Part shown: positions 1-32,299 of the stretch, piece by piece
Numbering within the stretch: the first letter of the stretch is position 1
Layout of the letters: every line of letters begins with the position of its first letter
IMG/VR virus record: IMGVR_UViG_3300025530_000352
Coordinates: 1 to 32,299 of that record
DNA from: a virus
Lineage: Duplodnaviria; Caudoviricetes
Direction: 5' to 3' (one strand)
DNA: 32,299 bases
The notes under the pieces: model-generated
Databases searched by the model: none
What the model was told of the DNA's origin: nothing
Seen by the model: the letters and a program-made list of their open reading frames with translations, nothing else
Program-made: the position numbers and the translations under genes

Positions 1-279
1 GGCGGGGTAGATATCTTCACAGGCTCGCGGCTCACAGATCTGCCAAATGCATCTGTTCGCTTTCAGTACATGACTACTGCAGGCACCACTCAGATTGCGA
101 GTCTGGGAATGGCCGGCCTGAGACTTCTCGGGATTCCATTTGGACTTGGGGTCTTGCCAGAAAACCCAACTACATCCGTCACCAACGGCTTGATGTATTA
201 CAACTCCAGCAATCACACAATCAGAGTGAGAGTCAATAACGCTTGGAGGGAAATTCCAACGCAGCCAATTAGCTCCTAA
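1..279 (+). CDS. C-terminal part of a probable tail/tail-fibre protein (5' truncated)
   Basis: Frame is open from base 1 to TAA at 279; C-terminal GLMYYNSSNHTIRVRVNNAWREI resembles the short beta module ending many phage tail proteins. Confidence 0.55.
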   Translation, partial: GGVDIFTGSRLTDLPNASVRFQYMTTAGTTQIASLGMAGLRLLGIPFGLGVLPENPTTSVTNGLMYYNSSNHTIRVRVNNAWREIPTQPISS

Positions 280-295
280 TGAAAGGAGGATTCGT

Positions 296-529
296 GTGAA
301 CATCGAACGGTTGAAAGCTCGCCGGGAGGAACTTCAGAGGAGCTTAGCTGTAGTCGGGGAACAATATCGAGAGCTCCAGAACCAATCATTAAAGTTAGAG
401 GAAAGAGCTCTCATGCTCAAGGGAGCTTTGGGGGTCCTCGAAGAGCTGCTTGCAGATGCTGAAACTCCGGAAGACGCTCCCCAAGAAGACGAGTCTCCAG
501 AGGAAGAAGAAGCTAAAGATAAAATCTAA
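296..529 (+). CDS. small coiled-coil protein with acidic tail
   Basis: GAAAGGAGG SD then GTG; heptad Leu pattern. Confidence 0.75.
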   Translation: MNIERLKARREELQRSLAVVGEQYRELQNQSLKLEERALMLKGALGVLEELLADAETPEDAPQEDESPEEEEAKDKI

Positions 530-563
530 CGCGATTTAATCAAAAATCCCAATTCTCTCCGCA

Positions 564-596
564 AATATACCGGTAAATTCCGGTATATTATTTTTT
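564..596 (+). terminator. rho-independent terminator
   Basis: Stem AATATACCGG/CCGGTATATT, 6-nt loop, T tract. Confidence 0.75.
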
Positions 597-671
597 GGCC
601 TTCATATTTTGCTTGGCCAATTATTGGCATGATTCTGGTCTTCAGTGCTTTAAAGAATTTCTAGGGAGCTA

Positions 672-700
672 TTGTATTCCCAGCAAGGCTATCATATAAT
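672..700 (+). promoter_or_regulatory. sigmaA-type promoter (family copy 1)
   Basis: TTGTAT-N17-TATAAT, with TATCATATAAT. Confidence 0.7.
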
Positions 701-753
701 ATACATATAGCTTCAGATTTTGAATCTGAAGTCCATGGGAGGAGGTGAAATCG

Positions 754-1023
754 GTGGCTTGGGATGGGATGCAGTATAGAATGCTAGAACGAATTGCAGA
801 CACTTTGCAGGAAATCTCTGAAGGAATAGACCGGATGAATGATGCCTTAGAACGGCTCGCGGATTCAAGTAATTTGGAGGTGACTGCACATGAGCCTGTT
901 TGGACTGTACGCGTCGGCAGAAGTGATCAAAAAGACCCTGATCATGAGCGCCGTCGTCGCTGCCACTGTTGCGGGTGTACATGCCATTCCGTATCTGACT
1001 CCTCGCAGGAAGAAGCTCAATGA
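754..1023 (+). CDS. hypothetical protein overlapping the FtsK gene
   Basis: GGAGGAGG SD before GTG 754; N-terminal coiled-coil; last 134 nt overlap the next gene. Confidence 0.45.
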   Translation: MAWDGMQYRMLERIADTLQEISEGIDRMNDALERLADSSNLEVTAHEPVWTVRVGRSDQKDPDHERRRRCHCCGCTCHSVSDSSQEEAQ

Positions 1024-2062
1024 CATCTTTCTGCAAGGAGAGTTGTACGCAACGTCAACTCGCTTTGGAAAGCCGGTAAGGCGATTTCCGGAAGTCGAAG
1101 AAATCTCTTACTCTGTAGCGGATAAGCGGACTGACATCAAGATCAAAATTCCGTTTGGACTTGATCCTCAAAAAGTGCAAGACAAAGTTTGGATGTTCGA
1201 GCAAATGTTCGGCCAGGACATCTCTCTAGAGAAGTTGAATGCGTCCTATTTCAACTTCAGCATCTACGATATTCCTCTTCCGGATTCATTCGAATACTGC
1301 TACGAGGAAGTGTATCCAGTCCTTCTTGGAAAGCAGGTGCCAATCTTTGTAGGAAGAAGCCACTCTGGGCTTGTAGCTTACGACATGGCGGAGTATCCTC
1401 ACTTGATAGTTGCAGGAGAAACAGGAAGTGGCAAGTCTACGCAGCTGAGATCAATCTTGACTTCCTTGATCCAATTCAAGTCGCCGGATGATTTACAGCT
1501 GTTTCTGGGAGACTTGAAGAAGGCGGAATTTCATTTATTTAAACGTTGCAAACATACGCGAAGATACGCAGTTACTGCAGGCGAACTGCTGGAGATGTTG
1601 CGGGAAGTATCCCGGGAACTTATGACACGTACGGAGTACCTCGATCAGTATGAGGTAACTCACGTGAACCAGCTTCCGTTCAAACTTCCTTCGATAATTG
1701 TCTGCATCGATGAAGTTGCGCTACTTAAGAAAGACAAGGACATCATGTCGAAGATGAGTGAGATCGGAACTATCGGAAGAGCCTTAGGAGTCTACTTGAT
1801 TCTCTCAATGCAACGCCCGGACAGCGATGTTATCGAAGGCGGCTTGAAGAACAACCTTACAGTTCGAATGGCGTTCAGGCACGCGGATCAAATCAACTAC
1901 CGGATCACTCTTGGAACTGAGGCTCCTGTTGAGATCAGTCACAGTCAAAGGGGTAGGATGTGGCTCAAGCAAGACTCCCTGAGAATCGTGCAGGCGCCGT
2001 TGCTAGAATCTGAAGAGGCGAAGAAGCTCTTGACAAGACACTATGTTTATGAAGGAGAATGA
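890..2062 (+). CDS. FtsK/SpoIIIE-family ATPase
   Basis: PHLIVAGETGSGKS Walker A, IIVCIDE Walker B, GRALGVYLILSMQRP; N-terminal hydrophobic segment. Confidence 0.92.
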   Translation: MSLFGLYASAEVIKKTLIMSAVVAATVAGVHAIPYLTPRRKKLNDIFLQGELYATSTRFGKPVRRFPEVEEISYSVADKRTDIKIKIPFGLDPQKVQDKVWMFEQMFGQDISLEKLNASYFNFSIYDIPLPDSFEYCYEEVYPVLLGKQVPIFVGRSHSGLVAYDMAEYPHLIVAGETGSGKSTQLRSILTSLIQFKSPDDLQLFLGDLKKAEFHLFKRCKHTRRYAVTAGELLEMLREVSRELMTRTEYLDQYEVTHVNQLPFKLPSIIVCIDEVALLKKDKDIMSKMSEIGTIGRALGVYLILSMQRPDSDVIEGGLKNNLTVRMAFRHADQINYRITLGTEAPVEISHSQRGRMWLKQDSLRIVQAPLLESEEAKKLLTRHYVYEGE

Positions 2063-3393
2063 AAATGCAAGAAGTTGCGGAAATAGTCTTTAGCATTGGG
2101 AAGTGTTCTTCTCGAATCGAGAAGGAGCGCATCCTCGCAGACAACCGAAGCAACACGACCCTCCTGAGAGTACTGAGATTCATCTTCGACCCATACGTAC
2201 GTACCGGAATTGGAAAGACCAACCTAAAACGCAACGTAGGAGAAGTGCAGTGTGGGCAGAAGCTCGACTTGCTGGATGTGCTTATGTACTTCAAGCGCAA
2301 CAACACCGGCAGAACAGAAGACATTCGAGTTGCTCAGGCGTTCATTGCGCAGCAGGAGACTGAGGAAGCGAAGAAACTCGCGGAGGCCATTGTAACACAG
2401 GATCTGAGGATCGGAGTCACTGCGGCGACGCTCAACAAAATTTACGGGAAGAACTTCATTCCGATCATCGGTATCATGCGCGGAGCTCACTACAAGGATG
2501 TAGTAGGAAAGGTCAAAGGGCCATACATCGTAACCGAGAAGCTTGATGGAGCTCGTCGAATAATTGCCAATATCGATGGAGAGATACTCATCTACACACG
2601 TAGCGGACACCGAGATGAAGGATTGGTGGAAGTTGAAGCGGAGGCAAAGCTGCTTCCGAAGAATTACGTGTACGATGCAGAGCTCCTTGCTGTAGGAGAA
2701 TTCCCGAACGCGCTAGCACTGCGGCAAGCTACTAACTCCATTGCAAATCGTAAGGGAATTCGTCAAGGAGTCGTTGCGAACATCTTTGACATGATTCCAC
2801 TGGATGAGTTCCAAGCAGGGGTATCTCGCGAGACAGCCCTCCAAAGAAAAGTGAATCTCGCGGCAGTATTCCATGACTATCAGTCCCTGAAGATTCTTCA
2901 GGCATATGTTCCGATCGAACCTCCGATTGAGAAGTATCCCGTGAGAACATTTCACGCTCTTAAGCCAGTCCCAATCCTTGGAGTTGCATATGATGAAAGC
3001 GACATAATGAAATTCGCAAGACCTATTTGGGATGCGGGATTCGAAGGAGTAATGCTCAATACTTTCGACGGACTTTACGAAGTAGGTGAAACCGAACGGC
3101 GACAGCTTCTCAAGGTGAAGAAAGTAAACGAGTATGTGCTCAAGTGCATAGGAGTCTTTCCTGGAGAGGGTCGTCTTGAAGGGACTCTCGGCGGAATCAT
3201 CCTAAGCTATAAAGGGCACCACGTTCGCTGCGGAACTGGATTCACGGATGATCAACGGGACTACTATTGGAATAATCGCGAAGCAATCGTAGGTAAGCTG
3301 ATTGAGATTGAGAGCTTTGGGGAGTCACGCAATCAGCAAGGAGGGCTTTCGCTCAACGTTCCGGTATTCAAGCGCATTGTAGGAGACGAATGA
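2059..3393 (+). CDS. ATP-dependent DNA ligase
   Basis: EKLDGAR (KxDG), EGVML, LKVK, CGTGFTD in the OB domain. Confidence 0.93.
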   Translation: MKMQEVAEIVFSIGKCSSRIEKERILADNRSNTTLLRVLRFIFDPYVRTGIGKTNLKRNVGEVQCGQKLDLLDVLMYFKRNNTGRTEDIRVAQAFIAQQETEEAKKLAEAIVTQDLRIGVTAATLNKIYGKNFIPIIGIMRGAHYKDVVGKVKGPYIVTEKLDGARRIIANIDGEILIYTRSGHRDEGLVEVEAEAKLLPKNYVYDAELLAVGEFPNALALRQATNSIANRKGIRQGVVANIFDMIPLDEFQAGVSRETALQRKVNLAAVFHDYQSLKILQAYVPIEPPIEKYPVRTFHALKPVPILGVAYDESDIMKFARPIWDAGFEGVMLNTFDGLYEVGETERRQLLKVKKVNEYVLKCIGVFPGEGRLEGTLGGIILSYKGHHVRCGTGFTDDQRDYYWNNREAIVGKLIEIESFGESRNQQGGLSLNVPVFKRIVGDE

Positions 3394-3399
3394 AAGGAG

Positions 3400-3699
3400 G
3401 TGATTTCGTTGAAAATTACTCTAAAGCAGGCTCAGAAGCGGCTTGCAATACTTCAGAGGGAGTTGGATTTCTTTGTTAGCCTTCAAGCACGCTTTGAACG
3501 AGATCCTGAACTAATTCCTTCCGGAAGAGTGAAGCAGCAAATTGACACTTGGGCGGAGTGCGTTCGGGAAGAGTGCAGCGCGCTGGTAGCAGAACTCGAG
3601 AGAGTAATGGTCGAAGTTCCATTAATCGAAGTGGAATACGAGGAGGACAACCTTGATGGAAGAAAATGCGACGAAGAAGAAAGTGATTTGGATCAGTGA
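3400..3699 (+). CDS. hypothetical protein
   Basis: GAAAGGAGG SD; ORF follows ligase directly; exact start uncertain. Confidence 0.65.
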   Translation: MISLKITLKQAQKRLAILQRELDFFVSLQARFERDPELIPSGRVKQQIDTWAECVREECSALVAELERVMVEVPLIEVEYEEDNLDGRKCDEEESDLDQ

Positions 3700-3886
3700 C
3701 CACGACGGTTGCCGCTACGAGGAAGAGATGACCCGCGAGGATTTCATGTCGCTGGAAGCAAGCCTCAACCGGTACGAGGGTGGAAGGATCATTTCTTCAG
3801 AGTGGGCGGGCAAGGAACTGTATGGAAAAACCGACGATGAGGAATATTGCAGTGGGAAGGAGTCTGCAACCGATGAGTGCGATTGA
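3653..3886 (+). CDS. hypothetical protein
   Basis: GAGGAGG SD; tiles with neighbours. Confidence 0.55.
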   Translation: MMEENATKKKVIWISDHDGCRYEEEMTREDFMSLEASLNRYEGGRIISSEWAGKELYGKTDDEEYCSGKESATDECD

Positions 3887-4121
3887 TCGGGAAAAGTTGC
3901 TGGAACTGATCAAATCCAGAAAAACAAAGCTTGCTGGAAGCTACAAGGATATTGAATATGGCGCTTACATGGAACTTGAAACAATAGAAGCGTATATTGA
4001 ATCTGGCGCGTTCGATGTGCGGGAGAAGGAGCCGCAAGACACATTCAGCCGAGCAATGCTATGGGAACTGGAAAAGATCGAGGAATATAAGCGAGCGAAG
4101 GAGGACGACGGGCATGAGTGA
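3873..4121 (+). CDS. hypothetical protein (MSAIDREKLLELI...)
   Basis: AAGGAG SD before ATG 3873; IDREKLL start is typical of small Bacillota phage proteins. Confidence 0.65.
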   Translation: MSAIDREKLLELIKSRKTKLAGSYKDIEYGAYMELETIEAYIESGAFDVREKEPQDTFSRAMLWELEKIEEYKRAKEDDGHE

Positions 4122-4383
4122 CCGGGAAATGAAGATCGCAGAGATTAGGGAAGCGCTGTCGAAAGCAGCGCCGGGGCCTTGGTTCGCAGTAAAAGTTGAT
4201 TCAGACAGTTACTCGATATCAAACAAACCAGGACACTACGGACACTCCATTACAGGATGGGGGAGAGTGCTTCAGACAAAAGAAGACGCCCATCTCATCG
4301 CCAACGCTCCAGAATAGCTCGGCTTCCTGCTGGATGAACTTGACCGCATACATCTTGAAGCCGGTGAAGAGGAGACTCTGTGA
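4114..4383 (+). pseudogene. ead/Ea22-like small phage protein interrupted by in-frame TAG at 4315-4317
   Basis: APGPW...DAHLIANAPE*LGFLLDELDR: the family-like motif continues past the TAG to TGA 4381-4383. Confidence 0.6.
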
Positions 4384-4384
4384 A

Positions 4385-4640
4385 CACCCCGGCAGGGGGC
4401 TTATGCGCATCCGGGCTCTGGGCGGAAATCAGAATTCTAAATACACCCCAGAGGGGGCGAAGATTAAATCCCCCGCCCGGGTGAATTTATTCTATTAAAT
4501 CACACCAACAATGGGATGGACAGGGTTAATAGGCTTTTATTAATAACAGGCTCTCTATAGATATATTCTATTTAATTTAGTAGTAGTAGATAGATATATA
4601 TATATATAATATATAGTAGAGCCCCTGTCCAATCCCACTG
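4385..4640. other. putative replication origin
   Basis: Three CACCC-N4/5-GGGGG boxes, then a very AT-rich core with a (TA)n run inside an imperfect inverted repeat (4509-4525 / 4623-4640). Confidence 0.5.
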
Positions 4641-4669
4641 TGGGATACCCGTTATAAGGAGGATTACCT

Positions 4670-4891
4670 ATGAGGTCTGCAGAGCGTCAACGTGAACTGT
4701 TGGGAGAGATTCGTAAGGAGCTCAAGAAGCACGGAATCAAGATCAAGTTCATTCATGCGGTACATGAAGACATCGTCTTCAAGATCTCCCCGGAAACCCC
4801 AGATTCAGTCTCTAAGGCGTATGAGGTCATTCTCGACGTAGTGAAAGTACAGGTTCCGGAAGCCGTGGTAAAAATCGAGCAACTGGACTAA
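4670..4891 (+). CDS. hypothetical protein
   Basis: TAAGGAGG SD, ATG. Confidence 0.75.
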   Translation: MRSAERQRELLGEIRKELKKHGIKIKFIHAVHEDIVFKISPETPDSVSKAYEVILDVVKVQVPEAVVKIEQLD

Positions 4892-4921
4892 AAATTCTTT
4901 TCTGGAATCTACAGAAAAACA

Positions 4922-4950
4922 TTGATTTCCTGTTCGTCCTATCATATAAT
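4922..4950 (+). promoter_or_regulatory. sigmaA-type promoter (copy 2)
   Basis: TTGATT-N17-TATAAT. Confidence 0.8.
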
Positions 4951-4996
4951 TAAATCATCAGTACAATCAAGAACAACTGATAAGGAGGAAGGTCAA

Positions 4997-5569
4997 ATGA
5001 CTGAGAAGACTGTGGAGTCAAAGTCGGTTAAGGTCAAGGTCAGGGATACCCGGAAGGGCGATATGAAGCAAGCGGAGCCTGTAGCAGAGAACGTCCAAGC
5101 AGCGCCTGTAGAGGTTCCAGCGGAACAAGTTTCAACGGAGAAGGCTGCAAAGCCTAGAGAGGGTAGCGAAGTCTCTCTGGAAGAGGTGCAGCAGGTGATC
5201 GACGCTGCATCCATTGAGGAGGCTATCCGTGCTCAAGTGGGTGACAAGCCTGTGGATGTGGAAGTTCCTTACGGTGACCTGATCAAGCTTGCGAAACTGC
5301 GGGACAACAGCCGCCAAGCGTACAAGGAGAATGAGGTGCGGTTCAAGAACGCGCTGAATGACAAAGTCATCACTGAGCAACGCCTTGCAGAACGTCCGGA
5401 TCCAGTACTGTCGGAGTTTGTTGCGGAGTTGGAATTCGCGCTGTGCAAGTACGTCAGCAAGATGCGCAAGTATCTGAAACGGTACGACGCTGCCCGGGCG
5501 GGCATTGCGGAAATTCGCAATGCTGAAGCTAAGGCCGCTGAAACTTCCGGAGAGCAATCCGGCAACTAA
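4997..5569 (+). CDS. hypothetical protein, low-complexity N-terminus and helical C-terminus
   Basis: TAAGGAGG SD before ATG 4997. Confidence 0.75.
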   Translation: MTEKTVESKSVKVKVRDTRKGDMKQAEPVAENVQAAPVEVPAEQVSTEKAAKPREGSEVSLEEVQQVIDAASIEEAIRAQVGDKPVDVEVPYGDLIKLAKLRDNSRQAYKENEVRFKNALNDKVITEQRLAERPDPVLSEFVAELEFALCKYVSKMRKYLKRYDAARAGIAEIRNAEAKAAETSGEQSGN

Positions 5570-5592
5570 TTTACATCTGGGGAGGAATTCTA

Positions 5593-5736
5593 ATGAAAAG
5601 TGTAGTTGCGGAGATCATTGATCTGAGAAAGAAAGGCACACCGGTGTATCTGACTGCTGCGGGAATTCAGGCCGTCACTTCTGTGATGCAGTCTGGCAGT
5701 ACTGCATCTCAAATGACTCAACAGCTGTACAAGTAA
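5593..5736 (+). CDS. 47-aa hypothetical protein (not in ORF track)
   Basis: GGGGAGG SD, ATG, MKSVVAEIIDLRKKG...LYK*, followed by terminator. Confidence 0.65.
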   Translation: MKSVVAEIIDLRKKGTPVYLTAAGIQAVTSVMQSGSTASQMTQQLYK

Positions 5737-5746
5737 GAATTTCTCC

Positions 5747-5777
5747 TCCTATCACTTCGGTGATAGGACTTCTTTTT
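5747..5777 (+). terminator. rho-independent terminator
   Basis: TCCTATCAC-TTCG-GTGATAGGA (cUUCGg loop) then T-rich tail. Confidence 0.8.
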
Positions 5778-5896
5778 GGGATTCGAGCACCCAAGGTCAG
5801 GGTGCCTAAAAATGAGCCGTGACGGCTGCAGGGCGCGATGGACTGAAAAAGGATATCCCGACCGTTTCGCAAGATTAATAAGGAGAGTTGGCCTCA

Positions 5897-6352
5897 ATGA
5901 ACATACTCTGTTTCGATCCAGGAAAGTATACTGGATGGACATTCTGGGAAGCCGGAGTTGCGAAGGATTGTGAGATCGTTCGTACATTGCTGGACCTTCG
6001 ACTGCTATTCGCGAAGTACGCTAAGCAAGTTGACGTGGTAGTTCTCGAGGGGTTCGCTAGAGGAACGTCTGGTACGGAAGATCAGATCCACGCAATCGAA
6101 ATGTGCGGTGCGATCAAAATGATGGCTACATACTATGGCAAAGACATCTCTGTTCAATACCCCGCAAATCGTAAGGGGTACATCGCTTTTGCGAAGGAGC
6201 TCCGCGTAGTCCGAAAGGTACCTACGGATGTTCGAAGGCACGTTATTGACTCTGCAGCGCATGGATTGACATTCTATGGAAAGAAGGGTTACAATTGGCT
6301 AGAGCTAAACTCACTGCCCAAAAATCTAATGTTCACGGGATTAGAAGATTAA
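5897..6352 (+). CDS. RuvC-like Holliday junction resolvase (RNase H fold)
   Basis: ILCFDPGKYTGW, VVVLE, late HVIDS acidic residue. Confidence 0.75.
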   Translation: MNILCFDPGKYTGWTFWEAGVAKDCEIVRTLLDLRLLFAKYAKQVDVVVLEGFARGTSGTEDQIHAIEMCGAIKMMATYYGKDISVQYPANRKGYIAFAKELRVVRKVPTDVRRHVIDSAAHGLTFYGKKGYNWLELNSLPKNLMFTGLED

Positions 6353-7986
6353 TCCTCGAATGCTCGCTTCAAGATCGTAGCAAGGCGACTCTGCCCTTAG
6401 GGGCGAGTCGTCTTAAGGCTGGAAGCTACTCCTATCCGCCGGATGAGATTGTTGTCCTCACTCTCAAGCACTTGTTTGGAGAGGATTTGGAAATCGACCC
6501 TGTTGTGCAGGCGTGGTACAATGAGTGGACGGACCACTGCAAGGAGCTTCTCGAAATTGTCTCTCAGGAGGATGCTGAAATCCCATCTTTGCCTTGGCAA
6601 GAAGTCCTGAAGCCTTACCAGCGGGTAGGCGTGAAGTTCGCACTTGCTTCCAAAGGATGCATCATTGGGGATGACAGGGGGCTTGGAAAGACCTTGCAGG
6701 CAATTTCGGTTGCCCGGGCTTTGGATGCGAAGCGGGTCCTTGTAGTGGCTCCGGGGTATTTGAAGAATGGCTGGCGACGGGAGATAGAGCACTGGACAAA
6801 TCAGTTTGCAGTGGTGTGCAATGGAGATCGCGCCAAGCGGGAGAGTGCGATAGAGCTCTTCAAGGATTCACCAGAGACGCCCTACCTAATCGTTAACTAC
6901 GAGATGATTCGTGAGAAAGTTCAGTCGGGAGGATATCCTCAACTCCTGAACATGGAGTGGGATGTAGTGCTCTTCGACGAAGCTCACCGACTCAAGGGGA
7001 GAGACAGTCAATGGGTTATAGGTGCTAAGAAGTTGAAGGCGAAGAGGAAGTACCTGCTGACTGGCAACCCTATCGCGAACCGTCCTGACGAGGTCTGGCA
7101 ATTGCTCAACATTCTGGATCCGAATCGGTTCACGAGCTACTGGGCCTTTGTGGAGTATTTCTGCAACCTCGTGGACACTTTCTTTGGAAAGGAGATTCAG
7201 GGTGTACGTAAGGAGCACTTGGCGCAGTTGCAGTTTACACTACAGCCTTATTTGATTCGGAGATTGAAGCAAGAAGTAGCTCCATGGCTACCTGAGAAGA
7301 TTCACAAGGTCATCGAAGTGGAGCTTGAGGGGAAACAGAAGACGTTCTACAAGGTTGCAGAGAAGCACATGCTCCTTGCGCTTGAATCCGGAGGCATGGA
7401 AGTTATTGAGACTGTCGTTGAACAGAACATTCGCTTGCAACAGGCAATCGCAAATCCTGCAATCATTGGAGGGCCAGATGAATCTATCGTCGAGAAGACC
7501 GCTCTTGAGATGCTGGAAGACTTGCTCGAAGCTGGGGAGAAAGTCATCGTAGGCCTGTGGTTCGTAGACGCGGTGAAGTTGTTCTCGAAGAAACTCTCTC
7601 AAAGGAATATCAAGCACTTCGTAATTACCGGAGAGGTGAAAGCAGATGCTCGAGATACGATTGTCCAGCAATTCAAAACCCTCGAGGAACCATGTGTTCT
7701 TATCGGTGGGATCCGCGCTATGTCTGAGGGTATTAACGCCGACGAATGCGACCACATCATATTCATGGACAAGTCCTGGACACCACTTGACAATGAACAG
7801 TTCATGGATCGCATCCACAGAATTACCTCCACCAGGACGAAGAACTACTACCATATCGTAGTTAAGGACACTGTCTCAGAAGACCGAGAAGAGACCCTAC
7901 AGGAGAAGTCTGAGATGATCGACGAGATCCTCGCGATGAAGGCCGTAGCAGAGAAGGTCAGAAAGCGGCATGAATCTAAGGCCTAA
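6295..7986 (+). CDS. SNF2-family (SF2) helicase/ATPase
   Basis: LKPYQ, DDRGLGKT, FDEAH, LLTGNP, EGIN, DRIHRI; start codon uncertain. Confidence 0.92.
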   Translation: MARAKLTAQKSNVHGIRRLILECSLQDRSKATLPLGASRLKAGSYSYPPDEIVVLTLKHLFGEDLEIDPVVQAWYNEWTDHCKELLEIVSQEDAEIPSLPWQEVLKPYQRVGVKFALASKGCIIGDDRGLGKTLQAISVARALDAKRVLVVAPGYLKNGWRREIEHWTNQFAVVCNGDRAKRESAIELFKDSPETPYLIVNYEMIREKVQSGGYPQLLNMEWDVVLFDEAHRLKGRDSQWVIGAKKLKAKRKYLLTGNPIANRPDEVWQLLNILDPNRFTSYWAFVEYFCNLVDTFFGKEIQGVRKEHLAQLQFTLQPYLIRRLKQEVAPWLPEKIHKVIEVELEGKQKTFYKVAEKHMLLALESGGMEVIETVVEQNIRLQQAIANPAIIGGPDESIVEKTALEMLEDLLEAGEKVIVGLWFVDAVKLFSKKLSQRNIKHFVITGEVKADARDTIVQQFKTLEEPCVLIGGIRAMSEGINADECDHIIFMDKSWTPLDNEQFMDRIHRITSTRTKNYYHIVVKDTVSEDREETLQEKSEMIDEILAMKAVAEKVRKRHESKA

Positions 7987-8002
7987 CAGTCCATAATAGA
8001 CA

Positions 8003-8031
8003 TTGATTTTTCTGGGAAGATATCGTATAAT
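8003..8031 (+). promoter_or_regulatory. sigmaA-type promoter (copy 3)
   Basis: TTGATT-N17-TATAAT. Confidence 0.8.
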
Positions 8032-8061
8032 ATAATCATAGCCCAGAAAGGAGGTGAGAAG

Positions 8062-9201
8062 GTGAGAACATATGAGGAGTACTCTGAGTGGCTCCAGGCG
8101 CATCTTAAGCAGCTTGAAGTCGAAGGCGTTCGGATATTCAAGCTCTCCACTACAGAGCGCGAAGAGTTCAAGAGATGTCGACGCCGCTGGGATTTCGCAT
8201 CGCTGTCTCGGCAAGGGTTAGAGCCTAAGCGGCCGGCACATGCTTTGTGGTTCGGCACTGGAATCCATCTTGGGCTAGAGAAGTACTACGGAGAGAACCT
8301 AGACCCCTCCAAGGTGTTTCGAGAATGGGGTTCTCAGGAGATCGAAAGGCTTCGAGCGGCCCAAGGGTTCTTGTGGGTGGAGGAGATCAACGCTTTCGAG
8401 GAGACAATTGATCTTGGCTGCAAGATGCTCGAGAACTACGTGGCATGGGCTCAAGAGCGGGACCCGCAGGATTTCGTGGAAGTCATTTACACGGAAAAAG
8501 AGTTTCAAGTTCCAGTGAGAGATTTGCAGGGTAACATTGCTAGGTTCACGGATGCTGGAGGTCAAGTGTGGGAGATTCATCTGGTAGGAAGACTTGACAT
8601 GATCGTGAGAGACTCCCTTGACCGGATCTGGCTACAGGATCACAAGACTTCTAAGGACAAGCTGGATCCAGAAATTCTGATTCACAATGACCAGATGGTG
8701 GTCTATCTTTGGGCAGCGCAGGAGATATTCCAAGTTCCTTTCGCTGGGGCCTTCTACAACGTGTTGCGGAAAAAGCTTCCTACAGTGCCGAGAGTACTTG
8801 CAAATGGACGCGGACTTTCGCAGGATAAGAATATCGACACTACATACGAGGTCTATTACAATGCAATTGTAGAAAACGGGTTTGATCCTGAGGATTACAG
8901 CGAGATTCTGGAGCATTTGAAGTCGAAGCCCAATACATTCTTTCAACGGGAGAAGGTGCGAAAGAATCAGCATGAAATTCGTATGGCTGGGGCTATGCTG
9001 TACTTGGAAGCAGTCGACATGCTCAATAGTCCATTCATATATCCCAACAAAACTTGGGATTGTAAATGGGACTGCGATTTCGCAAAGCTATGTCTCTCGA
9101 TCGATCGAGGAGACGACACCGCGTGGATGCTAGAGCATCTATATCAGAAGAGAACTCCAGAAGAAGGGAGTGTGTATAATCGTGAACGAACAGATGAGTA
9201 G
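8062..9201 (+). CDS. PD-(D/E)XK exonuclease, Cas4/RecB-like, probable Fe-S cluster
   Basis: N-terminal CRRR, GTGIH, GRLD, DHKT, Q..Y, C-terminal CKWDCDFAKLC. Confidence 0.88.
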   Translation: MRTYEEYSEWLQAHLKQLEVEGVRIFKLSTTEREEFKRCRRRWDFASLSRQGLEPKRPAHALWFGTGIHLGLEKYYGENLDPSKVFREWGSQEIERLRAAQGFLWVEEINAFEETIDLGCKMLENYVAWAQERDPQDFVEVIYTEKEFQVPVRDLQGNIARFTDAGGQVWEIHLVGRLDMIVRDSLDRIWLQDHKTSKDKLDPEILIHNDQMVVYLWAAQEIFQVPFAGAFYNVLRKKLPTVPRVLANGRGLSQDKNIDTTYEVYYNAIVENGFDPEDYSEILEHLKSKPNTFFQREKVRKNQHEIRMAGAMLYLEAVDMLNSPFIYPNKTWDCKWDCDFAKLCLSIDRGDDTAWMLEHLYQKRTPEEGSVYNRERTDE

Positions 9202-9523
9202 TCATATTGCTTACTCAGGCACTGTGCGGGAGTTCCAAAAACCCCCTGGATTCGGTGTTGAGGAGCCACCTGCCCCAACTTTGAGAGATTCGGCAGTAAG
9301 GGCGTATGAGATCAGTCAGGTGGTGAACACCCTTGCATCTCGAGTGTACGAGGATCTGTATTTGGGAATGGCAGCTGCATCTGAAAGTGCAGGAAAAGCG
9401 ACTCCAGATCCAGATCCAGATCCAGATCCAGGCACGCCGGTAGCAGATCTCGTTTCCGGAATCATTACCACGCTTGAACTTGCCGAGAAGACCTTGCGAG
9501 AAACTATTCAGAGATTGGAGTAG
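9194..9523 (+). CDS. hypothetical protein with a (PD)n linker
   Basis: ATG overlaps the end of the previous gene; fills gap to AAA gene. Confidence 0.6.
   Translation: MSSHIAYSGTVREFQKPPGFGVEEPPAPTLRDSAVRAYEISQVVNTLASRVYEDLYLGMAAASESAGKATPDPDPDPDPGTPVADLVSGIITTLELAEKTLRETIQRLE
9404..9431 (+). repeat. (CCAGAT)4+ tandem repeat encoding Pro-Asp
   Basis: ccagatccagatccagatccagatccag. Confidence 0.9.
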
Positions 9524-9530
9524 ATGTTGA

Positions 9531-10331
9531 ATGGCCGAGGTACAGAAGGTTCCGTATGTCACTGTTCCCGGAGGGCTTCCTGGTGAAGATCCTCGTGAGA
9601 AGTTCAGGTATTTGAATATGCTTGTGCACGCTCCTGGTGGTCGAGGAAAGACTTCGCTGGCTGCAACCGCGTGTAGGGATCCTAGAACTTCTCCGGTGCT
9701 GGTGCTCGACATGGAGGGTGGAGCTCCTTTGCGCTTCGTAAATGAGGATCCTTCGAAATATACTATCCGCAAGGTCCGGAGTATCGAGGATATCAACCAG
9801 ATCTACGAGTATCTTGCTGCTGGCAAGCATCCGTACAAGACTGTGGTCTTGGATTCTCTCACGGAGATCCAGAAGCTGGGGCTGTATGAGTTTGTATACG
9901 GCAGGCAGCCTGATAAATCCTTCAAGGGTAACATCATTGAAGTCAAGACCGCGGAGATTCAGCATTGGGGAAAGTCCGGCAGTCAGATGGGCATGATGTG
10001 CCGCTACTTCAGAGACCTCCCAATGCATGTAATCTTCACGACACTGACGCAGCGTCTGAAAGACGAGACTACTGGCAAGATCACTATTACAGTGGCACTG
10101 CCTGGCAAACAAGCTGACGAGATTCCCGGTATTCCTGATATCGTAGGATACATCGATGTCGTCCGGATCGGTCAAGAAGATGTGCGCGTACTTAAGGTAC
10201 AGCCTGACGGCAAGATCGAGGCGAAGGACCGTACGGATGCTCTCGGGGAAGGAATTCTCCTGCGCAAGGGAGAAAATCACATTTCCAAGATGCTGGATTT
10301 GATTTGGGAGCACCACGGAATTACAGAATGA
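9531..10331 (+). CDS. AAA_24 / Sak4-like phage ATPase
   Basis: PGGRGKT, LDMEGG, VVLDSLTE, AKDR; lies between nuclease and DUF669 genes. Confidence 0.85.
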   Translation: MAEVQKVPYVTVPGGLPGEDPREKFRYLNMLVHAPGGRGKTSLAATACRDPRTSPVLVLDMEGGAPLRFVNEDPSKYTIRKVRSIEDINQIYEYLAAGKHPYKTVVLDSLTEIQKLGLYEFVYGRQPDKSFKGNIIEVKTAEIQHWGKSGSQMGMMCRYFRDLPMHVIFTTLTQRLKDETTGKITITVALPGKQADEIPGIPDIVGYIDVVRIGQEDVRVLKVQPDGKIEAKDRTDALGEGILLRKGENHISKMLDLIWEHHGITE

Positions 10332-10348
10332 GCCCACATAAATTCACA

Positions 10349-10377
10349 TTGATTTTCTTTCGGAGATCACATATAAT
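10349..10377 (+). promoter_or_regulatory. sigmaA-type promoter (copy 4)
   Basis: TTGATT-N17-TATAAT. Confidence 0.8.
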
Positions 10378-10409
10378 ATTTACATAGGGCACAGAAAGGA
10401 GGTATACAT

Positions 10410-10613
10410 ATGACTGAAGAGCTTCACGATGTTTACGAGGAAGAAACTGTCGCTACCGCTACTCGCGTTGTGACAGCAGAATCCAGGCAGAAGCAAGCTG
10501 AAGCAATGCGCCTGCGCTGGCAGGATCCGGAGTACCGTGCGCGTGTGGCTGCAGGCCGAGCTGCTGCTAAGGCTGCTAAGGCTGCCGCTGCCGAGCAAAC
10601 TGACGAGGAGTAA
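10410..10613 (+). CDS. small protein with NUMOD3-like motif
   Basis: GAAAGGAGG SD; ESRQKQAEAMRLRWQDPEYRARV. Confidence 0.65.
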   Translation: MTEELHDVYEEETVATATRVVTAESRQKQAEAMRLRWQDPEYRARVAAGRAAAKAAKAAAAEQTDEE

Positions 10614-10664
10614 TCTGTGACTTCCCTGGCCGAATTCCATCTTTGACTTCCACAGCCTTCTGAA

Positions 10665-10705
10665 TGTGTTGGGCATCATCCGCAGATGTCCAACACAAGA
10701 TTTTT
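10665..10705 (+). terminator. intergenic hairpin / terminator
   Basis: TGTGTTGGGCATC...GATGTCCAACACA 13-bp stem, then AGATTTTT. Confidence 0.55.
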
Positions 10706-10729
10706 ATTAGCGAGAGGAGAAATGTAGGC

Positions 10730-11152
10730 ATGATTCGTGTTGACTTTACAGATGTGAAAGATTCGGGCTTTGAACCCCTTCCAGAAGGAGAGTACGAAGC
10801 CTCTGTATTCGAAGTGGAGCAGCGTGTCGGACAGCAATCCGGCAAGCCGTATTTGAACTGGCAGTTCAAGATCCTGGGTGGGGAGTATGACGGACGCAGA
10901 GCGTTCTACATGACTTCTCTGTCCCCTGCGGCGCTGTGGAACCTCAAGGCAACCCTGAAGGCGCTGGGCTACACCGACGAGGAGCTCTCCGGCAACCTGG
11001 AGCTAGACCTGACTGACCTTCCTGGACGGGAGTGCCGCATCGTCATCGAGCACGAAGAGTACAATGGCGAAATGCGCGACCGTGTGAAGAAGGTGCTCCC
11101 TGTGGACGGAGCTCAGAACTCTCTGACTGGAGATGCACCTCTGTACCGCTAA
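10730..11152 (+). CDS. DUF669-family (putative ssDNA-binding) protein
   Basis: DFTDV..FEPLPEGEY, SGKPYLNWQFKI, EEYNGE. Confidence 0.8.
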   Translation: MIRVDFTDVKDSGFEPLPEGEYEASVFEVEQRVGQQSGKPYLNWQFKILGGEYDGRRAFYMTSLSPAALWNLKATLKALGYTDEELSGNLELDLTDLPGRECRIVIEHEEYNGEMRDRVKKVLPVDGAQNSLTGDAPLYR

Positions 11153-11187
11153 GCCTGTGACAGGATTTCCTGTAGTAACTCCCAAGA

Positions 11188-11202
11188 TGTGTGTGTGTGT
11201 GT
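11188..11202. repeat. (TG)7 microsatellite
   Basis: tgtgtgtgtgtgtgt. Confidence 0.9.
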
Positions 11203-11206
11203 ACTT

Positions 11207-11235
11207 TAGGACCTTCGAATGGAGGTCCTATTTTT
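11207..11235 (+). terminator. rho-independent terminator
   Basis: TAGGACCTTC...GGAGGTCCTA then TTTTT. Confidence 0.8.
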
Positions 11236-11256
11236 CTGGGGCCACAATCTTAGCTA

Positions 11257-11285
11257 TTGATTTTTCTGGAAATTTCCCATATAAT
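11257..11285 (+). promoter_or_regulatory. sigmaA-type promoter (copy 5) with CodY-like box in spacer
   Basis: TTGATT-N17-TATAAT; ATTTTTCTGGAAATT at 11260-11274. Confidence 0.8.
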
Positions 11286-11321
11286 AAAATTAGATCGCTG
11301 AGAAGGAGGTAATGTTCAAAC

Positions 11322-11537
11322 ATGCGAAATGAGCCATTGACGGAAATGATTTCAGTAGTGTTTTCGCCAAGGCAAGTGAAAGCCATCGAGCTTGAAGCTC
11401 GAAGAGAAGGTCGCAAAGTAGGCAACTTCATTCGCCATGTCGTTGTGAACCATCTGACACTTGTGGGAGCTTTGGAGGAAGAGAGCGAGCCGGTAGGAAT
11501 TCCGGACGAGGACTCCTCTGTGAGTGAAGATGAATAG
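11322..11537 (+). CDS. ribbon-helix-helix (CopG-like) DNA-binding protein
   Basis: ISVVFS..QVKAIELEARREGRKVGNFIRHVV pattern. Confidence 0.7.
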   Translation: MRNEPLTEMISVVFSPRQVKAIELEARREGRKVGNFIRHVVVNHLTLVGALEEESEPVGIPDEDSSVSEDE

Positions 11538-11877
11538 TAAGAGCTTCACGATGTCACTCTCCGAAGAGAGTGCTCAGGAATTGGCAATGCTCGCGGAGAG
11601 GTACAATTCCCAGCAGAAGCATCCACTGAACAAGTTGGGTCTTCAGGATCTGTTGCGGTTGATTTTGAAGGCCCATATGCAAAGACTTCGGGGGCCTACG
11701 AAGGTAGAGAAACTGCGTCTCAATGGATTCCAGGCAGTTTCATTTCGAGTCGGAGAGTGTCCCCAGTGTTTACTTAGAGTAGATAAATTCGACTTTCCAG
11801 TACTTACCCTCAAGCAACAGGGAGTAGTGGAGTGTCAGGTATGTGGATGGCAAGGTGCAGAAGACGACTTGGGGTGA
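11530..11877 (+). CDS. putative RHH protein with C-terminal Zn ribbon
   Basis: SFTMSLSEE...QDLLRLIL; CPQC...CQVC. Confidence 0.65.
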   Translation: MNSKSFTMSLSEESAQELAMLAERYNSQQKHPLNKLGLQDLLRLILKAHMQRLRGPTKVEKLRLNGFQAVSFRVGECPQCLLRVDKFDFPVLTLKQQGVVECQVCGWQGAEDDLG

Positions 11878-11881
11878 GTAA

Positions 11882-14719
11882 ATGCGAATAGAGCGATTTC
11901 GCAGGTTCTACGAGATGTACTTGGGACCCCTACCGGAGGCCAACTCTTCAGGTGAAGTGCAGGTGCGAAGTTGCTTCCGACACGATCCGAATCCTTCAAT
12001 GTTCATCAATTTGGAGGATGGAAGGTACAACGATTTCGGAAGTGACTATAAGGGTGATGCGTACAACTTTTACATACACATGCATGATGCGTCGTTCACT
12101 GCAGCAAAGAAGGCGGTAGATGAAATCGTTGGGAGTCCTGAGGAAGGAAACATAAGGGTTCCAGTACCAATTGACGAGGATCTCGTTCTCCGATGGCACT
12201 CAAATCTAATGGCGAGCGACGATCTTCGAAAGTACATGAATGTCAACAGAGGCATCAGCAATGACATTCTCAAGAAGTTCAAGATTGGTTTCGATGGGCA
12301 GCGGTATACTATTCCAATCTATAACAAGTATGGAGTTTGCGTCAATGTCAGGAGATACTCTCCAGGGGCTTCTGGCGGAGACAAGATGATCAACTATGGC
12401 AAGGGCTATGGCAACGCAAGGCTCTTCCCGCTAGAGGCCCTTGAATCTAAGGTGGTGTTGCTTCAAGAGGGAGAGTTCGATACACTCATCCAGTGGAGCA
12501 AGGGCTTCAAGGCGATTACGAATACTTCCGGCGCAGCCACTTGGAAGCAAGAATGGACTGAACTGTTCAAGGGGAAGATAGTCTACATCTGTTACGATGC
12601 AGACAAGGCGGGTAAAGAAGGCGCAATCAAGGTTGCAAGTCAGTTGATTGGAGTTGCTGAGAGAGTCTGTATAATCGACTTGCCAGTCCCTCCAAACTCC
12701 GGAGAAGATGTTACTGACTATTACGTCAAGTACGATAAAACCGCAGAAGAATTTGCACACTTGATGTCAGAAGCGAAGCCTTTCCAGCTAGACGATGGTT
12801 CTGCTGATGCCCAGGCAAATACGGTAACCAGAACAACCCTTGTAGAAGCTCGTCACAGCAGATTCAAGCACAAGAAAGTACAATTCGATGTAATGGTGGT
12901 AGGTAAAGATACTGCACCATACAACATCCCATCCCAAATACTATTCAAGTGCTCCATGGTTGGAGTGAATGAGAAGATGTGCAGCGCGTGTCAAATCGCC
13001 CGTTGCGGAGGGGAGTTGGAGCTACAGATTCCTAAAGATCCGGACATGCTTGAGCTCATAAAGTCTTCCAAGCAGCAGCAGATGGGGTTGCTGAAGCGGA
13101 AGGCAGGCATCCCTCAGAACTGCTCTTTCTATCAAGCTGAGGACACGAAAAGTGTGAACATCGAAGAAGTCCTGTTGGCTCCAGAGATCCAGTCTTTCAG
13201 CGAGTGGTCTCCTGAGGGCGTGAAATACATCCTTCAGTCTGCTTTCATAGTAGATCATCCTTTGGATGCAAATCGGACCTATCGCGTAACTGGGATAATG
13301 ACTCCGGATCCGTGGCAACAGCACGTAACCTTCCTGCTAACAGACGGAGAGCCCTTGCAAGACACGGTATCGTCTTTTAGGATGACTCCGGAGCTGTACC
13401 AGCAGCTGAAGATCTTTCAGGTAACTGAGTCTGTGGAGAAGAAGTTCGAAGAGATTCATGAGGACTTCGAAGCAAACGTCACCCACATTGTTGGAAGAAG
13501 AGACTTACTTACCGGCATCGACTTGACCTATCACTCAGTACTGTCATTCTTCTTTCAGGAGGTGCCGATCCACAAAGGGTGGCTGGACTTCCTCTGTATA
13601 GGGGATACTCGTACTGGCAAGTCTGAGACCACGGAGAAGCTGCTACGGCACTATCAGCTGGGAGAAATCTCTGTAGCAGAGAACACCTCTTATGCAGGGC
13701 TTGTAGGTGGCCTGCAGCAGACAGGAGATCGTAGATGGTTCTTGACATGGGGCAAGCTTCCTCTGAACGATGGTCGGCTCTTCGTGATTGACGAAGTCTC
13801 CGGCATGTCAGTGGATGACATTGGGAAAATGTCCGGCATCAGATCGTCAGGTATTGCGGAATTGACTAAGATTCAGACCGAGAGAACAACTGCACGTACT
13901 CGATTGATTTGGCTCTCCAACCCTAGGAGCGGTCGTAATTTGAGTACGTACAGTTATGGCGTCTTAGCAGTACCTGAGCTTATCGGCAGAGCAGAGGACA
14001 TATCCCGATTCGACTTCGTCGTTGCAGCATCTCGGGATGAAGTTCCAATTGACCTTATCAACCAACGCAAGATTGGCGGCAAAGAAGTTCCGCACAGATT
14101 CACATCTGCCCTGTGCAGAGCACTCGCCCTGTGGGCTTGGTCTCGAAAGGCGGAAGATGTTGTATTTGAAGATTCCGCAACGGATGCCATCCTGCACTAT
14201 GCGATCAAAATGGGTCGGGAGTATTCATCTGCGATTCCATTGGTCGAAGGAGCTAACCAACGTATCAAGCTTGCCCGACTTGCTGTGGCTGCGGCTGCGA
14301 GAGTATTCAGCACAGACTCTACTGGAGAGAAAGTCATTGTAAAGAAGGAGCATGTCGACTTCGTCTATGCCTATCTCGAGCAGATCTACAGCAAGCCCTC
14401 TCTCGACTACAAGGGGTACTCTGAGCGAGAGCTCGCGGACATTCGTCTGGCGGAGAAGTACCGAGATGAGGTTACTAAGTATCTGGAAGCATTTCCGGAT
14501 ATCGCTGACTTGTTTGATCGTCAGGAGTATGTGTGGCCGAAGCATTTAGAAGAGCAGCTTGGTTGCGAGCGTGCCGCGGCGCAGGAACATATTGCATTCT
14601 TCACACGTACTAGAATGATCCAGGAGTCCAACAGCCGGGGATATAGGAAGTCTGCAGCATTCATTCAGATCTTGAGAGAGTGGAAGTTCAAGAGAAAAGT
14701 AGAGGAGGAGTTACATTGA
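11882..14719 (+). CDS. DnaG-type (TOPRIM) primase fused to MCM-family helicase
   Basis: CFRHDPNPS Zn-finger-like start; EGEFD and CYDAD TOPRIM motifs; Cys cluster; IGDTRTGKS, AGLVGG, NDGRLFVIDE, SNPRSGR, SRFD match MCM AAA+ motifs. Confidence 0.9.
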   Translation: MRIERFRRFYEMYLGPLPEANSSGEVQVRSCFRHDPNPSMFINLEDGRYNDFGSDYKGDAYNFYIHMHDASFTAAKKAVDEIVGSPEEGNIRVPVPIDEDLVLRWHSNLMASDDLRKYMNVNRGISNDILKKFKIGFDGQRYTIPIYNKYGVCVNVRRYSPGASGGDKMINYGKGYGNARLFPLEALESKVVLLQEGEFDTLIQWSKGFKAITNTSGAATWKQEWTELFKGKIVYICYDADKAGKEGAIKVASQLIGVAERVCIIDLPVPPNSGEDVTDYYVKYDKTAEEFAHLMSEAKPFQLDDGSADAQANTVTRTTLVEARHSRFKHKKVQFDVMVVGKDTAPYNIPSQILFKCSMVGVNEKMCSACQIARCGGELELQIPKDPDMLELIKSSKQQQMGLLKRKAGIPQNCSFYQAEDTKSVNIEEVLLAPEIQSFSEWSPEGVKYILQSAFIVDHPLDANRTYRVTGIMTPDPWQQHVTFLLTDGEPLQDTVSSFRMTPELYQQLKIFQVTESVEKKFEEIHEDFEANVTHIVGRRDLLTGIDLTYHSVLSFFFQEVPIHKGWLDFLCIGDTRTGKSETTEKLLRHYQLGEISVAENTSYAGLVGGLQQTGDRRWFLTWGKLPLNDGRLFVIDEVSGMSVDDIGKMSGIRSSGIAELTKIQTERTTARTRLIWLSNPRSGRNLSTYSYGVLAVPELIGRAEDISRFDFVVAASRDEVPIDLINQRKIGGKEVPHRFTSALCRALALWAWSRKAEDVVFEDSATDAILHYAIKMGREYSSAIPLVEGANQRIKLARLAVAAAARVFSTDSTGEKVIVKKEHVDFVYAYLEQIYSKPSLDYKGYSERELADIRLAEKYRDEVTKYLEAFPDIADLFDRQEYVWPKHLEEQLGCERAAAQEHIAFFTRTRMIQESNSRGYRKSAAFIQILREWKFKRKVEEELH

Positions 14720-15189
14720 TAGCAACACTGTGCAAATCGTTCACCTTTGATGCCGCCCATCAGCTGGTAGGTCACAAGGGCAAGTGCCAAAACCTTCACG
14801 GACATACTTACAAGCTGGAGGTGTTCATCACCGGAGAGGTTAATCGAGACTACGGGTCTTCAGACGAAGGCTTCGTAGTAGATTTCTCCGAAGTCAAGGA
14901 GATTGTCAAGCGGGAGATTGTCGACCCTATGGACCATGCGTTTCTGGTCTGTGGCAATGAGCCCGCACTCGACAAAGTGCTTACCAAGAAGTACTATCTG
15001 GGATTCCGATCGACCTGTGAGAACATGGCCGGATACATCTTGTACAAGCTCTCGCGTGTATGGCCGCCGCACTTGCCGCCGGTGACTAAGATCCGCTTGT
15101 GGGAGACTCCAACTGGATATGCGGAAGTGAGTCTCGAGGGTCACGACCTTGATCAGATTGTCAGAGAGATGGTAGGAGGTGCCGAATGA
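14716..15189 (+). CDS. queD: 6-carboxytetrahydropterin synthase
   Basis: FDAAH, CQNLHGHTY, VDF, DHAFL, TCEN, WETP; TTG start after GAGGAGG. Confidence 0.93.
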   Translation: MIATLCKSFTFDAAHQLVGHKGKCQNLHGHTYKLEVFITGEVNRDYGSSDEGFVVDFSEVKEIVKREIVDPMDHAFLVCGNEPALDKVLTKKYYLGFRSTCENMAGYILYKLSRVWPPHLPPVTKIRLWETPTGYAEVSLEGHDLDQIVREMVGGAE

Positions 15190-15935
15190 GTGCGAAGATT
15201 CCAGTCCTAGAAATCTTTGGACCTACAATTCAGGGAGAAGGCGCTGTCATTGGAAAGAAGACGGTGTTCGTTAGAACTGCGGGATGTGACTATTCCTGCG
15301 CGTGGTGTGATTCGAAGTTTACTTGGGATGGCTCTGCGAAGCATCAAATTCGAATGTTGTCCCCGGAGGAGGTCTGTCAAGAGATCTTCTCTCTTGCAGG
15401 AGATAGCTTCAATCATGTGACTATCTCTGGCGGCAATCCTGCCCTGATAGGTCCCCAGATGCGAGAGCTTCTTATTAGGTTGCATAATCGTGGAGTGAAG
15501 GTAGGTCTGGAGACTCAGGGAAGCCGTTGGCAAGATTGGTTCCTGCTGGTGGATGACCTCACGATCAGTCCGAAGCCGCCTAGCAGTGGCATGCGAACTG
15601 ACTGGGGCATCTTGCGATACATTGTGGAGAAGCTTGCCGGCTACTGCGACATGGCTGAAGAGGCCTACAACTTCAATCTCAAGGTAGTAGTGTTCGACCG
15701 AGATGACTATGAGTTCGCGAAACAAGTGCATCGGGAATTTCCGGAGGTTCCTATGTTCTTGTCCGCAGGCAATTCTGATGTAACTCCAAATGCCTCCAAA
15801 GCGGAGCTTCGGGATTCCATTCTGACAAAGCTTGATTGGCTTGCGTCGAAGGTCATGAACGATCCAGCAATGAATGAAGTTAGAGTATTGCCGCAGCTGC
15901 ATGTGCTTCTGTGGGGTAATCAGAGAGGAGTATGA
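15186..15935 (+). CDS. queE: 7-carboxy-7-deazaguanine synthase (radical SAM)
   Basis: [34 protein letters not shown]. Confidence 0.96.
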
Positions 15936-15939
15936 GGAT

Positions 15940-16560
15940 ATGAAATTGACGCAGATTCAATATAACGCGATAACTTCCGCAATAGGGAGCACGCCACAGC
16001 TTGAAGAGCTCGAGAGCGTTCTTAAGGGGATTCAATCGTTGATCCAGCTCTGTGGAGACGATCCTGACAGAGATGGCTTACAAGACACGCCCTACAGAGT
16101 GTTGAAAGCTTTCCTAGAGTACACTTCGGGGCTTAGGGGTGATCCGAAGGAGCATCTGCAGAAGACTTTTGACGTGCAACATCAGGAGCTGGTGCTCGTG
16201 AAGGACATCGAATTCTACTCGATGTGCGAGCACCACTTTGCACCATTCTTCGGGGTGGCCCATGTTGGATACATTCCGGAAGCGCGCATCACTGGCTTGT
16301 CCAAGATCGCACGAATGGTGGAAGGATATGCCCGCAGGTTCCAAGTGCAGGAGAGGCTGACTGGTCAGATTGCGCAAGCAATGGAAGAAGTGCTTCAGCC
16401 GAAGGGTGTAATGGTGGTCGTAGAAGCAAAGCACATGTGCATGTGCTCTCGGGGAATTCAGAAGAGTGGGGCCTCTACTACTACCTCCTCTGTTCGAGGA
16501 GTGTTTCTCAGAGAAGCGGATGCTCGTGCGGAGTTTCTCTCACTGATTTCGAAGGGGTGA
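15940..16560 (+). CDS. folE: GTP cyclohydrolase I
   Basis: [32 protein letters not shown]. Confidence 0.96.
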
Positions 16561-16566
16561 TCTTCT

Positions 16567-16929
16567 GTGGATAAAGCGTTGATGGCAATGCTCTCTAGTA
16601 GAGCACGCTGGATCAATGAAGCCACTGACACAGTGATCGAAGAGCTGCTGTCCGGCGTGCTTGGGTATCGAGACTTTCAGAGACTGTTGGGGCTGCCTGC
16701 AAGATTGCACAGGCAGTTCCTGCACTCTGCAGGAGTTGACCTTTACATTGTCCCCTATGAGACTTCGCGACTGATCGTGCTCAGGACGATCGATAACGAA
16801 TTCTTGAGAGCACGTGTGGTCAAGTATGACCCAATATTCGATCGCGTGGAAGTCGAGGGACTTTCAGAAAAGAGGTTCAGGGAATTGATGGAGCATCTGA
16901 AGAGACACTTTTCATCTTCGCTGCACTGA
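16567..16929 (+). CDS. hypothetical protein inside the deazaguanine cluster
   Basis: GAAGGGG SD-like, GTG; fills gap between folE and next promoter. Confidence 0.6.
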   Translation: MDKALMAMLSSRARWINEATDTVIEELLSGVLGYRDFQRLLGLPARLHRQFLHSAGVDLYIVPYETSRLIVLRTIDNEFLRARVVKYDPIFDRVEVEGLSEKRFRELMEHLKRHFSSSLH

Positions 16930-16937
16930 AATTGCCC

Positions 16938-16966
16938 TTGAAATTTTCCTGAAAATATCGTATAAT
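16938..16966 (+). promoter_or_regulatory. sigmaA-type promoter (copy 6)
   Basis: TTGAAA-N17-TATAAT. Confidence 0.8.
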
Positions 16967-16977
16967 TAAATTAGGAG

Positions 16978-17325
16978 GTGAGTTCAGTGATCGTTAAACT
17001 TGTGAGAAGCCCAGAAGAAAGAGAAGCGCTTGAGAAGGTATTTAATGCATATGTCGAAGAGGCTCTTGCACGTGCGCAGGCATTGCGCGAAGAACGCGGC
17101 AAGGGCTATAACTCGACAGTCTCAATCGTGGACTACTTCCCTCACGGAGAGCAAGACCTTACATACGAGCTGTTCAAGAAGCTGGTGCGTACAGAGAGTG
17201 TCATTGCTGCGGAGAAGGAAGGGCTTGAAATCGATGGCAGTGTAGAGGACAGCATTCTTGATGCAATCAACTACAGCGCATTTCTCTATGCGTACTACAA
17301 GATGCGAAAGGAGGGCTTCAATTGA
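16978..17325 (+). CDS. nucleotide-modification-associated (Nmad1/DUF1599-like, MazG-type all-alpha) protein
   Basis: RGKGYN...KKLVR...SVEDSILDAINYSAF; start may be GTG 16987. Confidence 0.6.
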   Translation: MSSVIVKLVRSPEEREALEKVFNAYVEEALARAQALREERGKGYNSTVSIVDYFPHGEQDLTYELFKKLVRTESVIAAEKEGLEIDGSVEDSILDAINYSAFLYAYYKMRKEGFN

Positions 17326-18083
17326 AAGTTGCAGTAATTGCGCCAACCAAGCTTCTGGATAAGTTTGCTGCGAGATCGAATTATCACTTGGTACTTGCTC
17401 ACCAGTACATGCAGGATGCGGCGTACCGTAACTTCTACAAGCGAATGGTGGCCCGCGGAGATTTCGTTATTCTGGATAACAGTGCTTACGAGCTCAAGCG
17501 TTCGGTGGACGTGTCTGTGCTGAGAGAATGTGCAGAGGACTTGCATCCAACCGCAATGTTTCTGCCTGATGCCAGATTTGACACTAGCGAAACCTTGAGA
17601 CTGGTCGCGGAAGCCATTCCGCAGCTGCAGGGGTTGAACGTGAAACTGCTTGCAGTTCCTCAAGGGAGGAATCTTAGCGAAGTTCTTGCATGCTACAATA
17701 TTCTGAAGGCACATCCTGACATTCATGGATTTGGCTTGTACGAAGAAATTGGTGAAGTCTGTGGCTTCAAGGATCGTGTGGAGTTCCTGAGATTCTTGGA
17801 CTCCGAAGGTCTCTTGGACTACACCAAGTACTATCACCTGTTGGGAATGGAAGAAGATGTCACCAAGGTCCGGGAGCTCTGCAAGTTCCCTTGGGTGAGT
17901 GGCATCGATAGTGCCAAGCCTGTGGTGTATGGGCTCCACGACATCAAGTTCAGCGAGGTAGAAGTACTTCCAGAATATCCTCATCGGCCAGAAGGGTACT
18001 TCGAGATTGAGAAAACTCCTTACGAATCTGCGGTGATTCACAATATCGATACTCTCAAAAAATGGGCCCAGAATTACGCGTAA
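17322..18083 (+). CDS. divergent TGT/DpdA-like guanine transglycosylase
   Basis: TGT-barrel motifs in order: ILDNSAYE, FLPD, AVPQG, YHLLG, GIDS; located in the que cluster. Confidence 0.7.
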   Translation: MKVAVIAPTKLLDKFAARSNYHLVLAHQYMQDAAYRNFYKRMVARGDFVILDNSAYELKRSVDVSVLRECAEDLHPTAMFLPDARFDTSETLRLVAEAIPQLQGLNVKLLAVPQGRNLSEVLACYNILKAHPDIHGFGLYEEIGEVCGFKDRVEFLRFLDSEGLLDYTKYYHLLGMEEDVTKVRELCKFPWVSGIDSAKPVVYGLHDIKFSEVEVLPEYPHRPEGYFEIEKTPYESAVIHNIDTLKKWAQNYA

Positions 18084-18168
18084 GAAATATATTGCCGAAA
18101 AATTTTCTCCGGGGATTTATAAGGAAAATTTCCGGAGATTTTTCGGAGAATGAAAGGAGTTAATAAAT

Positions 18169-19611
18169 ATGTGCAGTATATCAGGAGCAATGTTCCCTTT
18201 GCTCATGGATCCGCTACAGAGTGCCCGCTACGAAGATATGCTCCGCGACGTCATCTGCGTAGCAGAGGAGCGCGGAAGAGATAGCTGGGGGTGTGCTTTG
18301 ATATCGTTGGTTCCGTCCCAAACGAAGATCATTCGCAAGATCGGTCGTCCGAGCCACACCCTTCGGGAAGTCGAATTCTATGTTCCTATGATGTCAATGG
18401 CCATCAACAATAATCGCGCGGAACCTACTACGGAATATGTTTCGAGCAAGCTTCCGAAAGACATACAGCCGTTCACCTGCGGGGGGTGGATCGTTGCACA
18501 CAATGGAACGATTGCCAACGACAAGGAACTGATCGAGAAGTATGGTCTGAAGGTTGAAACTTCCATTGACAGTGCTGTCATCCCTGCACTCCTAGCTCAC
18601 TTTTTCAGCGACCCTGCAGAAATTAACTTCCACGAGATCGTCGAGGTACTCTCCCGAGAGCTCGTAGGATCCTACGCTCTCGCGATTGCTCATACCAATT
18701 GTCCTAACGACCTCATCCTTATGGTGAACTACAAGCCTCTGTATGTGGCATGCAATTCCGAGAAGAACTTCTTGCTTTTCTCGAGTCTCGATAAGTACTT
18801 GGAGGCGCCCGGCTTGGATCTTCAATTTGCTAGCGACTTGCGAGTGAAGCCGCTCAAGCCGTACTCGGCACTGCACGTAACTCGTCACACCTCCGGAAGG
18901 CTCTGCTTTGATGAAATCAGCTTGCCAAGGAAGCGTCCGGATTCTCAGAGAGCGTTGGTAGTTTGCTCCGGAGGACTTGATTCCACAGTAGTTGCAGCAG
19001 ATGCACTTCGTCGCGGGTACGAAGTAACTCTGCTCCACTTCCAATACAGTGCACGTGCAGAGGTGAAAGAAGTTGAAGCTGTCAGAAACATTGCCGATCG
19101 ACTTGGGTGTGACTATCTCATCGTGGGAACAGATATCTTCAAAACTGTCATTGGAGGATCTCGTCTCACTAACACACGCGATGAGATCAGTGAAGGAGTT
19201 GCTGGTGCGGAATTTGCTCATGAGTGGGTCCCAGCCAGAAACCTCATTATGCTTGCAGTGGCAACTGGAATCGCTGAATCCAAGGGTTATGGAGTTATCA
19301 TGCTCGGTAATAACCTCGAAGAATCCGGTGCCTACCCCGACAATGAGATGGAATTCATCCGAAAGTTTTCCGAAGTTCTTCCCTACGCCACACAAGTGGA
19401 CAAGCACGTACGTGTGGAAATGCCTGTAGGACATCTCATGAAGCATGAGATTGTCAAGAAGGGCGTTGAGCTTGGCGCTCCACTGGACCTGACTTGGTCG
19501 TGCTACGAGGCAGGAGATCTGCATTGTGGGCAGTGCGGTCCGTGCTTTATGCGCAAGACGGCCTTCAAGATCAACAATATTCCTGAAGTGATCCAGTTCT
19601 TGAATGAGTGA
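18169..19611 (+). CDS. gat-queC: Gat-QueC fusion (class II glutamine amidotransferase + 7-cyano-7-deazaguanine synthase)
   Basis: N-terminal Cys2, HNGTIAN, IDS; SGGLDST, VPARN, YPDN, TWSCY, CGQCGPC. Confidence 0.92.
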   Translation: MCSISGAMFPLLMDPLQSARYEDMLRDVICVAEERGRDSWGCALISLVPSQTKIIRKIGRPSHTLREVEFYVPMMSMAINNNRAEPTTEYVSSKLPKDIQPFTCGGWIVAHNGTIANDKELIEKYGLKVETSIDSAVIPALLAHFFSDPAEINFHEIVEVLSRELVGSYALAIAHTNCPNDLILMVNYKPLYVACNSEKNFLLFSSLDKYLEAPGLDLQFASDLRVKPLKPYSALHVTRHTSGRLCFDEISLPRKRPDSQRALVVCSGGLDSTVVAADALRRGYEVTLLHFQYSARAEVKEVEAVRNIADRLGCDYLIVGTDIFKTVIGGSRLTNTRDEISEGVAGAEFAHEWVPARNLIMLAVATGIAESKGYGVIMLGNNLEESGAYPDNEMEFIRKFSEVLPYATQVDKHVRVEMPVGHLMKHEIVKKGVELGAPLDLTWSCYEAGDLHCGQCGPCFMRKTAFKINNIPEVIQFLNE

Positions 19612-19631
19612 GGAAGGCTCCTGCCTTCCTC
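19610..19631 (+). other. intergenic hairpin
   Basis: GAGGAAGGC-TCCT-GCCTTCCTC, no T tract. Confidence 0.45.
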
Positions 19632-19655
19632 TCATCATACATAGGAGGCTAGTAA

Positions 19656-22286
19656 ATGTACGGAAAGGGAAGCCTGAATGCGGATATTGTGTTTGTAGGA
19701 GAGGCTCCTTCAAAGATTGAAGAGAAGCTGAACGAAGTCTTTTACGGGAATCCTGGAAGACTGTTGCAGTCCGTGTTGAGCTCTGTTGGGATCAATAGTC
19801 AAGAGTGCTTCTACACGTACGTAGTAGACTTTGCAATCGAGAAGTCTCCCACTGTGAAAATGATAGAGACTGCACGGGAGAGGTTCAAGAGCGACTTCGC
19901 GACTATCAAGCCTAAGGTTGTAGTGGCTATGGGCACATATGCAATTAGGGCCCTATTGAAGCGAAACGACAACATTGCGGAGATTCGAGGATATACCTTC
20001 TGGTCGAAGGAATACAACTGCTATATCATTCCAACCTATCAGCCCGGGGCAGTGATTCACAATCCAGCATTCTTCAATGACTTTGCGAAGGACATACAGA
20101 AAGTATCCGAGGTAGTGAAGTATCCCCCTGGTGGCGTACGTCAGAAGCCTTTACAGTGGTACATGATCAAGTCAAAGAAGTACGCCATCAGAGTGCTTCG
20201 AGCGATGCAAAAGATGAAGAATGTGGTCTCGCTTGACATTGAGACCGACGGCTTTGACTATTTCAAAGATGACATTTTGGACATCGGGATGAGCACGAGT
20301 GATGACAGTGCAATCACATTTCACAAGAGCGTGATTGAAGATCCTGAGGTGCAGGCGGAAATGGCTCTCGCATTTGCGAACCCAGACATCATTTGGGTGC
20401 TCCAGAATGGCAAGTTCGATGTGCAGTTCTTGAGGGCGGACCCTGATCCGAAAATCTTCGGAAAAAAGAAGAAAGTGGTCATCCCTACTGCAAGGTGCGA
20501 CTTTGATACTATGTATGCGCACTATGCACTGGATGAGCGTCAAGGAACGCATGGCTTGAAAGCTTGGGCTAGAGAAGAATTCGATGCAGAGGACTACGAA
20601 GCAGAGATTCGAGCGTATTTGCCAAACAAGGATACACCATACTCAGCAATTCCGGACAGAATTCGGCACAAGTACCTTGCAAATGACGTTCGCTACACCC
20701 GGAAGGGGTACTTCAGGTTCAAGGAGAAGATGAAGCAGGATGGCGTCGAATGGCTCTTCTATAACCTGCTCATGCCCGCTTCCAGAGCCTTCACGGAAAT
20801 TGAGCTAGAGGGCGTTCCAATAGATGTTGAAATGCTGAAGCGTTTGATGGAAGATGCTGCCCCGAAGATCGAAGAGGCTGCAAAGCGCCTGGCAAGAGCA
20901 GCTGAGCAAGTAGGGTGGTCTCCTGAAGCGTACGTTGCCGCTACCGGTGCCAAGGAAAAACCCAAGTTCTTCAATCCGAAGTCCCATCCACAGCTGTCCT
21001 GGGTAGCATACGACCTGTGCAAAGTACCTCTCTTCGAAGGGAAGAAGACTTGCAACAAAGATGCTGTAGAGGCGTATCAGTACAGACATCCTTTCTGGAA
21101 AGCTCTTGCAGAGTATAAGCAAGTCAATGACTTGTTTGGAACATATGTCAAAGGAATGTTACAGAGAGTAGATCCAGATGGAAGGGTACGTCCTGACTTT
21201 CTGCTGCACGGCACGGTCACAGGACGGCTCTCCTGTCATGACCCGAACCTTCAGAATATCCCAAGAAAGTCGTTCGTCAAGGATCTCTTTATCTGCGATG
21301 AAGATAGCGTGATTTGCAGTGTGGACTACAAGACGCTGGAAGTTGTAGTTGCCTCAATCCTATCTGGTGATGAAGAGATGCAGCGGCCATTCATTATGGG
21401 AGAAGACTTCCACATGAACACTACGCGGGATGTCTTCGGAGAGCACTTGGAAAACTTCCGACAGTGGACTCTAGAGAAGAACGTCAATGCGTATATCAAG
21501 TACTTGCAGCAACCTATGATGCTTGAAATGCGAAATGCCAACGCGGCATACAAATATCTGTACACTTGGGAGGATCCTGACAACTTCAACACCTACAAGC
21601 TGAAGCCTGTAGAAGAGATCGAGTTCGACAAGTTGGAGGATCTTCTGATCGACTACCTCAGATTCCTCACCAAGTTCATCACGTTCGGGATCATGTACGG
21701 CAGAAAGGCGAAATCTCTCGCACACGGAGAGCTGAATTGCTCCGTAGCAGAAGCGCAGAAGTACATCGACAACTTCATGAAGAAGTATCCGAAATTCGCT
21801 GCGTGGATGAAAGCGCAGCAGCAGAAAGCTCTCAAGGAAGGATACGTAGTCAATCTCTTCGGAAGAAAGCGTCGCTGGCCATTCATTACATCCGACATTG
21901 CCTATCAAATCGAGAACCAAGCGGTCAATACCCCAATTCAAGGATCTGCCTCAGACATCAATCTCCTTTCGCTGGTCGCAATTCATGAAGCATTCCGGGA
22001 GAATGGTTGGGGACATGTAAGGTTTACAGTACACGACTCCATTATTTTCCAACTCAAGAAGGCCCACCTATCGGAAGCACTTCACTTGATTCGCGACAAG
22101 ATGACCCATCCACCAGTAGACACTCAAGTACCTTTCGAAGTAGACTTGGAAATTGGCACTAGATACGGTAATGTAGAGCAAGTTAAGCTGAATGCTCACG
22201 GACAATGGGTTCCTGCCAAGCCCGAGAAAGCTAGTAAGTGGTTGATCGACACCCTAACTACCTATTGTGGATACTCTCCTACATAA
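19656..22286 (+). CDS. polA: family A DNA polymerase with N-terminal UDG-like domain and 3'-5' exonuclease
   Basis: VGEAP...PTYQP (UDG-like); DIETDG, NGKFD, YLAND (exo); TGRLS..PNLQNIP, DYKTLE, KFITFGIMYG, VHDS (pol). Confidence 0.93.
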   Translation: MYGKGSLNADIVFVGEAPSKIEEKLNEVFYGNPGRLLQSVLSSVGINSQECFYTYVVDFAIEKSPTVKMIETARERFKSDFATIKPKVVVAMGTYAIRALLKRNDNIAEIRGYTFWSKEYNCYIIPTYQPGAVIHNPAFFNDFAKDIQKVSEVVKYPPGGVRQKPLQWYMIKSKKYAIRVLRAMQKMKNVVSLDIETDGFDYFKDDILDIGMSTSDDSAITFHKSVIEDPEVQAEMALAFANPDIIWVLQNGKFDVQFLRADPDPKIFGKKKKVVIPTARCDFDTMYAHYALDERQGTHGLKAWAREEFDAEDYEAEIRAYLPNKDTPYSAIPDRIRHKYLANDVRYTRKGYFRFKEKMKQDGVEWLFYNLLMPASRAFTEIELEGVPIDVEMLKRLMEDAAPKIEEAAKRLARAAEQVGWSPEAYVAATGAKEKPKFFNPKSHPQLSWVAYDLCKVPLFEGKKTCNKDAVEAYQYRHPFWKALAEYKQVNDLFGTYVKGMLQRVDPDGRVRPDFLLHGTVTGRLSCHDPNLQNIPRKSFVKDLFICDEDSVICSVDYKTLEVVVASILSGDEEMQRPFIMGEDFHMNTTRDVFGEHLENFRQWTLEKNVNAYIKYLQQPMMLEMRNANAAYKYLYTWEDPDNFNTYKLKPVEEIEFDKLEDLLIDYLRFLTKFITFGIMYGRKAKSLAHGELNCSVAEAQKYIDNFMKKYPKFAAWMKAQQQKALKEGYVVNLFGRKRRWPFITSDIAYQIENQAVNTPIQGSASDINLLSLVAIHEAFRENGWGHVRFTVHDSIIFQLKKAHLSEALHLIRDKMTHPPVDTQVPFEVDLEIGTRYGNVEQVKLNAHGQWVPAKPEKASKWLIDTLTTYCGYSPT

Positions 22287-22316
22287 AAGAAACTCTGTTC
22301 GCTTCCTGGGAGACAA

Positions 22317-22345
22317 TTGATTTCCCAGGAAGGCTATCATATAAT
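22317..22345 (+). promoter_or_regulatory. sigmaA-type promoter (copy 7)
   Basis: TTGATT-N17-TATAAT. Confidence 0.8.
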
Positions 22346-22382
22346 TAGAATATACTGTTTTCTTTGAAAGGAGGTGAAGACC

Positions 22383-22745
22383 ATGAGATTTTGGCTAGAG
22401 GTACCTTGCCGCGAGCTTTCAGACCCTAGACTCCTAGACGAGCATCGTAGCGTACATGCGTATTTCGGTGGAATGATGAGGGCCCCTAAGAAATGGGCGA
22501 AACATCCTCTGATCGGTCCAATGGATCCATCTGTAATGCACCTAAGGCATGCCGAGCAAGTCGCTGAAATGCTTTCAAGAGGTTTCAAACATTCCACTCC
22601 TCTTGACCTTAGCGATGTAAACCACATCTCAACATGGCGAAACGCTAACGGCCTAGGAACTATTGGAATGTATCTAAATGCAGAAGGCAGCCCGATCCTA
22701 CATGAGAAGATGCGAGAGCTGCAACTAGAATACCTTGTACGTTAA
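22383..22745 (+). CDS. pyrimidine-dimer DNA glycosylase / endonuclease V-like protein
   Basis: MRFW..P..LSDPRLLDEHRSVH, HP, RHAEQVAEMLSRGFKH. Confidence 0.7.
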   Translation: MRFWLEVPCRELSDPRLLDEHRSVHAYFGGMMRAPKKWAKHPLIGPMDPSVMHLRHAEQVAEMLSRGFKHSTPLDLSDVNHISTWRNANGLGTIGMYLNAEGSPILHEKMRELQLEYLVR

Positions 22746-22756
22746 GTCGGGAGGAG

Positions 22757-23230
22757 ATGCAATTGGCAAAGTATCAGTTGTACACTGATGGATCCGCAGA
22801 CAAAGATGGGTTCGGAGGATGGGCGTTCTTCGTAACCCAAGACGATCAGGAATGCTTTCGGAAGAGCGGTCAAGAAGAGAACACCACTTGCAACCGGATG
22901 GAGCTAACTGCTGTCATCGAAGGTCTCAAGATGTTTGATCCAACTTCCGCGGAAGTCGAAGTTCTCAGCGATAGTGCCTACGTTGTGAACTGCTTCAAGG
23001 ACAAGTGGTACGTCAATTGGAGAAAGTACAATTGGATCGGCAGCAAAGGTCCAGTCAAGAACCGAGATCTTTGGGAGATTCTTCTTGCTTCCGCTGAGAA
23101 ATTCAAGCACCCTATTAAATGGACTCATGTTAAAGGACATTCCGGACAGAAATTCAATGAGCTCTGCGATCGCTTTGCGAGCAAGGCTAGAGGAGGGAAC
23201 GTCGATCGTGGTACTATTACCCGGCTATGA
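22757..23230 (+). CDS. rnhA: ribonuclease HI
   Basis: YTDGS, NRMEL, SDSAY, VKNRDLW, HVKGHSG, NELCD. Confidence 0.95.
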   Translation: MQLAKYQLYTDGSADKDGFGGWAFFVTQDDQECFRKSGQEENTTCNRMELTAVIEGLKMFDPTSAEVEVLSDSAYVVNCFKDKWYVNWRKYNWIGSKGPVKNRDLWEILLASAEKFKHPIKWTHVKGHSGQKFNELCDRFASKARGGNVDRGTITRL

Positions 23231-23504
23231 AAGGATGTTCGATGACTCTCTTTCTCGAAAGCAGCTTCGTCACTATCGGAGGCAGTGGCTTCAACGGAAC
23301 AGAGGAGTCTTACGCCTCTCTGTAGAAGACATGGCTCGAAAGCTCGGAGTAACCGCTACGGAGTATCGGCAGTTCGAAGAGGGCCTTACGGAAGAGGTTG
23401 GAGGGCTTTCATTTGAAGAGGTTCACTACTTCATAGTCCAACATCAGTACGCTCTCGGAGTGCAGGGCACTCAAAGGATTCGTATTGACTCTTTCGAGAG
23501 GTAA
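23208..23504 (+). CDS. XRE-like helix-turn-helix protein
   Basis: LSVEDMARKLGVTATEYRQFEEG; start GTG 23208 or ATG 23235. Confidence 0.7.
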   Translation: MVLLPGYERMFDDSLSRKQLRHYRRQWLQRNRGVLRLSVEDMARKLGVTATEYRQFEEGLTEEVGGLSFEEVHYFIVQHQYALGVQGTQRIRIDSFER

Positions 23505-23583
23505 TTCCAATGGGGTACGTGCTAGAAATCAAGCTTGGTATGCCTTTCGGTGACATCTTAAGTGCAGAGGAGGGAGATCCTCA

Positions 23584-24051
23584 ATGAAAGGTTCAAAGGT
23601 AATTTCACAAGGAAAGCGGGTACGCTTGATCAGTTGGACCTACAAAGATATGGTGCACTACGGGATTGAGGCCCTTGCAGATGGTCAGATGCTGCAAGTC
23701 TTCTCTCCAACCAAAGAGATGAAAGGCTGGGCTCTTCGGCAGGGGGCTTTGCAGCGGTTCAAAGAGATGGACTCTGTAGAAGCAGGCAGGCCTCTTTCTG
23801 ACTTCTACTCCGTGGTGCAGGACATTGACTCGATCACGTCGCAGCATTTTCTTGTGTGGTGGAACAAATCCAGAGGAAGATACTCCTTCGGAAAGGTAAC
23901 TTCGAAGAGTGAGTATCTTGTGTTCTATGTGAGTCCTGACAACGATCCTGGATTCTTCAACAAGTCGAGTCTCCAAGAGAAAATAGATCTGGGGGTAGTA
24001 TGGGTTGTGGACTCTTCACAGATTCCAAGTGAAGTAGTCTGGAGGGAGTAG
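23584..24051 (+). CDS. hypothetical protein
   Basis: GAGGAGGG SD, 155-aa ORF. Confidence 0.7.
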   Translation: MKGSKVISQGKRVRLISWTYKDMVHYGIEALADGQMLQVFSPTKEMKGWALRQGALQRFKEMDSVEAGRPLSDFYSVVQDIDSITSQHFLVWWNKSRGRYSFGKVTSKSEYLVFYVSPDNDPGFFNKSSLQEKIDLGVVWVVDSSQIPSEVVWRE

Positions 24052-24052
24052 T

Positions 24053-24400
24053 GTGAGTAAATTTTCAGAAGGCGATTGGGTAATAGTACGCCGAAATGCA
24101 TTGGACATGCCCCCATTAGTAGGGTACTTAAAGGATATCTTAGTCGCAAGAGGTTCCTACAGGAGGCGTTCTCTTAGGGTGCGCATAGTGCGTCGGCTGG
24201 ATGGGAAGCCTATTTCTTGGGCGGGCGCTGAAATCTTGGTTAGGGACTTGGATATAACTCCATACCCGCCTGAGGAAGGGACCTTGCAAGATCTTATAGA
24301 CTTCGCACTCGACGCTAGAGATCGCGAATGGTTTCTAGAGCTTTCCGAACAGTTAAAGCAGCAGAGAGAAACCACCGCGCCAACGGTGACTGAAGAATGA
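24053..24400 (+). CDS. IDEAL-domain protein
   Basis: C-terminal LIDFALDARDREWFLELSEQLK. Confidence 0.8.
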   Translation: MSKFSEGDWVIVRRNALDMPPLVGYLKDILVARGSYRRRSLRVRIVRRLDGKPISWAGAEILVRDLDITPYPPEEGTLQDLIDFALDARDREWFLELSEQLKQQRETTAPTVTEE

Positions 24401-24446
24401 CATATTATTAGCCCTATCTTACCACATAGGGCAAGGGAGGTAAAGA

Positions 24447-24713
24447 ATGACCAAGAAAGCAACCGGCATTGTGCGCAAGGTAGACGAGCTTGATAGGATA
24501 GTCCTGCCGAAAGAGCTGCGTCGTGTATACGGCATCAACCCTAACGACTCGGTCGAGATCTTTGTCACAGGCGAGGAGATCATCCTGCGCAAGTATGTAC
24601 AGCCTACGGGATGTACATTTTGCGGTACGGTCGCGGATCACTATGCAGATATGGGAGACCACAGGATCTGCCCAGGTTGTGCGGAGTTGATCATGGAGAG
24701 GCTGCAGTCATGA
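24447..24713 (+). CDS. abrB: AbrB-family transition-state regulator with C-terminal Zn ribbon
   Basis: KATGIVRKVDELDRIVLPKELRR...IILRKY; CTFC...CPGC. Confidence 0.9.
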   Translation: MTKKATGIVRKVDELDRIVLPKELRRVYGINPNDSVEIFVTGEEIILRKYVQPTGCTFCGTVADHYADMGDHRICPGCAELIMERLQS

Positions 24714-25059
24714 TCAACGGTACAATCTGATTTTGAGAGTAATTATCGCGAAATATTCAAATTTCCCGGGAAAAGCTGCCTTATTTTCCCGGGAATATTT
24801 TTGGGGCTTTAGAATTTATCCGCTGAAATCTTGGCCCGATAATTGCAGGAGACCTCACAGAGGGAGGCATAAAAATTCAGATGAATTAACATTGATTCCC
24901 GCAAATATAACGTTGAAATCCTCCTTTATAAAAGAGGGAAATATTTCTTCAACAGAATTATATTGAAATTCGGTCCCCTATCGGAAATCAACAAAATACT
25001 TGCGGGAAGCTCAAACTATTGCTCTCTATGAATACAACAAAAGATTTATATAGTGCTCA

Positions 25060-25088
25060 TTGATTTACCAGCAGGGGTATCATATAAT
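25060..25088 (+). promoter_or_regulatory. sigmaA-type promoter (copy 8)
   Basis: TTGATT-N17-TATAAT. Confidence 0.8.
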
Positions 25089-25135
25089 TTAACTAACAGG
25101 CAAAACATTTCGCTTTCTAAAAGGAGGTGATAAAA

Positions 25136-25804
25136 ATGCAGAAGCGCTTCGAAGATCTCACTCCTGAAGAGCAGTACATACAGAGTAAAGAGTCACCCGA
25201 ACTTTATCAGGAGTTCTTCCGAATTCATCAAAGGCTTGCGTGGTTCATAGTGCACGAAGTAATTCGCCCGGAGGCTGCTAAGCTTCTAGATCGCGGGGCG
25301 TCTATGGATGACTACTTGCAAATTGCGATGCTAGGGATGTTGAAAGCCTATCAGACTTTCAATCCTGAAAGATCGAAATGGGCTACTTGGGCTTCAGTCT
25401 GCATTCGAAACGAGCTTTACATGACTCTTCGCCGTCGAATGAAGTACGTCAAGCGAAACATCATCTTCGAATCCTTCGACGACATAGTGTTTGACCGCTC
25501 TGGCGGAAGAGGAGACGAAGCAATTACCTTGGAGCAGACAATAGGAGAAGAGGACCTTCGAATGAAACTGCTCGAGAACGTGGAATTCTTCTGGGCTGTA
25601 GTAGAAAGGCTCAAACGTCATCTCAACGCCACCGAACTCAAAGTATTCGAGAAGGTGCTCGAATGCCGTCAAGGAGTAACGCAGGTCACTCTCGCTCGAG
25701 ATCTTGGGATCAGCCAATCATACATCAGCCGGGTACTTAGGCGCATCTACTTCCAGGCAGAAGAAATTCGCAAGCAGCTCCTAGCAGACAAACTTACCTC
25801 TTGA
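25136..25804 (+). CDS. sigma-70 family factor, sporulation sigmaE/sigmaK-like
   Basis: LKAYQTFNPERSKWATWASVCIRNELYMTLRR (region 2); TQ..LARDLGISQSYISR (region 4). Confidence 0.88.
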   Translation: MQKRFEDLTPEEQYIQSKESPELYQEFFRIHQRLAWFIVHEVIRPEAAKLLDRGASMDDYLQIAMLGMLKAYQTFNPERSKWATWASVCIRNELYMTLRRRMKYVKRNIIFESFDDIVFDRSGGRGDEAITLEQTIGEEDLRMKLLENVEFFWAVVERLKRHLNATELKVFEKVLECRQGVTQVTLARDLGISQSYISRVLRRIYFQAEEIRKQLLADKLTS

Positions 25805-25829
25805 TTTCTTCAGGATTTTCACGTATAAT
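25801..25829 (+). promoter_or_regulatory. sigmaA-type promoter (copy 9)
   Basis: TTGATT-N17-TATAAT overlapping the sigma stop codon. Confidence 0.8.
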
Positions 25830-25849
25830 TAATATAGGAGGTGATACTA

Positions 25850-26308
25850 ATGAAAAGCGAAAGCGAGATCGTAGCAACCTTTACGGAAGCAGGAATTGCA
25901 GCATTCTCACGTGCAATCCTGAATGCAGTCAAGGTCGGAATCAAGATTGCCCAAGAGGTGCAAGTTGTCCCGAAGGAGGACATCGACAGTTCCGAAGTAG
26001 ATCGGATCGTGCACGCATATTACAAGAAGCGTTCTGAGTCCGCGGAAGCAGAAGCTTCCCCCGACGCTGCTACGGCAGAGGCTCCAAAGCTTGACACCGT
26101 AGTTCTTCAGGGACTCTTGGAAGACTTGCTTAAGAACAATCCAATGAAAGTTTCCGAAGTGTTGAAGGCCTTGCACGCAGAGGGATTTGACTGTACATAT
26201 CAACAGCTCTACTATTCGCTGGAGAAGTTGGTAAGTGCAGGAACAGTCCAGAAGCTTTCTGACAAACGATATGTAAACACATCCGACTCTTTGAAAGAAG
26301 CTCTTTAG
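25850..26308 (+). CDS. protein with C-terminal winged-helix domain
   Basis: TAGGAGG SD; PMKVSEVLKAL...QLYYSLEKLVSAGTVQKLSDKRY. Confidence 0.7.
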   Translation: MKSESEIVATFTEAGIAAFSRAILNAVKVGIKIAQEVQVVPKEDIDSSEVDRIVHAYYKKRSESAEAEASPDAATAEAPKLDTVVLQGLLEDLLKNNPMKVSEVLKALHAEGFDCTYQQLYYSLEKLVSAGTVQKLSDKRYVNTSDSLKEAL

Positions 26309-26318
26309 AGAAGGGAGG

Positions 26319-26552
26319 TTGAGTAAATTGAATCCTGAAACATTCCATCTATTTGAGCAAGTCCTTGCAAATACACGCAAGTACTTCGTATGCGAGTACT
26401 ATGCAGGCACCCGTGAAATGATCTTTAGATACGTGTGTAAGCAACTTGGGGATGTTCCTCCAGCAATGGTGTCCGCAGCGCTGAGAGTACTCCGCGACAG
26501 CAATGCAATCATATACGACAAGAAGGTTTGGTGGTTCTTGGCCGACAGATAA
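26319..26552 (+). CDS. hypothetical protein, possible winged helix
   Basis: AAGGGAGG SD; TREMIFRYV...VSAALRVLRDSNAIIYDKKVWW. Confidence 0.55.
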   Translation: MSKLNPETFHLFEQVLANTRKYFVCEYYAGTREMIFRYVCKQLGDVPPAMVSAALRVLRDSNAIIYDKKVWWFLADR

Positions 26553-26586
26553 TCCGACCCTAGAGTGCATCTATGGAGAACGGACC

Positions 26587-26615
26587 TAGGAGACCTTCGG
26601 GTCTCCTACCTTCTT
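26587..26615 (+). terminator. hairpin / probable terminator
   Basis: TAGGAGACC-TTCG-GGTCTCCTA; weak T tail. Confidence 0.65.
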
Positions 26616-26634
26616 GAAAGGAGGTGATTATTCT

Positions 26635-26856
26635 TTGGGAAGCAGTCGCCCAAAGTTTGTGATGGACATTTCTGTAGAGAAAGTAGACATGAGTTCTTGG
26701 ACCGTGTATCGGAGAAGACAGACCTGCAAGTGCAAGAGAGTTTGCAATGACGCAGTTCGGTTCATTGGTATCGAAGATCGGATAGTGGTGTGCCGGAACA
26801 GAGCTGCAGAGCTTCTAGGAGAACTGTCTAGCATACTTAAGGACGGTGAAAGCTGA
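26635..26856 (+). CDS. hypothetical Cys-containing protein
   Basis: GAAAGGAGG SD, TTG; CKCKRVC...VVC. Confidence 0.6.
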   Translation: MGSSRPKFVMDISVEKVDMSSWTVYRRRQTCKCKRVCNDAVRFIGIEDRIVVCRNRAAELLGELSSILKDGES

Positions 26857-27008
26857 TGACGCGCCCACGTAGCTACCGAAGAGTACTCTGCGAGAAGTGT
26901 CGCAAGAAGTACTCGTACTATCACTTTCCGAAGCACTCATGCAAGCCCCGGACGGAGAGAAAGAGGCCAGCTGATCTCAATAGATCTGGAGGTAAGAAAA
27001 ATGGATAG
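26856..27008 (+). CDS. 50-aa basic protein with C2HC zinc-finger-like motif (not in ORF track)
   Basis: TGATG coupling; CEKCRKKYSYYHFPKHSC. Confidence 0.55.
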   Translation: MTRPRSYRRVLCEKCRKKYSYYHFPKHSCKPRTERKRPADLNRSGGKKNG

Positions 27009-27321
27009 GCAATCAACCCTCTACTACCAGAAAGTAATTCTCCCGCGTTGCATCAAGATCGGACAGTACATAGTTTCCCAGCGGGCAACTCTCAGAGCAA
27101 CAGCTCTCGCATTCGGAGTATCGAAGTCAACTGTGCATCAAGCAATCGGTGTACTCAAGCATATTGAACCGTCCCTACATCAACAAGCACTTGCGGTGAT
27201 TCAGTACAACAAGTCGGTAAGACATCTTCGCGGTGGGGAAGGCACGCGGAAGAGGTATGAGCAGATTCGTCAAGCGCGGCAATTGGAGCAAATACTAAAA
27301 TCTCCGCGAATATACGGGTAA
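27001..27321 (+). CDS. spoIIID: SpoIIID-like sporulation transcription regulator
   Basis: RCIKIGQYIV...TLRATALAFGVSKSTVH...YNKSVRHLRGGEGTRKRY. Confidence 0.92.
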   Translation: MDRQSTLYYQKVILPRCIKIGQYIVSQRATLRATALAFGVSKSTVHQAIGVLKHIEPSLHQQALAVIQYNKSVRHLRGGEGTRKRYEQIRQARQLEQILKSPRIYG

Positions 27322-27333
27322 ATTCCCCGTAAT

Positions 27334-27369
27334 AAAAATCAGGGAGTCCCTTTAGGACTCCCTTTGTTC
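27334..27369. terminator. bidirectional terminator between convergent spoIIID and SASP genes
   Basis: AAAAATC-AGGGAGTCC-CTTTA-GGACTCCCT-TTGTT. Confidence 0.75.
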
Positions 27370-27377
27370 GGGCCCAA

Positions 27378-27719
27378 TTATTGTAATTGGTTCTCTTGTC
27401 CGTTAAACGGCATCGGAGGGCTAGATTCTGCAAAGTGAGGTGCTGTGCCTTCGCCTTCTTCCTGTAGCAGTACATTGTGTCCTTGAGCTGCCATCTTCTC
27501 TGCAAACTGCAACATTCGCTTCACCATCTCTCCACCAACTGCTCCGCAGTAGTAGGAAGGAACCATTCTCCAATCGTACTTGCCCTTGTTGTTCTTGGGA
27601 ACCTTCACTCCGATGGAGTTAGCTACTTGATACTTGATCGCATCCAGAGCATCTCTCGCTTCGGGAATCTCAATCTGGTTCTGAGTACCCGTCGTAGTGC
27701 TGTTGATTTTGTCGTCCAT
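27378..27719 (-). CDS. alpha/beta-type small acid-soluble spore protein with C-terminal extension
   Basis: PEARDALDAIKYQVANSIGV...SYYCGAVGGEMVKRMLQFAE; AGGAGG SD before ATG 27719. Confidence 0.9.
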   Translation of the reverse strand: MDDKINSTTTGTQNQIEIPEARDALDAIKYQVANSIGVKVPKNNKGKYDWRMVPSYYCGAVGGEMVKRMLQFAEKMAAQGHNVLLQEEGEGTAPHFAESSPPMPFNGQENQLQ

Positions 27720-27808
27720 AAAATCTCCTCCTGAGATCATAGTGGCTACCTTTGGATGATCTTTCGATCATCACTAGTATTATTATATATGATCCCAGGA
27801 GGAAATAT

Positions 27809-28123
27809 TTACGCATCTTCAGATTTCTTTTGTGCGCTGGAAGATTCTATGGAACCCTCCACATCTTTTGTTCTTGAGTTCGCGTTCAACATTCCTAGCT
27901 GTGCAAACGTCGGCATGATAGGATGAACAACGTCAAGGAGTGCGAAAAGTATGTCCGACTTGGAAGTCTTGAGAGTAAACTGCATCTGCCCACCAAGACG
28001 AACATATTCCTCAATGAGGTCCTTCTTTGTACGCGAGACATTCTCCCTGTAGTAGCGATCCCTCTGACGCAGTATCTCCTGAATCTTTCGATTCAGCTCC
28101 ATCCTCTTCTTTGAAACTCCCAT
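27809..28123 (-). CDS. hypothetical basic protein
   Basis: AGGAGG SD before ATG 28123; own promoter. Confidence 0.7.
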   Translation of the reverse strand: MGVSKKRMELNRKIQEILRQRDRYYRENVSRTKKDLIEEYVRLGGQMQFTLKTSKSDILFALLDVVHPIMPTFAQLGMLNANSRTKDVEGSIESSSAQKKSEDA

Positions 28124-28162
28124 GATACAACCTCCTGCCAATTGCTTGTTGCGGATGATTTT

Positions 28163-28191
28163 ATTATATGATGCACCTAGAGGGATTTCAA
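28163..28191 (-). promoter_or_regulatory. sigmaA-type promoter (copy 10)
   Basis: Minus strand TTGAAA-N17-TATAAT. Confidence 0.8.
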
Positions 28192-28379
28192 TTGATGGAT
28201 TTGTATGCAGCATACCTCAATCGCAATGCCCTTACTGCTACAGCGAGTCTCTCCTCCGCAGCGATCAGTGCATATGTCGCTGCATCAACGTACTCTGGAT
28301 TTGCGTTTTCGAAGTTGTGAACTGCTTGATTGTAGGCTGCCAGTGCTTGTCGATACTCCTGCATTACTCTATCTTCCAC
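28188..28379 (-). CDS. DUF2508/YaaL-family protein
   Basis: A.HNFENANPEYVDAATYALIAAEERL; GAGGTG SD before GTG 28379. Confidence 0.75.
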   Translation of the reverse strand: MEDRVMQEYRQALAAYNQAVHNFENANPEYVDAATYALIAAEERLAVAVRALRLRYAAYKSIN

Positions 28380-28389
28380 AGAGCCCACC

Positions 28390-28503
28390 TCACTTTCCTT
28401 TTTGAAGATAAATGTGTGCGAGGATTGCTCGAACGTCAACCTTGATCTTCGGTGGTGTCTCTTGCTGTGTCGAATGCTGCGTCTTCTTCGACAAGGATTT
28501 CAC
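28390..28503 (-). CDS. 37-aa hypothetical protein (not in ORF track)
   Basis: GGAGGGGG SD, GTGA overlap with upstream stop, fills the gap exactly. Confidence 0.45.
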   Translation of the reverse strand: MKSLSKKTQHSTQQETPPKIKVDVRAILAHIYLQKGK

Positions 28504-28742
28504 CCCCCTCCCACTGCAAGAATTACACTTCCGATGGCGTTAGCTAGCTGTACCGGAATCGAGATTCCTTGTCGGGAAGGCATCCATTCCGGAGACTGCT
28601 TCGTACGATACCACTCACGAATGGTAACGTACTCCTTTCCACGCAACTGCGCTCTCCGAATCTCGTATCGAGAGTTCTCGGACTTCTCGATGATCGTTGC
28701 ATCAGATTCCCAACCCCAAAAGCCGTGTCCCTGAATGTTCAT
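28500..28742 (-). CDS. PC4/YdbC-like ssDNA-binding protein
   Basis: GKEYVTIREWY....EWMPSRQGISIP. Confidence 0.8.
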   Translation of the reverse strand: MNIQGHGFWGWESDATIIEKSENSRYEIRRAQLRGKEYVTIREWYRTKQSPEWMPSRQGISIPVQLANAIGSVILAVGGG

Positions 28743-28932
28743 ACGTGAATCTCCTCGCATTCGTTTTTGCAAAGCATGTTGGACACGTGAACTTGTCCGT
28801 TGCTGCACTGTATGTTGGATCGTGCGTCCTGACGAATTCTTCTGCCGTCATGTGCAGAAGGTATGCCTGAATGTCGATTGACGATATGTGTTGCGGAGCT
28901 CTACTACAGCCTCTGCACTCCACCTGTTTCAC
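28702..28932 (-). CDS. hypothetical Zn-binding protein
   Basis: CRGC...DPTY...FTCPTC; GGAGG SD; exact start uncertain. Confidence 0.65.
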   Translation of the reverse strand: MKQVECRGCSRAPQHISSIDIQAYLLHMTAEEFVRTHDPTYSAATDKFTCPTCFAKTNARRFTYEHSGTRLLGLGI

Positions 28933-28935
28933 CTC

Positions 28936-29115
28936 CTAGAGCGGCTTGATTATGGTGTGGTTGTTTTGCTTCGTGAGGCACAATTTGCATCGAACTTTTC
29001 CATTCGGCAGTTTTTCCCAATGATGTCCATGAGTTCGACAGAGTTTCCGTAACCTGCGAGTTCCTAGCGCATACCCCAGCGCTGCAATGACGAGTGTGTA
29101 CAGCAAGAAGCCCAT
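28936..29115 (-). CDS. 59-aa protein, N-terminal TM helix plus C..GH.W...C..C motif (DUF1660-like; not in ORF track)
   Basis: MGFLLYTLVIAALGYALG...CRTHGHHW...CKLC; GAGGTGA SD. Confidence 0.65.
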   Translation of the reverse strand: MGFLLYTLVIAALGYALGTRRLRKLCRTHGHHWEKLPNGKVRCKLCLTKQNNHTIIKPL

Positions 29116-29252
29116 TTCCGATCACCTCTTTTCGCTGGAACTAGGTTGCCTCTGCAGGGAGGACACCTGCCATCTGGAGCATCTCTTCCCCGAGTGAATT
29201 TGCATCCTGGAAGTGAGAGCCGCGGAAATCCGCCGCAAACGAGTCCTCCCAA
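29064..29252 (-). CDS. possible small Cys-rich protein
   Basis: GGGAGG SD before TTG; C...C...CPPCRGNL; alternative frames exist. Confidence 0.35.
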   Translation of the reverse strand: MGGLVCGGFPRLSLPGCKFTRGRDAPDGRCPPCRGNLVPAKRGDRKWASCCTHSSLQRWGMR

Positions 29253-29347
29253 TACATCCACCTCCCTCAGGTTCTCTGTTCAACACTCAATGGTTTTGAG
29301 TGCTGAATCGAGAACCCGAATGCAAGTAGCATCCGAGTTCTGCAAGG

Positions 29348-29756
29348 TTACTCGTCTTCCTCTTCTTCTATCGGAAGGACCTGCACACTGCCGCAGCGAA
29401 GACACTCCCTGTAGAAGCAATAGTCGAGCGCTGCTCCAACTACAAACGCGGTGTTGTTTCAACTTCTCGTGTCACACTTTCTGCTTGCCAGAGCTCTCTG
29501 TAGGCGGTAGAACCACAGTTGGCACATCTGTGAGGCATTGGGGTGCTCATCACCGGTAGCGATTGCTTTGTCACGGCGGTTGCAAGCACATCAATCAGTT
29601 TGGGCAACCCCACCTCGGCAGGCTCTCCTTTTAGATAGGTTTTCACCTCGGTGAGTTCGAGACCGTCACTATCTTTATTCCGGTAGTGGGTTCTCGAAGA
29701 ACCCACTTACCCTCTCTGTACCGGAACCCCAGCTTTTCAAGATCCCACAACATCAT
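29348..29756 (-). pseudogene. probable frameshifted Zn-ribbon gene
   Basis: CANCGST and CLRCGS halves lie in adjacent frames; strong SD at 29756 opens only a 37-aa ORF. Confidence 0.45.
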
Positions 29757-29769
29757 CTTTCTTCGCCTC

Positions 29770-30261
29770 CTACGGGAGATATGGTCCGAACACCTTCAAG
29801 CGTACTTCGCCTTGCGAGTTATCAAGTTCCAAGGCCTTGAAGAGAAATCTCTCTCCCCGGGACATCTTCATCACTTCGTCAACTCGTTTTGCATTCGGAA
29901 CAACCCAGGAGTCTATCTTCTCGCTCACAGCGTTGTAGATTTCCTGAGAGTTCTCTGTGAACGGAGTAAAGTGCTCCACTATCACGTTAACCTTCCCGCC
30001 TAGTACCCTTCCGGCAACCTGTTGCAGCTCCTGCATTAACTCCAGTACCCTAATGCTGTCGTCGGTGTCCGGATGATCCAACATTCCCACTTCATAGCAT
30101 CCGCATGCGTTGCACCTCTGCTCAGCGGTCTTTACATTAAACTCCGACAGATCGTAGGAGGGATCCAGCGATCCCTCATGGTTCACCCTTACCACTCCAG
30201 TACCCGCAAGGTACTCTGTTACGCTTGTGCTTCCGCATTTAATGCAAGTGAGCTTCTTCAT
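29770..30261 (-). CDS. hypothetical protein with N-terminal Zn ribbon
   Basis: TAAGGAGG SD; CIKCGS...CNACG. Confidence 0.75.
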   Translation of the reverse strand: MKKLTCIKCGSTSVTEYLAGTGVVRVNHEGSLDPSYDLSEFNVKTAEQRCNACGCYEVGMLDHPDTDDSIRVLELMQELQQVAGRVLGGKVNVIVEHFTPFTENSQEIYNAVSEKIDSWVVPNAKRVDEVMKMSRGERFLFKALELDNSQGEVRLKVFGPYLP

Positions 30262-30322
30262 TTGTTCTTCCTCCTTAGAATTTTAATTGGTAGGCGCATT
30301 TCCGAAAGCGCAGCCAACAGCC

Positions 30323-30583
30323 TTATCTTAGCTTAGTTACATCATAGGCTTCTACAGGCTTGTAGTAGCTAGGCAATGGCAACAGCATCAACTCGCTGTG
30401 GCCAACGCCTCTCGCATAGGTAACTGCCTTGATCATGTCCTGCAGAACAGTCGCTGCATCGCTGCAGTCTGTCAGCGGATTAATTTCACCGCCGCTGCTC
30501 TTGACCTGCTCAAGCGCATACAGCAACACATCCTCCAAGTAGTCACTTCTCAACGTTACTTTAACTGTTTGCATACTGCTCAC
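30323..30583 (-). CDS. hypothetical protein
   Basis: GAGGAG SD; start may be ATG 30574. Confidence 0.65.
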   Translation of the reverse strand: MSSMQTVKVTLRSDYLEDVLLYALEQVKSSGGEINPLTDCSDAATVLQDMIKAVTYARGVGHSELMLLPLPSYYKPVEAYDVTKLR

Positions 30584-30737
30584 TCCTCATCTCTTCCGTA
30601 AGGCGTTTTATACCTTGCCGTGTAGGTAGTGTTACTACTTCTGTGACGTAGCATACACCCTTAAGGTATGTGCTTCCGCATTCCAGGCGCATAAGCTGTT
30701 GTGACATGCGATGCGGTGCGGTGTTCCTCTTGTTGTA

Positions 30738-31112
30738 TTATTTGCCGGTCTCCGCTTTAGAGAGCTCCTCTTTGAGGGAGTTTCGCTCTTCCAGGATCCC
30801 AAGGTAGTAAGCAACTGCAACCTCTCTAGCTTCCAGTGCCTCGTGATACTCCACAGAGTCACTCCCATATTGCTTGAGAGCCTCCTCAGTATCCACGATT
30901 TCCTTTTTCAGGATGGCACCTAGCAGAGCGGTCTTTACCTCAAATAGCTTTAAGAGGCGACGCTTGAGCGAAATGCGTTGGTTTTTAGTGAGTTGTGGAC
31001 ACATGTCCAAGAACTCCTGCACCTCGCTGATCTTCCTCTGGTTCTTTATTAGCATGTCCGCAAATGCCGCAGAGCCTGGCTCGTAAGGTACGGTTACTTT
31101 CACATTTGTCAC
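30738..31112 (-). CDS. hypothetical helical protein
   Basis: GGGGAGG SD; start may be GTG 31103. Confidence 0.7.
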   Translation of the reverse strand: MTNVKVTVPYEPGSAAFADMLIKNQRKISEVQEFLDMCPQLTKNQRISLKRRLLKLFEVKTALLGAILKKEIVDTEEALKQYGSDSVEYHEALEAREVAVAYYLGILEERNSLKEELSKAETGK

Positions 31113-31133
31113 CTCCCCTCGGATTGGATTGAC

Positions 31134-31171
31134 AGGAAGAGAAGAGAGCGGTTAAGCCCTCTTCTTTTCCT
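31134..31171 (-). other. 16-bp hairpin over a stop codon
   Basis: AGGAAAAGAAGAGGGC-TTAACC-GCTCTCTTCTCTTCCT on the minus strand. Confidence 0.5.
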
Positions 31172-31526
31172 GTGCAACTTGAGCTTGCGTAGCACGTGCA
31201 GCCAGCTGAGCATTGTGAAGCTCGAGTACCATCCGCATGACGCAGTCGTTCGCTTCGTATGTGCGGTACACACGTTCGTTCGACTGTTTCGTTTTCACGT
31301 GAGTGACGACTACCTTATAGGTTTTCGCCTCGGAATTCCCTGTAGCAGTCACTGCATAAACGTCAGCGTCGATTGTGAGTGTGTACTCTGTAGCGTCCCA
31401 TTTCTTGTTAGCGATAGTTCCCTTCACATGAACCTCCAGCGGGAGATGCTCCCACTTCTTCCTTTGTCCCGGTGTGAGACCTAGGAGATAGCCTCCGTCG
31501 TGCTTGCGCATTTTCATGTCTGCCAT
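31152..31526 (-). CDS. hypothetical protein, first gene of leftward operon
   Basis: AAAGGAGG SD before ATG 31526. Confidence 0.75.
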   Translation of the reverse strand: MADMKMRKHDGGYLLGLTPGQRKKWEHLPLEVHVKGTIANKKWDATEYTLTIDADVYAVTATGNSEAKTYKVVVTHVKTKQSNERVYRTYEANDCVMRMVLELHNAQLAARATQAQVAQEKKRA

Positions 31527-31552
31527 TGCTTTTGCCTCCTTTGTTTTAATTG

Positions 31553-31810
31553 GATTCACTGGGATAAGTAGGTAGAAATCCTGAAAACTCCTGAGAACAA
31601 GGTGTGAGTTTAGAAAAGCAGTCCTTTCCCAGTGTGACAGTCGGATACCTCCTCGAGGTTCGGCTCGCTTTTTCCCTTTGTTTTAAGGGTTTGCAAGTGA
31701 CCTCACAGAGTTCCCACTGTTAACACAGAACGCACTGCCTCAAACTTCCCTTGTCAAAGAGCCTCAGACTCCTCAGACACTCCAGTGAATCAGTTGTTGT
31801 GCCTGATGAT
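31553..31810 (-). ncRNA. candidate structured RNA / long rod-shaped 5' leader
   Basis: Nested complementary segments from GATTCACTGG/CCAGTGAATC inward to CCCTT/AAGGG; starts just after promoter copy 11. Confidence 0.6.
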
Positions 31811-31813
31811 TAT

Positions 31814-31842
31814 ATTATATGATACCCATAGAGGGTAATCAA
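31814..31842 (-). promoter_or_regulatory. sigmaA-type promoter (copy 11)
   Basis: Minus strand TTGATT-N17-TATAAT. Confidence 0.8.
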
Positions 31843-31869
31843 TGGTGGGCCAACTAAACTTTTCTATCG

Positions 31870-32299
31870 TCCAAATTTGGGCCATAAACCCTTTCTATCT
31901 GCACTTCTTTGGGAAATCCCGCACGCACACTGGCATTTTTGGGCCTCGGCCGCTACAGGGTCACTCCGCCTCGCGTTTTGCTCCCATTTTTGGTTCAGGC
32001 AAATTTGGGCACCCCCCATTTTTGGGCCTAGCAAATTTGGGCGACCCTCGCGCATCTCCCCAGGGACTCGTTTTAGACCCCAAATTGTGGCTGGCAAATT
32101 CGGGACTCACTCCGCTCGCCGTTTTAGACCCCAAATTCGGGGGCCGGGTGGGAAACAACCTCTCCCAAAAGTGGGGCAAATTCGCGAAAAGAAAAAGAGA
32201 GCGTAGAAATATCGGACTCCACATCTTCGTGTAACTCTCAACCTCGTTTTAGACCTCAAAAATGGATGCAGGGGTCCGAAAAATGGGAGCCCCTCTCCC
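31870..32299. repeat. non-coding repeat-rich region, possible genome end / packaging region
   Basis: CAAATTTGGGC x3, CATTTTTGG x3, CGTTTTAGACCYCAAA x3 and other A/T tracts flanked by C and G runs. Confidence 0.7.

Follow-up and report, generated by a model that had tools for sequence, protein, structure and literature searches.

The window, by which we mean the whole stretch of 32,299 nucleotides of the viral record IMGVR_UViG_3300025530_000352 (41% complete), carries a gene cluster placed between a primase-helicase gene and polA, in which dpdA3 is linked to genes for CDG and preQ0 synthesis according to Pfam and NCBIfam profiles (Table 1). Family profiles confirmed the FolE, QueD, QueE, Gat-QueC and PolA genes proposed in an earlier note on this DNA, and the order it described, in which the TGT-like gene and gat-queC are followed by the phage polymerase, was also found. 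The TGT-like gene indeed overlaps the Nmad1-like gene upstream, by 4 nt (TTGA). The 120-aa ORF had no Pfam, PHROG or NCBIfam match and no usable ESM Atlas match.

Table 1. Genes and other features of the cluster, with their positions in the window.
Feature	Positions	Strand	Evidence
queD, 6-carboxytetrahydropterin synthase	14716..15189	+	PF01242 E 6e-31; TIGR03367 above cut-off
queE, CDG synthase (radical SAM)	15186..15935	+	TIGR03365 344 bits vs cut-off 206
folE, GTP cyclohydrolase I	15940..16560	+	PF01227 E 8.5e-73
120-aa ORF of unknown function	16567..16929	+	one homologue, same position in L084, 36% over 92 aa
Sigma-A-type promoter-like site, TTGAAA-17-TATAAT	16938..16966	+	matches 11/12
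DUF1599/Nmad1-like all-helical protein, 112 aa, predicted dNTP pyrophosphohydrolase	16987..17325	+	probable start; ORF finder start 16978
dpdA3, DpdA3-family guanine transglycosylase, minimal TGT-type TIM barrel, 253 aa	17322..18083	+	tblastn, profile, predicted fold
Intergenic RNA hairpin in the dpdA3/gat-queC gap, terminator-like or processing site	about 18095..18146	+	-25.4 kcal/mol, z -3.27; listed by the scan as terminator-like
gat-queC, class II glutamine amidotransferase-QueC fusion, predicted archaeosine synthase	18169..19611	+	PF06508 + GATase
polA, family A DNA polymerase with N-terminal UDG-like domain	19656..22286	+	PF00476, PF03167, PF01612

The 253-aa product of the TGT-like gene matches phiST CGPG_00065, CP220 gp056 and immuto gp206 with tblastn E-values of 1e-12 to 4e-15, and in profile comparisons it aligned with the phiST protein with a probability of 99.8 over 244 columns, versus 0.9, i.e., no meaningful match, for DpdA1 of 9g. 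The best folds for its model (pLDDT 97) were DpdA 7ui4 (Z 16.7), ArcTGT (16.5) and TGT (16.1). Across 99 sequences, residues D52, Q114, H172 and D196 do not vary and D83 hardly does, and by strand position the conserved residues may be equated with Asp95, Asp130 and Asp256 of DpdA. The protein contains the motif LDNSAY, whose DNS had led to the gene being called atypical; however, DN(S/G) is the normal DpdA3 motif, with DNG in 49, DNS in 26 and DNC in one of 78 DpdA3 anchors, versus DSG in 31 of 34 DpdA1 proteins. A new family of atypical TGTs is thus ruled out, since the protein belongs to the described DpdA3 family, and membership of the 9g-type DpdA1 family fails on both sequence homology and the LDSG motif. 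As for the placement among DpdA1-4 that the earlier note had called for, full-length homology assigns the protein to DpdA3 and rejects DpdA1, and the DpdA2/DpdA4 reference phages nt-1 and HVTV-1 were not among the 36 tblastn records. A phmmer search of PDB sequences gave 0 matches, and neither Pfam nor NCBIfam assigned a family. The measured DpdA3 proteins, to which the window protein is 24-30% identical, group apart in the tree on weak support, and BSP7 and BSTP5, entered as DpdA3 in the DS1 list, have a relative in the tree group of the window protein. With its 253 aa the window protein is much shorter than DpdA (413 aa), in which insertions form the DNA-binding surface, and this speaks for exchange on a free nucleotide; a net-charge test for lost DNA binding was negative, DpdA3 being as acidic as DpdA1 (p 0.85).

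The new part is the pairing of DpdA3 with archaeosine through Gat-QueC. The fusion protein is 42% identical to 9g gp06 along the full length (E 2e-113), and it has the N-terminal Cys2, the SGGLDS motif and the C-terminal Cys motif. Gat-QueC yields dG+ in 9g and Vid5, with little preQ0 in 9g (PMC6884629, PMC8306585), and G was fully replaced in all three DpdA3 phages that have been measured: Cellulophaga phage phiST with dDG, Campylobacter phage CP220 with dADG and Flavobacterium phage immuto_2-6A with fdPreQ1 (Cui et al. 2023, PMC10516641). Because a member of a family associated with full replacement is paired here with Gat-QueC, we predict near-complete dG+ DNA: judged from these genes, the genome likely carries positively charged archaeosine at most G positions. 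Both the product and the high level of replacement that had been proposed are therefore supported by Gat-QueC and the DpdA3 family membership. The pairing occurs in 0 of the 31 entries of the published table (PMC10516641) and was confined here to one clade; in open-licence papers we found none on DpdA3 with Gat-QueC, complete dG+ substitution or DpdA3 biochemistry.

The fold of the 112-aa protein encoded in the slot upstream of dpdA3 appears weakly MazG-like. In ESM Atlas the protein lies near DUF1599 clusters (0.95, with 210-217 shared features) in which 27-79% of the members carry DUF1599, and the Pfam profile itself (PF07659) matched it at E 0.16, under the cut-off, and weakly in 6 of 21 aligned members. 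The top Foldseek rows for the model, AF_0060 (prob 0.98, E 0.29) and iMazG (prob 0.89, E 0.98), were weak, and VIA gave a Z of 8.4 (rmsd 3.5, 87 aligned), a value that helical bundles commonly reach. Among 31 close-clade loci, the slot gene before dpdA3 is DUF1599-like in 11 rows, DUF5664 in 10 and kinase-like in 2 (seen in L007 and L097), the two hydrolase families never occurring together. A scan with the 112-aa alignment returned only 4 viral loci, all already next to dpdA3. DUF5664 hydrolyses dATP, dGTP and dUTP to dNMP; the enzyme of phage Wayne has a tenfold preference for dATP, and the family is present in phages with canonical DNA too (PMC12884076). Hydrolysis of dGTP to dGMP is predicted for the 112-aa protein from its modelled fold and the slot swap with DUF5664.

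MazG-superfamily-like genes lie within 1.5 kb in 30 of 78 DpdA3 loci versus 0 of 34 DpdA1 loci, a control set made up mostly of one 9g-like lineage, whose p-values therefore overstate independence. When loci were chosen by their polymerase, a hydrolase was present within 3 kb of polA in 15/26 with DpdA3 versus 2/27 without it. Within 10 kb, such a hydrolase is absent from 33 of the 78 DpdA3 loci and present in 9 of the 27 loci without DpdA3, and HD-domain genes were not enriched near dpdA3. Within 1 kb of dpdA3, phiST, CP220 and immuto each have a kinase-like gene together with one resembling a nucleotide hydrolase (MazG, PRA-PH or HD). By Pfam, neither the 41%-complete window nor the 57 ORFs scanned of the 73 in the complete relative G001 contained a kinase, and kinases were not enriched in the polymerase-chosen control (2/26 with DpdA3 versus 3/27 without). 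The kinase profile PF21448 matched 0 of 4 records, a search that was insensitive because it overlooked the weak match in L007 (E 0.008). A PRTase profile was dropped after drifting into FolE.

TTGAAA-17-TATAAT is the best of 17 promoter-like sites in the 10-24 kb region (shuffles, 12.1 +/- 3.3), and of the 8 loci examined, counting the window, 7 have a similar element ahead of the slot gene. Thus, of the dedicated promoter claimed for the TGT-like gene together with gat-queC, the promoter-like site was found; its sharing by gat-queC was not established, with a terminator-like hairpin lying between the two genes. In loci L005 and L008, dpdA3 and gat-queC abut.

In PolA, F670 and F674 of the O-helix occupy the positions of Taq R660 and T664, according to the KlenTaq alignment and a residue survey. 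The O-helix change goes together with DpdA3 in raw counts (78/89 versus 3/27), but the tree contains only 4 independent pairs (p 0.5), so that the proposed adaptation of the polymerase is suggestive and not significant after tree control. Asn occupies the R660 position in immuto, whose full replacement has been measured, and aromatic residues are present in L323 and L333, in whose incomplete records neither DpdA3 nor FolE was found.

Frequent GATC and GAATTC sites had been taken to fit protection by modification. Both are above the expectation from base composition (192 versus 126, and 20 versus 8.3), but equal to the Markov expectation (190.6 and 17.1), being neither avoided nor enriched. For G/C-containing 6-bp palindromes the median O/E is 0.92 in 82 DpdA3 loci, 0.81 in 20 loci without DpdA3 and 0.73 in 28 DpdA1 loci, and it is 1.04 in the window. 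Avoidance of G-containing palindromes is relaxed in DpdA3 loci, which is an indirect signal for G replacement. AT-only palindromes are not avoided in the window and show no difference between the groups at 6 bp, and no significant group difference was observed for 4-bp G/C palindromes.

The cluster likely exchanges most or all of the G in the genome for dG+, probably via a modified nucleotide built before replication, a reading that we prefer at a little less than an even chance. FolE, QueD, QueE and the QueC domain, whose genes are present and whose chemistry is established for the 9g homologues, would convert GTP to preQ0. The DUF1599-like protein would split dGTP into dGMP and PPi, which would deplete the dGTP available to the polymerase and provide the sugar-phosphate donor; on this free deoxynucleotide, and not on DNA, DpdA3 would put the deazaguanine in the place of guanine. 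Such a swap before copying is suggested because the predicted nucleotide hydrolase adjoins dpdA3. Gat-QueC would convert the nitrile to G+ by adding ammonia, and the simplest order places this step behind the exchange. Phosphorylation to the triphosphate would fall to host or unrecognised kinases and incorporation to PolA, and the resulting DNA would be resistant to restriction at G-containing sites. Base exchange on a dNMP has a precedent in DmtZ (PMC12884076), and, as cited in PMC10516641, the ADG nucleoside was found in the cytoplasm of CP220-infected cells. The pool-level replacement that the earlier note had put forward thus gains from the hydrolase slot tied to dpdA3 and from the relaxed palindrome avoidance, and loses from the description of DpdA3 as post-replicative and from the kinase result for the window and G001. 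Its boldest version would be a lineage with essentially guanine-free DNA, in which all G is archaeosine, a TGT-fold enzyme acts on a free deoxynucleotide before replication, DUF1599 is a dGTPase, the O-helix region of PolA that reads guanine N7 is remodelled, and preQ0 and G+ are switched by exchange of a single gene cassette; we regard this as rather unlikely.

A serious, albeit doubtful, possibility is that DpdA3 places preQ0 (or G+) into finished DNA without sequence preference and Gat-QueC amidinates it to dG+, in which case the helical protein would be a generic pool-sanitising or unrelated enzyme and the polymerase changes would only aid reading of the modified template. This is the assignment published in 2023 by the describers of DpdA3 (PMC10516641), and it agrees with the intact TGT/DpdA-type fold and catalytic aspartates, with the lack of a detected kinase, with the presence of MazG-superfamily-like hydrolases near polA in 9/27 loci without DpdA3, and with the occurrence of DpdA3 alongside PolA, PolB and PolIII-type polymerases alike. 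However, it leaves unexplained why unrelated hydrolase families alternate in a promoter-linked slot before dpdA3, why kinase genes are found beside dpdA3 in all three phages with measured DNA, and why DpdA3 alone is inactive in an E. coli assay in which DpdA1 is active (PMC10516641).

It is improbable, in our opinion, that the DNA is modified to a different outcome, i.e., dPreQ0, dADG, a mixture or partial replacement of G, with this DpdA3 clade resembling DpdA1 in level or Gat-QueC being merely a glutamine-fed QueC. The distance to the measured DpdA3 proteins, the plain QueC of a near-identical relative, the hairpin, which may lower gat-queC expression, and the lack of a precedent for a fully cationic-G genome in the literature searched favour this outcome, whereas the full-length similarity to the 9g enzyme, whose product is dG+ accompanied by little preQ0, and the lack of avoidance of G-containing palindromes, argue against it. 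A role of the genes in tRNA modification or host metabolism, and not in phage DNA, is very improbable: the TGT-type fold would suit such a role, and this fold also covers Cap10, with the title of PDB entry 9ntn pointing to a non-DNA use, but the homology to DNA-modifying DpdA3, the position between primase-helicase and polA, the lack of tRNA genes in the window and the palindrome pattern speak against it.

Compared with known systems, the cluster shares with phiST, CP220 and immuto a homologous DpdA3, FolE, QueD, QueE and a nucleotide-hydrolase neighbour; those phages have DpdL, QueC or QueF plus DpdN where the window has Gat-QueC, and a MazG/HD hydrolase where the window has a DUF1599-like protein, and the window differs further in having no kinase seen, a spore-former host signature and a position in a distant clade. 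Enterobacteria phage 9g and Pantoea phage Vid5 (DpdA1 plus Gat-QueC) have FolE, QueD, QueE and full-length Gat-QueC in common with it, but a transglycosylase with no meaningful profile match in the case of 9g, no hydrolase within 1.5 kb in DpdA1 loci, and partial replacement (7.55% of G in Vid5, with DpdA1 reaching 30% at most; PMC6884629, PMC8306585), whereas the window has a family A polymerase. The nearest named relatives by DpdA3 and PolA are Bacillus phages BSP7 and BSTP and Weizmannia phage Youna2 (DpdA3 plus QueC), which have the same order of primase-helicase, que genes, dpdA3 and polA, but in which QueC is plain and the slot is occupied by a kinase-like gene. The dZ (2-aminoadenine) pathway of DutZ/DUF5664, DmtZ and DpoZ (PMC12884076) follows the same proposed logic of dNTP to dNMP, base swap on the dNMP and incorporation by PolA, and DUF5664 occupies the slot in relatives of the window; the base is a different one and the exchange enzymes are unrelated (NDT-like versus a TGT barrel), so this is an analogy and not membership.

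The dG+ levels measured to date are all partial, and archaeosine at every G would, if true, make about a quarter of the bases positively charged and constitute a new natural variant of the genetic alphabet. A modified-dGTP route to full substitution in DpdA3 phages was reportedly proposed in 2019; the compact unit of promoter, hydrolase, dpdA3, gat-queC and polA now names candidate missing partners for 100% substitution. If confirmed, this would give DUF1599 its first function, and a pool-level route would be a means of making fully modified DNA in vivo. The near-identical relative has plain QueC in place of Gat-QueC next to a DpdA3 that is 98% identical, which is why amidination is placed after the exchange, and the two loci form a natural pair for studying the timing of amidine addition.

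Judged by its gene content, the system in the window is a DpdA3 + Gat-QueC member, and its main product is quite probably dG+, with high-level replacement of G. By sequence comparison, the TGT-like gene is a DpdA3. A tblastn search with its 253-aa product returned 36 phage records, including phiST CGPG_00065, CP220 gp056 and immuto gp206, the proteins on which Cui et al. based the DpdA3 family (PMC10516641), and a family profile built from 99 of the 120 homologues listed matched the phiST protein with a probability of 99.8 and DpdA1 of phage 9g with 0.9. The predicted structure (pLDDT 97) best matches DpdA 7ui4 (Z 16.7, rmsd 3.3, 232 aligned), ArcTGT and TGT. The DNS motif that the earlier note took as atypical, DSG being usual, is an ordinary form of the family motif, DN[G/S]. 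A tree of the family gives Youna2 and BSTP12 as the nearest named relatives, and the three measured DpdA3s (phiST, CP220, immuto), just 24-30% identical to the window protein, group apart from it with weak support. In all three measured phages G is completely substituted (PMC10516641).

The QueD/QueE/FolE/Gat-QueC cluster recognized earlier is borne out: the genes are present, with a full-length Gat-QueC that shares 42% identity with 9g gp06. In 9g, dG+ is made via Gat-QueC (PMC6884629), and phage Vid5, which has Gat-QueC, carries dG+ at 7.55% of G (PMC8306585). By our own count, Gat-QueC appears in 0/31 DpdA3 rows of supplement sheet DS1 of PMC10516641 (91 author-selected genomes), where the sole Gat-QueC row is 9g, paired with DpdA1. 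After removal of copies >85% identical and of loci with <2.5 kb of flank, 78 DpdA3 loci were kept, and a glutaminase domain was found in six, all within one supported seven-row clade that includes the window. Two related virus loci, L082 and L083, are 96-97% identical in both flanks, share 249 of 254 DpdA3 residues, and differ by a clean cassette swap of plain queC (L082) for gat-queC (L083); the end product therefore seems to be switchable with DpdA3 unchanged. DpdA3 either inserts preQ0, with amidination afterwards, or takes both bases; according to Hutinet et al., it is unknown which of the two steps comes first. Locus L080 also has plain queC, and in L078 and L092 queC is missing from the stretch between dpdA3 and polA.

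Of the MazG/Nmad1-like gene said to overlap dpdA3, the 4-nt overlap and the resemblance of the 112-aa protein to DUF1599/Nmad1 clusters hold, while the Pfam match is weak, as are the best matches of the model, which are to MazG-like proteins. Among 31 close-clade loci (one duplicate and several near-copies included), the slot directly before dpdA3 holds the 112-aa (DUF1599-like) family in 11 rows, DUF5664 (PF18909) in 10 and a kinase-like gene in 2; DUF3310 lies at a greater distance in 1, and nothing was recognized in 7, the upstream DNA being too short in 5. The two hydrolase families occur together in 0/31 of these loci. Of 8 loci examined, 7 have a sigma-A-type element ahead of the slot, regardless of the family occupying it. 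It is mainly because DUF5664 replaces the 112-aa family in this position that we call the 112-aa protein a predicted dNTP pyrophosphohydrolase, whose substrate we infer. In locus L005 the DUF5664 gene lies in two frames, through a frameshift or an assembly error.

Neighbour profiles, seeded from Pfam-labelled genes, were scanned over 103/110 DpdA1-side and 148/247 DpdA3-side listed representatives, plus cluster representatives. With a DpdA1 set mostly of one lineage and most seeds from the DpdA3 side, MazG-superfamily-like genes lay within 1.5 kb of the anchor in 30/78 DpdA3 and 0/34 DpdA1 loci (45/78 and 5/34 within 10 kb), and kinase-like genes within 3 kb in 17/78 and 0/34; in locus L169, Pfam placed a single NadR-type P-loop at a distance of about 3.1 kb from dpdA1. 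In a second control, with loci chosen by polymerase, hydrolases lay within 3 kb of polA in 15/26 loci with DpdA3 and 2/27 without (17/26 and 9/27 within 10 kb), and kinases were not enriched (2/26 vs 3/27). In phiST, CP220 and immuto, a kinase-like and a hydrolase-like gene adjoin dpdA3. Phosphoribosyltransferase genes occur in several DpdA3 clusters (loci L003, L036, L072 and L259) and are absent from the window.

We tentatively favour base exchange on free deoxynucleotides before replication, jointly with high-level dG+, although we hold this combined reading with some doubt. A pool-level route has already been proposed in the literature for Campylobacter phages; the present locus adds the pairing with archaeosine, the slot filled by either DUF1599 or DUF5664, the QueC/Gat-QueC cassette swap and an O-helix lead. 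The alternative, that DpdA3 acts on DNA after replication, is somewhat less probable in our estimate; its describers class DpdA3 as post-replicative, but could not demonstrate its activity in E. coli (PMC10516641). In the model, DpdA3 would cover the whole DpdA barrel with 160 residues fewer, and the DNA-binding crescent of DpdA is formed by its insertions (PMC10164549); however, DpdA1 too is smaller, as well as acidic, and the two families cannot be told apart by net charge. The complete relative G001 (60,980 bases) has the order DUF5664-dpdA3-gat-queC-polA, and no kinase was found among the 57/73 ORFs scanned, the others being known pathway or replication genes, long, or short minus-strand ORFs. 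The nucleotide-level route would therefore need host kinases, which the Z phages likewise use, or exchange on the triphosphate.

The window PolA has F670 and F674 at the positions of KlenTaq R660 and T664, which both tune incorporation (PMC10164586); R660 forms hydrogen bonds with O6 and N7 of the incoming dGTP (PMC6176618). With 11 short loci and one DpdA1 locus set aside, and counting PolAs with an intact R..K motif, the R660 position is hydrophobic in 52/61 DpdA3-linked enzymes and 3/27 others. The DpdA3-linked enzymes cluster strongly on the PolA tree (6 changes vs 24.5 shuffled), which therefore leaves four independent pairs (p 0.5), and the adapted polymerase suggested earlier becomes a lead, an O-helix change possibly tied to DpdA3. 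DpdA3 is also found with PolB and PolIII-type enzymes. 3' of dpdA3, loci L017, L019, L020 and L022 carry a tandem pair of full-length polA genes that have diverged and differ in their O-helix motifs, and the L038-L072 group (e.g., L039, L060, L068) contains a DpdA3-linked PolA clade without the otherwise conserved O-helix arginine, the Taq R659 position being Leu. The window PolA has a UDG-like domain at its N-terminus.

GATC and GAATTC, whose frequency had been taken as a sign of protection, are at Markov expectation in the window, and palindromes as a whole show no avoidance (mean z +0.45 for 4-mers, +0.17 for 6-mers). For 6-bp palindromes containing G/C, the median O/E is 0.92 in 82 DpdA3 loci of at least 15 kb (window, 1.04), against 0.81 where DpdA3 is absent (20 loci, p 4e-5) and 0.73 for DpdA1 (28 loci, p 7e-11); no difference between these groups is seen for AT-only palindromes. 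With hosts and lineages differing between groups, the pattern fits high-level protection and is silent on the route.

Coordinates of features in the window and in related loci
Locus	Feature	Position	Strand
window	120-aa ORF	16567-16929	
window	promoter-like site	16938-16966	
window	hairpin between gat-queC and polA	19605-19640	
window	PF03013 pyrimidine-dimer DNA glycosylase-like gene	22374-22745	
window	IDEAL-domain gene	24053-24400	+
window	AbrB/MazE-like gene	24447-24713	+
window	sigma factor gene	25127-25804	+
window	SpoIIID gene	27001-27321	+
window	small acid-soluble spore protein (SASP) gene	27378-27740	-
L082	plain queC	10813-11539	
L083	gat-queC	2163-3602	
L005	DUF5664 gene	9576-9931	
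L003	phosphoribosyltransferase gene	5840-6235	
L036	phosphoribosyltransferase gene	1450-2139	
L072	phosphoribosyltransferase gene	2340-2840	
L259	phosphoribosyltransferase gene	1641-2216	

The 32,299-base record has an estimated completeness of 41%, and its replication module comprises ligase, SNF2 helicase, exonuclease, Sak4, SSB, primase-helicase, PolA and RNase H. The SpoIIID, SASP, sigma-factor, AbrB/MazE-like and IDEAL-domain genes indicate that the host is probably a spore-forming member of the Bacillota. The gene order is primase-helicase, queD/queE/folE, 120-aa ORF, promoter-like site (11/12 match, upstream of the 112-aa gene), 112-aa helical protein, 253-aa protein, hairpin, gat-queC and polA. 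One homologue of the 120-aa ORF was found, at the corresponding position in locus L084. The hairpin between gat-queC and polA is GC-rich, without a U-tract (z -2.9), and the PF03013 gene lies directly 3' of polA. TTGATT-17-TATAAT promoter-like sites occur at 10349, 11257 and 22317, the last overlapped by a hairpin (z -3.1) that could be a regulatory site. The GC and AT skews change sign at about 27000, where the genes turn to the minus strand.

Follow-up and report, generated by a model that had tools for sequence, protein, structure and literature searches.

Homologues of AbrB, a sigmaE/K-like sigma factor, SpoIIID and a SASP within 3.9 kb in a probably lytic phage whose host is likely a spore-former

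In Bacillus subtilis, sigmaE and SpoIIID form a feed-forward loop in the mother cell. Genes for sigma factors and SpoIIID are also carried by phages; in temperate ones they are often found among the usual early or replication genes, as would suit proteins that take part in transcribing the phage itself. In the Clostridium phages phi3626 (ORF32, sigma factor; ORF42, SpoIIID) and vB_CpeS-CP51 the two annotated genes lie within 3-4 kb of the early region, and the lytic phage SPO1 encodes an alpha/beta-type SASP (gp34.25), transcribed against its neighbours, together with a sporulation-like sigma factor (gp2.21) that is non-essential according to PMC9429907. The same paper indicates that sporulation-family sigma factors of other phages of spore-formers (SP10 g120, Eldridge g168/g169, Goe3 g157) are likely non-essential, that of SP10 being dispensable, and that some phage sporulation-like sigma factors reduced spore yield while host sporulation genes responded little to divergent ones; the comparisons made there are with SigF and SigG, whereas regions 2.4 and 4.2 of the sigma factor described here resemble SigE/K. 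This sigma factor, too, is likely non-essential. An alpha/beta-type SASP is likewise borne by SPbeta, the sspC gene of which is sigmaG-controlled and increases spore UV resistance (PMC8270828), and enrichment of abrB, sigE/K, spoIIID and spoIIIE has been described for phages that infect spore-formers (PMC10294663, Table 1). AbrB genes are common on phages, Listeria phages included. A further candidate precedent, the 'sigma-E precursor' gp017 of HSE3, was set aside since it fails to align as a sigma factor. The statement in the first-pass annotation of the present DNA that single phage sporulation genes are known is correct but understated, in that the pairs sigma factor plus SpoIIID (phi3626, CP51) and sigma factor plus SASP (SPO1), as well as each of the four kinds of gene individually, have been described already.

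The window analysed here is the whole 32,299-nucleotide stretch of virus record IMGVR_UViG_3300025530_000352, which is 41% complete, with 59% of the genome missing. The phage is likely lytic and its host is likely a spore-forming bacterium. What is new is the presence of all four homologues together on one phage (Table 1). The combination had been flagged as notable. In the co-occurrence survey all four were found together in none of the other virus records tested; none of 19 virus records with SpoIIID had a SASP, and none of 8 with a SASP had SpoIIID. No description of this gene set on one phage was found in the literature, subscription journals and the supplements of PMC10294663 lying outside the scope of the search. 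In comparison, phi3626 and CP51 are small (33-39 kb) with an annotated integrase, have no SASP or AbrB match, and encode sigma factors that group near SigG in the tree, apart from the one considered here; SPO1 has no SpoIIID or AbrB match, and its SASP and sigma factor genes are about 90 kb apart.

Table 1. Features of the sporulation-homologue block and its upstream neighbour
Feature	Position	Strand	Evidence or remark
Sporulation-homologue block	24447-28379	both	span 3.9 kb
IDEAL-domain gene	24053..24400	+	PF08858, 32 bits (cut-off 22)
AbrB-family regulator, C-terminal Zn-finger-like tail (CxxC..CxxC)	24447..24713	+	TIGR01439, PF04014
AT-rich non-coding stretch, 36% GC	24714..25059		inverted repeats, arms 24896-24921 and 24983-25008
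SigmaA-type promoter-like site TTGATT-17-TATAAT	25060..25088	+	before sigma factor gene; one of 11 copies
Divergent sigmaE/K-like sigma factor, 222 aa, no pro-peptide	25136..25804	+	PF04542
SigmaA-type promoter-like site	25801..25829	+	heads wHTH-to-spoIIID gene run
152-aa protein, probable C-terminal winged helix	25850..26308	+	TrmB/PadR matches sub-threshold only; ESM Atlas clusters unnamed
77-aa ORF	26319..26552	+	no family
Cys-containing ORF, about 75-80 aa	26614..26856	+	no family
50-aa ORF, CxxC..HxC (Zn-finger-like)	26856..27008	+	overlaps spoIIID start; sub-threshold matches only
SpoIIID homologue, 106 aa	27001..27321	+	PF12116, phrog_11726, PDB 2L0K
Two hairpins	27301..27363		+ and - gene runs converge; second hairpin terminator-like
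Alpha/beta-type SASP, 113 aa, long acidic tail	27378..27719	-	PF00269
SASP upstream site	27782..27812	-	TATAAT without TTGA -35 of other promoters
104-aa ORF	27809..28123	-	no family; behind sigmaA-type site 28191-28163
SigmaA-type site	28191-28163	-	ahead of 104-aa ORF
63-aa distant DUF2508-like protein	28188..28379	-	below family threshold

The homologues do not form one operon, two of them lying on the opposite strand, and the sign of the GC skew flips where the gene runs converge. Its reading frames are all intact and have strong ribosome-binding sites, and the GC and third-position GC of the sigma factor, SpoIIID and SASP genes resemble those of core genes, indicating long residence. The stretch from the sigma factor to the DUF2508-like gene was recovered as a single contig at a depth equal to that of the replication genes, in a run that is possibly the record's own source. 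RNA run X4 yielded a few short pieces at a depth of about 4, possibly DNA, with no sign of expression, and an Rfam search gave no match; the AT-rich stretch downstream of abrB has a DNA fold z of -3.0.

The sigma factor scores 47.2 bits against PF04542 (cut-off 24), and its best NCBIfam matches are SigE and SigK (E about 2e-18, 66-67 bits), falling below the equivalog cut-offs (SigE, 339/348.6; SigK, 252/298.65). Alignment with eight host SigE/SigK frames begins at region 1.2, in keeping with the earlier remark that no hydrophobic pro-sequence is obvious; judged from this alignment, the protein could work unprocessed. Region 4.2 (GISQSYISR) is identical to that of host SigE and region 2.4 is mostly kept (CIRNELYM versus CIENEILM), these being the regions whose residues we take to read the promoter. 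Identity to host SigE/SigK across the matched part is 30-39%, and in a quickly built 25-row tree, where long branches leave its position unsure, the protein falls outside the host SigE/K/G clade (support 97) and joins its orthologue on a long branch of phage type (support 99). The low identity and the position outside the host clade count against the reading preferred below. Close relatives are few, one at 43% and the next at 35%.

The SpoIIID homologue exceeds the PF12116 cut-off (87.3 versus 27 bits), falls below that of the equivalog TIGR02844 (79.7 versus 111.5) and matches PDB 2L0K with an E of 1e-17. The helix FGVSKSTVH and the C-terminal basic stretch RHLRGGE are retained, whereas the KD of HKDL is lost (HQAI), an observation that also tells against the preferred reading. 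Its start overlaps the upstream ORF, and the closest clear promoter site is the sigmaA-type site at 25801. Both partners of the host sigmaE-SpoIIID loop are present; unlike in the host, there is no pro-peptide, spoIIID has no evident sigmaE-type promoter, and the two would be co-expressed from sigmaA-type sites. Of the winged-helix and zinc-finger ORFs annotated nearby, the motifs and the sub-threshold TrmB/PadR matches are visible, but no family is reached above cut-off.

The SASP, at 61.4 bits against PF00269 (cut-off 22), retains the conserved GxVGGEMxKR in alignment with SspC, and a low-confidence model (pLDDT 60) has helices at 19-35 and 55-78 and found no fold match at E 0.001. The germination-protease consensus is E-I/F-A-x-E. 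Here the corresponding residues are QVANS, without either glutamate, while all seven of its clade relatives retain at least one. These eight sequences form a distinct clade, long and acidic-tailed (35 residues in this protein), which keeps an invariant core and stands far from the sampled host SASPs (stem 2.0); the clade is new here and is the most distinctive piece of the locus. The SPO1 SASP is by comparison short, at 80 aa, and shares about 29% identity. SPbeta sspC is sigmaG-controlled on a prophage (PMC8270828), whereas the present gene has no sigmaG promoter above chance and its product carries the 35-residue acidic tail.

AbrB family membership is supported by TIGR01439 (37.8 bits, cut-off 28.3), PF04014 (46.3, cut-off 24.7) and matches to PDB AbrB structures (E 1e-13). 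Positions 24369-24596, within which the IDEAL-domain gene ends, are near-identical to contigs at 360-440x, the phage itself being at about 103x, and in each of the four runs of the same samples the abrB stretch recurs near-identically in other elements of higher abundance. The gene appears to be a recent, independent passenger on a swapped cassette. Its Asp16 stands where the family has Gly; all four runs read G at 24493, in contigs possibly from other elements, and the difference is therefore given no weight.

A fifth homologue, DUF2508, had been counted within 4 kb; the other four stand, but this one lies below the Pfam threshold, with no match to PF10704 (cut-off 22.5) for 28188-28379 even at E 10. 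A profile of 30 host members gave 16.3 bits, with an E of 1.5e-5 over the 47 ORFs, where the highest score from 2000 shuffles was 13.1 bits; ESM Atlas offers a lead only (0.86). By these scores the protein is a distant DUF2508 look-alike and not a family member. A literature search on DUF2508 found no description.

Close relatives were found as fragments only, and in these the gene set and order are not conserved. The closest (G001) shares synteny with the phage from SNF2 up to 23584 and extends to its terminase; it lacks all four homologues across the equivalent region and carries unrelated cargo at the equivalent spot (a 3D-domain protein and a MazF-like ORF). A second (G333) has the 43% sigma orthologue adjoining YyaC and a second sigma factor, with neither SpoIIID nor SASP within 10 kb, and a third (G003) has SpoIIID alone of the set. 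The lineage thus repeatedly carries sporulation homologues. In three relatives that are complete but more distant, neither a sigma region-2 match nor a tyrosine integrase was found. Scans of IMG/VR with the sigma factor or SpoIIID singly found no close relative bearing the block, and one with the primase found a single 13-kb fragment; the ORF at 23584 retrieved G001 again and nothing else, genome scans found no close relative with the block (nothing, or host SASPs), and a metagenome scan gave matches of 26-34% only, almost all of which cover the uracil-glycosylase part at the N-terminus.

The reading that we prefer, at about even confidence, is that the locus is a patchwork of host-derived accessory genes in a variable early region which would mis-time host sporulation, as opposed to a fixed circuit. 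An accessory pile-up is likely because the four kinds of gene are each known from phages and the closest relative is without them. Shortly after entry, host vegetative RNA polymerase would read both promoter-like sites, 25060 and 25801, whereupon the sigma factor, without need of processing, would bind core polymerase at once and, with SpoIIID, would switch on, or compete with, mother-cell transcription out of turn. The net outcome would be fewer or later spores, with time gained to complete lysis. The separately transcribed SASP may protect or compact DNA, which would be helpful if the phage genome ended up in the forespore, while AbrB would ride along as a passenger.

A tentative alternative is that the genes have been repurposed for the phage life cycle, the sigma factor reading middle or late phage promoters, SpoIIID, AbrB and the winged-helix proteins regulating phage genes and the SASP serving as a phage nucleoid protein, with host sporulation untouched. 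The phage-type branch of the sigma factor, the setting of SpoIIID amid small DNA-binding ORFs, the early-region pairs of temperate clostridial phages, AbrB on Listeria phages and the divergence of the SASP clade are all consistent with this, and the SASP gene, given an upstream site unlike those of the sigmaA-type set, could be one that the phage sigma factor reads. However, relatives, the three complete ones included, have no sigma match, indicating that the lineage does not need the sigma factor for late genes, and the SP10 sigma factor is dispensable (PMC9429907). Sites of the form TTGA-17-TATAAT number 11 in the window, against 0.02 expected in shuffles, and the same motif is present in relatives without a sigma match; the conserved C-purine ahead of TATAAT is found also in G001, which has no sigma factor in 35.7 kb. 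The phage sigma factor was accordingly rejected as the reader of the repeated CATATAAT sites, since these occur in sigma-less relatives and are missing beside the orthologous sigma factor in L189.

A recent and largely neutral accumulation of swapped cassettes, gathered where recombination is frequent and sporulation-themed only because of what the host gene pool offers, is unlikely. The abrB cassette, the unrelated cargo of the closest relative and the use of both strands with separate promoters would suit such an origin, but the intact frames with strong ribosome-binding sites, the core-like GC, the invariant SASP core and the recurrence of sporulation homologues in the lineage argue otherwise. 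Also unlikely is a two-phase dormancy switch, in which an always-active sigmaE-like factor and SpoIIID would hijack the mother-cell programme early and a SASP of a new class, long, acidic-tailed and without the germination-protease site, read by the phage sigma factor or a forespore one, would coat the trapped phage genome and outlast host SASPs at germination, so that the phage wakes before the host.

Upstream of the SASP gene, no sigmaG, E, K or F promoter beats shuffles (17-73% of which reach the score); the sigmaG consensus is matched with two mismatches, a level reached by 31% of 300 shuffles, compared with 3 of 21 comparison SASP genes matching perfectly and 5 more at one mismatch. Sites matching the SpoIIID consensus are not enriched (12 matches versus 9-24 in shuffles). 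The strong form of the circuit first proposed, a coordinated and staged one in which AbrB, a sigmaE-SpoIIID feed-forward pair, a forespore SASP and the FtsK/SpoIIIE-type motor would drive the phage genome into spores and protect it there, is very unlikely: four homologues spanning three stages within 4 kb in a combination absent from the other virus records tested, the distinct SASP upstream site and the SPbeta precedent (PMC8270828) speak for it, but relatives do not conserve the block, abrB sits on a swapped cassette, spoIIID has no evident sigmaE-type promoter of its own and belongs to a gene run behind a sigmaA-type one, the SASP sigmaG match is at chance level, and FtsK is 22 kb away amid early genes, behind a lineage promoter and a gene without a family match.

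Published work (PMC9429907, PMC10294663) leaves open whether sporulation homologues on phages prevent dormancy, turn it to advantage or act for the phage itself. Without establishing a new system, the locus brings a processing-free SigE-like sigma factor, SpoIIID and an unusual SASP together in one genome, where they can be tested singly and jointly.

The cluster is real, and is denser than the cases available for comparison. The first-pass annotation had listed five sporulation homologues in 4 kb; AbrB, SpoIIID and SASP lie over their Pfam cut-offs and the sigma factor over that for Sigma70_r2, and these stand, but the fifth, a DUF2508-like protein, had no Pfam DUF2508 match. It is a distant look-alike, scoring 16.3 bits with a profile of 30 host members and exceeding all 2000 shuffles (best 13.1). 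The link between DUF2508 and sporulation is one that we presume; no literature was found under that name, and yaaL is unmentioned in the passages searched in two sporulation papers. The top matches of the sigma factor are SigE and SigK, at about one quarter of their cut-offs or lower. Since its alignment with host sigma factors, which includes the GISQSYISR common to SigE, begins at region 1.2, the protein has no pro-peptide, as had been proposed. Its closest non-self relative among 1.84 billion representatives is 43% identical, the next two 35%. A quick tree of 25 rows joins it to this 43% orthologue with a support of 99 and places the pair apart from the host E/K/G clade (97), a placement that long branches make unsure. 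Phage HSE3 gp017 (L001), annotated as a sigma-E precursor, gave no alignment as a sigma factor and is probably misannotated.

Coordinates of features in the window and in other phage DNA
Feature	Position	Strand	Remark
AbrB gene	24447-24713	+	
Sigma gene	25136-25804	+	
wHTH gene	25850-26308	+	
SpoIIID gene	27001-27321	+	
SASP gene	27378-27719	-	
ORF 28123	27809-28123	-	
DUF2508-like gene	28188-28379	-	
Pyrimidine-dimer glycosylase gene	22374-22745		flanks cluster
IDEAL-domain gene	24053-24400		flanks cluster
PC4-domain gene	28500-28808		flanks cluster
que cluster	14680-19611		
253-aa protein	17322-18083		within que cluster
Shared abrB stretch	24369-24596		
Non-coding stretch	24714-25059		AT-rich
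26-nt motif	556-581, 24896-24921, 27301-27326		three copies
26-nt motif	24983-25008		inverted
X1 contig	24626-30352		
X2/X3 piece	27640-28290		
X2 replacement	29363-29767		
Direct repeats	31850-32299		
L189 cluster	3449-8593		related phage fragment
L190 gene pair	9633-10477		temperate phage
HSE3 gp017 (L001)	9301-9909		

The virus record is linear, 32,299 bases long and 41% complete (CheckV), and reads from left to right: the last part of a probable structural gene, FtsK, ligase, RuvC-like nuclease, SNF2 helicase, PD-(D/E)XK nuclease, primase-helicase, QueD/QueE/FolE/Gat-QueC, uracil-glycosylase-fused polymerase A, pyrimidine-dimer glycosylase, RNase H and then small ORFs. Plus and minus gene runs meet at ~27,350, where the GC skew changes sign, and the cluster spans both sides. 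FtsK is 22 kb from the cluster, and the gene preceding it had no match in the family search. The que genes, which we take to be a likely 7-deazaguanine DNA-modification cluster, keep their synteny in many IMG/VR relatives; the 253-aa protein between them, of no named family, matched only unnamed PHROGs and nothing in a PDB sequence search. Short direct repeats with T and C runs close to the contig end may mark an end of the genome or a region used in packaging.

Window DNA is present in four runs, all bioreactor metagenomes. In run X1, which is possibly where the record comes from, a single 5,727-base contig has zero differences and a depth of 104.8, versus 102.5 for the replication contig, and the sigma, spoIIID, SASP and DUF2508-like genes are therefore the phage's own. 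Runs X2 and X3 yielded shorter pieces. One low-depth X2 contig has 13 different bases in place of 403, which points to cargo that varies in this region.

In searches of 50,697 phage records, proteins from the window matched 17 (SpoIIID), 28 (SASP), 32 (sigma) and 68 (AbrB; 60 among the matches listed), with no accession common to the SpoIIID and SASP lists. Family profiles applied to whole records found neither SASP, in a search with SPO1 as positive control, nor AbrB in 19 SpoIIID-bearing records and a sigma match in 13 (one below cut-off), rough counts given many near-identical CP51-like phages and several fragments; eight SASP-bearing records included none with SpoIIID and two with AbrB. 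Phages phi3626 and CP51 also have sigma and SpoIIID, annotated 3-4 kb apart, and in temperate phage L190 SpoIIID overlaps the sigma gene, in an early run past repressor and cro-like genes. No report of AbrB, sigma, SpoIIID and SASP on one phage was found in the literature. According to PMC10294663, spore-former phages are enriched in abrB, sigE, sigK, spoIIID, spoIIIE and a gene resembling RNase H, SASP being absent from its Table 1; PMC8270828 describes sspC of SPbeta.

Relatives differ in what they carry. G001 (35.7 kb, 54% complete) keeps synteny from SNF2 to ORF 23584 at 27-63% identity and runs on to terminase, with matches to SpoIIID, sigma, SASP and AbrB all absent. In G333, whose ligase is 56% identical, the orthologous sigma adjoins a YyaC homologue (PF06866 over cut-off; TIGR02841 76.8 bits, below 84.9); another sigma and an AbrB-like ORF below threshold are also present, and neither SpoIIID nor SASP in its 10 kb. 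PMC12700454 gives yyaC as a forespore gene. The L189 locus, where the orthologous sigma lies, brings together YyaC, a pair of sigmaE/K-like sigmas and a weakly matching AbrB-like ORF in ~5 kb, a second sporulation patchwork unlike the window's. G003 has only SpoIIID of the set, and three complete, distant relatives gave no sigma region-2 match and no tyrosine integrase. The abrB stretch is a shared cassette: it has nearly identical counterparts in 360-440x contigs of X1, and each of the three remaining runs has deeper contigs that match it as closely, some of them continuing into different flanks.

The motif TTG(ATT/AAA)-17-TATAAT occurs at 11 sites, all oriented with genes, versus 0.02 in 100 shuffles; three lie before sigma, at the head of the wHTH-to-spoIIID run and before ORF 28123. 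Since relatives G001, G002, G003 and G004 bear the motif and have no sigma match, the sites are putative host sigmaA-type early promoters. As to the proposed sigmaE-SpoIIID feed-forward pair, spoIIID sits in a run behind such a site, overlaps the preceding ORF and has no promoter-like site found of its own, so that the host-like order, in which SpoIIID follows sigma, is not visible. The 26-nt motif, found in neither shuffles nor relatives, forms hairpins with a TAAATT loop at two copies, directly past gene ends; the non-coding stretch, whose inverted repeats are nested (fold z -3.0), is a possible replication origin or regulatory element.

The SASP is the cluster's most distinctive member. Together with seven metagenomic relatives (110-129 aa, 52-70% identical) it forms one clade (100/99, stem 2.0; bootstrap not settled), separate from 27 other SASP rows and with a net charge of -3 to -8 in all members. 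Length alone is not new, since some hosts in the tree set also have long SASPs. At the germination-protease site it lacks both glutamates, at least one being kept in each relative. Of 301 genomes sampled from the phylum, 243 have a SASP match, at 35-54% identity in the best-scoring matches listed, and these matches therefore name no host. Upstream, TATAAT is present and a TTGA -35 absent; against consensus sequences, sigmaG has two mismatches, a score reached by 31% of 300 shuffles (sigmaE 17%, sigmaK 42%). Among 21 comparison SASP genes (20 bacterial, one from a viral contig) the sigmaG consensus was perfect in three and had one mismatch in five.

The most likely role, with about an even chance of being correct, is early interference with host sporulation: sigma, with no processing step, and SpoIIID would act early and disturb it, and the SASP, a separate gene, would coat DNA independently. 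PMC9429907 describes one phage sporulation-like sigma as non-essential, some as lowering spore yield, and divergent ones as affecting host genes little. That cluster genes serve the phage's own transcription is a tentative alternative of about half that probability. A near-neutral pile-up is improbable. The staged circuit for spore entrapment first proposed from the gene set is more doubtful still, as sets differ among relatives and the abrB stretch is shared: the cluster behaves as a patchwork. The differing contents of G001, G333 and G003, with the shared abrB stretch, indicate that this lineage repeatedly acquires sporulation homologues, the set differing each time.

Follow-up and report, generated by a model that had tools for sequence, protein, structure and literature searches.

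Why would a phage place a long self-complementary RNA between a promoter and the first gene of an operon? The question arises near one end of the window, by which we mean the whole 32,299-nt stretch of DNA analysed here: one entire contig, held as a virus record and estimated to be about 41% complete. The contig carries genes for SASP, SpoIIID, an AbrB-like protein and a sigma factor, a QueD/QueE/FolE/Gat-QueC block, PolA and a primase-helicase. The first four suggest that the host is an endospore-forming member of the Bacillota, and PolA is about 30% identical to that of the closest cultured phages. The gene nusB is absent from the contig and was found in the B. subtilis control. The right-hand 4.4 kb form a minus-strand block of small orphan genes, with the repeat near its promoter-proximal end (Table 1).

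Table 1. Coordinates of the features at the rod locus and in its surroundings
Feature	Position	Strand	Remarks
Array of short imperfect palindromes	31871..32187		upstream of promoter; copy number varies among strains
-35 hexamer of sigma-A-type promoter	31837..31842	-	10/12 consensus matches, 17-nt spacer
Extended -10 motif common to the phage's promoters	31811..31823	-	-10 box ends at 31814
Transcript 5' end, short and mostly unpaired (predicted)	31792..31807	-	
Imperfect inverted repeat, 239 nt	31553..31791	-	predicted unbranched rod, 89 pairs; 5' arm 31791-31685, 3' arm 31678-31553
boxA-like element GCTCTTTGACAA	31751..31762	-	about +46 from predicted start
Apical hairpin and loop	31675..31686	-	exact 12-nt copy of 31538-31549, before the Shine-Dalgarno site
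Variable patch of 3' arm	31612..31624	-	the two known variants differ at 5 positions, all of them here
Anti-boxA strand	31584..31602	-	forms the boxA helix, with a 1x3 loop of 31756 against 31593-31595
Segment like Bacillus 16S-trailer anti-boxA	31578..31589	-	by eye; second copy of the short repeat permitting the slipped register
Shine-Dalgarno site AGGAGG	31535..31540	-	12 nt past the rod, 8 nt before ATG at 31526
First operon gene, 124-aa orphan protein	31152..31526	-	beta sheet plus long helix, pLDDT 88
First predicted minus-strand intrinsic terminator downstream	27341..27363	-	closes the 4.4-kb block of small genes

The original prediction described an unbranched rod of about 240 nt on the minus-strand transcript, built from twelve nested helices, and this description agrees well with what we found. 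All 12 helices are present in order within the repeat, 10 of them in the minimum-energy fold and 2 in a slipped register, and the predicted fold is a single unbranched rod. Its arms of 107 and 126 nt align with 80 Watson-Crick columns, at an arm-to-arm score of 97 compared with 49 +/- 7 for shuffled sequences (maximum 69 in 500 shuffles). The minus strand folds at -97.4 kcal/mol with a z-score of -4.59, none of 200 shuffles being equally stable, while the plus strand of the same region reaches a z-score of -2.45, with 4 of 200 shuffles as stable. Among 986 windows taken along the contig, the rod window has the most unbranched pairs (75 pairs, -86.3); the second-best has 74 pairs at -69.1, so that the rod is unique on pair count and energy together, not on count alone. 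The rod is irregular: its longest perfect helix is 10 bp, one-sided bulges are many, and in the predicted fold the largest internal loops are 4x3, 2x4 and 3x5 and the longest weakly paired run is 6 nt. It is nevertheless predicted to remain folded at 55 and 65 C. In the slipped register, which involves the second and third helices from the base, the energy is -92.0 instead of -97.4, a cost of 5.4 kcal/mol; seven bases of boxA then bulge out and the rod is otherwise closed. The 12-nt apical sequence has just its two copies in the window, even with up to 2 mismatches allowed.

In one respect the fold says less than had been claimed. The many G-U pairs had been taken as a sign of selection at the RNA level, but G-U pairs alone are no proof of it, because their excess lies within what composition predicts (11-12 G-U columns against 4 A-C columns, a share of 0.75, where arm composition gives 0.63 +/- 0.08) and because DNA folding parameters likewise favour the minus strand (-40.9 versus -29.8).

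The earlier impression of an RNA without a sequence match was confirmed: an Rfam 15 scan of the rod, at the gathering score and at a looser E<=10, returned no family, and among the classes without an Rfam match were retron ncRNA, self-cleaving ribozymes, SRP RNA and pRNA. No reverse transcriptase was seen among the 52 ORFs scanned of this genome, of which about 41% is at hand. A blastn search of the rod against phage and plasmid collections gave short chance matches only, and there is no second copy of the rod in the window. Pattern scans of viral contigs yielded no match to the middle stems and 1 match to the outer stem, which has a branched fold and was judged to be chance. When 25,730 windows were prefiltered for inverted repeats regardless of strand, the rod was not among the best 40, so this filter is insensitive to such a structure. 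The rod's sequence family thus appears to be undescribed in Rfam 15 and absent from the phage and plasmid collections searched. Motifs of the hammerhead core, CsrA, ANTAR and CRISPR repeats were dropped after a check by eye.

Where the rod lies says more about its nature. Transcription is predicted, from the promoter elements, to start near 31807, and the rod begins about 16 nt past this start, leaving 12 nt between its end and AGGAGG. From the promoter to 27363 the prediction has no minus-strand terminator, and none that read-through would have to overcome was found in the operon. Because it sits between promoter and Shine-Dalgarno site and no terminator follows it, the rod reads as a 5' leader and not as the stand-alone RNA gene that had been proposed. 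The promoter was rightly placed directly upstream of the rod in the original prediction, although it need not be terminal: the contig simply ends at 32299, and at a second locus (L074) the DNA runs on past the palindrome array into another minus-strand ORF. The extended -10 motif has 7 matches in the window compared with 0.38 expected, and it recurs in two related phage genomes (G002 and G005); the other promoters of this type in the three genomes normally have a Shine-Dalgarno site within about 10-35 nt. The single RNA run (X4) gives a contig over 29410-30012 and none on the rod, which is uninformative either way.

The first gene of the operon encodes a 124-aa protein with four homologues at 40-52% identity (P0122-P0125). 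A family search assigned it to none, a protein atlas gave no named match, and fold searches produced no clear match (best Z 6.5, rmsd 3.5 over 99 residues), though membership of a family is conceivable.

What had gone unnoticed in the original prediction is a boxA-like element in the 5' arm, which is the window's only match to a boxA consensus at one mismatch or fewer. We scored the window with a matrix built from 17 rRNA leader and spacer sites at 9 loci (E. coli rrnB and eight Bacillota rRNA loci), the training sites being extracted by our own pattern, and with a second matrix from the 15 Bacillota sites only. The element ranks first of 64,576 positions with the 17-site matrix (expected 3.6e-4 per 240 nt on one strand) and again first, if weakly, with the Bacillota-only matrix (2.5e-3 in 240 nt, one strand), odds that should be cut about tenfold since the test was post hoc, after several other motif types had been eyed. 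Under the Bacillota-only matrix it scores 13.8, lower than any of the 15 training sites and ahead of the next-best position by 0.6; the whole window would be expected to hold 0.67 sites of this score. The element is identical at 11 of 12 positions to the leader site of Niallia and likewise to that of E. coli; at position 10 it has the E. coli-like base, absent from the 15 Bacillota sites. It has one mismatch to the published gamma-proteobacterial consensus as given in PMC5725501, and at that position the Bacillota sites share the phage's base.

The boxA element is promoter-proximal, untranslated and on the strand predicted to be transcribed, where the longest open frame across it has 30 codons. 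Folding snapshots at 60 and 100 nt catch it in weak local hairpins, it is more than 90% paired in the predicted final ensemble, and 210 nt of predicted structured RNA separate it from the Shine-Dalgarno site. As to boxB, a transient predicted hairpin overlaps boxA, and as to boxC, a GU-rich stretch follows it, seen by eye only; both elements are described as dispensable in E. coli (PMC6614797). In the titles and abstract openings that we covered, with subscription papers outside this scope, there was no boxA-bearing leader of a Bacillota phage, and the same literature offered no demonstration of boxA/NusB function in Bacillota.

The pairing partner of boxA points to a parallel with rRNA operons. 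In 7 of 7 Bacillota operons that were duplex-folded (the Pusillibacter locus and E. coli were left out), the leader boxA and the 16S trailer form a long helix that is interrupted by a small gap at its middle. The boxA helix of the rod, 17+7 bp with a 1x3 loop, lies at the place matching these stalks; its energy of -26.0 is weaker than the -32.3 to -37.0 of the real ones. Site III-2 of B. subtilis RNase III lies 65 nt after a cut that is itself 2 nt past the 16S end, as given in PMC4838370, and when counted on the B. subtilis trailer (67 nt from the 16S 3' end) it falls opposite the middle of boxA, within a base. By analogy, the region of the 1x3 loop in the phage rod is the predicted RNase III cut region. 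The predicted helices here, 8+9+7 bp split by 0x2 and 1x3 loops, add up to about two turns with small bulges, as in phage leaders processed by RNase III.

We hypothesize that the rod imitates, in miniature, the leader-trailer stalk of rRNA: it would load NusB-S10 and serve as a substrate of RNase III, as the lambda N leader does, a reading to which we give slightly less than an even chance. The rRNA transcription and cutting machinery is likely borrowed for an early message, because a copy of boxA lies in a hairpin placed between promoter and gene. A host-type sigma-A promoter would drive the leader, and boxA would bring NusB-S10 to the elongating polymerase while the roughly 150 nt ahead of the anti-boxA strand are being transcribed. 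Both arms would zip into the rod after Nus loading, and RNase III would then cleave across boxA, at the 1x3 loop. The new 5' end of the early mRNA would stay base-paired within the basal stem, some 55 nt upstream of the Shine-Dalgarno site. RNase III relieves translational repression in the lambda N leader, and in the phage the release of the Nus complex may similarly make the first gene translatable. The original suggestion of an RNase III substrate is carried into this reading, as a predicted role. Weighing against the reading are the lack of compensatory changes between the two variants, the early hairpins that trap boxA, a boxA helix weaker than that of real stalks, the modest Bacillota-only score, an operon in which no terminator calling for read-through was found, and the lack of the rod in related phages where these were checked.

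Elements of this scheme have been proposed elsewhere. For E. coli rRNA it is proposed that boxA-bound Nus factors tether the 5' RNA to the polymerase and hand it over to the partner strand made later, so that the RNase III helix forms (PMC8632103, PMC10250234, PMC6614797). In lambda, about 200 nt of structured RNA extend from nutL to N, whose translation is repressed when Nus factors bind (PMC5725501). RNase III sites are also known in early mRNA of the Bacillus phage SP82, as cited in PMC4838370. If our reading is true, the early mRNA of a phage infecting spore-forming Bacillota passes through the host rRNA pathway by means of RNA alone, with a copy of the arrangement, specific to Bacillota, that puts boxA and the RNase III site at one place; the rod would also be a compact 240-nt substrate for the role of boxA/NusB in Bacillota and for the order of Nus loading and cutting.

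Other readings make do without Nus loading or without RNA altogether. The rod could be a plain leader of the T7 or SP82 type, processed by RNase III or stabilising the 5' end with no Nus factor loaded, the boxA match being chance or merely an RNase III-friendly sequence. Its promoter-to-gene position and rod fold agree with this, as does the burial of boxA, partly hidden early and almost fully paired in the end; classic B. subtilis RNase III targets are described as stable stem-loops with small bulges (PMC4838370). We regard a plain leader as rather unlikely, though readily conceivable, in view of a boxA that ranks first in the window and lies at +46, where loading would occur. A DNA-level element, for which we see a still smaller chance, could be a cruciform serving as an origin or in packaging, a decayed inverted duplication, or else a small insertion bounded by 10-bp terminal inverted repeats, the RNA fold being a by-product. 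The rod adjoins the array of short palindromes, its flanks are near-direct 5-nt repeats, 2 of the 5 variant changes break RNA pairs, the G-U excess stays within what composition gives, DNA parameters show a like strand bias, and 5 of 24 distant primase loci have a long imperfect inverted repeat upstream of the primase, where the window has none. Those primase-side repeats, however, are more perfect and fold about equally on both strands, unlike the rod, whose one-sided bulges and short perfect helices would make a poor cruciform. Moreover, the two ends of the rod agree with the signals for transcription and translation, boxA is read in the direction of transcription, and the repeat is single in the window, its sole match elsewhere being a chance one.

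The remaining alternatives give the RNA another task. The rod or a cut piece of it might accumulate and act in trans as a sponge that soaks up NusB-S10 or RNase III, and so dampen rRNA synthesis in the host or control based on dsRNA. The near-consensus promoter and the predicted stability up to 65 C would suit this, and protein binding could pay the cost of the slipped register that exposes seven boxA bases; we nevertheless consider it distinctly unlikely, since there is no 3' end signal, the open register is rare without protein and the rod is not conserved. Equally a long shot, and a little more so, is a two-state RNA copying the pre-rRNA stalk, whose lower stem would shift register along tandem short repeats, so that boxA bulges from a rod that is closed and stable to heat: the rod bound by NusB-S10 would resist cutting and titrate the host rRNA transcription complex, while the unbound rod would zip, be cut by RNase III and allow the first early gene to be translated. 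The 6S-like polymerase decoy raised at the outset is very improbable. An irregular-armed rod of near 200 nt resembles the outline of 6S RNA (RF00013; B. subtilis 6S-1/6S-2), but the phage rod is without the central bubble described as the family-defining feature (PMC8876501), matches no 6S model at E<=10, is followed by no terminator, although processing might create a 3' end, and runs into a gene. A switch or thermometer acting on translation of the first gene, the switch being another early suggestion, finds some footing in the exact 12-nt repeat shared by the apical loop and the ribosome-binding region. We hold it to be hardly probable: the Shine-Dalgarno site lies outside a rod that stays folded at 55 and 65 C, and at 55-65 C most of the site itself is unpaired; alternative folds that would compete are not populated, and lone 3'-arm fragments pair weakly near the Shine-Dalgarno site.

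The miniature-stalk reading can be set against the systems it resembles. As in the Bacillota rrn stalk with its sites III-1/III-2, boxA comes shortly past a sigma-A promoter, later lies in a long helix with a central gap, and stands at the RNase III cut position. Unlike in that stalk, the phage arms enclose a 150-nt continuation of the rod and not rRNA, a protein gene follows, and the helix is weaker, G-U rich and has a 1x3 loop, with an E. coli-like base at boxA position 10. T7 R0.3 is an RNase III site of a phage early mRNA. The hairpins of T7 R1.1 (PMC8708148) and SP82 (PMC4838370) are likewise described as irregular, placed before an early gene and transcribed by the host polymerase; compared with the 49 nt of R1.1 (PMC8708148), the rod is about five times longer and holds a boxA, and the contig has one such leader. 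The lambda N leader (pL with nutL boxA/boxB) shares the early promoter, a boxA about 200 nt before the ribosome-binding site of the first gene and structured RNA between them (PMC5725501). It differs in that boxA lies upstream of the structure and not inside a helix; in the phage, whose host is presumably one of the Bacillota, no boxB/N-like partner was identified and the first gene is predicted to encode a folded protein of beta/alpha type. The general design of boxA, long hairpin and first gene is known from lambda, so the surprise is moderate; the distinctive point is a boxA zipped inside a single rod at the Bacillota RNase III position.

Copies of the rod were found as near-identical sequences only, one identical (L156) and one with 5 differences (L074, also in a contig of run X3). 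These differences fall within 13 nt, which has a P of 1.5e-5 under uniform placement; the clustering may reflect recombination or local selection. Two changes keep a pair, two break one, one is in a bulge and none is in the boxA helix, and there are 0 two-sided (compensatory) changes, a count from two distinct sequences only. The variant also folds as a rod (z-score -3.43), 7.4 kcal/mol weaker. All five changes are transitions, compared with about 1% divergence around them. Two further readings were rejected: an alternative small hairpin over the variable patch is populated at less than 3%, and in an open frame running from the 3' arm into the first gene, 4 of the 5 changes would be non-synonymous (counted by hand).

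Wider searches gave no further rod. In G002 (59% primase identity, 54% complete) and the complete G003, none of 2,260 windows matches the rod in pairs and energy. Locus searches led by the first gene, its alignment or the sigma factor gave none that was confirmed; those led by the primase gave 23 viral and 3 genome loci, and blastn of the rod region against 10 primase-locus records found promoters or short chance words only. A scan with the promoter pattern found 2 loci in viral contigs and, in 35 of 64 parts of the metagenome contigs, at least 130 loci with at least 132 matches, of which 126 were folded and 6 were too short; only the identical and the five-difference copies have more than 62 unbranched pairs. 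Across 166 family-type promoter matches, this boxA at +50 occurs only in the window and both locus copies, and in one X2 contig an ordinary short leader stands behind an identical -10 core. When viral contigs (10 of 64 parts) were scanned for a promoter plus boxA, at least 120 loci came up, and the 114 that were folded contain no second single rod enclosing boxA; the enrichment of real promoters among them is weak, with a perfect -35 in 2/114 compared with 0 and 0 in the controls and a non-coding association at P 0.07. On present data, the rod appears to be lineage-specific.

Several of the loci recovered are of interest in their own right. In six viral contigs (L246, L203, L229, L199, L266 and L304), a -10 box is followed by boxA 50-66 nt downstream in a non-coding leader; the 300-nt leader of L246 is strongly folded (z-score -7.1), and L266 has two promoter-boxA units in tandem. 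The primase-side imperfect inverted repeats, found upstream of the primase-helicase in L004, L008 (about 7600-7900), L010 (about 9470-9640), L021 and L026 (about 3760-3990), are 130-300 nt long and follow an ssDNA-binding gene, with z-scores of -3.6 to -8.6, from 25 shuffles of best-picked windows, that are about equal on both strands. Two further loci with shorter stems pass z<-3, and such a repeat is absent at this place in the window, L002, L003 and L013. These repeats are candidate replication origins.

The promoter motif itself, with a fixed 4-nt extension ahead of the -10 box that is kept in G002 and G005, occurs in the window at 691, 4941, 8022 and 25079 on the plus strand and at 28172 and 31823 on the minus strand, with similar sites near 10370 and 11280; it may be read with a phage factor or a phage sigma. 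The palindrome array upstream of the rod promoter, which also holds direct repeats, has a 98-nt skip (32088-32187) in runs X2 and X3, and a similar word stands ahead of the last promoter of G002; it is possibly a protein-binding array.

Elsewhere in the window, the region 24447-27740 has the sporulation regulators carried by the phage (AbrB-like, sigma factor, SpoIIID and SASP), and 14680-19611 the QueD, QueE, FolE and Gat-QueC genes of a 7-deazaguanine DNA-modification pathway, beside which a 253-aa ORF (17322-18083) could encode a DNA transglycosylase. An ORF at 22374-22745 resembles pyrimidine dimer DNA glycosylase (PF03013). The contig's most stable 260-nt folds, at -101 to -106 kcal/mol, are branched, G+C rich and located at 29115-29439 on the minus strand. 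The gene at 30308-30591 is also present on a 12.5-kb contig of run X2, in another context and with its own promoter, and is a mobile early-gene module.
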